Notes: generated by a model not told the origin, from the sequence alone. Counted from the stretch's first letter, positions 1 through 64,000 are shown. The stretch is 64,000 bases of DNA from Azolla caroliniana (GCA_043228905.1 JBHGNT010000041.1:166075-230074), one strand, 5' to 3'. Program-made: numbers and translations.

Positions 1-283
1 CTTTCACCCACATAAAATGGGCTTCTGGGTCTTTCTTTAGTATTTCTATCCTACTATGTATCTCTCTCCGAAATAATATCGCAACCCCTCCAGACCCTCT
101 AGTAGTGTGTCGACGTGAGGTTTGTCTAAAGACAGATTCCCAACGAAAACCATCAACTCGTGGTAATCCTCGATTTGGACTTTGATGTGTTTCTACCAAA
201 AAAAGTATATCAGATACCCTCAAAATCTCCTCTAGACGGCCAGGGTGTGTCCAAAGTGCACCGTTACAATTCCATAAACTCAT
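1..283 (-). CDS. LINE ORF2 N-terminus, AP-endonuclease (EEP) domain; runs off the window
   Basis: Manual translation from the ATG at 283 gives MSLWNCNGALW...SDILFLVETHQ...GSGGVAILFRR...FMWVK. These are the WN.NG, D...L.ET and GGVAI motifs of non-LTR endonucleases, and the frame is open to position 1. Confidence 0.85.
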   Translation of the reverse strand, partial: MSLWNCNGALWTHPGRLEEILRVSDILFLVETHQSPNRGLPRVDGFRWESVFRQTSRRHTTRGSGGVAILFRREIHSRIEILKKDPEAHFMWVK

Positions 284-319
284 CCTAAGTCTATTATTTG
301 TCACATGGGCCACACGCCG

Positions 320-1123
320 TCAATTGGCAGCGCGATCATTTATTATGACCCGTCCGTCTCGGTAGAAGGCACGATGCCCCTCTTTACGAGCTTGTATGAC
401 TCGCGGCATACAAGTTTTACGATACTCAATTTGCATCTTGGTCAAGTCTTCATCGAGGTAGATGGGCTCCCCGCCCAATCCTCGAAGAATTGGTCTCTTT
501 TTAAAAAAGGCGATTCTAGATTCCGAGTCCTTAAATTGAAGAACTAAAGCTCTTTTCCTAGTGGTGTCACGCCCTACCCTCCAAGTTTTAGTGATTGGTA
601 GGGCTTCATATCCCAACATTTTACCCAAGGTTTGTGCATCTTCGTCGGGAGATGCCCCTTCCTTGAGCCCAGTAACTCGTACATTTAGGCGTCGAGCTTG
701 ACGCATTTTTTCCTCCTCGAGGGTAGTGTTTACAATATTTTCGTCCTTTAGTTCTTTTTTAATATTACGTTTTACTACATCAACCCACCCAGTTTTTGCT
801 AGTTCCATATCACTTTTAACCTCTTCTTTAACTTTTTTTATCTCGTCCTTAATATCCTCTAGAGAAGATATTTCACCATCTTCCCTAGATGTTTCAAGGT
901 CCTTAATTCGTTTTTGAAGGTTTACGTTATCTACCTTAAGTTTCGCTACTTCAGCAATAAGCAATTCTCTTTCTTCCTTATCTTTTTGTTTTTCAGCTTC
1001 AATTTCTTTCACCCATTTTTCCATTTTAACGAACCGGTTAAGGACATCTAAAAAATCTTCCTTACTTATAATTTCTTCGTTTGTTTCCTTATGGTTTCGT
1101 CGAGAAGTCATCTTGTAATTCAA
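320..1123 (-). CDS. LINE ORF1: coiled coil plus RRM-like and CTD (Transposase_22/L1-ORF1-like); likely ATG at 1111
   Basis: Intact 267-aa ORF. E/K-rich heptads are followed by RRLNVRVTGLKE...RVGR...RALVLQF...IYLDEDLT...AFYRDGRVIIN. It ends about 37 nt upstream of ORF2. Confidence 0.8.
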   Translation of the reverse strand: MNYKMTSRRNHKETNEEIISKEDFLDVLNRFVKMEKWVKEIEAEKQKDKEERELLIAEVAKLKVDNVNLQKRIKDLETSREDGEISSLEDIKDEIKKVKEEVKSDMELAKTGWVDVVKRNIKKELKDENIVNTTLEEEKMRQARRLNVRVTGLKEGASPDEDAQTLGKMLGYEALPITKTWRVGRDTTRKRALVLQFKDSESRIAFFKKRPILRGLGGEPIYLDEDLTKMQIEYRKTCMPRVIQARKEGHRAFYRDGRVIINDRAAN

Positions 1124-1647
1124 AAGATAAAGAAAGAAAAAGACAAAAGGACAGAAAAAACTTAGCCGAGCATCGACGTCTTTCGCGCTAGATATGAGTG
1201 TAGAAGCACATGTATGCTTGTTTCAGCCGGTGACGTCGTCCGGTAAGTGAAGTACCACGATGAAGGGCAACGGCTACACACGATAAAAGCGGCCAAGAAT
1301 CGAGGACGGCGACAATCGGCAAACAACACACCCAAGAACGACGGTAGACGAAAGAAGATGGCAACGGTGACGGCGACGGCGACAGTCGGCAGACGGCAGA
1401 CGGCAGACGGCGGCAGCAGACGACGATGACCGTCGACAGACGACGGAGACGGCGGCAGCAAACGGCGGCGACAGTCGGCAGACGACGGCGACGACGACAG
1501 CAGGCGACGGCGGCGTCAGCAGCAACAGCGACAACAGGCGGCGTCGTCGGCAGCAGCAGACGACGGCGGCAGCAGATGACGCGGCTGCAGACGACGGCGG
1601 CAGCAGATGACGGCCACGTAACGGTCAAAAACAGAGAGTAACGGTCA

Positions 1648-1651
<4 letters not shown>

Positions 1652-1703
<52 letters not shown>
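1652..1703. repeat. (GA)n microsatellite
   Basis: Direct reading. Confidence 0.95.
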
Positions 1704-1706
<3 letters not shown>

Positions 1707-1875
1707 TCAACTGTATATTACATAAGACTTCCAACAATAACTAAATTACAATGAGTTGGTTTATATACCAACTAAGCTAGGGCAAGCACCCTTTCTGCTA
1801 TTTACAAAACTAGCATGGTATGACCATGGGCTAGTGTGAACCTATTCCTCTAGGAAGTTGAGTTCGATTCTCAAC

Positions 1876-2085
1876 AATTTTACGTTTTATGTTCCAAGTA
1901 GGTCATATGTTGATTTATGTTTTAAGTTTTATGTTTCAAGTATGTCATATGTTGATTTATATTTTAAGTTTTATGTTTCAAGTATGTCATATGTTGATTC
2001 ATGTTTTAAGGTTTATGTTTCAAGTATGCCATACATTGATTTATGTTTTAAGTTTTAAGTTTCAAGTATGTCATCGTTGAATTTG
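1876..2085 (+). repeat. 42-bp tandem repeat, about 5 units
   Basis: Unit TTTAAGTTTTATGTTTCAAGTATGTCATATGTTGATTTATGT. A reverse-complement array lies at 8370-8650. Confidence 0.9.
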
Positions 2086-2914
2086 TGTTCATTTGCATGT
2101 AACAAGAGGTACAATATTGACTGGATAGATGAAATATGAAAAGAAGAAAGCATTTTGGGGTTTAATAACATATTCCACTAAGTGAAATAAGGTAGAATTG
2201 TTTCCATTACTTTCTTTTAGTCTAATGAATTATTGTTTTTCTTAAACATCATTTGAACCTTATGTCTAATGGTGGTTCGATTTGAAACATATTTCATTAT
2301 TATAGTAAGTTGGTTTTGCATTTGTATTTTTGTTGCAAACTATATAATCTAAGGAAAAGGTGCACTAGAAAGAAATATTGTATTGCCAATATTAAGTGTG
2401 ATTGAATGTAGCACATATATTGATCGATAAGCGTCACATATTGAATCAATCATATATTAATCTCTTCCTCGTTGATGGGAAGAGTACATTAATATACATG
2501 CAAGAATCAATTGATAGTTGCTAAAATCCCAAAACCAAATGTCGAAACCCTAAAAAAGAAAGAAGTTGAAGAAGAAGAAAACCTAAGGGTGAAAGCATGC
2601 AAGTGGAAACAATTAGATATGTCCTTGACATAGCTAATTAGCTATGCAAAAAGCTACCATTGATAAATAGTCATTTTTGCAAAAAGCTACCATTGATAAA
2701 TTAGCTATGCAAAAAGCTACCATTGAAAATAGTAGAGAGTTTTAATTATATAAATGAGCACCATAAATGTGCAACATAAACGTGAAACATAAATTGATAT
2801 GTGCACCACAAATTATATACTGAATTCCTAGGTCCATTATGCATGATCCTTTGCCACATCACGTGGGTCATCTTTGGTTGAGTATTCTGGCTTAGATTAC
2901 TACCACTGTTGCTA

Positions 2915-3860
2915 AATCCTATTGAGTCCACTCCTCCATTGCCGCCATTCTACACTCAGTTATCGGCACTGTGTGGTCCAAGTATCATCTGCTACTGTTC
3001 GATCCGACGGAGTTCACTCCTCCATTGCCGCCACTCTACACTCAGTTGCCGCTATTGTGAAGGTCGTATATTGCTGCCACTTTTCGATCCAATGGAATTA
3101 ACCCCTTCTCCACTGTCGCCATTCTACTCTCAGTTGCCATCACTGTGCGTTCCAAGCATCATCTGCCACTGTTCGATCTGATGGAGTTCACTCATCCATT
3201 GCCATCATTCTACACTTAGTTGTCACTACTATTTGGTGACTGGTCCTAGATTGCTGCCACTTTTTGATTTGACGGAGTTCACTCATCCATTGCCAACATT
3301 CTACACTTAGTTGCCGCTACTGTTCGGTCGTGTATTGTTGCCACTTTTCAATCTGAGGGAGTTCACTCCTTCTCCATTGCCACCATTGTACTCTCAGTTG
3401 TCATCACTGTGCGTTCCAAGCATCATCTGGCACTGTTCAATCTGACGGACTTCACTCCTCCATTGCCATCATTCTATACTTAGTTGCCGCTACTGTTCAC
3501 TTTTCGATTTGACGGAGTTCACTCATCCATTGCCATCATTCTACACTTAGTTGTTGCTATTGTTTGGTGGTGTATTGCTGCCACTTTTTGATCCAAAGGA
3601 GTTCACTCCTTCTCCACTACTGCCATTCTACTCTTAGTTGTCGTCAGTGTGCGTTCCAAGAATCATCTGCCACTATTCGATCCAACGGAATTCACTCCTC
3701 CATTGCCATCATTCTACACTCAATTGCCGCAATTGTTCGGTCCTGGATTGTCAAAACTGTTCGATCAAATGGAGTTCACTCCTCCACTACCGCCCTTCTA
3801 CACTTAGTTGCCGCGACTATTCGGCCCTGGATTACCACCACTGTTCGGTCTTGGATTTGA
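2915..3860 (+). repeat. Degenerate 58-85-bp tandem repeat inside the Sola2-like element
   Basis: Recurring core GGAGTTCACTCCTCCATTGCCATCATTCTACACTTAGTTGCCGCTACTGTTCG, about 12 units. Confidence 0.85.
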
Positions 3861-3986
3861 ATAACTATTCTATTTATTGATTATCTTGTGTATTGTGGAA
3901 TATTTTTGTGTATTGTTGTAGCCCATAGCCATCTTTAATACGTGTCTTTTTTTCGGGGAAATTAGGGTTTAAACCCATCAAGCCAA

Positions 3987-4753
3987 ATGGAAGGGGAAGG
4001 AGGGTGTTTAGAATTACTCCTCAATGATCATCAGGACAGGGATGACGCTATCAGGACACAACAAGTGATACAAAAGTATTGGGCAGAAAAAAGAAGAAGA
4101 AAACATCGTCAATTATTGAAGGATACAAAAGCCACACTCACTAAAGGTAAAGATAGTATTGGTTGCGATATAGGTCTAAATATCACTGAGAATGGAAGTA
4201 ATGAACTACTATCATAGAGAGAAAGGTTGTAGACTATTTCAATGTTCAAACCAAGCACATCAGCAATGAAGACAAGAAGGTAGTACTTTATGGAATATTA
4301 AATGATGCATCAATAAAGGAGTTAGTTGATTGTGATGGTCTTAAAGCAAACATAACATCTATACTAGTAAATAATCTCTGTAATAGTTTCGTATCCATGA
4401 GTAGTAGGTCAGAAGATGATCTTGTCTTAAAAAGGTCTAGTCTAATGATGTTACTTAATAGTGATGTTGACGATATTAACATCAGTGTGATATCTAAGGT
4501 AATTGGTGTTAGTGGAAAAAGTGTGTACAATACATTAAACCGGATAGTTTCCTTGGGTGAAGGAACTAATCTGCTAAAGCTAACAACAAGATGTAAGCCA
4601 ATGACACCCATAACATAAAAAATCAAGGATATAATCACAATATTTTGGACTAATGAGAGTAGGGTTTCACCCAATAAGAAGGATTTATGCAGGAAACGTG
4701 TTGGAAGGAGTCAATACGAGGAGCATCCCATTCATCTTCTTGATGTACCTCAG
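3987..4753 (+). pseudogene. N-terminal exon of a putative Sola2-type transposase, with stops
   Basis: The ATG at 3987 follows a TTAGGGTTT telo-box. The frame continues through stops to ...IFWTNESRVSPNKKDLCRKRVGRSQYEEHPIHLLDVPQ, then a CAG|GTATTT donor. From memory this resembles the SR..P.KKD N-terminal motif of Sola2-type proteins. Confidence 0.5.
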
Positions 4754-4829
4754 GTATTTACATTTATCTCAACATTTGTTTTGACTTTTGAGCTTAGTTA
4801 GTTAGCTTATTAGCTACCTCTGAATATGA

Positions 4830-6070
4830 CCATAGCTAACTAGCTACTAGTAATAGCTAATTAGCTACCATTGATAGCTATTTAGCTGCCTAGAACAATA
4901 GCTAATTAGCGCTAATTATTTGGTTATGACTATAGCTAATTAGCTACCAGAATTGCTAATCCCCTACTGGAATAACTACTATACTAAACTATGGTAGTAG
5001 CTAATTAGCTACTGTATTAAACTATGGTATAGCTAATTAGCTACTGTATTAAACTATGGTAGTAGCTAATTAGCTACCACTTAGCTAATTAGCAACTATA
5101 ACTAAAGTATGGTAGTAGCTAATTAGCTACCACTTAACTAATTAGCTATTGTACTAAACTATGGTAGTAGTTAATTAGCTACCACTTAGCTAATTAGCTA
5201 CTCAACTAAAGTATGGTAGTAGCTAATTAGCTACCAGAATTGTTAATCCCCTATTGGAATAACTACTATATTAAACTATGGTAGTAGCTAATTAGCTACT
5301 GTATTAAACTATGGTAGTAGCTAATTAGCTACCACTTAGCTAATTAGCTACTTAGCTGAAGTATGGTGGTAGCTAATTAGCTACCAATTAGCTAATTCGC
5401 GACTCAACTAAAGTATGGTAGTAGCTAATCAGCCACTATAACTAAAGTATGGTAGTAGCTAATTAGCTACCACTTAACTAATTAGCTATTGTACTAAACT
5501 ATGGTAGTAGTTAATTAACTACCACTTAGCTAATTAGCTACTCAACTAAAGTATGGTAGTAGCTAATTAGCTACTCAACTAAAGTATGGTAGTAGCTAAT
5601 TAGCGACTCAATTAAAGTATGGTACTAGCTAATTAACCACTATAACTAAAGTATGGTAGTAGCTAATTAGCTACTCAACTAAAGTATGGTAGTAGCTAAT
5701 TAGCTACTCAACTAAAGTATGGTAGTAGCTAATTAGCGACTCAGTTAAAGTATGGTACTAGCTAATTAACCACTATAACTAAAGTATGGTAGTAGCTAAT
5801 TAGCTACCACTTAACTAATTAGCTACTACACTAAAGTATTGTAGTAGCTAATTAGCTACCACTTAGCTATTGTACTAAACTATAGTAATAGCTAATTAGC
5901 TACCAGTTAGTTAACTAGCTACTCAGCTAAAGTATGGTAGTAGCTAATTAGGTAAGTGGTAGATAATTAGCTATTGTACTAAACTATGGTAGTCGCTAAT
6001 TAGCTACCACTTAGCTAATTAGCTACCACTTAGCTAATTAGCTACTGTACTACACTATGGTAGTAGCTAA
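4830..6070. repeat. Palindrome-based satellite built on GGTAGTAGCTAATTAGCTAC and AACTAAAGTAT
   Basis: Dozens of exact or near-exact copies of the 14-bp palindrome TAGCTAATTAGCTA in units of about 31-47 bp. Confidence 0.95.
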
Positions 6071-6818
6071 ATGACATGTATTTAACTAATAAAACATAAA
6101 ATTTCGTAAACCATCCTTATGATTTTCCCACAAAAAACTAGCTAAACAAATAGCTAATTAGTTGTGACCATTTTAGTAGCTAATTAGCTATAATAGTGTT
6201 TCCACTCGCATGCTTTTACCCCTAAATGATATTAAAATTTACCAATAAGCAAAATAAACTCTCTTCTTAATAAGAGAGGAAAAGAGCTTTAAACCATGCA
6301 CCTATTAACAAAAAAAAAAAAGTCTAACCACCAAACCATTACATTTTAATATTATTTTTATTAAGTACTTCATTTATTGTTCTAAAAATTGGGTGGTTGG
6401 GCAACCTGCATCAGTCAGGGTTGGGCGACCAAGGACTCAAAGTTGGGTGACCTCTGATAGATTTTTATCGTTCTTTCTTATCCAAATCGGACGGTGCACA
6501 TCGCACACGCCTTCCTTTGAGCAACTTGCACCGTCTGTGGCCGTGATTCCCTCCCCAACCCTATTTATGATTTGGTATAAAATAGACACGAGCTACATAC
6601 ATACATGCATATATACCATACCATACATACATACATGCATACACACACACTCACTCACTCACACACACTCTCTCTCTCTCTCTCTCTCTCTCGTGTCTAT
6701 TATATATACACTAAATCATATATAGGACTGGTGAGGGAATTGTGACCACAGACGATGCAGATTACTCAACCGATGGCGCATGCAATTTGCATCGTCTGAT
6801 TTGGATAAGAAAGAATGT

Positions 6819-8063
6819 TGTTGTGAAGATTTTCAGCAACGGTGTGAAAATTGCATGGAATGTACAAAATCGAGTGTGGTTCTTCACACAAAATATGAAA
6901 CAATAATAATGAAGATATTATTTTATATCTTGGTACGAAAAGATGGATGTCTTCAAGAGCTTCTTAATGCATTTTACTACATGTGAAATGGACAACTTAG
7001 TGTCAAGAAATGTGAGTGTGAAGTTTGAGAAGAAGAAGAGGAAGACAAAACTATGAGATATCCCACATAGATAGGACAAATCAGGATCCCACGGTATATA
7101 ACCAGAGCCAGAACTTGTCACTTTATGTCTATGAGTGGAGCATAGAATGTTCTTGGGCTAAATTGTGGCTTAACTCCTCATAATGGTTTTGGGTGACCAG
7201 ACGGAGACGGAGCCAGAGTTCGGAACTGGAACCGGAACGAATGGCGACGGCAACGGCGACGGAACCAGAACCGGAACGGATGGCGACGATGATGAAACCA
7301 GAACCGAAATCGGTTGGGGACGGCGACTGGACCGGATAGACCGGATCACCATGTCGGATGCGGACCAGATGGACCAGATAGACGGATCGATCAAATAGGT
7401 GATCACGATGATTTCAGTGTGAAACGAACAAAATATCTAGACTAAAAAACCTAGTAAAGGATTGTATACAAAGGGATGCAAGCAAGGCTTGAACCTTGCA
7501 CCTCCAAGATAGGAGACAATAGACTTACCACTAAGCTAAGTCATTTCCATAAAAATGTTCTTTCTATCATTATATTTTTACATGTAATTTCTCATATTAG
7601 AGCTTGATTGAGTGACATGGTTATCATGCATCACATGTAATGCATGAGCGCCAAATGGCAAACATGCATCACATGCATTCCATGCATTATATGCATGTCT
7701 TGTAACCTCACATGCATCATATGCATGGGGGTGTCTATAAAAGAGTGGTTGAAAAAGACAAAAGGGGAGGAGGTATTAATCAGGCAAGCTTTGTACTTTA
7801 TATCAAAATTAATATTAAGAAGAAAATTCGTTATCCAATTGATGATATATCTTGTTCCTCAAATCTAAAGTAAAGGGTTCGATCTTAATCTCTCTCTCCA
7901 TTTCAATCTTTCTCAATCTAAAGTCAAGCGTGCTATCTTATCTCAATCTCTCTCTATCTTAAATACTTTCTCGCTAAAGCTAGTGCAAACTTCGAATCCT
8001 TCTGGTTCAGAACCCCGGTGGTTCTGCCTCACGATCCGCACGTAGTGACGGATCTTCACGACA
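6819..8063 (+). mobile_element. Solo LTR (TGTTGTGAAG...CTTCACGACA) in the left subterminal region of MULE2
   Basis: TG...CA ends with short inverted termini. It interrupts sequence that is contiguous in MULE1. TATA-like CTATAAAAG near 7736. Flanks ATGT/ACAC could be a CpG-decayed ACGC TSD. Confidence 0.6.
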
Positions 8064-8369
8064 ACACGCGAAAAAAAAAATGTTAGAGGTTGCCCAACTC
8101 TGAGTCCTCGGTCGCCCAACCCTGTCAGAGGTCGTCAACTCTGTGTATTTGGTCCCCAAATCCAACCGTTGCAGGCTACCCAACCTTGACCGTTGCAAGT
8201 TGCCCAACCAAATGTGTCATTTCAACCAAAATCTTCAAATAAGCTTGATCTTGAAACTTAAAACTTGCAATAACATATCAGACAGTCACAAAATCAACAT
8301 TAAAATTTCCAAAATCGACGAACTTCACCGTACTTAACATAAGACAAATAATCATCTTAAAGCATACAA

Positions 8370-8650
8370 CTTTAAAACAGAAATAAACTTATAACATACT
8401 TGAAACATAAAATTTAAAACAAAAATCAACTTATAACATACTCGAAACATAAAACTTAAAACAAAAATCAACTTACAACATACTTGAAACATAAAACTTA
8501 AAACAAATATCAACTTATAACATACTTGAAACATAAAACTTAAAACAGAAATCAACTTATAACATACTTGAAACATAACACTTAAAACAGAAATCAACTT
8601 ATAACATATGACATACTTGAAACATAAATCAACATATGACATCCTTTTAA
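8370..8650 (-). repeat. 42-bp tandem repeat downstream of the MULE2 transposase
   Basis: ACATACTTGAAACATAAAACTTAAAACAGAAATCAACTTATA, about 6 copies. Confidence 0.9.
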
Positions 8651-8869
8651 CATAAATCCACTTTAAACATCGTAAACTAAATTGCAAAACCACTCAAGCT
8701 ATGTTTATGGCTCATCCGGACATGATGGCAAGATGCGGCCACAATTGTTGTAACAATCAGAATTTGAGTCCCTTGATCTACGGATCAAGGCATCGTTACA
8801 ATGCAAGCATCGAATCTATCGCACATATTGGCAACTACCTCCTAGCTTGACTTGCACCTCTTTGCATTT

Positions 8870-11617
8870 TTTCGGTGTGTGCCTTGGAAGTGTTTGGGGA
8901 GCTGCCAATAAGATCTTGCGAAATGTTGACTGATGCTTCTCTCTTCGCATCAATTGTTTACTTCCGCATTATGGATCCACCATCTTCTTCATTGGTTGGT
9001 TCCGGTGCACCAACGTGATACCCCACTGTTTGTCTCATTTCTTTGCAAGACGCCATACATGTCAAAACTTTCACATGGTCGATGGATCGTAACCCTTGCC
9101 TAAGACATTGAATAGTTGCCTCAATCATTGGTAATTCTGACTCCCATTCCTCCATATCTGATGCACGCCGATTTGCCTCCTCGACTGGTTCTACCTTTGT
9201 CTCCACTTCGGTTTTTGTGAAATAGTCATTGCACATATGGGCTACATGATCTATAATAGGCAACGACCCACATAGATGTGGCATGTGCCTCTCAACAATC
9301 ATCCAAATGCCAAGTATATGCTTACATTTACTCGCAGGGTCTTGGCAATCACAATATGAGCACTGGAGCGATACATTATACCATAGAGTGGATTTAGTCA
9401 AGCTCAATATTTTTAACCAATATCGGGGCTCGTCCACAATATGCACCATCACATCATTAGTTTCAAACCTCTCTAGTATCCTGTTTGCCTCTTTAAGTCT
9501 TGTTGTTTGATCCCTACAATTAGCATGGGGTGCAAATCTACCACTCTCACATATGTCGTTGCTTGTACCATTCAATAACAGTGCCTCAGACGCAAGTGCT
9601 AGTTTGATTGTCCTTGATTAAAATATGCGCAAGATCGGTAATTGATCGGTTTATTCTCCCTCTCAAGGCTGTATATTTGATAAACTACCAATGTCTCTCC
9701 ACAATATTGGTAGTGTCAACATGTCTGTAGTTGAACATTCTACCAAACTTGGGCCACAGTTTCCTCCACACACATGTCAAGCCACACCATCCTCCTTCTA
9801 TATATTGCCAAACACCTGGCTTGTTTGCATATTCTACCTTTAACTTCTCACATTGGGCACTGAATGTGGATTCCGTAATGCATTGCATGAGTTGGCACAT
9901 CTGATTATAAAGGTGGGCTCTCTCAATTGCACTTACCTTTGGCAACAAGTTGTCCACCCATGTTTTTTTTGTCGTGGAACTGACACAACAAAAGTCGACA
10001 ATGTGTTTGCGACTTTTGCCTATTTGCAACAATCCAAGATAATCGGTCTGTTGCAACCACATTACTTATGGCATTATACGATGTCCAACTTTTATCAATG
10101 ACTATTACATTTGGCCTCACATCGGGCATCCGTGCGAATATGACTCTCAAGCAAGTTTGACCCCTTATCAGAACTACATGTCATGTACCATAATGGGATA
10201 TCAATTCCCATGGTGTTTGGGGCCACAACTGCATATAATGGCAACCCAAATTGATTTGTTTTAAACGTGGAGTCGATTGCCCAAGAGTTGTTTATTGACA
10301 GTCGTTCACACATCTCTAACATCCATTCATCTTGAAGCACCAAGATGAACGGTTGCTTTGCGTGAGCTCCATATTCACTAGGCAAGTAAGGTTGGACATG
10401 AGCCACCTTCCCAAGATCTCGGAGTGTATAGGCATCTTGCATCATCAAAGACCAATCAACCTCTGACATGGCACTCCCAATTTTTAACTTGTTGGCCATG
10501 TTATGGACCTCCATTGATATCATAAAGAACCTATAACTCACAAGGTCTAATGGACTAGCCTTGGACTTATGATACGCTTCCTTATGCATGCTCATTCGTG
10601 CCACATGTCGTGCACATCCAACATAAAAAAGGTCATCTTTGTAACAACTTATAACATTACGGTGTGTTGGCAAATATTACACGTCTGGTCTACTTCTCGG
10701 TACATGAACTGTATGAGGTCCATATATTGAAAGGTTCATGGTCAACCCCGACATTCCTTCAAGTGGCCACATGGAACGTACACCCACTTAAGGATGAAGG
10801 CTTTCTATGTTGACCGCACAGATATTGCCGTATGGGCACACTAGCTCGGTGACAAACATACCTAGTCACACGTGCACCCCTTGCGACCCCTGTACGGAAG
10901 TGTGTGTGATTACCTCTTTTGAACATCTGTGAGCATATCATCTACCTTATGGGCCTTTATCTCGATCACTTCTATGGGTCTAGACTTTTTATATTTCACG
11001 ACACTTGTCCCCTCCATGTCAGATGGAGTTAACCTCGACACAACTTGACAACCACATCGGTCAACCAGTGCTTTCACATACATAGTAGGGATCCCATGGT
11101 CATGAAGGTCATCGGACCAAAGTTTCTTTAACTCTTTCAGAGTACCTGTCAATGGCCAATGAGATGCACCATAATGTGACACCAATACCACCTCCCTCCA
11201 ATTCTCTACGTAAGTAACCTAAAGATTGGGAGATGCCTTAAGGTATATTGCATTCTCATTTCTAATCATGAGACAACTCTTCATGTGCCTCCATGCATGT
11301 AGATTGAGAGGTGCACCCCTTGCGACTGCGCTTAATGCTTCAAACGTTACCTTAACTTGACCCGATAAATCTTTAAGCATTAAATCGTACACACCTCTCG
11401 TGAACGCAAAATACTTGGCCGAAAAGTACATGAAGGGATCAACCTCCTCCTCCTTTGGTTCGTATGAAGACGACTCATAGTCTTCGTCAGATGTAGGCGA
11501 TGCTAACACTTTGTCGGATGAAGACGAATCCAACTCTTCGTTGATAGTTGCATAACCATCCTCATAATCATACAATGAGGTTATCAAATCATGGTCATTT
11601 GGATTCATCTCGATCAC
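8870..11617 (-). pseudogene. MULE/MuDR transposase with SWIM zinc finger (frameshifted)
   Basis: Consecutive minus-strand ORFs contain WAIDSTFKTNQFGLPLYAVV, VIVIDKS...NAI, LLCQFH, DTTNIVERHW and the SWIM motif YCDCQDPASKCKHILG. Confidence 0.9.
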
Positions 11618-11849
11618 TTCTAAATCTTTTAGTGATTAATCCAATAACAAAACGTGACTAATTGAAATTTTAAGACTGAGATGTAGTTAACTAGAGTATG
11701 AATAAGACGTGCCTCTGTGACAACATGAATCAGGTGTGCCTCTGTAATTAATTGCAGGATGAATCAGCTCTGATTAAAATGAGGGTTTAGGGATTGATTA
11801 AGGTGACTTAAATTGTGATTAATTTGTATGTTAATATGACCGTTTTTTT

Positions 11850-12231
11850 ATCAAGTTGGCCGACCCATTAATAGGTTCGATGACAATATTAAAACAGGTT
11901 GGGCAACCTGGTTTACGATATCGAGCTGTTTTTAAAGAGGTTGGACGACCTGGTTTATGAGTAGAGATGTTTTTTATGAGGGTTGGGCGACCTGATTAAT
12001 ATAGGTTGGGTGGCTTGATTAATAGGTTGGGGGACTTGCTTTATAAGAATAGTTGTTAGATAAGAGGGTTGGGCGACTTTATTAATGTAGGTTGGGTGGC
12101 CTAATTAATAAATAGGTTGGGTGACCATATTAAAACTGGTTGGGAAACCCGGTTTATGAGAAGATGTTTTTTAAGAGGGTTGGGCGATCTGATTAATATA
12201 GGTTGGGTGACTTGATTAATAGGTAGGGTGG
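11850..12231. repeat. Array of the GGTTGGGYGACC motif upstream of the transposase; continues at 19056-19220
   Basis: More than a dozen exact or near-exact copies. The motif is also clustered at 6390-6455, 8088-8210 and 23620-23775. Confidence 0.85.
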
Positions 12232-15200
12232 TATTAGAGATCATGGTACTAAAGTAAGCTTAAGATAAGGATAAACTAATGATAGATAGAAAGGAGAAAG
12301 AGAAAGAAGGGTGCCGATCCACCCGACCACCCCCGAGTGAAGGGATCGAGACGGACTCGAGCCTCGATCGGCGTCCCATACCACCACCGTGGCATCGAGT
12401 CGTACCTGGTGCTGGCGTGCTTGCTACAAGAGTTGACCCACCACAAGAGCAGAGTCTCGATGTAGTCAAAAGATGATCCAATGAGGGTAGTTAGGCCTCT
12501 TATTTATAGCGATACCCAAGGCCCCTAGGCAAGTTCACACTTGACCTAATGGGTTGTCTCAATCCCGAGGATTAAAAGTAATCCTCCCCTTCTTTACACT
12601 CTCGTTTAACCCTCACACTTATCCACGTGTATAGAATACTACGGTAATTCTCACCACGGGATATTAAATGGCCATGCCCGTAACATACTCCCCTTCTTTA
12701 AAACATTGCACTCTTGCAATGGAAAGTTAGGGAAATTTGTTCTTAGAGTATTCTCGCGTTCCCATGTGGCATCTTTGATAGATTTGTCCATCCATTTAAT
12801 TTTAAATTCTCGGATTTCTTTAGTACGTAACTTTTTTGTTTTAATATCGAGAATTCTTTTTGGTACATGTGGTTTCAAAGATAAATCTTCAGAAGTAACC
12901 AGAGTTTCAGTTGTAACTGTGTTGTCGCCAGAACCTAGAAGTTCTTTTAGACGACTCACATGGAAGACTGGATGAATTCCAACACCATCGGGAAGAGCGA
13001 GATGATAGGCTAATGACCCAATGCGTTTGAGGACTGTAAAAGGTCCACAAAACCGTGGGGCTAACTTAGCGCACTTACCCGTAGAAAATGTCTTAGAATT
13101 GTGAGATACACGTAAAAATACCTTCTGTCCAGGGTTGAATACACGAGGTTGCCTATGATGGTCATCATAAAAACGCGCTCTATCTTGAGCTGTTTTTATA
13201 TTATCTCGTGCAATATGCAACATATCTTGTATATCCCGAAGAAAGTTTTGCGTACTTCGCAACTCATCATGATGTATATTAACATCAATCGGGGCTCGTG
13301 GCTGAAAACCATACATCAACATAAAAGGACTATATCCCGTCGACGTATGCTTGGAGCTATTATAAGCAAACTCCAAAATTGGGAGATAACGTTCCCATTT
13401 TGTTGGTTTTGCACCAACGTATGCTCGAAGCATGTCCTCAATAATTTGATTTACTCGTTCTGTCTGTCCATTGGATTGAGGATGATCCGTGGAGCTCATG
13501 CTCAACGTAGTTTCTAACTTCTTAAAGACTTGCGTCCAAAATTCACTAGCAAACTTTGGATCTCGATCACTCACGATATCCATCGGTAACCCATAAAAAC
13601 GAAACAATTCGTCAACGAATTGGTAAGCCAATTCAGGAGCTATTACCGTGGTTTTAGTAGCAATAAATTTGGCCATTTTAGTTAGTCGATCAATGACAAC
13701 CCAGATGGCATCATGACCTTTTTGGGTGCGAGGAAGGCTAACAATAAAATCCATGGATATACTTTCCCACTTATTATTGGGAATGTCCAAGGGATGTAAA
13801 AGTCCTGCGGCTTTAAGTCGCTCGGGTTTGTTAACCTGACACTGGTGACATTTAGTCACATAGCTATGTATGTCAGGACGCATCTTAGGCCAATAAAAAT
13901 GAGTGGAGATGAGAACGAGTGTATGATGTATTCCAGGGTGCCCTGCTGAGGGTGCACCATGGCATTAAAGAAGAATCCTCTTTTTGACCTCGGGTAAATC
14001 TGGAACACAAACCTTCCCATTACGATAGAGCAAACCGTTAGCAATGTGGAAGTATTCCTTCGAGGATGTGGTGGTGTATGTTCCAGACTCAACTCTTGCC
14101 CAGTATTTTGCAAAATAACTTTCATCGGGATACTTTCCTCAAAGGTGATCATAAAGATCTTATGTTATTTCAGTGAAGCTAAGCATGTTAACTTCACAGA
14201 TGCGTCTTAGTGCATTAGCGACAGTGTTCATGGAACCTTCACGATATCGTATGGAAAAATCAAAGTCCTGGATGAGATCAGCCCATTGTGCCTTACGACC
14301 TTTCAAGTCTTGTTGGTCACAAAAATATTTCAAGGACTCGTGGTCTGTAGTTACCACAAAGCGATTTCCATAAAGATAATGGCGCAATGTTTTGAGCGCA
14401 TGTATAACTGCAAATAATTCCTTTTCTTGAACGGTATACCGACATTGAGCAGAATCAAGTTTCTTACTCTCGAATGCTATTGGTTTACCATCTTGATACA
14501 AGAAAACACCTATAGCATAATTGCTTGCATCGGTTTCAACCTCAAAAGGTTTTGAAGGATCAGATAAAAGAAGTGAAAGAGCCTTGCAAACCAAGTCCTT
14601 GAGTTCCTTAAAGGCGAGGTCTAGTGTAGCATTCCACACAATAGGTTTTGTAGACTTACGCCTTTGACCTTTTAAAATATCAGTAAACGGCGTCGTCAAT
14701 TGGGAGTAATTACGAAGAGACTTTCGCAAAAACCCAACAAAACCAAGGAATGATCGAACTTCTCGAATATTCCGAAGAGTGGGCCAAAGCTTGATTTTCT
14801 CAATGTGAGAAGGATCAATTTCAACTCCTTGTTCGGTTATGAGATGTCCTAGATAAGTAATTGATTTCTTGAAGAACTCACATTTTGAGATCTTCGCATA
14901 AAACTGTTTGTCACGCAATGTTTGTAAAATGAAGCGGACATGTTTAGCATGTTCTTGTAATGTACGGCTATAAACTAAAATATCATCCAAGAAAATAATG
15001 ACAAATTTTCCAAGTTGTTCTCGGAAAATGTCATTCATTTCTTGTTGAAAAGTAGTTGGAGCATTGGTCAAACCAAAAGGCATAACCAAAAACTCGTAAT
15101 GGCCATAGCACGTACGAAATGCCGTTTTAGGAACATCGTCCTCACTTATTCGTATTTGATGGTAGCCAGTACGGAGATCAAGTTTTGTAAAATACTGAGC

Positions 15201-18200
15201 TCCTTGGAGACAGTCAATTAGATCGTCAGCCCGGGGCAATGGATACGGATTCTTGATCGTCACTTTATTCAAGCGTCGGTAATTAATACACATACGCCAT
15301 GTGCACTCTTTCTTTTTTACCAAGAGAACTGGTGCACCCCATGGAGATTTACTATAACGTATGTAACCCATTAGTAAATAGTCCTTGAGTTGCTTAGATA
15401 CCTCATCCTCTTCGGATCGACTTAAGCGATAAGGAGGTATACTTATTGGTGCAACACCAGGTACAATATCTATACGATGGTCTATATTACGTTTAGGAGG
15501 TAAGCCATCTGGTAGTTCACTCGGAAAAACATCACAAAAATCATTTAAGATTTCATCAAGTTGTTGTTGTTCAAAATATGTTCATTGAACTGAGACATTA
15601 TCGATATTGTAAACGTGAATGTCCGGATCAAGTACACAATAAAATAGAGTAGAACAAGACAACTCGGATATTGATGGACACGAGGAAACAATCGAGAGGG
15701 ATTGTTTTTTTACACATTGAATAAAATGAGTACAATCGTTCGGTACAAATGTAATTGAATGATGAACCAAATCAATAGATAAAGAAGAGTTTTTATTATA
15801 AAACCAGGGATAACCCAGTATTACATCGGTGGTACAAAGATTCATTACATGGAAGTCTACTTCCTCTATATAAGTATCAATAGATATTCCTAATGAATGA
15901 ATTGCCTCGTTGATGTATTGTACTCTTCTATCAGCCAAGTGCACCGTGTAGGTGTGATCACTTACGGTGGGTTGGATTCCCCATATCTGAACCAAACGAT
16001 CATTCACAAAATTGTGTGAGCTTCCCGAATCAAATAAAAATTGTACGGGAGATCCATTGATATACCCGTTTGCACGTAGTAAATAATTGGGACCCAATAC
16101 ATAGTGAGGGAAAAAACATTGAGAATTACTTAAATGATGTGTATAGACTTGAAGGACATTAGGAATCTGACTTTTATGGTCTGCAGCTTTAGCTTTGTTG
16201 TCGTGCTCTTTCCGTTGGAGCTTTCGACATTGATCTTTTGTATGACCCTTCTTTTTGCAGAATACGCAAAAAGGATGTTGTCGCTTACAATCGCGATCCA
16301 TGAATTCATTGGGTGTCTTGCGTTTCCCAACGAATTGCGACTGCTTAGTCCCAGGCGCTTCGTTGGGTTTGTTGTGGTCCTTCTTCGAAGTGCGTTGATA
16401 GCGAAGAACTATTTCAACGGCATCTTCGAAGGATTTTGGATCCTTATCGTGCACTATCCAGTGATAGTCCGAATTGGGGATGCCATTGACAAAACAAGCT
16501 ATCAACCAATTGTCCCCTTCTAGACCCGATTTTTGGATTTGGGTTGTAGCATGGTGAACATAGTCTTCTAGCGAGGAAAATTTCTTACTAAAAAGGTTCA
16601 TTAAAGCTTGTGTTGCCTCGGTTCGAGAGGGAGGTTGCAGAAATTGGCCCTTAAAAACCGTGACAAAATCTGTCCAGGTATTGGGCAATTTCCCCATAGT
16701 ACGGAGCCCACGCCACCAGGCGGCGGCCTTACCCCCGAGTTCTCAACCGACATATGCAATCTTCGTACTATCTGGTGTGGGATAGAGCTCAAAATGAGAC
16801 TCCCATCGTCCCAGTCATGTGCAAATTGCTTCTTCGGTTCTTTCCTTTTTGTCTCCCGTAAATGGCTTAACGACAAATGATGGTTCACCTTGTCACTCAT
16901 CAGGTCTATTAGTCTCACGTTGTAGACTAATGACACGTGCCTCAAGAGCACTCTGAGATTGCCGAAGTTCGGTCATCTGTTCAGCGGTGAAACTAAGGTA
17001 TTGGGTTATTTGTGCCAAATACATCTCAGTGGACATTTGTCCAGGAGGATTCCCTTGAGTTCCTTCTGCTTGAGCGGATGACATCGGGTCGTTAATTTGA
17101 GCCATTAAAGATTATTTCTGGAAAAGAAATAGGATAAGGTCAGAGAGATAGTCATAACATCATGTCGTGATGTAAACATATCATGGGCAAACATTAATCG
17201 ATATCATGATCTCACGTCAATACCCCTCTAGACGTATGAGATGAGGTTCAAGATCAGGTTACTATGGTAACACAAAGGTGTTTTAAAAACCATGGAGGTG
17301 ACAATTTAATGTCTTTCCCTGATCTCTATATCGATTTTTTCATGGTGGCTCCCTGAGGCTCAACCATGTATGTTCGCGTCATGAGTAGTTTATACACGAA
17401 AAAAATGTTAACAATAAACTATGTTTCTTTGCCCACATATGTGGTTTCGGCTCTTTAAGTCCTATTACGAGGACCCCGAGGTGCACTTAGACCTTAAGTC
17501 TAAACATGTGTTATAGTCATATGTATCAAGGATGTTGTATGGTCTTGGTCATATTTGAACTCGAGACCTCGAGAACAAATACATTAAACACTTGAGCCAA
17601 CCAAGTAAGTTGCTCTTCTCGAATGCTTAATGTTTGATGCGTATAAGAGATATGCGAGGCATTTGATCATATATGTTTTTTTTAAAAGAACATATATGTC
17701 AAGGGTCCTTATTTCGCCCTCATTTACCAAAACTATGTTGGTACGTTACCTAACCTCAACTATCGTAATTACGATGGCATACGCCAAAGTGCAACCTAAT
17801 GGTCAAGCCAAATGAGCCCTCGTTTCATAGTAGGCCCACGTGGCCCATCACATGGTCACGTCATTACGAATGCCTCTCGTAAGAACGAGCTCATGGTGGC
17901 ATCGTATCCATGTAACGAGGGAGGGATGTTGGATACGTAGGTCATTGGAGCGACCTCACTTGAAGTGGGTCAAGCCCTACGTACTCAAAATCATTATGGC
18001 TATAGGCGTTTCTTTACGTAACGAAATCGAGGTCATCAACGGGGTTGTCAACAATCAAAAATTGTTGAAAAAGGGATGGTGACAACGCCATTCTCACAAA
18101 AATGTGAGGACGGCCACCAACATCCTTTTCCCGACAAGGACAACTTTCGATATAATCACGTAATAACGAATATACACATATGTTTACTTATCACATATAT

Positions 18201-19055
18201 ACGATCAAACACATATATACGTGACCACATATGCCTATATTAAACATATCGTTAAAATTAAATAGCCAAAAATGATGTGATCGAGATACGTAATCAAGGT
18301 ATATAAACCTCTACGCACACGAAACATCCACAAATAAGAGATCATCATAATACACAATTGAGGTATTGACCTCTTACGCATACGAGACCAAACGCATATC
18401 CTTTACAACAAATCAAGGTATTAAACTCATACGCAAACGTAACATATGTTCGTGAACGTAATATGTAATTGAGGTATTAACCTCGTACGCATACGACACT
18501 CATCACATATTATTTATATGTCAAACGAGGTATTGACCTCGTGCACATATGTAAACGTTTTAAATAATCAATTAAAGACCACTACAACATCATTGACTTA
18601 ATGAAAAAAAATGACATATAAACTAAACACATGATTAGATGGGAGAAGAGAGAATAGAAAAAAAAAATTTATTACGGAAAGAGTTACCGAAGTTCTTCGT
18701 TGATCGTTGTCTGGATCAAGGCCGACCGCACATCGATCGATCACCATCAATCAAAAGACAAAAGACAAACAAAGAAACATTAGTACATAGCTCTGATACC
18801 AAATATTAGAGATCATGGTACTAAAGTAAGCTTAAGATAAGGATAAACTAATGATAGATAGAAAGGAGAAAGAGAAAGAAGGGTGCCGATCCACCCGACC
18901 ACCCCCGAGCGAAGGGATCGAGACGGACTCGAGCCTCGATCGGCATCCCATACCACCACCGTGGCGTCGAGTCGTACCTGGTGCTGGCGCGCTCGCTACA
19001 AGAGTTGACCCACCACAAGAGCAGAGTCTCGATGTAGTCGGTCATGCCCGTAACA
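12232..19055 (-). mobile_element. Ty3/gypsy chromovirus copy 1 (degenerate)
   Basis: TSD GGTGG at 12227-12231 and 19056-19060. 5' LTR 18804-19055 and 3' LTR 12232-12685. tRNA-iMet PBS (reverse complement GCTCTGATACCA) at 18790-18801. PPT adjacent to 12686. Confidence 0.95.
12651..17105 (-). pseudogene. gag-PR-RT-RH-INT-chromodomain polyprotein, frameshifted
   Basis: CCHC motif [14 protein letters not shown], protease FDSGS, RT FLDDIL, RNase H ETDAS, integrase SDRD/GQTER and C-terminal chromodomain. Near-identical to 39497-43930. Confidence 0.95.
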
Positions 19056-19639
19056 GGTGGCCTAATTAACAAGTTGGGTGGGATTAATAGGTTGGGTGAC
19101 CTGATTAATATAGGTTGGGTGGCCTGATTAACTTGTTTATGAGAAGAGATGTTAGATAAGAAGGTTGGGCGACCTGATTAATAGTGGTTGGGTGGCCTAA
19201 TTAATAGGTTGGGTGATCAATGTCAAAAATAGCAGACACAAATGAAACAACATATCTTTAAAAACAACAAACATAAATCACAATATGAGTGAGAAAACAT
19301 CATATCTTTGAATAAAAAACAATGAAACACCAGATCAATGAAACAATCACTTTATGAGTATGAAACAATAGATCAACTTATAATAGACAGACACTTTACA
19401 TAAACAACTTTTCCATTAATAAGTATTTTCAATATACAATGAGTTGAAACTCACTATGTAAAGAGTGGACCATAATTACAACATCCGTCAATAACAAAAT
19501 ATAATACCACATTTACAACATCCGCTCGTAGACAATATATTTACAATTATATGACGATATTTACAATATCCGTCGTAGACAAAATATCTATGGCCATGAC
19601 AAAATTTGGGTAGCCATGACAAAATTTACATTATGGGGC

Positions 19640-20360
19640 CACTAGTTGCAGCTGGAAATCCCTGTACCCTTCGTGCCCACTCATCCACATGAATCCGAAG
19701 TGAATCCACTTCGCGTTTGGTGAACCACATCGATGTGCCCTGTCACCAAATATGTATAAGAACACAACTATACAAAATCCACATAATACATCCATTTGCA
19801 ACTACACTTACAAAAGTCGGAGATATCCATCCTCGTAAGAACTCCTCGCCAACATCTGTATAGTCTTCATCACGTAAAAGCCACAATCCCAACCACTTGG
19901 CTGAGTTTGGATATGCAATACATGATGTCGACCCTCAGGGACAATGGTGTGGCTTGATGGTTCATTAGAAATTGTCCGAATTGCGATCTCCACAAGACTC
20001 CGCAAGTTGCTAGTCCTCGCGTCGTTTAGTGAATCGCAGAAGACTACTTTGCTTGTCAACTTAGAAACTTTGTGTTGCATCTTTGTCCACAAAACCTAAT
20101 GAACCTGAACCATGATTGGAATGAAGATGAAATCATGGTCATCCACCTTCCCAAGGATGTTTTGCCCCTTCGTCGTTTGGTTGTGTAGCTGCAACCATAG
20201 TGGGTCGACTATGGTGAATCGTTCTGTCACATCAGGTGGCAATGAGTACTCCATAAACGTGGTGAATAATATCATCATCATGTTGATGCCTTTTCTCCAT
20301 CCTTGCCCATGGTCTCAAGTTCTGACTTTGTAATGTCAACTGCCATATCGAGTCATCTAC
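19640..20360 (-). pseudogene. Ulp1-like (peptidase C48) domain of the MULE2 accessory gene
   Basis: FTIVDPLW...DFIFIPIMVQVH*(W), FCDSL and QPSGWDCGFYVMK give the His-Asp-Gln-Cys order of C48 proteases. Confidence 0.8.
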
Positions 20361-20575
20361 AGGTCAGCTGGTACATATATGTATAGAAACATGCATGTAT
20401 CATGAATTAAAACAAACTTAATGTTGGTTAGTAGGATAACAATTGACAAACACAAATAAATGACCTAGAAAAATGTTTGTCTGATGTTTGCGTAGACACA
20501 TCGGATAGGTTTAGAGCCTCACCTACATCAGTGGACACACCACCCTCTTCGGTGGATATCCCTGCCTTTTTACGT

Positions 20576-21336
20576 TGTTGTGCCTTTTAGCGTCAGATCG
20601 TTTGCGTGAGTCGGGTGGGAACCGCTGGGGTTTTGGACTAGGAAGAGGAAGAATTTGAGACGATTTTAATTATAAATAGATTATTATAAACTTGCGAATC
20701 CCACAAGTATAATATATTTTATTAATCAGTATTTAGATAAGAATATGTATTTAGATTGAAAGAAAGATATAAGAAACTTGTGAATCCCACAAGTATAGAT
20801 TATATTGTTTTCGTGAATCCCACGATTATATTAATTGGTTGGTGTTTTTGGAAATATATCCAATTTCCAAGTATTTCACACCCCTTTTACATTGTGCTCC
20901 CCATCCTTATGTAGTGATGAGGGAGTCTTAATAATCCATGCTTTTTTTTCCTAACTATAGGCTCCATGCTTTTCTTATAGATAGACTATATGCTTTATCT
21001 AAAGTGATCATGCTTTTTCTAACTTGTGCGTTTTTATCGACTATAGCGTTCATGCACGCTAGATGTGCATGCGTAGCTTTTTCTTTTAGCATGCGTTTTT
21101 CTTTTAACTAAAGTTTATCCTACGTGAACTTAGCTTTCTATGTGGGACATCTACTTTTTAACACTAATGAAATGCTAGTGTAATGGTAAGGTTTCACATT
21201 ATTAAAATGGAGGTGCAAGGTTTGAATCTTGCCCTATGCATGTTATATATATTTTAATATTTTCTACTATTTATTCATATTTATTAAATCGGTACTTTAT
21301 AAGTTTTTCACATAGTGTACGAAATACACTACGACA
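20576..21336 (-). mobile_element. Solo LTR related to 6819-8063
   Basis: TG...CA ends with an exact 4-bp TSD ACGT at 20572-20575 and 21337-21340. It shares AACCTTGCACCTCC and AACCCCRGYGGTTC blocks with the LTR at 6819. Confidence 0.7.
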
Positions 21337-21429
21337 ACGTGACTATTTCACCACAATAAGACACATGTTATTATCTGCATTCTGCCTATAAACACTCCAA
21401 CACATATCAAGAATGAAATCCTCGCACAT

Positions 21430-22290
21430 ACTTACATAAGAATCCAAACCAGAAGAAATCTTCTTCTTCAACATCTCCAACCACTCATCCTTTTTGGAGT
21501 CGTAGATCGCCATCTCATGGTCCATAAATCGTGCCACAAACTCTGCCTCTGTGTCACGTCAAAGTTCAACGGGAATAGAATTGAACCTCGAAACAACCCT
21601 AAACTTCAACTTCCAGATGTATGATTGCCGATTGCTATGGTACTTGATTTCGGGGTCCATGAATCTTTTGAGTGATCTCTGAAGCTCATAGCTATTGAAA
21701 CATACCCCCGGAGTACCCTCCTCTATACGCAACACTCGTGGTAGAACTATGGCAATTCCATGTGCCCTATGTAAATGTGTTTCCATGTCGAATTATTTGC
21801 GATACCACCATAGCGAGAGGCTGCAATACTCAGCCACAATACATGCATTGGCCTTGTTCCCATTTGCATCTCTTCCAACCTTATACAACGAGTCTGGGCT
21901 AGGAGCATTTGTTGTTTCTGTATGTGTTAGATATGCTAGACCATTTGTTACATAAAGATTGACCTAATACAACGAGACCAAATCCACATACCATTTGGAG
22001 GAGCATCTTTGTCGAATGATGCCATGGCCTGTATGGGCTCGACCCGAGGATGATGAACCACCAATGCCTAATCCATGCTCTCCCCACCCTTAGACATGTC
22101 GGTTGCACAACTTCGCCAATGTCTTCTAACGAAAACCCTCTAACAAATCATCAGTCAGCATACATGCATCACACATCATTACCACTATTAGGGGAAATTG
22201 GTTCGTGACATACCTCTCTTGAGTTGGATATTTATCACCATTATCGAAATCCCAACACTCTTTGTACTTGGACCTAGCAACCATCTACCA
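21430..22290 (-). pseudogene. Upstream exons of the MULE accessory gene, domain unrecognised
   Basis: EFVARFMDHEMAIYDSKKDEWLEMLKKKISSGLDSY followed by a GTAAGT donor. The homologue at about 46830-46950 reads KFMAHEMAIYDSTKDQHMEKFKLKVVVATESY with the same donor. Confidence 0.6.
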
Positions 22291-22339
22291 CCATTCAAGG
22301 AAAAGAAAACATATAGAAATGACGCAAAATCGTAAATAA

Positions 22340-23400
22340 GTAATCAACCGTAAACCATTAATAATCAATAAGTCTTTGCAAGTCTATTCTATGATCAATA
22401 AGCTAAACATGTTCTAAACCTTCTCCCTAACATTCTAATATCAAGCCATAATTAACAATCCGCAACGGTCCGGTTCCGAAATGAACCGAATTGCGAAACC
22501 ACGACTTAACAGTTTAAACGGTTCGGTTCAAGTTCAAGTTTTTTTTAACGGTTCGGTTTGGATTGGGGGGTGAATGGTTCGGTTCGGTTCGGTTTTAATT
22601 GTTTGAAATTGCAGTTTAAATGGTTTGATGGTTTTTAAAAAATTTTAAAATAAAAATAAAATTTTTAAATTTTTAAACAACCTTTTTATTTTTAAGCCTA
22701 ATCCTCAAATTTTGGGAAAAATCTTTAAATTTTTGAATTTTTGAATTTTTGAATTTTTACTTAAGTTGAAAACCGAAACGACGGTTTTAGCGGTTTAATG
22801 GTTTAACCGTTTGGATTTTTACCAAACGGTTTGGTTTAAATGGTTTTGGTTTCGTGGTTCAGTTCAGTTCAAGTTTCAATATTTTTAAACGGTTCGGTTT
22901 GGACAATCTCGAACCGAACCGAACCATTGCCGATTGTTAGCCATAATATCAAGTTAATATCATAACATCAATTGTAAACCATTAATAATCAATATCAAGC
23001 TAATGTCATAATATCAACCGTAAACCATTAACATTCTAATATCAAGCATTAATATCATAGTATCAACCGTAAACCGTTAATAATCAATATCAAGCTAATA
23101 TCATAATATCATTAATAATTAATATCAAGCTAATACCATAATATCAACCGTAAACCATTAACATTCTAATATCAAGCATTAAACCGTAAACCATCACACA
23201 TCTGTAATGATCAATAACCTAAACATGTTCTAAACTGTTCCTAAGAATAAACCTAATCATTGTATCAAGCCAAACCCTAAACAGTTTCTACAATCATACT
23301 ATCACGCTAAACCCTAAACCTTCTCCCTAACATTCTAATCTCAAGCCATTATATCAAGCTAATATCATAATATCAACCAAAACCTTCTCCCAAACCATAA
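22340..23400. repeat. AT-rich ~45-bp tandem repeats in a putative 5' intron of the accessory gene, split by the MITE
   Basis: ATCAACCGTAAACCATTAATAATCAATATCAAGCTAATATCATAAT recurs. Minus-strand donor AG|GTATGT near 23472. Confidence 0.7.
22453..22939. mobile_element. hAT-type MITE, 487 bp
   Basis: TIR TAACAATCCGCAACGG versus reverse complement TAACAATCGGCAATGG. 8-bp TSD GCCATAAT at 22445-22452 and 22940-22947. GGTTC subterminal repeats. Confidence 0.85.
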
Positions 23401-23935
23401 TCCCTCAACATGAAAAAGCCAACCACATAATAAAAAAAAGCAGAAAACGTAGAGACAAACACAAATACATACCTGGGAAATAGTAGTGTGGCTATGGCAT
23501 ATGTGATTGCTGGAAATGTCGATTGCATGCTGCTTGAAAAAAATCACTTTCCCGGCAAAAATACCTGTCAATCTTATTTGAAAAATGAGAGATAATGACA
23601 GGTTTTTAGGTTTTATAGTCGTTAGTTGGGCGACCAATGTACTCTGAAGATACATGCGGTTGGGTGACCAACTTACTTTGAGGATACATGTGGTTGGGCA
23701 ACCTAATTAAAAGGTTGGGCGATCCCTCCACACTTAATGGGTTGGGTGACCACGCGTCGGTTGGGCGACCTCTCAACAACTTTTTTAGTCGCGCTCTTTT
23801 TTATTATCCAAATCGAACAATGCAAATCGCACACACCATTAGCTGAGCGACCTGCACCATCTGTGGTTGTGATTCCCTCACCAGCCCTATTTATGATTTG
23901 TTGCATAATAGACACGTCGATACCATACCATACAT

Positions 23936-26545
23936 GCTCGTGTCTAACTACTACCAAATATTAAAGAGGGCAAGTGAGGGAATCGCGAGCACAGACGGTG
24001 CATGTCGCTCAACTAAGGGCATGTGCGATCTGCACCGTCTGATGTGAATAAAAAGTTGACAGCCTCTGTCACCAAGAGCCCAACTCTTTGACAGCCTCTG
24101 TCACTAGGAGCTCGACCAACTATGGGTAGGAGCCTGACTCTTAAATAATTGAAAGTAAAAAAAATAGAGTAGTAAGTGAATAGGGTATTGATTAGAGTTG
24201 TTTGGAAAATTTGTTAGGTGTATGGTTCGAATTTTTTTTTTCTTTAAATTCTTTCTTTTTGGGTTTTCTTCTTCTTCGACTTCTTTCTTTTTTAGGGTTC
24301 CAACATTTGGTTTAGGGTATGTAGTCACTTTACACTTCATTTACATTTAAAGGTTCATAATGGTGGTATTGAATTCAACACCTTAATTACTAAATGTGTT
24401 CATGGTGCCATAATAGTCTAAAAGCTGTAAAATTGTCATCATCAAACACTTAACCATATGTTGTTGACCGTACCTTTGTGCCCTAGTATATACTAAACAT
24501 TTGCAAACTTTGATTGATACAAGTGGACTTATGCTTTAGTTGCCAAATTGAACATTTGTATTTCTGTAACTCTTAAGATGCTTCTTTTCATAATTCACTG
24601 ATGACATTCCAAATAAGATTTTTCTCCATCTTAGATATCCTCTAATGTGCAATATTCTTGCCAAAGATCAAGCAAGTTGAGAACTTTAAAAGATGAAAAG
24701 TTGATGTATTGGAAATTTCTAAGGTGGCCTATGCATGGATTGCTACGATAGTGCAATCAAATTTTCTATCATTGAATTCTTAGCCAAGAATGCATGCGAG
24801 AGTTTTAGGTGGAATGCCCTTGAACTATTTTGGCAACATGATACAACCAAATAGATCTTTATAGAAGGTCAAAATAATTATTTATTTAATGCTTGTCTAC
24901 TTCAAAATAGCTTGAATACACATATTCATAACTTTGCTTGGAAAGTGATTTTGTAGCTCAAACAATATTGGAAGCAAATACTACCTGATTTTCTCACTTC
25001 TTTTTATAGTTGATAATCAGCTCACTTCTTTTTACAGCTTGCAAGAGCTCATTTGCCAAATAAAAATAGAATGGCAAGCATCACCACTTCTCCCTAGATG
25101 GTCACTTAGCTTACACAATTATTATATCATAGTTTCACATTTACAAGTTACAACATGATGAATTCTCATCTTTTGCAATTGTAGATCTTTTACTCTATGA
25201 TCCTTGTAATCCACATTGAGCCCTTAACACTTTTGTTCAAGTAAAGTTAGCTCTTACCATTCGGGCTATGTTTGATTGTCACTTTAATATGCAACTCACT
25301 CATGTTCCAAGTAAAGTTAACTCTCATAATTTGGACTTTTTCTTGATTCTTTGACTTTATACCATGGAATACTCTATTTATGGATCATGATCCAACACAA
25401 GAAGAAATGACACATTCACATTTTCAAACTCACTCATGTTCCATGTAAAGTTACCTTTCATAATTTGGGCATTTTCTTGGTTCTTTGACTTTATACCATG
25501 GAATACTACTACCTACGGATCATCAACTAACATAAGAAAAAATGACACAATAACACATTCACATTTTTAAACTCGCAGAAAGCATTGGACACCACTTGGA
25601 ATTTCCAAGGTTAAATAGAAATAGCAAACAACTACTAAAGAGTACCAGAAACAGTGGCATCTATAAAATTTCAATTCCACATGAAAGATTCCATATTAGT
25701 GTGTAAAAATAAATTTCCATACATACATCTCTCTGCAGTACCAGTATCAATATATGACTACAAAGTAGAAACACTGGAACTGTGTTCATTCCACCACCAG
25801 AGCAATACTGACGTGATTGAAAACAATGAATCCGAGGTAAAAGAGGCTATTGTGTCCAATATACCCATTATAGGCTATTGTCATGGAAGACTACAACTAA
25901 TATGGCCGATATCGTCCTGAACTTCTACCAGTATTTGTTCTGTTACCATGTCCATGTCTTTGACACTATGAACCCAAACCGAAACTTCAGTGATCTCTGT
26001 ATGGAGCAAAGCTTGTGATAACTTTCAACTACGAGGTCCTTGATAAGGAATCAACAACCTCTACTAGCGCCAGTAAAAGATTTCCATATTCCCCACCACA
26101 CCATCGATCTGCATCATCTCACAATACTTCATTCCACCTCCCTTCAAGTTTTCCAACCCCTTTCCCCATCATAGTTGATTCGTCCATCCTAAAAATGCAA
26201 TGTAACCACAAATCCATGTTATCAAGACAAAAACATCTTATACCTTAGATTTCATATCTAATATCGAATTACGTTATATATCTAAGTCAGGCTCCTCAGC
26301 CTACTACCTGAGGTGAGTCAAGCTCCTCGAGCGCCTGCTTCAGTTGAGTCAAGCTCCTTGGGCTCTTGCTTCAATTGAATCAAGCTCCTTGGGCTCCCCA
26401 TAAAGTGAAAATTTGAGAGCGCGCTTTTTTTATCCACATCGGACGATGTAGATCGCACGTGCCCTCAGTTGAGCGACCTACATCGTCTGTGCCCACGATT
26501 CCCTCACTTGCCCTCTTTAATATTTGGTAGTAGTTAGACACGGCG
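23936..26545. mobile_element. MULE copy 3: non-autonomous, 2.6 kb
   Basis: Well-matched ~120-bp TIRs (CGTGTCTAACTACTACCAAATATTAAAGAGGGCAAGTGAGGGAATCG...). 10-bp TSD TACCATACAT at 23926-23935 and 26546-26555. Confidence 0.9.
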
Positions 26546-26623
26546 TACCATACATACATGTTGTCATGCATACACAATACATACATACATACATACATAC
26601 ATACATACATACATACATAACAT

Positions 26624-27182
26624 TGTTGGGAAAACTAGTCCCTCCAGATGGGAAGAAGAGAAATCAAATGGAGTCAATTGAGTACTAATCGGTGAGATAA
26701 GCCGAATCAATTGATTGCCAACTCGGCCGAGGCGAAAAAATCGAATAATAATAGTTTGGCTAATAGCCAAATCAGCCGAAGTCGACTCGATGCTAGATTT
26801 GTAAATAGTCATATATGAACACGAGTATAAATATTCTTAGGGCAAGTAGTTAGATTATTATTATGATTGTTGTTGAAAAGTTACAATTTGTAGTTGCTTC
26901 TGTAACTAATGTATGTGTGTATGAGAGAGAGAGTTGTAACTCTACAATTGTCTGTAGACGAAGAGAAGCTCAAGGTTGTTGCCTTAGAGTCTTATGTGTA
27001 TTCCTTTTACATATAGTGATTTCTTGGAGTTTGCAGACTCCTGTGGTTTTTCCCCTTTTCGGGTTTTCCATGTAAAATACTTGTGTCTCTATACTTCTAT
27101 CAATTTCTATTTCGGTTTCTTTTGTCTTGTTTTTGCATTTGACTTGCTACCCAGTTGTGTCCGGTCTCCCTCATTTACAACA
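26624..27182 (+). mobile_element. Solo LTR inserted in the (TACA)n spacer
   Basis: TGTTG...CAACA ends. 5-bp TSD AACAT at 26619-26623 and 27183-27187. Confidence 0.85.
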
Positions 27183-27529
27183 AACATACACACACACACA
27201 CACACATATATACGCTTGTGTCTATCTGCTATGAAATCATAATAAGGTCCGGTGAGGGAACCATAGCCACGAGCGTGTGGCGATTTGCACTGGCAGATCA
27301 TTATCCAAAAAGCGCGGCATTTGCACCCTCTATCACCATGAGCCCAACTCTGACAACATCTGCCACTAGTAGCCTGACTCTTTGGAAGCTCATGTCATCA
27401 AGTGCCCGACTAAAAGTCTAACATCAAAAACTTCAAAAAGCTTCTACCATTAAAACAACAATATGACATCAAAAACTCTGAGTTTGAAATATATAAAACT
27501 TCCACCATTAAAAGTAAAACACACCCATT

Positions 27530-28640
27530 CGGCCATTTGTTGCAGACACATTCCTCAATAGCAACCTTGTCGAAGAATCCTAACCCTTGCCGAATCCATG
27601 GAATAGCTTCCTAAGTCATTTGTAATTGAGACTTCCATGATTCCATGTCTACTGGTTCTGCCTCAATCTCCATGGCTAGTTTTGCCTCTGTTTGCACTTT
27701 TGTTTCTATGATATCATCAATTCGCAATTGGGCCGCATGATATATAAATGGTAACGACCCACATAGGGATGCCATATGCCTCTCAATGATCATCCGAATT
27801 CCAAGTAAATGCTTACATTTACTTGCAAGGTCTTCGCTATCACAATATGAGCATTGGAGCGAGACATTATACCATAGAGTGGGAGTCGTCATGCACGATA
27901 TTCTAAACCAACATCGAGCCTCATCCACAATATGCATTGTGTTGGTATTAGACACATACCACACAAGTATCCTCTCAGCCTCTTTAAGTCTTGACCTTTG
28001 ATCCCTAGAATTTCCATGGGGCACAAATCTACCACTCTCACATATATTCTTATCGTTTCATGTACCATTCTATGAAGGTCCCTCTTATGCAAGTGAAGAT
28101 TTCAATGTCCCTGATTAAGATATGCACAAGATTGGTAATAGATTGGTGATAAACTGTCAAAATCTCGGTTTATTGGTTGTGTCAATATGTACGTAGTTGA
28201 ATAATCTACCAAGCTTGGGCCATAGATTCCTCCACACAAAAGTCAAGCCACACCATCCTCCTTCTATATATTGCACGCACCAAGTTTGTCAACGTATTCT
28301 ACCTTTAACTCCTCACACATAGCATTGAAGGCGGTTTCCGTAATGCAATGCATGAGTTGGCACATCCGTTGATAGAGGTGATTTCTCTCGGCCCACTTGT
28401 CAACTAACAAAATAAAAGGCGGCCACCACTCACACATTTCCAACATCAACTGATCTTAAGGTATCAAGATAAATGGTTCCCTGGCTGGAGATCCATTTCG
28501 ACTAGGCCAATATGATTGGACATGAGCCACTTTGCCTAGATTCAGAGTGCATAGGCATATTGCATCATCAAAGACCAATTAACTTCTAACAATGCACTTT
28601 CGATTTTTAATGTATTTGCCATATTATGGACCTTTGTTGA
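27530..28640 (-). pseudogene. MULE transposase remnant (SWIM region), paralogue of 8870-11617
   Basis: WYNVSLQCSYCDSEDLASKCKHLLGIRMIIERH and HLYQRMCQLMHCITET. Confidence 0.85.
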
Positions 28641-28765
28641 TCACCATATTCACCAACATTTCAAAATACCATTTACACTTTGACACCATATTCCAAATGT
28701 TGAATCACATATATACACATTAATGCCAATCACCACATGGTCACTATGACACCATATATAAAATG

Positions 28766-31700
28766 TGTTGAGAATCAAGCTCAACTTGGTCTAGTGTGTG
28801 AACTCACCTTGAGAGTGAATAGACACACCAATGGTCAAGAGTCACCATTAAGTTACCACTTTGTATTCTAGCATTTAGTATGAGTCATAGAATCATACGT
28901 ATTCTATAACACATAACTTATGAGCTTTCACATTCCCCATGCTTATGAGTTTTGTAGTTAATGAAGAGAGAGGGTGACTATATAAAGCACCCTCCTCCCT
29001 CTTTGTAAAATGTTGAGTCTTTCTCCTTTGTTAATATAATCTAACTTGCATATACTCTATGACTTACTCCTTGTCTATCTCACTCACTCACTCACTCTCT
29101 CTCTCTCTCATACACACACAGTTCACACCTATTCCGCTACACAAGAATCCTACCCGATTCTTTACATGGTATCAGAGCGATTTGGTAGCTCGATCTAGCC
29201 CATTCACCTCATCGTGATCGTGTGTTGTGCTCTACGCCGACAACCAAGAACCGGCTCATCGCTATCGTAGCTTCACTACATAGCTCACATTCGAAGAGAG
29301 AAGAAGAAGAAGAAGAAGAAGAATCGACATAATGAATACTCAAATGGGGAGCGCTCTCCCTACCGAAAAGTTGAATCAAAACAACTTCGCATCTTGGGAG
29401 TACAAGATGCACCAATATCTTGTCAGAAAAGGCTATTGGAGCTACATCAAAGGAGAGCACAAAGACTGACCCGCCGAAGCGGCTCCCGGATACGTGACAT
29501 GGGAGCAAGCTGCAAGTCACATGATGTATTACTTGGCGACATGTGTTCACAATCACATGCTCAGCTACATTCGCGAAGCCAAGACGCCGAAGGAGGCATG
29601 GGAAAATCTACGAAAGATTTTCGCGGCGAACACAACCGCAAGAAGGCTTCAACTCCGCCAAGAGTTGAACAACATTCAACAAAGGGACATGTCCATCACG
29701 ACATACACCTTGAAGATCAAGGAGCTTTGCGACTCGCTCGGCTTGATAAGCATAAGTATCGATGATGATGAGATGGTGCAAATATGCCTCGGCGGCCTCG
29801 CACCACGGTTCGGCGCGATGCGAACCGCCGTTCTAGCAAGGGAGAAATCTCCCTCCTTCTTCGAGCTCCAATCAATGGTATTGATCGAAGAAAACCACGT
29901 GCATACAAGGAGCAATGAGTCAGAAGGCCACATGCTCTACACACACTCGAACAGAGGAAGAGGACGCGGACAAGTGAGAGGCCGATTCAGCCAAGGACAA
30001 ACCGGACGAGGTCCGACCTACGACAACAACTCCCAATTTCGGCCGCAAAACGGAAGCCAACGAGGAACCTTCGCAGGAAGGGGGAGCTTCCACTCCGGCC
30101 CGAGCCGTCAAAACGCAACCAAATGCGGATATTGCGGAAAGCTCGACCACCACGAAGAAGAGTGCCGAAAGAAGATGCGTGAATCAGCTTCCACAAGCCG
30201 ACAACTCACGAATTACGCACACAATTCCGAATACGAAGAGTATAGCAGAATATACAGGCACAACTCCAACTACGAAGATCGTGGCAGACTGTATGCACAC
30301 AACTCCGACCGTGGCGGAATGTTCATGATGAAACATAGAGCAAACTCTATGTCGGCCTCTACCTCAACTCGTGCCTCCGGTCCGGAAGACGTATGGTTTG
30401 TCGATTCCGGTGCCTCGAACCATATGACATCGCATCAAAAATGGTTCTAAGAACTTCGAGAGCCGGACCGACCCAGCTATGTCGAAACCGGAGACGACAC
30501 TACGGACCCGATTTGGCACATCGGCAATGTTCCGTTCGGAAAAGAAGGTAAGCAAAATTACATTAAAAATTTCTTGCATGTACCAACCATTACGAAGAAT
30601 TTGGTCTCTGTTGGCCAAATTGTAGAGCAAGGGATGCAAGTTCGATTTAATCAAGGCGGTTGCTTCATCGAAAAAGAGGGCCAACTCATCGCACGCAGAC
30701 GAAGAGAGGGCCGAATGTTCATTCTCGACTCACACGAGATGAAATCCGCCATGTTCGCAAAGGGCATGAAAGCCGACTCCGACATAGAGCTATGGCACAA
30801 GCGAATCGGCCACATCAATCTCAACAAACTCAAAGCAATGAAATCGAAAGGAGTCGTCATCGTACTTCCGACATTCAAAGAGAAGGAGATTGAAGGTGTA
30901 TGTGAAGTGTGCCAATTCGGCAAGCAAAACCGACACCCATTCCCGAAAGAGCGGAACGTGAGCAAAGGTCTACTCGACGTAGTCCATTTCGACGTATGGG
31001 GACCAGCGCAGACGGCTACATTCGGCGGATGCCGATATTACGTACTCTTCATCGACAACTTCTCTAGGCACACTTGGATCTACCCAATGCGGCAAAAGAG
31101 CGAAGTGTTCGGACACTTCCAAAAAATTAAGAATGAAGTTGAGAAAGCCACGGGCCTACATCTACGATGCCTTCGATCGGATGGCGGCAAGGAGTACTTC
31201 GCGGACGATTTCATGGCGTATCTCCGAAAGGAAGGAATTCATCGAGAATTCACTTGTCGACACACTCCGCAACAAAACGGAGTAGCCGAGCACAAAAATT
31301 GGCACATCCTCGAAGTAGCGCGGGCCATGATGAACGAGAAGTATATGCCCAAGTCATATTGGGCCGAAGCTGCAAATACGGCCGTCTAGCTAATGATCCG
31401 GTGCACAACATCCAACGTGCATGAGGTCACTCCGCACGAAAAATACTTCGGAAAGAAGCCGGACTTATCGCACATCAGGATATTCGAAGCGATAGTGTAC
31501 GTGCAAATCCCCGACGAGAAGCGTCAAAAGCTTGACCCGAAGTCGGAGAAATGTATCCTCGTAGGATACTCACTGGAGCAAAAGGGGTACAAGTGCTACA
31601 ACCCCTCAACTCGAAAATCTCGAGTAAGTCAAGACGTTGTTTTTGACGAATCTGCATCCTGGTACGCACTAGAGACAACTCTGACTCCACTCGACCCAGA

Positions 31701-34181
31701 ATCCTCCGAACAAGACATAGAGGATGAAGATCGCCTTACGCACATGTTCGAAGAAAGTCCGATCACGACCCAACTGAGCGGACCACAAGAGCCTTTGAGT
31801 GATCAAAGCACATCACGGCCTAGCCCAAAGATGGACAAAGGCAAGGCGAAAATGTCGGAATATGAAGACGATCGCTTCAACGACGATGAGTCGACTCACT
31901 CACTCGACATTGAGTTCGGCGGCTTCGAGGTACCAATCGGAGCTAAGAAAGCCCTCATCTCTGCAAATGAAAAGCTCTGTCGATCCACCCGTGAAAAGAA
32001 CCCCGTAAGCTGATTCGGCTACAACGATTATATGGTGTACCATTACGCCTTTATGATGAAGGTGGCAACAGTACGGGAGCCGGAAACCTTTTCCGAAGCC
32101 GCGATGGATCGAAGCAATGAACGAGGAGATGCAGGCACTACGGAAGAACGAGACGTGGGATCTTGTTCCCACCTCACCACACAAAAAGGCAATCGGATGT
32201 AGATGGATTTACAAAGTGAAGTACAACGTTGACGGTTCCGTCAACCGCTACAAAGCGCGACTCGTAGTGAAAGGTTACGCACAAACGCACGGAGTTGACG
32301 ACGAAGAGACCTTTGCCCCGGTGGCAAAGATGACGATGGTACGGACCGTAATTGCGCTTGCCGTGGCGAAAGGGTGGCACCTCCATCAAATGGAAGTCAA
32401 GAACGCATTTCTACAAGGCGAATTAGAAGAGGAGGTGTACATGATACAACCACCCGGCTTCAACTCGAGCACCCATCCGAAAATTGTATGCCGACTCAAG
32501 AAGCCACTCTACGGCCTCAAGCAAGCACCGCGTGCTTGGCATTCGAAGATAACGCAATATCTTCATCAAATCGGCTTCCGTATGTCAAAATCGGACAACT
32601 CCCTCTACATACGAAGCGATTCCGCAAGTTCGATCGTCACCATCTTATATGTGGATGACCTAGTCATTGGAGGTGAGCATCTCGTCGAAATCAATAAGGT
32701 CAAATCTCTCCTTTCCGACAAGTTCGAGATGACGGACATGAAGGAGCTTTACTACTTCCTTGGCATCGAGGTAATTCGGACTCCGGCCGGAATCATGATC
32801 TCTCAATGGCACTACATCCTCAACTTGTTATACAAGTTCGGGATGGCTGAGTGCAAATCCGCGGCAACCCCGCTCGATTGAAATCTCAAACTGGATGCGA
32901 ACTCCGGCACCAAAGCATGTGAGCCGACTCAATATCGGCAACTCATCGAGAGTCTCATCTACCTCACAATCACCCGACCCGATCTCAGTTATCCGGTTGG
33001 TCTCCTTAGTCAATTCATGCAAACACCACGTGATACTCACTTGGATTGCGCTAAGCGAGTTCTACGATACGTGAGCGGCACAATGGATTGTGGCATCCTC
33101 TACAAGACCGCGATGCCAATACGACTCGAGGGGCACACAGACACCGATTGGGCCGGCTACAAAGCTGATAGAAGATCAACCTCCGGATTTGTTTTCTCCC
33201 TCGACAGCAGAGCAATCTCCTGGAGCAGCAAAACGCAACCAACTGTCACTCTTTCAAGCACAGAGGCAGAATACAGGAGCGCGGCAGTGGCCGCATGTGA
33301 AGCCATATGGCTCAAAAGGATACTCAAGGATCTGGGTGTACCCATCAAGGATCCGACCTCCCTTTAGTGCAACAACATGAGCAGTATTTATCTGGCTTGG
33401 AACCCGGTGTTCCACGCGCGGACAAAGCACATCGAAGTGCACTATCACTTCATCCGAGAGCGCGTTCTAACTGGCGATGTCAACCTACAACACATTAGCA
33501 CAAATCTCCAAACGGCCGACATCTTCACTAAAGCCTTAAGAGCTGACAAACTATGGCAATTCATGACCGATCTCGGATTGACGATCCCTGACCTACAAAG
33601 CTTGAGGGGGAGTATTGAAGACACTACGCAATAACGCGTAGATTCCGCAATCGCGCACTACACAATAATGCGTGGATTCCGCAACCACGCAACGAAGTCG
33701 TAAAGAAAGATGCAAGCCGAAGCACAGACTTCGCAACTACGCACAACAAAAGCTGGAGCACGGATTCCACAACTCTGCATAAAGTGAGTCAACGCGAGTG
33801 GATTCGGACTCCGGAACGCGAGTCGAAGTGGATTTCAGATACCGTTTAAAACCGACCCGACTTGAGCTTGAGGGGGCGTGTTGAGAATCAAGCTCAACTT
33901 GGTCTAGTGTGTGAACTCACCTTGAGAGTGAATAGACACTCCAACGGTCAAGAGTCACCATTAAGTTACCACTTTGTATTCTAGCATTTAGTATGAGTCA
34001 TAGAATCATATTCTATGACACATAACTTATGAGCTTTCACATTCCCCATGTTCCATGAGTTTTGTAGTTAATGAAGAGAGAGGGTGACTATATAAAGCAC
34101 CCTCCTCCCTCTTTGTAAAATGTTGAGTCTTTCTCCTTTGTTAATATAATCTAACTTGCGTATACTCTATGTCGTACTCCT

Positions 34182-34234
<53 letters not shown>

Positions 34235-34292
34235 CACACACACACAATTCACACCTATTCCGCTACACAAGAATCCTACCTGATTCTTTACA
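28766..34292 (+). mobile_element. Ty1/copia element 1: full-length, degenerate
   Basis: LTRs 28766-29166 and 33879-34292 (TG...CA). TSD AAATG. PBS TGGTATCAGAGC at 29167. PPT GAGGGGGCG before 33879. Confidence 0.95.
29344..33634 (+). pseudogene. Copia gag-PR-INT-RT-RH with stops and frameshifts
   Basis: CGYCGKLDHHEEEC, WFVDSGASNHM, LWHKRIGH, RSDGGKEY, YKARLV, LYVDDL and SSTEAEY. Confidence 0.95.
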
Positions 34293-34559
34293 AAATGCGT
34301 CAGAATTTGCTTCATCGTTCATATGAATCAATTATACGACGAATGTCGAATATACTATGTACAAAATGGTTGATATACGAAATGTTCTTACAATGATAAT
34401 ACACCGAATATACAAAAATGGTATTACAAACATGGGAACATACAATATGAGATGGTTGGCCCAACAATTTAAGATATTAGAAACCCCAAAACACGGCATG
34501 CTAATTTCACCATACTCTTTCGAAGGAGCTCTACGTCTTCATGACCACACTAGTGCACC

Positions 34560-34805
34560 ACAATACATCTATGAACCAATGCTTAAATCTAAATTTGGGT
34601 CATACTTACAAAATCGGGAGATCCAAATCCTTGAATAAACTCCTCAACTAGCATTTGAATTGTCTACATCACGTAATAGCCACAGTCGGTCCCATTGGGT
34701 TCCATTGGGATGTGCATTTCGTGATGTCTTCCCTCAATTATGATGCAATGGTCTTGTGGCAGGCTACAAATTTGACATACAACCATATCTATGAATGTCT
34801 CAAGG
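34560..34805 (-). pseudogene. C-terminal part of the Ulp1-like gene of MULE4
   Basis: Reverse complement of 34650-34705 reads PNGTDCGYYVM*TIQML, matching QPSGWDCGFYVMKTIQML of copy 2. Confidence 0.7.
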
Positions 34806-37330
34806 TGTAGGTCATCAGATTATTCAATGGATCGTAGAAGACTATTAGGTTGGTCACCTTCTAAGCATCCACATTGGTTGGATTGTGCCGGATTGTCACT
34901 ATATAAAGTGACTTTGTAACCTTTTAGTAGGTTGTTGGTTGTCATTTGTAACTGTTGTTATTAAGAAATAAAACGCTTCTTTGTGCCTATCTCTCTCTCT
35001 CTCTTTCTCTGTGTGTATCTTGTTCATTCTCATACATAGGTTCTTCAACATCACAGATGTTGTTTGTTCTTCCGCACTGATGACCTTGTCCCCAACATTT
35101 GGTATCAGAGCGTTGGAGGTTCTTCAACCCGTTGTCGGCCGTCATAGCACACCACACAACTTTCTGTTTCTGTTTTTCTTGAAGAACAGAGAAGAGACAA
35201 GACAAACAAGAAGTCTGCATCTCACTGTGTTAAATCACTAATAGCAGTAAGCTAGCCGGTTGTACTCTGTTCCTGTGATTGTAACCACTTGAGATTGGTC
35301 TCCAGGCAACAACCAAATTCGTGCTTCATTCGGTTGATCGACATTCGGGAGGATTAGTTGGATCCATCCCTCTCATCGTTGCAGTCATCCGAAGCAGAAT
35401 CGGCCTAAACAATCGGTTTCTTGTGATCGGTATTCGGCATACAATCGGAAGCTAACCGGAGTCACTCCAAGAAGGCTCAGCAAACAAGTATCCGAATCCA
35501 AACCGACTTGGGTTCAAGACCGACTAGAACGATACCGGGTGAGCCGATCGGCTGCACCCAACTAAGGTTCCTAGTCAACTCCGAATAGAGTCTTACCAAC
35601 CGAAACCGAATCAGATGGCATCAACATCCGGCTCATCGGAGATGAGTCTAAGGAGGTTCGACGGTTCGAACTTCAACTTCTGGAAGGAACAAATGCAGGA
35701 CTATCTCATAGTCAAGGGTCAGGTAGACCCGATTGAGAATGAAAATCCTCCAGAAGCATACAAGGCAAACGAGTGGCTAAAGCTGGACAGAATTGTCCGC
35801 GCCACAATTCGGATGCACTTGTCGGAGTCAGTGTACTTCACAGTGCAATCATGCTCGACATCTTTTGAACTTTGGAAAACATTGTCGAAAACCTATGAAA
35901 AGAAGGTCGCCGCAACAAAGATGTATCTAATCCGGCGCCTCTACAACTTGCGGATGAAAGAATCTGATTCGGTTCAAGCACACCTCAACGAGTACAAAAG
36001 CCTAAGCTCCCAAATATCATCTCAGGGGACGGCAATAGAGGATGAACTCATAGCAATGATACTCATGAGTAGTCTCCCCTCTTCTTGGGAAACTTTTGTC
36101 ACAACCGTGTGCAATGCTTCAACAACTGCCATTAAGTACTCTGAAATCATGAGCGCAATCCTGACTGAAGGAGCTCAGAGAAAGTCTTTCACCAAAGACT
36201 CGGCAGATGAAGCTTATGTAGTACAAGGTTCAACCGACCGATCGAACAACCGTGGAAGAAGTTCTTCCCGACCGCCGAACAATCAGCGAAGCCAGAGCAA
36301 GTCCCGGGACAACTGAATCTGCAACTAATGCAAGAAACCGGGACACTCAAAGCCGACTATCGGGCACTCAAAGCAAAAACCGACAAAGCTTAGAGAGCAG
36401 ATCAGAAGAGTAGCCGGCATGAGGAGGTCAACTATGTCGGCTCTTCAGCCGAAATTTTGACGACAAACCCGAACATACTGTCCATAGAGAACCCAGTCGA
36501 ATCAGAAGTTCTGCTTACGACCGAGGAATCAAGCACATGGCTCCTGGACTCGGGCGCATCGTATCATGTGACCCCTCACCGATCTCAGTTTCGGCAATAC
36601 TCGGACCGGCACTCTGACTCAGTTCGAGTCGGGAACTCGCAACACTGTGCCATAATCGGAATCGGCACCATAGAGCTCAACCTTGCGGGTGGCTCTACAC
36701 TCGTACTACACAACTTCCAACACGTTCCTGAGCTTTCAAGACCCTTGATCTCAGTCGGACAACTTGATGAAGCTGGCATCTGTGCCGGGTTCTCATCAGG
36801 AGGGTGGACACTCCACAAAGGGAACCTCCTACTTGCTCGAGGACCAAAGGTACACTCTTTGTACCCTTTAGATGTCACACTCAAACAGGGTGACTTGTTT
36901 TTGGTTGATATCCCCATGTCATCGTTATGGCACGGACGACTTGGACACCTCAGCAAGGCCGGCATAACGCACCTATCCAGAGCCGGTTACATCCCCAAGC
37001 TCTACTTCTCGGATCACCAATTCTGCGAGCATTGCCAGTACGGCAAACAGGTAGCCGCATCACACCCGACATCATCACCAAGAGAATCAAGTCCCCTCAA
37101 TTTGGTCCACTCGGACGTCTATGGCCCGATGCCACATTAGTCTCTCAACGGTGCTTCGTACTTCATCAGTTTTATTGACAACTCGACTCGGAAGGTGTGG
37201 GCTTACCCCATTAGAACCAAAGTTCGGGTGTTCCCGATCTTCTCCGAATGGCTTGCAATGGTCGAAAACCAGACCGGTCGGAAACTAAAATGTCTCCAAA
37301 CCGATAATGGAGGAGAATTTCAAGTCTGAC

Positions 37331-40300
37331 TGTTACGGGCATGACCATATAATATCCCGTGGTGAGAATTGTCGTAGTATTCTATACACGTGGATAAGTG
37401 TGAGGGTTAAACAAAGAGTCTAAAGAAGGGGAGGATTACTTTTAATCCTCGGGATTGAGACAACCCATGAGGCCAAGTGTGAACATGGCTGGGGGCCTTG
37501 AGAATTACTATAAATAAGAGGCCTAGCTACCCTCATTGGGGCATGCATTGACTACGTCGAGACTCTGTCCGTGAGTGGAACGACTCTTGTAGCAAGCGCG
37601 CTATCGTCCAGGTACGACTCGACGCCAAGGCGGTGGTATGGGACGCCGATCGAGGCTCGAGTCCGTCTCGATCCCTTCGCTCGGGGGTGGTCGGGTGGAT
37701 CGGCACCCTTCTTTCTCTCTTTTCTCTCTATTCTTTCTAGATCTATCATTGATATATCCTTATTTTATGCTTACTTTAGTACCTAATCTCTAATATTTGG
37801 TATCAGAGCCTATGTACTAACGTTTCTTTTGGTTTTCTTTTTGTCTTCGCGTGGGATGGCGATTGATCGTTGTGCGGTCGCCTTCATGCAGACAAGGATT
37901 AGCGAAAGAACTTCGGTAAATTTTCCTTAATTTTTTATCTAATTTTTCTTCTCCCTTCTATACATGTGTATACTTAATATGTAGTTTTTTTTTTCATATA
38001 TTCAATGATGTTGACGTGGTATTTAATTGGTTATCTTAAACGTTTACATATGTCCACGAGGTCAATACCTCGTTTGACATATAAATCATATGTGATGAGT
38101 GTCGTATGCGTACGAGGTTATTACCTCAATTGCGTATTACGTTCACGAACATATGTTACGTTCGCGTACGAGGTCAATACCTCGCTTCGTTCGAAATGAT
38201 ATGCGTTGGATTTACTATGCGTAAGAGGTCAATACCTCAATTGCGAATTACGCTTAACCTTATTTTCGGATGTTTCGTGTGCGTAGAGGTATATGCCTCG
38301 ATTACGTATCCCGAATACATCATTGTTGGCTATATAAAAAAAAACGATTCATTTAGTATACGCATATGTGGTCACTTATATACGTCTCTGATCGTATATA
38401 TGTGATATATTGACATATGTGTATATTTTAGATTACGTGATTCATATCAAATGTTTTCCTAATTGGGGAGAGGATTTTGGTGGCCGTCCTCACATTTTTG
38501 TGAGAATGGCGTTGTCACCATCCCTTTTATCAACAATTTTTATTGTTGAAATTCCCGTTGGTCACTTTGATCTTTCGTTACGTAACGAACCTAGTATAGC
38601 CAAAATGATGTTGAATACGTCGGGCTTGATCCACATCAAGTAGGGTCGCTCTAATGACACACGTATCCAACATCTCCCCTCGTTACATGGATACGATGCC
38701 ACCATGAGCTCGTTCTTACGAGCGCCATTCGTAATGACGTGACCATGTGATGGGCCACATGAGCCTACGAAGACACAAGGGCTCATTCGGCTTGACCATT
38801 AGGTTACACTTTGGCATATGCCATTGTACTTACGAGGCTTGAGGGTAGGTAGCGTACAACCATAGTGGGTAATAAATGAGGGAGAAATAAGGCCACTTGA
38901 CCTATATGTTTCTTTTAAAAAAAAACATATAGGGGCAAATGCCTCGCATATCTCGAATACGCCTCAAACAGTAAACATTCAAGACGCGCAATCTACTTGG
39001 TTGGCTCAAGTGTTTAATGTATTTGTCCTCGAGGTCTCGAGTTCAAATATGACCAACACCATACAACATCGTTGATACATATGACTATAATACATGTTTA
39101 GACTTTAGGTCTAAGTGCACTTCGGGGTCCTCGTAATAGGACTTAAAGAGCCGAAACCACATATGTGGGCACAGAAACATAGTTATTGTTAACATTTTTT
39201 TCGTGTATAAACTATTCATGACGCGAACATACATGGTTGAGCCTCGGGGAGCCGCCATGAAAAAAATCGATATAGAGATCAGGGAAAGGCATTCATTTGT
39301 CACCCCCATGGTTTTTAAAACACCTCTGTGTTACCATAGTAACCTGATCTTGAACCTCATCTCATACGTCTAGAGGGGTATTGACGTGAGATCATGATAT
39401 CGATTAATGTTTGCCCATGATATGTTTACACCACGACAAGATGTTATGACTATTTGTCTGACCTTATCTTATTTCTTTGCCAGAAATAATCATTCAATGG
39501 CTCAGAATAACGACCCGATGCCCTCCGCTCAAGCGGAAAGACCTCAAGGAAATCCTCCTGGGACAATGTCCATTGAGGCGTATATTTTACAAGTACAACA
39601 TTTCCTTAGTTCAACCGCGCAGCAGTTGACCGAATTTCGGCAATCTCAAAGTGCTCTCGAGGCACGAGTCATTAGTCTCCAAAATGAGATTAATAGACCT
39701 GATGAGCGTCAGGGTGAACCATCCTTTGTCGTAAAGCCATTTACGGGAGATAAAAAGGAAAGAACCGAAGAAGCAATCTGCACGTGGCTGGGCCGATGGG
39801 AGTCTCCTTTTGAGCTCTATCCCACGCCAGATGGTACGAAGATTGCATATGTCGGCCGAGAACTAGGGGGTAAGGCCGCCGCTTGGTGGCGTGGGCTCCG
39901 AACTTTGGGGAGATTGCCCGAGACCTGGACAGACTTTGTCACAGTTTTCAAGGGTCAATTTCTACAACCTCCCTCTCGAACCGAGGCAGCACAAGCTTTA
40001 ATGAACCTCTCTAGCAGGAAGTTTTCCTCGCTAGAAGATTATGTCCACCATGCTAGAACCCAAATCCAAAAATCGGGTCTAGAAGGGGACAATTGGTTAA
40101 TAGCTTGTTTTGTCAATGGCATCCCCAATTCGGACTATCACTGGATAGTGCACGATAAGGATCCAAAATCCTTCGAAGAGGCCGTTGAGATAGTTCTTCA
40201 CTATCAACGCACTTCGAAGAAGGACCATAACAAACCCAACGAAGCGCCCGGGACTAAGCAGTCGCAATTCGTTGGGAAACGCAAGACACCCAACGAATTC

Positions 40301-43300
40301 ATGGATCGCGATTATAAGCGACAACATCCTTTTTGCGTATTCTGCAAAAAGAAGGGTCATACAAAAGAGCAATGTCGTAAGCTCCAACGAAAAGAGCACG
40401 ACGCCAAACCTAAAGCTACAGATCATAAAGGTCAGATTCCTAATGTCCTTCAGGTCTATACACATCATTTGAGTAATTGTCAATGTTCTTTCCCTCATTA
40501 TGTATTGGGTCCCAATGATTTACTACGTGCAAACGGGTATATCAATGGATCTCCCGTACAATTTTTATTTGATTCGGGAAGCTCACACAATTTTGTGAAT
40601 GATCGTTTGGTACAGATATGGGGAATCCAACCCACCGTAAGTGATCACACCTACACGGTGCACTTGGCTGATGGAAGAGTACAACACATCAACGGGGCGA
40701 TTCATTCTTTAGGAATTTCTATTGATACCTATATAGAGGAAGTAGACTTCCATGTAATGAATCTTAGTACCACCGATGTAATACTGGGTTATCCCTGGTT
40801 TTATAATAAAAGCTCTTCTTTATTTATTGATTGGGTTCGCCATTCCATTTCTTTTGTACTCAACGATTGTACGCATTTTATTCAATGTGTAACAAAACAA
40901 TCCCTCTCGATTGTTTCCTCGTGTCCATCAATATCCGAGTTGTCTTGTTCTACGTTATTTTATTGTGTACTTGATCCGGACATTCACGTTTACAATATCG
41001 ATAATGTCTCGGGTCAATTAACATATTTTGAACAAAAACAACTTGATGAAATCGTAAACGATTTTCGTGATGTTTTTCCGAGTGAACTACCCGATGGTTT
41101 ACCTCCTAAACGTAATATAGACCATCGTATAGATATTGTACCTGGCATTGCACCCATTAGTATACCTCCGTATCGCCTAAGTCGATCTGAAGAGGATGAG
41201 GTAGCTAAGCAACTTAAGGACTATTTACGAATGGGTTATATACGTTATAGTAAATCTCCATGGGGTGCACCAGTTCTCTTGGTTAAAAAGAAAGAGGGCA
41301 CATGGCGTATGTGTATTAATTACCGACGCTTGAATAAAGTGACGATCAAGAATTCGTACCCATTGCCCCGGGCTGACGATCTAATTGACCGTCTCCAGGG
41401 AGCTCGGTATTTTACGAAACTTGATCTCCGTACTGGCTACCATCAAATACGAATAAGTGAGGACGATGTTCCTAAAACAGCATTTCGTACGCGCTACGGC
41501 CATTATGAGTTTTTGGTTATGCCTTTTGGTTTGACCAATGCTCCGGCTACATTTCAACAAGAAATGAATGACATTTTCCGAGAACAACTTGGAAAATTTG
41601 TCGTTATCTTCTTAGATGATATTTTAGTTTATAGCCGTACATTACAAGAACATGCTAGACATGTCCGCTTTGTTTTACAAATATTGCGTGACAAACAATT
41701 TTACGCGAAGATCTCAAAATGTGAGTTCTTCAAGAAATCAATTACTTATCTTGGACATCTCATAACCGAACGAGGAGTTGAAATTGATCCTTCTCGCATC
41801 GAGAAAATCAAGCTTTGGCCCACTCTTCGGAATATTCGAGAAGTTCGGTCATTCCTTGGTTTTGTCGGATTTTTGCGAAAATCTCTTCGTAGTTACTCAC
41901 AATTGACGACGCCGTTTACTGATCTTCTAAAAGGTCAAACGCGTAAGTCTACAAAACCTATTGTGTGGAATGCTACACTAGACCTCGCCTTTAAGGAACT
42001 CAAGGACTTGGTATGCAAGGCTCCTTCACTTCTTTTACCCGATCCTTCAAAACCTTTTGAGGTTGAAACCGACGCAAGCGATTATGCTATAGGTGTTGTC
42101 TTGTATCAAGATGGTAAACCAATAGCATTCGAGAGTAAGAAACTTGATTCTGCTCAATGTCGGTATACCGTTCAAGAAAAGGAATTATTTGCGGTTATAC
42201 ATGCGCTCAAAACATGGCGCCATTATCTTTATGGAAATCGCTTTGTGGTAACTACGGACCACGAGTCCTTGAAATATTTTTGTGACCAACAAGACCTGAA
42301 AGGTCGTAAGGCACGATGGGCTGATCTCATCCAGGACTTTGATTTTTCCATACGATATCGTAAAGGTTCCATGAATACTGTCGCTGATGCACTAAGTCGC
42401 ATCCGTGAAGTTAACATGCTTAGCTTCACTGAAATAACATCAGATCTTTATGATCACCTTCGAGGAAAGTATCCTGATGACAATTATTTTGCAAAATACT
42501 GGGCAAGAGTCGAGTCTGGAACAGACACCACCACACCCTCGAAGGAATACTTCCACATTGCTAACGGTCTGCTCTACCGTAATGGGAAGGTTTGTGTTCC
42601 AGATTTACCTGAGGTCAAAAAGAGAATTCTTTTTGAATGCCATGATGCACCCTCAGCAGGGCACCCTGGAATACATCGTACACTCGTTCTCATCTCCACT
42701 CAATTTTATTGGCCTAAGATGCGTCCTGACATACATAGCTATGTGACTAAATGTCACCAATGTCAGGTTAACAAAGCCGAGCGACTTAAAGCCGCAGGAC
42801 TTTTACATCCCTTGGACATTCCCAATAATAAGTGGGAAAGTATATCCATGGATTTTATTGTTAGCCTTCCTCGCACCCAAAAAGGTCATGATGCCATATG
42901 GGTTGTGGTTGACAGACTAACTAAAATGGCCAGATTTATTGCTACTAAAACCACGGTAACAGCTCCTGAATTGGCTTACCAATTCGTTGATGAGTTATTT
43001 CGTTTTTACGGGTTACCGATGGATATCGTGAGTGACCGAGATCCGAAGTTTACTAGTGACTTCTGGACGCAAGTCTTTAAGAAGTTAGAAACTACGTTGA
43101 GCATGAGCTCCACGGATCATCCTCAATCCGATGGACAGACAGAACGAGTAAATCAAATTATTGAGGACATGCTTCAAGCATACGTTGGTGCAAAACCAAC
43201 AAAATGGGAACGTTACCTCCCAATATTGGAGTTTGCTTATAACAGCTCCAAGCATACGTCGACGGGATATAGTCCTTTTATGTTGATGTATGGATTTCAG

Positions 43301-44381
43301 CCACGAGCCCCGATTGATGTTAATATACATCATGATGAGTTGCGAAGTACGCAAAACTTTCTTCGGGATATGCAAGATATGTTGCATATTGCACGGGATA
43401 ATATAAAAACAGCTCAAGATAGAGCGCGTTTTTATGCCGATCATCACAGGCAACCTCGTGTATTCAGCCCTGGACAGAAGGTATTTTTACGTGTACCTCA
43501 CAATTCTAAGACATTGTCTACGGGTAAGTGCGCTAAGTTAGCCCCACGGTTTTGTGGACCTTTTACAGTCCTCAAACGCATTGGATCATCAGCCTATCGT
43601 CTCGCTCTTCCCGATGGTGTTGGAATCCATCCAGTCTTTCATGTAAGTCGTCTAAAAGAACTTCTAGGTTCTGGCGACAATACAGTTACAACTGAAACTC
43701 TGGTTACTTCTGAAGATTTATCTTCTAAACCACATGTACCAGAAAGAATTCTCGATGTTAAAACAAAAAAATTACGTGCTAAGGAAATCCGAGAATTTAA
43801 AATAAAATGGATGGATAAATCAATCAAAGATGCCACATGGGAACGCGAAACGACTCTCAGAACTAACTTCCCTAACTTTCCATTGCAAGAGTGCAATGTT
43901 TTAAAGAGGGGGAGTATGTTACGGGCATGACCATATAATATCCCGTGGTGAGAATTGTCGTAGTATTCTATACACGTGGATAAGTGTGAGGGTTAAACAA
44001 AGAGTCTAAAGAAGGGGAGGATTACTTTTAATCCTCGGGATTGAGACAACCCATGAGGCCAAGTGTGAACATGGCTGGGGGCCTTGAGAATTACTATAAA
44101 TAAGAGGCCTAGCTACCCTCATTGGGGCATGCATTGACTACGTCGAGACTCTGTCCGTGAGTGGAACGACTCTTGTAGCAAGCGCGCTATCGTCCAGGTA
44201 CGACTCGACGCCAAGGCGGTGGTATGGGACGCCGATCGAGGCTCGAGTCCGTCTCGATCCCTTCGCTCGGGGGTGGTTGGGTGGATCGGCACCCTTCTTT
44301 CTCTCTTTTCTCTCTATTCTTTCTAGATCTATCATTGATATATCCTTATTTTATGCTTACTTTAGTACCTAATCTCTAATA
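37331..44381 (+). mobile_element. Ty3/gypsy chromovirus copy 2: intact and very young
   Basis: 465-bp LTRs at 37331-37795 and 43917-44381, with one mismatch seen. TSD CTGAC. PBS TGGTATCAGAGC at 37798. PPT AAAGAGGGGGAG before 43917. Confidence 0.97.
39497..43930 (+). CDS. Single-ORF gag-pol with C-terminal chromodomain; stop codon lies inside the 3' LTR
   Basis: Uninterrupted ORF. The track start is 39407; the MAQ ATG at 39497 is shared with copy 1. All domains are present, including the chromodomain PERILD...FKIKW...DATWE. Confidence 0.95.
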
Positions 44382-46361
44382 CTGACGAATTCGTCAAATT
44401 CTGTCGGGAACACAACATCCGACATGAATATACGACACCCTATAGTCCGGAGCAGAACGGAATTGCTGAACGCATGAATCGGACAATTCAAGAACGCATA
44501 ATATCCATTCTCCAACACTCCGGACTGTCGGATGGCTTCTGGGTGGAGGCTCTACTTACGATAGTACACATAATAAATATGTTGCCAAGTAGACCTCTAG
44601 GACTTAAAATACCTCAGGAAACATGGACCGGCAGTAAGCCGAATTATGACAAGCTGAGGATCTTCGATTGCGAGGCATATGCCCTCATACCGAAAGACGA
44701 CCGCCGGAAACTCGAACCGAAATCAAGAAAATGCGTTTTCCTTGGATATGGACCAGACGGCGAGATCAGATACCGACTCTGGGATCCCGAGCACAGACAA
44801 ATCATCCGAAGTTCAAACGTCGTGTTCAACGAGCCGGCTATGCATAAAACGGCCGAAAGACCTATTGAAGTCCGAAGGGTAATATTTTCCAAAGTGCCAA
44901 CCCTTCATGAAGGCCCAACCCACAAGACGAGATCGGTTTCACGGGTAACCGACACCTCTCGTCCTGAATCCACCGATTCAACACAGCCGAATGGCTCGGA
45001 TTCCAACCATCCAACACCTATACCCAGTGCCACCAGTCCAGTCATACCTCGAAGATCCGAGAGACTGTCGCAACCTCCGGAAAGGTACTCTCTCGGAATT
45101 TTCTTTACCGACGCCGGCGAACCGACGTCTTATGAAGAAGCATCGGCATTTGCCGACTCAGCCACCTGGCATTTGGTGATGGAGTCGGAAATGCACTCCA
45201 TTCGCGCAAACAAGACTTGGGACTTGGTCGAATTACCGGAGAATCGACGTGCTCTTCCGTGTAAGTGGGTCTATCGACTAAAAGAGACGTCCGACTCGAC
45301 CAACCCAAAGTACAAGGCCAGATTAGTTGCGAAGGGATTTCGACAAGAATATGGCGTCGACTTCGATGAAATCTTTTCACCTGTGGTGAAAATGACAACC
45401 CTTCGTTTCATGCTCGGCGTCGTGGCCGTCGACAACTTGGAGCTGATTCAGCTAGATGTAAAAACAACATTCCTCCACGGTGACCTACAGGAGGAAATCT
45501 ATATGGAGCAGTCGAAAGGCTTTGTGGCATCCGGCCAGGAACATCTAGTCTGCCGACTCAGGAAGAGTTTATACGGCCTGAAACAAGCACCCCGACAGTG
45601 GTACAAGAAGTTTGACGACTTCATCCAGTCGGTTGGCTTCTCCAAGAGCGATGAGGACCACTGTCTCTTCACCAAAACAGCTCAAGATGGGTCTCCCGTC
45701 TTCCTCATCATTTACGTGGACGACATGCTACTCTCCAGACGACATGCCAGAGAGGTCACCAAACTCGTTCGGAAACTATGGTTGAAGTTTGCCATGAAGG
45801 ACCTCGGTTCGGCAAGACACATACTTGGTATGAAGATTAGTCGGCATCGCGATAAACGACAACTTTTCTTGTCTCAAACCGACTACATCGGACGTGTCTT
45901 GGAACGCTTCAACATGCACTCAGCCAAGTCTGCTTCGACCCCACTCCCCATCGGACGTGTCTTGGATCGCAGAAGACTATTAGGTTGGTCACCTTCTAAG
46001 CATCCACATTGGTTGGATTGTGCCGGATATTCGTCCAAAGCACCCAATGGCCCAAGTGTCGAATACGAGTGTATAATGGCCGTATTCACGCTGTCCCTTT
46101 GGACAGCCCAAGTTTGGGCTATTTCTGTAAATAGCATAAAGGGCAGTTGCCCTAGGATAGTCACTATATAAAGTGACTTTGTAACCTTTAGTAGGTTGTT
46201 GGTTATCATTTGTAACTGTTGCTATTAAGAAATAAAACGTTTCTTTGTGCCTATCTCTCTCTCTCTCTTTCTCTGTGTGTATCTTGTTCATTCTCATACA
46301 CAGGTTCTTCAACATCACGGATGTTGTTTGTTCTTCCGCTCTGACGACCTTGTCCCCAACA

Positions 46362-46960
46362 CCAAGTGCAATGTGGGTATGAAGATATAATCTCGCCCAG
46401 GCACACAACCGAGGATGTCATCCACCTTGGAGCTTTGCTAACGTATTACCAGAGTTAGTGTACAAAACAATATTATTGTTTTCAAAACTCAAAGGCGTAC
46501 CTAGCTACGTATTCCTAGTTGTCCTGTCCCATGATCTTGTGGCTTTCCTAAACCCAATGTGTACAGTTCCAACATCTGGTGCTTCCTCATCAAGATATGA
46601 TGTAATCTCCTGACATTGGGTTGGGTACACCTCTTTCCATGTGACTTGGATTTTCTTGGTTTCGTTGGCGTCGATTCATAAAGTTGGTTATGTCCATAAT
46701 TGGTTGATAAACCACCACCATCTTCTAATATCACAATCCCTTCTTCTTACATTGCAATACCGAAGTTTGGAATCAACATATTTGTACAATCATACATTTT
46801 AAATGTCACCAATCTTTGAAGTTTCATACTTACATAAGATTCAGTCGCCACAACAACCTTTAACTTGAACTTTTCCATATGTTGGTCCTTTGTTGAGTCG
46901 TATATTGCCATCTCGTGAGCCATGAATTTGGCACGAATTCTAACTCTGTGCAGGTTCGGA
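46362..46960 (-). pseudogene. N-terminal part of the MULE4 Ulp1-like accessory gene
   Basis: VDDILGCVPGRDYIFIPTLH parallels ILGKVDDHDFIFIPIM of copy 2. The HEMAIYDS exon is also present. Confidence 0.65.
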
Positions 46961-48064
46961 GTTCTTTCTAATTAGCATGGAACTAGTTCACCACTCTCAT
47001 CTTTAGCTTTCTCATGTATGATTGACGAGATCTAATTTATTTTACCTCGGGATCCAAAAAATGCCAAATTGAATGTTATCTTTTGTAGTTGTTGAAGAAT
47101 GATGTGCCACGGTCTGCTCTTTCTAGGAGTCAATTGCTCCTCTTCTTCTATCTTCAATCTTCTTGGAAGCACTACATGAATTCCATATACCTTCCGCAAA
47201 TGCAAGCCTCCATGTCAGATTTCTTCTTAAACCACCATTGTTCTTGCCATCATGACTCAAGCACTATACACATCTAAGATTTGATCCCCCCTAAATCTCG
47301 ACCACACTTGAAGAACGAGAGTGGATCAAGTAAATCTAGTGTGACATACGCATTAGAATAAAGCAATACATACATAACTATTATAGGATTACAAGGATGT
47401 ACATCAACTCATCTTTTCGAGGTGCATCCAAATTTGATGTTTCATGTTTCGATATGGGTTCAGCTGATTAATCTCTCTCATTACCACTGCCATGTTGTTT
47501 TCAGCATCCATCTTGGCAGATAGTTGCTTATGGTACCCTCTTCTTATAAAAACATTGCAACCAAAACCAAAGTTAGCACACATCCATCACTATTGTTGAA
47601 AAATGAATCATGTCGTACCTCCCTTAATTAGGTCTTATTTCATCCCAATAAACATCAAACTCTTGGAACTCTTTGGACCTCGCAGCCATCTATAGAAGCA
47701 AGATAAAATGCAAATAATTATAATTTATGATCTTCAAAAACCACAAGAATCTAAACCCTAATACTAGATTCAGAAACATGCATCCATATTCAGAAACATT
47801 TGGATTACACTCTCTTACAATGTAGGTATATTCTGAATTCATGCCAGTTTTCAAAATGTAACATACAGACATTCAAAAATCATCCAATGCACGCAGACCA
47901 TTTTCAAGAATATTTTAACATTTTAGCAAACAAACCTTTTGAAGCAAACAAAAGTGGCAATGCAATAGCAAACCAATAAAATACATACATGACAAGTAAG
48001 CAAGACGCAATGCAAATGCAGATGCAAGTCCAAGTGGTTGGTAGGTGCAAGTCATTGGCAGGTG

Positions 48065-48065
<1 letters not shown>

Positions 48066-48125
<60 letters not shown>

Positions 48126-48320
48126 TACATACATACATACATACATACATGCATGCATGCATGCATACATACATACATACATACATACATACATGCATGC
48201 ATGCATGCATGCACATACACATACACATGCACATGCACATGCACAACACGTACACATAGAGACACATGAACATACATGCACACGTGCAAGCATGCATACA
48301 TAGAAGTACACACACATACA
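48066..48320. repeat. Compound (CA)n/(TACA)n/(TGCA)n microsatellite
   Basis: Direct reading. Confidence 0.95.
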
Positions 48321-48821
48321 TGGACACCCACATAAAATCCCCCTACCCTAATTGTGGTGCATTTGCCTTGTTACACTGCCTATATTTGACCATCTAACAA
48401 AACATTTTCTTCTTAAGCATATATGGTGACTACAACTACCATACATTTCCCCTTCTTGAGTGATTAGCAATGAGGAAACCCTATCATGTGCTTCTCCACG
48501 TGATCCCACACTACACGCAACCTGCAACACAATCACATCGATACTTTGGTGTTGCCATCATACATGGCCTTATCACTAACTTCTCCACACAATCCCAAGT
48601 GTGACTTTGGCACACATACTCTGCTCCTAGCTTGTCAACATTACCTAACTTCAATCTTGTAACCAACTACACTTATTAGACAAGTAGTCATTGATGTTGA
48701 CATCAAAGTTGTCTTCAACTTCCTCACTTTACTCTAGGAAGTAGAGAATTTGGATATTATGTGAATGCAATTAAATTGAACTCTTCAGTTTAGGTGCATG
48801 AGTCATAAAGTGTGGCAAAGG

Positions 48822-49260
48822 CGTTAGAGATTCAATCAAATATAAGCATGAAAATAAGGAAATAGATAAGAGAAGAAAGTGACAAAGAGAAAACGAAAGG
48901 TGTTGATCCACCCGATCACCCTTAAGCAAAGGGATTAGGACAAACCTGAGCCTTGAAGGACATCTCATACCACCACTATGGCTTCGATTCATACTTAGTA
49001 CTAGTGCGCACTCACCACAAAATCACAATCTTGATGTAGTCGAATAATCCCCAATAAGGACAGTGGGGCCTCATATTTATAGCCAAACTCAAGGCCCTCG
49101 TGCAAGTTCACACTTGGCCCTTAAGGGTTGTCCCAATCCCTAGGATTAAAAGTAATCCTCCCTTGTTTACATTTTCAATTAACCCTCACATTCTTATCCT
49201 CATGTGTAGAAAACTTCTATACAAACTACCACGGGATAAGTTATGGTTATGCCCATAACA
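48822..49260 (-). mobile_element. Old solo LTR of the same chromovirus family
   Basis: Colinear with 12232-12685 (GATCCACCCGA, AGGATTAAAAGTAATCCTCCC, ATGCCCATAACA). Near-TSD AAAGG/AAAAG. Confidence 0.8.
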
Positions 49261-49371
49261 AAAAGGGACTTTCTTGCCTTAAACCACATCAACTGCACAA
49301 AACAAAGGGAATGGAAACCAAGAAATGATGACTCAATACTTAAGGATTGATCAACCAAGAACATTCTTCTT

Positions 49372-49530
49372 TTGTAAAGGGAACATCTTGAGATAATTCC
49401 ACGAGCGAGAGATTCAATTGGTCTATAGGCATAAGCTTGAATGTTACCCTTACCATTGATGGGTTCAATCAAGGCATTTACAACATGACCTAAGAAAGAG
49501 TCACCAACTAGTGTTTGGGCAACCTTTCCC
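49372..49530 (-). pseudogene. atpA: ATP synthase alpha-subunit fragment, probable NUPT
   Basis: [52 protein letters not shown] resembles the plastid AtpA segment GKIAQIPV...LGRVVNALA.PIDGKG.I....RLIESPAPGIISRRSVY. Confidence 0.8.
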
Positions 49531-50199
49531 CTCACACCTAAGGGGCATCACGGGTAATGGAAGTGGGCCTATTCATTTCCATTTTATGAGGAGGCAAAGT
49601 TTACTTGTCCTAAACACCAAATACATTCATTGGCCCTTAAAACTCAAGGTAGTACTAACACATGTATGAGGTCAAACATATCAATGGGTGGCAACTTCAT
49701 GTCATATATTCCCCTTTATGTACTTAAGTACACGAAGGTCTAGTGTATGTGGATTTAGTAATAAACGTCTAACTAATAATTATGGTACCATTAGTGTTCA
49801 TTACGTATCTCACCTTGCTTGAAACTATTGGATTTTCAAGCTCGTCATCAACTCGTTTTATTAGCCAAATTCATAGCAATTTCTACATAATGTTGCATGC
49901 ACATGAGTGGGACTCATGTACATTTATACAAGGTCAACAAGTATGCATAGTTGCAACACTTGGCATACATACATACGATACTAGCAATTGTGCTAAAATT
50001 CAAGAAAAGATTGCAATTATATTAACCCATATGTGAGGGACACTGATGATAGGTTCCTACTTTACGTAATATCTAATAGCAATACCATAATAAAATTTGG
50101 TGGTTACTACATATATTTTGTACACTGGTTTCAAAAGTTTGCACTTTGATTGATAAGGAGGATGTTCACCCTCTTATATCACATGCTCATAGACATATA

Positions 50200-53100
50200 A
50201 CTCATCGATTGATCATGCGTGCTCTAAAAGTGATAGTTTGACAACCATTGCCTATGTATACAATCAAGTTGTCAATCCAAAGTTCCTATAGCTCCAACAA
50301 TTGTAAGGTATCGTGGGACGAATATTGGTGGGAGTATCAACACTTTCCCATTGTTTCTTCACATAATAGCAACATAAATATCAATATCCTTATGAGTTAT
50401 GATTTTCTTCTCATGGAATTAATCTCTCAAGTTATGTTGCAATCAAAATATTTTCTATGGAATTGATTCAAATGTATGCTTTTGAGCATTACTCACAAGA
50501 TTACAAGACAATTGTACATATTAACATTTGCATCGAGTGCACAAACTTGGAAAGAAAATTTCATTGCATGCCAAGAATTTACAAACATTGTAAAAATGCA
50601 AGTTATGATTGTGAGTGAGATATGGTATGTATGTATAAACTAGCACATAATGGGGAGTATAAAATATGATGGAGTTCAATCTCTTTGAGTTATGGTCAAA
50701 TAATGGTTGTCTAGTTGTAATTTGCATAGAATGCACACGCAACTGTTTACACATGTTTTCTAAGTTTTAGCCAATAAAGCATTATACTTCTAGTAAGTGT
50801 GATTCCTCAACACATTAGCCCACGGTTTACTCCAACCTAAGTCGTTCTTATATACAATCTTGTAATAGCTATGGATGTTGGTATGATTTATTCTCATGGT
50901 TATCACATCATCTCAACCAAAATGAGTCAAACCTAGAGGCATAGATGCATCATTTTGTGGTTGAAATATTTCTTTAATGCGTCTAATCCTTGCATTTGTC
51001 TTTCCAAAAAAAAACTAGAAATTGTTTCCAATATGATTGAGATAATTGTATATAAAACTTGATGTTTGCTCAACAAGATTGATTCGCATAGTTGATGTGT
51101 TGCGGTATGAACCTTTAGTTATATGTGAACCCCCACTAAAAATGCCTATATATTGTCTATATTGTTCAAAGCCTCGTCTAAATGAATGCAATTTTCTCAA
51201 ATTTATGCACCACACTCAATTTACTCCCTTTTCACTATCTTTTTTGACATTACATGCACTAGTAACGTTCGATTCACATGAGCCTCTATAATAGATGTAT
51301 CTCACTTCAAGGAGTACATCATATACATATCTCACATCCTTATCAAAGTGTAGTAGTTCATTTGTGTATATTGGTCTTATTTCTGTAACCTCTTAATGAG
51401 TTGTTTGTCAATTCCTTTGAGGTCCATATTTCAATCTACCAAATTAATCATCCACATCTCTCATGAATGGTGTTAGGACCCCATGTAGTTTACAGTGTGG
51501 ATGCCTCTTAACTGCCATTATCGACAAACCTCTCGTTTTCCCCATATTATGTGCCCTCTATCACATGAATGAATGAGCGTAAAGGAGCCATAGGATATCT
51601 TCTTGGATAATGAGAACATTCATTTAGATAATGGTTTACCCAACACCATGAAACAAGAAATTGACACAAATGTATGCATCATGATCACATCATTCAATTG
51701 GTATATGCACAAGGGGACCACATTATATGAAGGGTGCTTCAATTCAACAATAAAAGGTCACTGGATCTTCAAATTGCTAAATGCCTGATATTTTGAAAAT
51801 GTTTTGTATACGTCTCACTAAATTCATCTATCTAAGCACTTTCTATCCAAGGATCAACTTGCATAAGTACACTCTTTCTTGATAAAGGTAAAAGGGTAGA
51901 ATGTGATGGAAATATATAAAACTTTGTGCGCTTAGGATAATATAACAAATTCATCAAGTATGAGGTTTGGCCAAAGTAGTCCCAGTTCTACATTTCCCTG
52001 CAATTTATTTATGGAAAGGTAGAAGGTGGAAGTTTTGCCTGCTGCCCAATGAATATACAAGATTGTGATACATTTACATTAGATGGTACTCACGTTTTGA
52101 AGTGTTAAGTTCAAGGTATTGGGGATGAGGCTCTATCAATATTGAATACCCTCAACTTTAAATGAACATCATTTGAAACATAGTTGGGAGTACATAAGTA
52201 TTAAAAGGACTTAAACAATTAAATTGCTCTATTAAATTGCTCTAAAGAGGGGATGCTTACCGCGGACCGCAGACCGTTATAATGAATATCAATATCCACA
52301 CCTCCAGCTATCATTGTGACAATAAATGTTACATTTATCGTCTCGAGATGGATATGTGTTCACACATTCAAAAACTGCAATTCCAATTGCATTTCATGTT
52401 TGTAAAGGGCATGCCTTTTGAGAAGTAATCATACATCATGATCTTCTTTTTTTGTTCCCATTCTAATGTCTTATGCTTTCCCTTTGAGAAGGACCAAACA
52501 TCAAGTTTGCAAAGGGTTTAGCTTATGAGTAATTGTAATTTGTAAGGCATGTTTACATTTTCGTTTCCTTCCAAATGCATCAAAGTAGCAACCTAGGTTG
52601 CTCGCATCAATGATCTTCCAACATCATTATACACTCTGATAAACTAACTATTGCTCGTTTTTGGCCCTTTGAATATACGTGGGTACGTTGGTCACATTCA
52701 ATCTATCACGGGAAATACGAGGGTGTACATAAGTTTGTGCACCCAAAAATGACAGGGAAAGGAAGCCATGCATGCGAGGCTCTTTGATAGCTTGTAATTC
52801 CCAATAGTTCCATGAGTGGCGATATCCTCAAAAGGGAGGCTTATAAAGTCTAACTCTATTAATACAACAAACTTGTATTCCAGGTTCTTTGCAGAAATAA
52901 AATTTCTTTTTCTTTTTCGGTTCAATAAAAGGGATGAAGATCAATTATATTACAAGAGGTGCACATAAAAGTGGCTTACATCAAAACATCCATGTGGTGC
53001 ATAATTATGATCAGCTTTGTTGTTCATATAAAATATTGTCTAGCCGTCAATGCCCATTTTGCTTTCTTGTTCGTGGGGGGGCTTTGTAGATATATTATAT

Positions 53101-54560
53101 CGTTGACGACAACTATACATTCAATGACATTGTGATTTTGGATCTTTCAATTGTCTTACGGCGAACCATAAAAGAGAATAGACATTTTTTCCGGATGAAG
53201 TTCTAGGATATGGTCAACTTTCTTGTGTGTGCCCTACTAATTACAAAGTTAGAGGGAAATTTTAGGGGTATTTTTTTAACTTATAGACCTTTAAAATTAG
53301 CCACATAAACCAAAACCGTTAAATATATACATAAACCAAAAAACCGTGAAATTGAAAACCAACCCGAACCGAAACTAGACCTTTAAATAGCATTTGAAAC
53401 TAAACCTAACCATGTATTTATATTTGAGCCATGCATGCGAGGCTCTTTGATAGCTTGTAATTCCCAATAGTTCCATGAGTGGCGATATCCTCAAAAGGGA
53501 GGCTTATAAAGTCTAACTCTATTAATACAACAAACTTGTATTCCAGGTTCTTTGCAGAAATAAAATTTCTTTTTCTTTTTCGGTTCAATAAAAGGGATGA
53601 AGATCAATTATATTACAAGAGGTGCACATAAAAGTGGCTTACATCAAAACATCCATGTGGTGCATAATTATGATCAGCTTTGTTGTTCATATAAAATATT
53701 GTCTAGCCGTCAATGCCCATTTTGCTTTCTTGTTCGTGGGGGGGCTTTGTAGATATATTATATCGTTGACGACAACTATACATTCAATGACATTGTGATT
53801 TTGGATCTTTCAATTGTCTTACGGCGAACCATAAAAGAGAATAGACATTTTTTCCGGATGAAGTTCTAGGATATGGTCAACTTTCTTTGATAGCTTGTAA
53901 TTCCCAATAGTTCCATGAGTGGCGATATCCTCAAAAGGGAGGCTTATAAAGTCTAACTCTATTAATACAACAAACTTGTATTCCAGGTTCTTTGCAGAAA
54001 TAAAATTTCTTTTTCTTTTTCGGTTCAATAAAAGGGATGAAGATCAATTATATTACAAGAGGTGCACATAAAAGTGGCTTACATCAAAACATCCATGTGG
54101 TGCATAATTATGATCAGCTTTGTTGTTCATATAAAATATTGTCTAGCCGTCAATGCCCATTTTGCTTTCTTGTTCGTGGGGGGGCTTTGTAGATATATTA
54201 TATCGTTGACGACAACTATACATTCAATGACATTGTGATTTTGGATCTTTCAATTGTCTTACGGCGAACCATAAAAGAGAATAGACATTTTTTCCGGATG
54301 AAGTTCTAGGATATGGTCAACTTTCTTGTGTGTGCCCTACTAATTACAAAGTTAGAGGGAAATTTTAGGGGTATTTTTTTAACTTATAGACCTTTAAAAT
54401 TAGCCACATAAACCAAAACCGTTAAATATATACATAAACCAAAAAACCGTGAAATTGAAAACCAACCCGAACCGAAACTAGACCTTTAAATAGCATTTGA
54501 AACTAAACCTAACCATGTATTTATATTTGAACCGATAACCTGTTAAAGGTTTAAGTTCGA
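50200..54560 (-). mobile_element. Possible highly decayed hAT-like element
   Basis: Weak motif remnants such as HFG*DDVITM (G.DGA..M-like) and MPFT...MQLELQ. AACCGAACCG-type subterminal repeats at 53310-53400 and 54410-54540. No TIR or TSD found. Confidence 0.3.
52773..54530 (+). repeat. Near-identical tandem triplication (about 655 + 457 + 646 bp)
   Basis: Copies start at about 52773, 53427 and 53884. The ORF track shows the identical peptide MNRKRKRNFISAK... in repeated copies. Confidence 0.95.
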
Positions 54561-55171
54561 GCTGAAATTGGGCCCATGGCTACATGCAATGCACAAAAAG
54601 GGTAAGGTTAAAAACTTAAAGGGCAAGGGGCTTCCGTCACATGCGGGGGAAGTATATACAAAGATGCAACAAAGGGGTAGGGAGGACATGGGTATGCCAA
54701 TGATACTCAAGGATCACAAACGTTTAATGATGCTTATGATGTTGGGCTTTGGATGATATAAGCTAAGTATTTCAACGTGACAATGCAGAGCAGGGGGTCC
54801 GAGGATGAATTAACTAATAACGACAACAATGAGAACAGTTCATGCACGATAACGATAAACAATACTGACATGTCGTACAAGCAACCAACCCAAAGCAAGA
54901 AGCCAATTCATTTCGCAGGGGGTCATGGCCACTTTGTCACAGTCTGTCTGGTAAAGTAAAGAACATCCCGTTTCTTTGCTTTTTTCCCGTTCATTTCCAT
55001 TTCGCTCGATCAAAACAGTGGTGCTCAAACATAACGAACGACGGCGGGCCTAGGGTAAACAACTGTAGGGTGGTGGTTGTTACCCCATGTTTGTGTGGGC
55101 TTAGGGAGACGACGTATGCAGAGACATTGGCACCAAGGGGCAAACGAGATCATTGAAGGATGGATACAAGA

Positions 55172-55439
55172 TACATACATACATACATCACATACATACA
55201 TACATACATACATACATCACATACATACATACATACATACATCACATACATACATACATACATACATCACATACATACATACATACATACATACATCACA
55301 TACATACATACATACATACATACATAACATACATACATAACAACCTACCCCCCACCAAAGTAATAATGCAAAACACAAGCAAATAATGAGTTGTGGTTAT
55401 TTAGGGGAGTCCAAGAGCAATCAATGAATGAATATATGC

Positions 55440-55493
<54 letters not shown>

Positions 55494-55539
55494 CTCTCTC
55501 TCTCTCTCTCCTCTCTCACACACACTCTCTGTCTCTTCT

Positions 55540-55572
<33 letters not shown>

Positions 55573-55733
55573 CTCTCTCACACACACACTCTCTCTCTCT
55601 CTATCACTCTCTCTATCACTCTCTCTCTCTCTCTCTCTCTCTCTTAAACACACACACAACACACATTCAATTCCTATTCTTCCCCCTTTTTCTTCCATCC
55701 TCACAGAGAGAGAGAGAGACACACACACACACA
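55172..55733. repeat. Microsatellite cluster: (TACA)n with CATCA interruptions, (CA)n and (CT)n
   Basis: Direct reading. Confidence 0.95.
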
Positions 55734-55764
55734 CAAAGAAAGAGGCCTTCTTCCTCTGTTCCCC

Positions 55765-55850
55765 AAAACCCTAATTCCACCCTTTCCTTTCATGCTCCAA
55801 AACCCTAATCCTACCCTAAACCCTCCATGCTCCCCAAACCCTAATTCTAG
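55765..55850 (+). promoter_or_regulatory. Telo-box (AAACCCTAA) cluster in the promoter or 5' UTR of the DTM1-like gene
   Basis: Three AAACCCTAA copies lie 130-210 bp upstream of the ATG. An (ATC)n tract follows at 55912-55970. Confidence 0.55.
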
Positions 55851-55911
55851 CTTCTCTTTGATTTCTCTTTCTTCTAACTGCCCAAAACCCTGATTTTGCC
55901 ATGCCCTTCTG

Positions 55912-55970
<59 letters not shown>

Positions 55971-55975
55971 ACATA

Positions 55976-56436
55976 ATGGGCACATCGCCATCGCCATCGC
56001 CATCGCCATCGCCATCGCCATCGCCATCATCTTCATCGTCGACGTCGCAATCATCACCATCACCATCTCCATCTCCATCTCCGTCAACATCTCCATCAAC
56101 ATCTCCATCGCTCTCCCCGTCACCGTCTCCATCACTACCACCATCTTCTTCATCACCAGATCAGAGCTTCTACGACAGCTTTCTGCAGTACGCCATTGTT
56201 TCTAGCTTTGCCCTAGCCCTCTGCACCGGCTTATTCACATGGTCACTCAAGCGTATGATCATCGTGTATTGTGTCGGTGTCTTCCTCACCATGCTTGTTG
56301 TTGTCCCTGATTGGGAGTTCTTCACGAAGCGCCATTTCTCTGAGTGGATCGAACCCATGGCGTCTGATGCAGAAAGCAAAAAGCTTCAGAAAGCCAGGTT
56401 TCCCATCCTGAAGAAGACGGCCAAGTATGCCAAGAG
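55976..56436 (+). CDS. DTM1: Signal peptidase complex-like (SPC12 family, DTM1-like) membrane protein, exon 1
   Basis: Two hydrophobic helices followed by VPDWEFFTKRHFSEWIEPM, similar to the DTM1 motif LPDWEFF.R.FS.W..PM. Donor AG|GTACAT at 56436/56437, phase 2. Confidence 0.75.
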
Positions 56437-57224
56437 GTACATCCGCTCTCTAGAATCACATGCTCTCTCTAGAAAGTGGTCTCATTATTTATGTGTAATG
56501 CCTGATTTCTTCCAGGGTTTCTCTCTGCATCTTTTCCTGTTGTGCCATTCGAATGCATTTGGGCTATATGTACATACTCTCTCTAGGATAACATACTCTC
56601 TCTAGGATACCATACTCTCACTAGGCACTGGACTCTGTGTTTATGGTCATCTCTGGTCTTCTTTTGATTTGCTGCACGTTCTCATGTTTGTGTCCTTTGA
56701 ATTTCTGTCATTTGGGCACATGGCACATACACTCTTCAGAAATGGTCTTACCTTTTCATAGCCAGGCCTGCTTCTGATGATCGTGGATGCCATTGCTTAT
56801 GTTTTTCTTCTTTTTCTTGATTCATTTTGAATGCATTCTTGCCTGTACCCTGTACGTAAATCTCTTCTAGAAATGGCATGTAACCCTGTCTAAAATAAAC
56901 TGTACAGGCTCTCTTTATAGAAAATGTCTCTTGATTCATGGCCTTGTCTGATTCCTATAGCAGGCATCGATATTGAATAATGGAAGACTCTAAATAACTA
57001 TCTGCAGGATCCTCAAAACCCAACCATGAACATCATAACCTCAAAACAACTTAGAAATATATGCTAGATGGGAGCTATACAGCTTATTTGCAATATTATT
57101 GCTGAATTCCTTGATTCTCTCTTAATCATTAGAATTCCTTGATTCTCTCTTAGTTGCTGCTCCAATATATTATTAAGTTTCCCTAATTCATATTTGTCTG
57201 TCTGCGTGTGTTTCTCGTTTGCAG

Positions 57225-57312
57225 GGAGGACATTCATCCTTTCGGGATTCTCATCTTCATTTTAAGCACTTCAACTTGTGCATATTACACATGGAAGTTT
57301 GTGATGTATTGA
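57225..57312 (+). CDS. DTM1: DTM1-like exon 2
   Basis: Acceptor TTTGCAG|G. In frame it reads (R)EDIHPFGILIFILSTSTCAYYTWKFVMY*, a hydrophobic C-terminus as in DTM1. Total about 182 aa. Confidence 0.7.
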
Positions 57313-58399
57313 GATTGTAAACATTTCACGTATTGGTATGCCCTGTGATCGAACGAGATGTCCGCGGAGTGTTAAACTTTTTCTTTATGTTATGTGAATG
57401 ATCGAAGTACGTTCTTCTGGATCCAATTCTAGTCACAGTTATGAATCAGCGAGCAACATCTACAAGACTCTGGTGATCCGAGGTTTGCGACATAAATTCA
57501 AAGGAAATGTTGGGGGAGCTGTAGTGTCAAAAATTTGGTCAATGCTTTCGATGATTCTGTTTTTTTCATCACGAGAATTGCATTTAATTCATCCAAACAA
57601 ATTTATCTTGAGCACATACTTCTCTCTTCTGATTAGTATATTTGTCGATGCCATTTCTAAGTCACAAGATTTCATCAGTGTTAATTTGTGCTTTTTGTGA
57701 TAGAATTGCAAACAGATTTGACATGATTTCTAGTAGTAATGGATTTTGTTAAAAAGCTAGAATTGCTGCAGATAGTTTCCCAAAATAATGGTAAGAAGTC
57801 AAAATTAAATGATGTTGACTTTGTATACAAAAGTAGTAGATGTCATATACAAAGGTTGTAGAGGGGATTGATGAAATACATTGAATGATCCTAATGACTA
57901 ACTCCAAAAAAGTGAAATATCTTTTTACTTCTGGTTGGTGATCATATGTCGTATGTAGTAAGAGTTAATCGAGTACATGGTGTGATGGAACCGAATGAAT
58001 AACTTGAGTGAAAGGAATTTGGAGCGTGTTTGTTTGTACATAATCATAGTAAAGGGAGAAAGACTTCAGAGATTAGTTGAATTTGTTTGAGAAAAAATGT
58101 GCAATGTTTGTGTTGATAAAGGTTGGAAAGCTTATGTTGACATAAAAGCAATCCATCCCATTATTGGATGCAAATGTCAAGATCAACTGAGTGTAAATAA
58201 TAGAAGAACTACTTATCTATAGGTCTGCAATTAGTGCCTCACCTATAAATGGACGATTTGTTTGGATATATCAACATTGTGTAAAATCATCAAATGTGGG
58301 ATAGAAAACTGAGAAAAAGAGTATTCTGGTGATTGGATTCAATATCATGATATTTTGAAGGGCAAGGGCTTTGTTTCTCATATTTCTCAAATGTTATAT

Positions 58400-59000
58400 T
58401 TTTGTCAAACAGAACACTCAATTTGCGTACTTTAGAAGCATATGTTTTATTTGCTTTATGGTTGTAAGTACCCATTGCAAGTGACATGAGTAGTTTGAGC
58501 TCTCAAAAGAACCATTCAAAATCCAACCTCCCATTGAATGTGAATTAAGGCCGACCAATTGGGAATCTTACTGTATGATGGGCATCATAAAACACATTGT
58601 ACATCATCATTCACTAAAACAACTAGCACCAGAAGAGACATTGCCTCTTTCAAACCATAAAAGCGGGTTTTCGAAGAGGAAATCCACACATAAGATGTGC
58701 ACATGAGTCATTGGTTGGTTAGGACTTCAAGCCTATGGATACAAACTTGTGAAACCTCATTAAAGAGGCAAGAGTCACACCCGAACTTTAAATAGAGCTA
58801 GTAGGGCAGGTTGGTCAAACTTGTAGAGGTGTGAAGTTTAATGCATAGAAATGTTGGGTGTATTCTTGATTGATATATGGTAAGACAAGTTGTAACGGCT
58901 AAAGCTTGATGTAAACAAGTGTTTGGCATATTCCTCATCAATATTCGTTTGTGGTGTTTTTGCTTGCCATCAACTTCCAAATAGAGTAAATTTTCCAATC
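58400..59000 (-). pseudogene. Decayed LINE ORF2 3' end (C-terminal zinc-knuckle region)
   Basis: The reverse complement shows HRLEV, R.CLF and CP.Y..I-like remnants with many stops. Confidence 0.35.
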
Positions 59001-60048
59001 TATGATTACTTTTACTACAAGAGATACTTGAGTTCTTCGGAGATTATATCTTGCATATTTGATTCATGGTGTCCTCGAACAAATCATTTTCTGATCATTG
59101 CATCAACAAATTCTAGAGAAATTATGCATTGTTTCCAACAAAACAACATGCAGAATTTTCCAAGCTCCCAGTAATTATTGCATACCCAGTATGTTGATTC
59201 AAAAAACGATTCAGAGATTTTTACCATCAGTAAGGAATCATTCTGCACAAACGAAAGATCATGGAAAATATCATACTATTGTGGTGACATGGAAGATAAA
59301 AACGAGGTAAGTGTGAGACACGTTTCCAAGCGGCACTCCTGGCACTCCCTTTTGCATGAATTACAATATACTTGCAACAGTTTGAGCTGACTAACAAACA
59401 TACCCACATAGCAACAATCAAGTTTTAAGTGACATTTACATTTGTGAACACAAGTAAAGGTAAAACTCTATACACAAAACCAGGTATTGCAACATTGTTT
59501 ATAAGCAAGTAAGAAATTTTTAGTTCCAAATGATACAAGGCTTGATTTACTGGAAAGATGAAATTTTTATTTCCAAAGAAAGGCCTATGTATTTACTTCC
59601 AATAAAGGATATCTTCGGATTTTGATGAATCAAGGTAGTGTAACCATTGCAACAAAAAGTAAGCCATTGGTCTTGATCAAGGGTATTGGTATTTGTTCTC
59701 TGAATGCTCATCCAATTACATAAAGTGTCCTTGTTTGCAAAGAATACCAATCTCCAGTTTTGAATAAAGAATAGAATGAAGCTTGTGCACAATAAGCAAG
59801 ATTGGACCAGTTTAGGTTACCAAGCACATCCTCATGTACTACGTGTGCATATGGATGCACATGCATACATCCAAGAACACAGTGAAAGAAAGACTGAAGA
59901 AAGAGAGGGTCCCTCTTCCTAGCCTTTAAAAACAACTTTTTTCTGAACTTTCACTCTCATCTTCAGGTTGCTGCAAACAGCAACTTGGGCCTCACAAAAA
60001 CCAAAAACCAAAAACATGATGACGTTTTTTTTTACACTAAGATGTGCC

Positions 60049-60300
60049 TCAGAGAACTGTGAAACCAGCTTTTTCAAAATATCGTGCCATATCAGGTACT
60101 AGTGAGCTCCGTGTTGTAATTCCAACGCCTTCATAAGTCCATACATCCAAATTAGTGGTGCCTTTTATTGCTATTCCAAGCCATCCCATCCCTGAAATGG
60201 CAATATCAGTAGAACTCTTTTCAAATGAATCGCCGGTGATAGTTATGGGAGTTTGAACCCATGGTCCCAATTCATCTTGTCTTTCCTTGTCCAAAGGGGG
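60049..60300 (-). CDS. BPG2: BPG2/YqeH-family circularly permuted GTPase, last exon
   Basis: Acceptor TTTGCAG|, then PPLDKERQDELGPW...DIAISGMGWLGI...WTYEGVGITTRSSLVPDMARYFEKAGF*. Confidence 0.8.
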   Translation of the reverse strand, partial: PPLDKERQDELGPWVQTPITITGDSFEKSSTDIAISGMGWLGIAIKGTTNLDVWTYEGVGITTRSSLVPDMARYFEKAGFTVL

Positions 60301-60498
60301 CTGCAAAGGAGACAAATCCATTCAGTAAAATATGCCTAACAGAAAAATAATATGAATTTGATCCTCAAGGGTTTTTTCATCATGCAAGAATGTTGGTCTC
60401 TTTCATCATGGTTTGGTCGGCACGCAAAACTGTGGGTCTTTTTCTGAAGGGTTTTTTAAGTTATGCAAAAATGATGGCATGGAGAAAATTGAGCTCAC

Positions 60499-60666
60499 CT
60501 GAAGACGGACACCAACGTGCTTCTCAAAGATGTCTTTTGCTTTTTGAATCTTTGAGAAATGGCAAGTTAAGAAGATTGATGCCCATATTGTAACATACAT
60601 GCTGCTTGTAGATATATCTTTCACATCCAACCTCACAAGTCCACCCACGTGAATAGTATCACCAGC
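60499..60666 (-). CDS. BPG2: BPG2/YqeH-family GTPase, penultimate exon; upstream exons not found in the window
   Basis: AG|AGDTIHVGGLVRLD...YVTIWAS...HVGVRLQ|GTGAG, 168 bp, phase 0. Confidence 0.8.
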
Positions 60667-63600
60667 CTAATGACAGAAAAGAGAAAAGAAAACAAGAAAA
60701 TGATTTTTCAGCCTATTTTTGTACACACAAAAAATGCATGTTTAACTGTTTTATCTGCTAGTAGAAGGCAACAGGATATACATGATACACTTTCCCTCAA
60801 ATGCAATAAGTCCTCATACATGAACTCATTTAGTGAATAACCAGAACTGCCAATATCACATATATAACTTCTAGCCAAACTAATAATTCAAATTTTACAA
60901 CATGATTGGCTACCTGGTCTACCTCTTCCATAACCTCTTCACAATTCTTACAAGATGAGGGATTAATCCTCATCTTTTATCTTTGTTTAACATTGGTTCT
61001 CAAATTTTCTAATAAGCCTAAACAAGTTTGTTTTTATCGAAGGATGAAAACATGCTTCAATTCACTTCAGCAGATACGATCAAAATAGTTTGGGTTTACA
61101 AAGTGCATGTGAAATTATTATTATGTTTTGGGGGGTTGGCGGGGAGGAGATATGAAAGAAGCATAATGAAAACAAGTAGATCACCAATGCACAAAACTAC
61201 ATAGACATTAAAAACAAACATAATCTAAACTAAACACCTCAACATAAATTTTATCATTCCCTTGAATGAAGTAACCTAAACGAAATGATCAGCACAGACT
61301 GTACATTTTTTGTCAACCTCATCGTAGCATGGACTAGATGCATATTTGGAAGAAAACGTGTTTCCTAACAGGTTCCTCCATCAGGAAAACGAACTCCCTT
61401 CCATTTATGGTGTCAGGGTCAGATGCATACTTCCTCCCATCAGCTAGAGATTGAGACTTGGGAGTTTTAGAAGCATACACCCTGCCTATAGAGCCGGAAA
61501 CCAAATAATGCTACATTTGTAGCTACACAGCCTATGAAGAGATTTGATTGCATTTTCACTCCCCTTTCCAAGAGGGTTTTTGAACCCTTCAATTGAGTTA
61601 TGATCACTCACGGATGCTTGAGCATTTAATGGAGGTTCTTTGACTTAGAGAGATTCCCATCTTTGGAGCTGGACTCGTCCACAGATGTTGTCAGGCAATT
61701 GTTATTTCTTGAGAGAGATTAGTGATGTCATCATCTTTAAGGTTAAGGTAATTTGATGTGATCAGGATCTTGGTATGTGAAACCACTATTGACTAAAAAC
61801 GTTTGTCTTGTAGGCAGTTGAGTTGCCCTCAACAGCCTTGGTTAACCAGCTCTCTGCATTATAGGCGGCGATTGCATAGCCAATCTGGAGCAACATGTGT
61901 GCCATTGAGCACACTCAAATAGCCACCTTATAACAGAGGAAATTGAAGTCATTCTAGAGACAGTCATGCGGAAATCTTTGGCATAATTTCATGGTGGGTG
62001 TAACTTTTCGGTATTGTAGGTCACTTGGGCAGATCTCACTATGTGTACCATGTAATGTACTGTAATAACGTTTCTTTCTTGTTCTTGTCAATGGATAATT
62101 TGTCAGGTTGATGGAACTTATTGGTCTCATCAGTCATTTTGGCCTTTTCAAGACGTTTATATAACATTTCATTGCATTTCTCATGATAAGCAGATGATAT
62201 CATTCTGGACTAGTAGTCACCAACAGGTCTCATGTGTCACCTTCTTGCTCTAAACAAGTTTGGAGTCAAAGCCTCACAAAAGCCAAGGACATGATATTTC
62301 ACAGTTTTGTACCAGTCAGGTCTCTTCCATATTAACAGAAGAGAAGCAAAATATTGTGGATCCATATATATTTGTATTTCACATTTGCTACTATACCAAC
62401 ACAAATCACTATGTCATGTACCACAGCGATTCGATATAGATTCACAGATGTTGTTATGCTAGAGAGTGTCATATGACACATTTCCAAGATCATAGATCAT
62501 ATGTGTTGCCCAAAACTCTAGCCTTGATGTAAAATATATGTAGTATCAATTTGAGTGACTGGCCTCTTTGATCATACATGACCTCAGATTGAGAAACCAC
62601 CAGTCATAATCCTCATAGAACATTCATACCTCCTAGCATACCTTAGTGCCATGTAACAGTGCACGTGGCTTTTGTTGCACATCGCATGCTAGGGAGGCTC
62701 TCATCTAGACGATCTACTTAGTCCAATAAGTCAGATCCATGGAGCCAAACATATTATCCCACAACCTTTGATGCATCATGATAGCTAGAATAGTCAAGAG
62801 ACGGGGGAACATGGTTGTAGATATTCACTTGATTCACACATCTGTGTCTAATAAAGTAAGTGGAATACAATCATAAGGCACGATATATTGCTGCTCTAAC
62901 ATCACTGGGAGTTTTTTTCTTTTTTTCACAGAGATAAATTCTATTCTCCATCACGTTTCTGTAACCGAATCAATATTAAATTTCGGTATTCATTGTTTTT
63001 TCTAATCCATATGTTGGAAAGAAAAAGAAAGAAAGAAATTTCTAATTCTTCTAACTCTTCCCCATTTTCTTCTTAGTCTTCTTACTGAACTTAATTTTCA
63101 TTTTCCATGGTTTTTCTAATCCATATTTTGGAAGAAAAAACAAAAGGAAAAAGAGTTTTCTTCATCTTCACATAGGCAAGTTCTCTTCTCCATCATGTTC
63201 CTGTATTTTGATTAATCTTAATTTCTACTTTCCATTGATTTCTCAGTCCATATTTTGCAAATAAAAAGAAAGAAAAGAAACTCAATTTGTTTTTCTAGTT
63301 CTTCTATTTTAGAGTTTTCATCTGTGTATTTTATTTAATTGTTAGGGTTTGTTATACTGAGGTTTGATGGCATTCTACTCATTCAGGCATTTTGGCCTTG
63401 CCTTTGTTGAGTTTTTGTAGTTGAGCAGAGTGATGTATTAGAGAAATTAAAACCGTGTTAGGGATGTCTTAAAAACAGTGGTTAGTTCATCCTAAAGGTC
63501 ACTATTATCACACTTATATTACTAGATACTTATTAATGTCCCCTTCCTCTCTTGGAAATAGAAACATGCATATTCCAAATTTATAACTCCACACTTACGG

Positions 63601-64000
63601 TACCTATCACCTCTCCCAACATTAGTCCAAGTAACCATCGATGTCAAACCTGAGCGCTTATGTCGTTTACATCGGGAATCTTGCACTCATGTATTTATGA
63701 ATTTAAACACATGTAATTACCACATCCTTGGGATAAATCTTTCAAGCGTCTCTCAAAAGAAAATATAATTGCTTGACAGATATCAGTTGCAATTCAGCAA
63801 CCAGGGTGGATGTCTATATTCCAAGTAGCACGAGAAGAGTAAGCTGGAATGCCAGAAATACTAGCGGCGTTATAATTCTGGCAAATGAAATTTAATTAGG
63901 AAGGCCTTCATTTGGTGACATTAGAACACACTAAATAAGTATTGTTAACATAATAAATCTAGATTTAATAGCCAAAAAACCACTCCCAACACTTGAATAT

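What the first reader, a model, noticed from the sequence alone, without database searches (positions are those of the whole stretch)
6478..27270. Train of four related Mutator elements docked end to end in one (TACA)/(TACCA) microsatellite: possible microsatellite-targeting MULE family
Seen: six TIR ends of one family at 6593, 6689, 23919, 23936, 26545 and 27214. Neighbouring ends are separated only by simple-repeat DNA; one spacer is just 16 bp (ATACCATACCATACAT), and another also holds a later solo LTR. Copy 3 has the TSD TACCATACAT, and the same ATACCATACCATACAT string occurs at about 6613. The termini are asymmetric: (G)CTCGTGTC at one end and CG(A/C)CGTGTC at the other. Known: MULEs make 9-11-bp TSDs and usually lack strict targets. 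Inference: this family recognises TACA/TACCA repeats and regenerates the target through its TSD, so it builds self-extending arrays.
Basis: partly seen in the sequence, partly recalled or inferred. Interest (0 to 1): 0.8.

Follow-up and report, generated by a model that had tools for sequence, protein, structure and literature searches.

The report
TACA-microsatellite-targeting Mutator transposon family
Four related jumping genes sit end to end in one short (TACA)n repeat; their family lands in or beside such repeats across this plant genome and likely does so by ordinary cut-and-paste, a new version of a habit already described for TA repeats in flowering plants.

Summary
Six TIR ends lie at the stated places and belong to four Mutator-like elements (MULEs) of different subfamilies, so this is not a duplication. 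The preference is genome-wide: (TACA)3 lies within 60 nt of 50 of 91 position-ordered ends, against 1 of 3320 random tiles, 0 of 46 LTR ends and 1 of 29 ends of other MULE clades. About 19% of ends abut another copy. Young copies (97.8-99.7% alike) include ones with an unbroken 979-aa transposase; one scanned copy also has an Ulp1-protease region. Of 42 paired elements, 24 have perfect 9-bp TSDs, 19 of them in or beside tracts, which points to ordinary cut-and-paste. One empty allele already holds the tract. Corrections: TACCA is local (0 of 91), the preference is not strict, E1 and E2 have lost their TSDs, and E4 lacks its far end. The phenomenon is published (SaTar, MuTAnT, Ac-mMITE). New here are the tetranucleotide target, a fern/lycophyte-type transposase clade, and clean TSDs that argue against the SaTar recombination model. 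The scan's notes showed no earlier report of this family.

The parts
1878..6593 (+). E1, right-hand part: subterminal 42-bp repeat (1878-2106), an unrelated insertion of about 3.8 kb, and the GCTCG-type (A) TIR ending at 6593. The CGATG-type (B) end and an Ulp1 fragment lie upstream of the window (C41:151177 onward). No transposase found; no TSD.
6594..6688 (.). Junction 1 (A end to A end): TACA/TACCA repeats, then CA, CACT and (CT)12
6689..23919 (-). E2: decayed autonomous-type MULE, A end 6689 (first base altered), B end 23919; about 86% identical to the youngest copies over the transposase; no adjacent TSD
8708..11614 (-). E2 transposase gene, broken by stops and frameshifts; pieces 63-87% identical to the intact 979-aa protein
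12232..19049 (-). Nested chromodomain Ty3/gypsy LTR retrotransposon inside E2 (LTRs 97.9% alike); a later insertion
19664..20248 (-). E2 Ulp1/C48-protease-like region, same strand as the transposase, broken
   Evidence: (Peptidase_C48 5e-4)
21346..21927 (-). E2 copy of a third conserved reading frame (289 aa in young copies, no Pfam match); possibly an exon of the Ulp1 gene (inference)
23920..23935 (.). Junction 2 (B to A): 16-nt spacer; its last 10 nt are E3's left TSD
23936..26545 (.). E3: 2610-bp non-autonomous element; TIRs 88% alike; perfect 10-bp TSD (23926-23935 and 26546-26555)
26546..27213 (.). Junction 3 (B to A): (CATA)n tract, solo LTR 26624-27182 with 5-bp TSD, then (CA)n
27214..47697 (-). 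E4: older decayed autonomous-type MULE. A end at 27214; transposase remains 27545-28641, Ulp1 remains 34469-34869, further remains 46824-47697. Split by two copia elements and a gypsy element; far TIR not found.

Best explanation
These are four independent insertions of one Mutator-like transposon family whose ends lie in or beside (TACA)n microsatellites far more often than chance, likely because its cut-and-paste complex is drawn to pre-existing tracts. Shown: MULE transposase, asymmetric TIR ends, 9-bp (sometimes 10-bp) TSDs, strong but not strict TACA bias, and end-to-end junctions in all four orientations. Inferred steps: (1) the complex is tethered to a TACA-rich, purine-pyrimidine-alternating tract and cuts within about 30 bp of it, sometimes a few bases inside a neighbour's TIR; (2) insertion splits the tract and leaves target on both sides; (3) tracts beside an element lengthen by slippage, and existing ends may also attract transposase, so occupied sites are hit again and trains grow; (4) slippage later erodes old TSDs, as at E1 and E2. 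Whether the transposase itself, the Ulp1-bearing protein or a host factor reads the tract is untested; the transposase is my best guess.
For: Flanks with (TACA)3 within 60 nt: 92 of 150 BLAST-picked ends and 50 of 91 position-ordered ends (the two sets overlap). Controls: 1 of 3320 random tiles, 0 of 46 LTR ends, 5 of 146 flanks 240-300 nt further out, 1 of 29 ends of other MULE clades. Of 31 paired insertions, 23 lie within 31 nt of a tract; 16 have tract on both sides, on the same strand in 15. Perfect 9-bp TSD in 24 of 42 pairs and 10-bp in 2; cross-paired flanks match in 3 of 2244. At C6:4824133 a contig of run X3 joins the two flanks without the element (74 nt on the short side) and keeps the tract with one TSD copy; the occupied allele is one 22-nt unit longer. 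A contig of run X2 gives a weaker joint (30 nt). None of the 22 tracts I counted in the first 100 listed (TACA)5 matches has an exact-motif end beside it. 17 of 91 ends abut another TIR, against roughly 3% expected (my estimate). E2 and E4 are 77% alike and E2 is 86% alike to young copies.
Against: 41 of 91 ends lack (TACA)3 within 60 nt, and 19 of 91 have no simple or alternating repeat at all. 8 of 31 insertions have no tract within 300 nt. 16 of 42 pairs lack a perfect TSD at the called ends, E1 and E2 among them. The empty allele rests on one locus and one good contig; it could be a precise excision or a paralogue, and a second locus gave nothing usable. The array excess is a rough estimate and tract density varied widely (1 in 200 kb, 0 in 98 kb, 20 in 400 kb). 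No targeting domain was identified: the model is low-confidence (pLDDT 53) and the N-terminal region has no named match.
Confidence: 0.78

Rival explanations
1. The tracts are largely made after insertion: the element lands in short ATAC/CAT-rich seeds, and repair or slippage at its ends grows them into microsatellites (the expansion proposed for maize TAFT, as cited in PMC5907723).
For: The occupied allele at C6:4824133 is 22 nt longer than the empty one. Higher-order repeats start at the TSD, such as a 33-nt unit filling a 347-nt spacer. Terminal segments are tandemly duplicated with their flanks.
Against: The empty allele already holds a tract. Five perfect-TSD copies have grown none. About 5,000 long tracts exist for about 290 elements (my estimate).
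Confidence: 0.12
2. Insertion is by homologous recombination of an excised circle carrying microsatellite filler into a genomic tract (the SaTar model of PMC5907723).
For: E1 and E2 lack TSDs, and junction 1 has mixed repeat types, as described for SaTars.
Against: 19 of the 24 perfect 9-bp TSDs are in or beside tracts, and 16 of those 19 contain bases that break the repeat. Some TSDs overlap a neighbour's last bases, which a staggered cut explains.
Confidence: 0.04
3. Insertion is random and selection keeps only copies in harmless microsatellites.
For: Microsatellites are mostly non-coding; safe-haven arguments are made in PMC4486113 and PMC8449440.
Against: The enrichment is over a thousand-fold against random tiles, and LTR ends and other MULE clades in the same genome do not show it. 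Near-identical young copies show it too.
Confidence: 0.04
4. The train is a segmental or tandem duplication of one insertion.
For: A TACCA-containing string is shared by junctions 1 and 2.
Against: The copies differ in orientation, size and subfamily (TIRs 56-88% alike, interiors about 77%), and E3 has its own TSD.
Confidence: 0.01

Closest known systems
SaTar MULEs and autonomous AgS-/ArS-MULEs of guayule, rice, sorghum and citrus (PMC5907723; parts 1-4 of 6 read, supplements not read)
   Same: MULEs flanked by microsatellites, assembled end to end into arrays of different families. About 30% of gSaTars are linked; a minority sit in ordinary DNA with TSDs.
   Different: SaTars are mainly in (TA)n, mostly 0.4-1.9 kb and non-autonomous (autonomous ones described as defective), said never to interrupt each other, and often without TSDs in tracts. 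Here the target is (TACA)n ((TA)6 at 1 of 91 ends), intact-ORF 7-9 kb copies exist, TSDs in tracts are perfect, and a few copies sit inside a neighbour's TIR.
MuTAnT/AutoMuTAnT of Medicago truncatula (PMC4486113; parts 1-2 of 4 read)
   Same: MULE family with a putative autonomous member, a strong microsatellite preference, 9-nt TSD, and empty sites that already hold the repeat
   Different: (TA)n target, GGGG ends, Jittery-like 833-aa transposase, no arrays or Ulp1 reported in the text read. Here the nearest named relatives are from ferns, lycophytes, amphioxus and green algae; a direct alignment with Jittery was not possible.
Ac-mMITEs of pineapple (PMC8449440; passages) and rice Micron (seen only as cited in PMC5907723 and PMC12550479)
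   Same: Mutator-derived, microsatellite-flanked, clustered by adjacent insertion (46% in pineapple). (TC)n/(GA)n next to the ends is attributed to slippage, as is likely for the (CT)12 at E2's left end.
   Different: Small MITEs in (TA)n; no autonomous partner found in pineapple.
Ulp1-carrying MULEs, e.g. Arabidopsis KAONASHI (PMC2528002; passages)
   Same: MULE with an Ulp1/C48 protease domain beside the transposase
   Different: KAONASHI is non-TIR with Ulp1 in reverse orientation. Here TIRs are present and both genes are on one strand; the passages read mention no microsatellite target.

Membership tests
Mutator/MULE superfamily | DDE transposase with MULE domain | tested here: met
   Pfam PF10551 E 3.6e-8, above cut-off. 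D448, D515, H555 and E647 align with other MULEs. The best fold match is the ISCth4 transposase, E 1e-4, from a low-confidence model (its IS256/Mutator kinship is recalled).
Mutator/MULE superfamily | 8-11 bp TSD | tested here: met
   9 bp perfect in 24 of 42 pairs, 10 bp in 2; range from PMC6446971
Mutator/MULE superfamily | Long TIRs | tested here: met
   About 120-200 bp, imperfect, with different terminal bases at the two ends
SaTar-type MULEs | Most copies flanked by microsatellite | tested here: met
   50 of 91 ends with (TACA)3; 72 of 91 with any simple or alternating repeat, against 65 of 3320 tiles
SaTar-type MULEs | End-to-end arrays of different families linked by microsatellite | tested here: met
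   The window train; 26 junctions on other contigs, 18 with (TACA)3; a three-element train on C5
SaTar-type MULEs | Never interrupt one another | tested here: not met
   Copies lie inside or overlap a neighbour's terminal bases at C1:28008605, C6:11746686, C20:7538616, C1:26442162 and C5:18849641
SaTar-type MULEs | Flanks in tracts often inconsistent with a TSD | tested here: not met
   19 tract-associated insertions have perfect 9-bp TSDs. The loss is seen in some copies, such as E1 and E2.
SaTar / MuTAnT / Ac-mMITE | (TA)n as main target | tested here: not met
   (TA)6 at 1 of 91 ends; long TA tracts are also rare in the control (1 of 3320)
MuTAnT | Jittery-like transposase | tested here: inconclusive
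   No FAR1 or MuDR DNA-binding Pfam domain. It forms a clade apart from the AFT/FAR1-type and MuDR-type MULEs of the same genome. No Jittery or AutoMuTAnT sequence was available to align.
KAONASHI-type Ulp1-MULE | Ulp1 protease domain | tested here: met
   Peptidase_C48 E 3.1e-8 in a young copy
KAONASHI-type Ulp1-MULE | No TIRs; Ulp1 reverse to the transposase | tested here: not met
   TIRs present; same strand
Target-specific transposase | Protein binds or integrates at the tract directly | not testable with these tools
   Needs a binding or transposition assay

The most novel reading that the evidence does not exclude
A deep MULE clade of seed-free plants (relatives in amphioxus and green algae) evolved microsatellite targeting independently of the angiosperm TA-targeting MULEs. 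Its transposase reads TACA-type alternating tracts, and its arrays grow by positive feedback. Intact, polymorphic, perhaps still active copies would give a tractable system to find how a Mutator transposase picks a microsatellite and to retire the recombination model.
Probability: 0.45. Interest if true: 0.62.

Novelty: new variant of a known kind. Interest (0 to 1): 0.4.

Why it matters
How MULEs, which normally lack a strict target, come to target microsatellites is unresolved. The SaTar paper proposed recombination of circles because TSDs were often missing. Here young copies, several with intact reading frames, keep perfect 9-bp TSDs inside impure tetranucleotide tracts, where a TSD can be read. 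That points to ordinary transposition with later slippage, and it offers cloneable elements to test which protein does the targeting. It also extends the habit to a likely fern and to another transposase clade, which suggests convergent safe-haven targeting. The general phenomenon is already known, which caps the interest.

Tried and rejected
A first TIR pattern had one N too many and found 1 match; the corrected pattern was. E4's TIR found only itself by DNA search. No far end of E4 was found by profile or motif; the tracts at 48065 and 55160 have no TIR beside them. The train does not extend upstream of E1's far end within the 30 kb fetched. The GGACG motif hits (9 of the first 100) share flanks with each other and are the inside of an unrelated repeat; they were dropped. 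A preference for tract edges or interruptions was tested and not shown (3 pure TSDs of 19, 5.7 expected, P 0.11). No clear strand bias of either end to the tract (A 34:23, B 18:17). Laying contigs on the C10 locus gave only an ambiguous 26-nt joint. No RNA holder was listed, so expression is untested. PDB sequence search found nothing. The Atlas search of residues 50-200 gave only weak leads. Paper searches for a fern or TACA-targeted MULE found none; the library is incomplete and Repbase could not be searched. The scan's own notes held nothing on this family.

Full report
Observation. The window is the last 64 kb of contig C41 of a 523-Mb plant assembly. A profile from the six claimed ends finds those six as strong hits, with 56-88% pairwise identity. 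They define E1 (ends 6593), E2 (6689-23919), E3 (23936-26545) and E4 (from 27214). The spacers are 95 nt, 16 nt and 668 nt; the last holds a solo LTR with a 5-bp TSD. E3 has a perfect 10-bp TSD. E1's other end is at C41:151177, beside a (CATA)n tract, with no further TIR in the 30 kb fetched upstream. E1 points the opposite way, has no transposase match and no TSD. E2 lacks an adjacent TSD. The string at 6613 matches E2's right flank for 20 nt once E3 is taken out, and TACCATACC occurs in 0 of 149 other flanks. The two junctions therefore likely come from one ancestral tract that was later reshaped by slippage (inference). E4 continues in three pieces to 47697 between nested retroelements, and no far TIR was found.

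Identity. E2 and E4 carry broken transposase and Ulp1-like genes. A search with one E2 piece scored 150 of 489 candidates; five have a stop-free 979-aa frame and four a 988-aa frame. The 979-aa protein has a Pfam MULE domain, and a neighbouring frame has Peptidase_C48. The catalytic D, D, H and E positions align with other MULEs. A low-confidence model (pLDDT 53) best matches the ISCth4 transposase. Nine young copies are 97.8-99.7% identical over 4 kb. Named relatives are from Adiantum. Ten more distant hits, of 150 listed, were looked up: Selaginella (2), Diphasiastrum, Branchiostoma, Prasinocladus and Chlorella, with four having no taxon name. The host is likely a fern (inference). In a tree of 34 DDE regions this group is separated (100/100) from the AFT/FAR1-type and MuDR-type MULEs of the same genome, the nearer of which are about 20-23% identical (midpoint root; one row dropped as too short; long-branch warning for Chlorella).

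Target preference. Of 163 TIR ends first collected, 150 were scored (7 on the window's contig and 6 with short flanks or unclear ends were dropped). 92 have (TACA)3 within 60 nt, against 1 of 3320 tiles from 20 arbitrary 10-kb regions, 0 of 46 ends of the solo-LTR family and 5 of 146 flanks 240-300 nt out. An exact end motif has 350 matches genome-wide (control 6). All of the first 100 by position were fetched; 9 were an unrelated repeat, and 50 of the other 91 have (TACA)3 (overlaps the first set). In those 91, an alternating purine-pyrimidine run of 16 or more occurs at 64 (control 22 of 3320), (CA)6 at 11 (7), (TA)6 at 1 (1), (GA)6 at 0 (35) and (TACCA)2 at 0 (1); 19 have no such repeat. 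Ends of other MULE clades, taken from 19 regions, score 1 of 29. One sister-family element has a tract about 20 nt from one end. The bias is therefore strong, clade-specific and not strict.

Mechanism. Of 42 paired elements, 24 have a perfect 9-bp TSD, 2 a perfect 10-bp TSD, 3 one mismatch and 13 none at the called ends. By eye, several of those 13 are mis-called or duplicated ends. Cross-paired flanks match in 3 of 2244 trials. Nineteen perfect TSDs lie in or beside tracts and only 3 are pure TACA, so they can be read; this fits a staggered cut and not recombination into the tract. Of 31 insertions, 23 lie within 31 nt of a tract and 8 have none within 300 nt. Some TSDs include a neighbour's last bases, leaving spacers of 5-9 nt. 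At C6:4824133 one contig of run X3 joins the flanks without the element and keeps the tract, one 22-nt unit shorter than the occupied allele; run X2 gives a weaker joint. This is one locus and could be an excision or a paralogue; a second locus was uninformative. It supports a pre-existing target with some later growth. Tethering, the targeting protein and the growth step are inferred.

Arrays. 17 of 91 ends have another TIR facing them within about 350 nt; in the first set the figure is 40 of 150. Junctions occur in all four orientations, and a three-element train lies on C5. My rough expectation runs as follows. There are about 320 true motif matches at a capture rate of 58 of 104, giving about 290 elements, some 160 in tracts. 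The 22,636 overlapping (TACA)5 matches, at 22 tracts per first 100 listed (hand count), give about 5,000 tracts, so about 3% occupancy. The observed 19% is several-fold higher, so occupied sites seem to be reused. Shorter tracts would lower the expectation further; length weighting could raise it.

Comparison. PMC5907723 (parts 1-4 of 6 read) describes this architecture as SaTar MULEs, mainly in (TA)n, and proposes recombination of circles. PMC4486113 (parts 1-2 of 4) describes TA-targeting MuTAnT with a Jittery-like transposase. PMC8449440 (passages) describes clustered pineapple elements. Ulp1-bearing MULEs are known (PMC2528002, passages). A survey of active plant MULEs reports mostly random targets (PMC12973397, passages). 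A MULE phylogeny has no mention of ferns or Selaginella and could not confirm amphioxus MULEs (PMC6446971, passages). Searches found no paper on a TACA-targeting or fern example; supplements were not read. The family works like a SaTar but fails three SaTar features (TA target, strict non-nesting, missing TSDs), so I file it as a MULE and as a new variant of microsatellite-targeted MULEs.

Verdict. Interest 0.40. The value lies in intact-ORF young elements and readable TSDs that make the targeting mechanism testable.

Noticed in passing
window 52764-54533: Three to four perfectly identical 440-bp tandem units (100% and 99.8%); either very recent or an assembly artefact near the contig end.
   Followed up: no
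window 37331-44381: Chromodomain gypsy element with a 1510-aa open frame and LTRs 99.8% alike, nested in a copia element; 91% alike to the gypsy inside E2.
   Followed up: partly
window 55913-56602: Host signal-peptidase SPC12-like frame (Pfam 1e-12) preceded by long His-rich (CAT)n and (CATCGC)n repeats and by unoccupied (ATAC)n, (CA)n and (CT)n tracts at 55160-55644.
   Followed up: no
window 320-1222: 300-aa minus-strand frame resembling a LINE ORF1-type coiled-coil protein (resemblance recalled; no significant Pfam match), inside E1.
   Followed up: no
window 2630-6190: Insertion inside E1 with long arrays of a palindromic TAGCTAATTAGCTA motif, 85-90-bp repeats and a weak HTH frame (4205-4618); element type not determined.
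   Followed up: no
L290 (C5:14714699-14715019) and L286 (C5:18840022-18840180): The A-type TIR end plus its flanking microsatellite is tandemly repeated at about 160-bp period; short 15-25 nt terminal fragments also occur in several spacers.
   Followed up: partly
L254:8229-8575 (C10): 347-nt spacer between two copies made of a roughly 33-nt higher-order repeat whose unit starts with the TSD.
   Followed up: partly
P0032 (Branchiostoma floridae, 633 aa): 36% identical to this plant transposase over 450 aa and inside its clade, although PMC6446971 could not confirm MULE transposases in amphioxus; old lineage or horizontal transfer, not tested.
   Followed up: partly
L101-L102 (C4:11994789-12001592): Sister family with a 1046-aa frame (45% identical), GCTCG-like end, 9-11 bp TSD and a TACA tract about 20 nt from one end.
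   Followed up: partly
L109-L110 (C12:17852330-17862094) and L066: Copies inserted in (GATGAAT)n and (ATG)n tracts, so CAT/ATG-rich repeats other than TACA are also used.
   Followed up: partly
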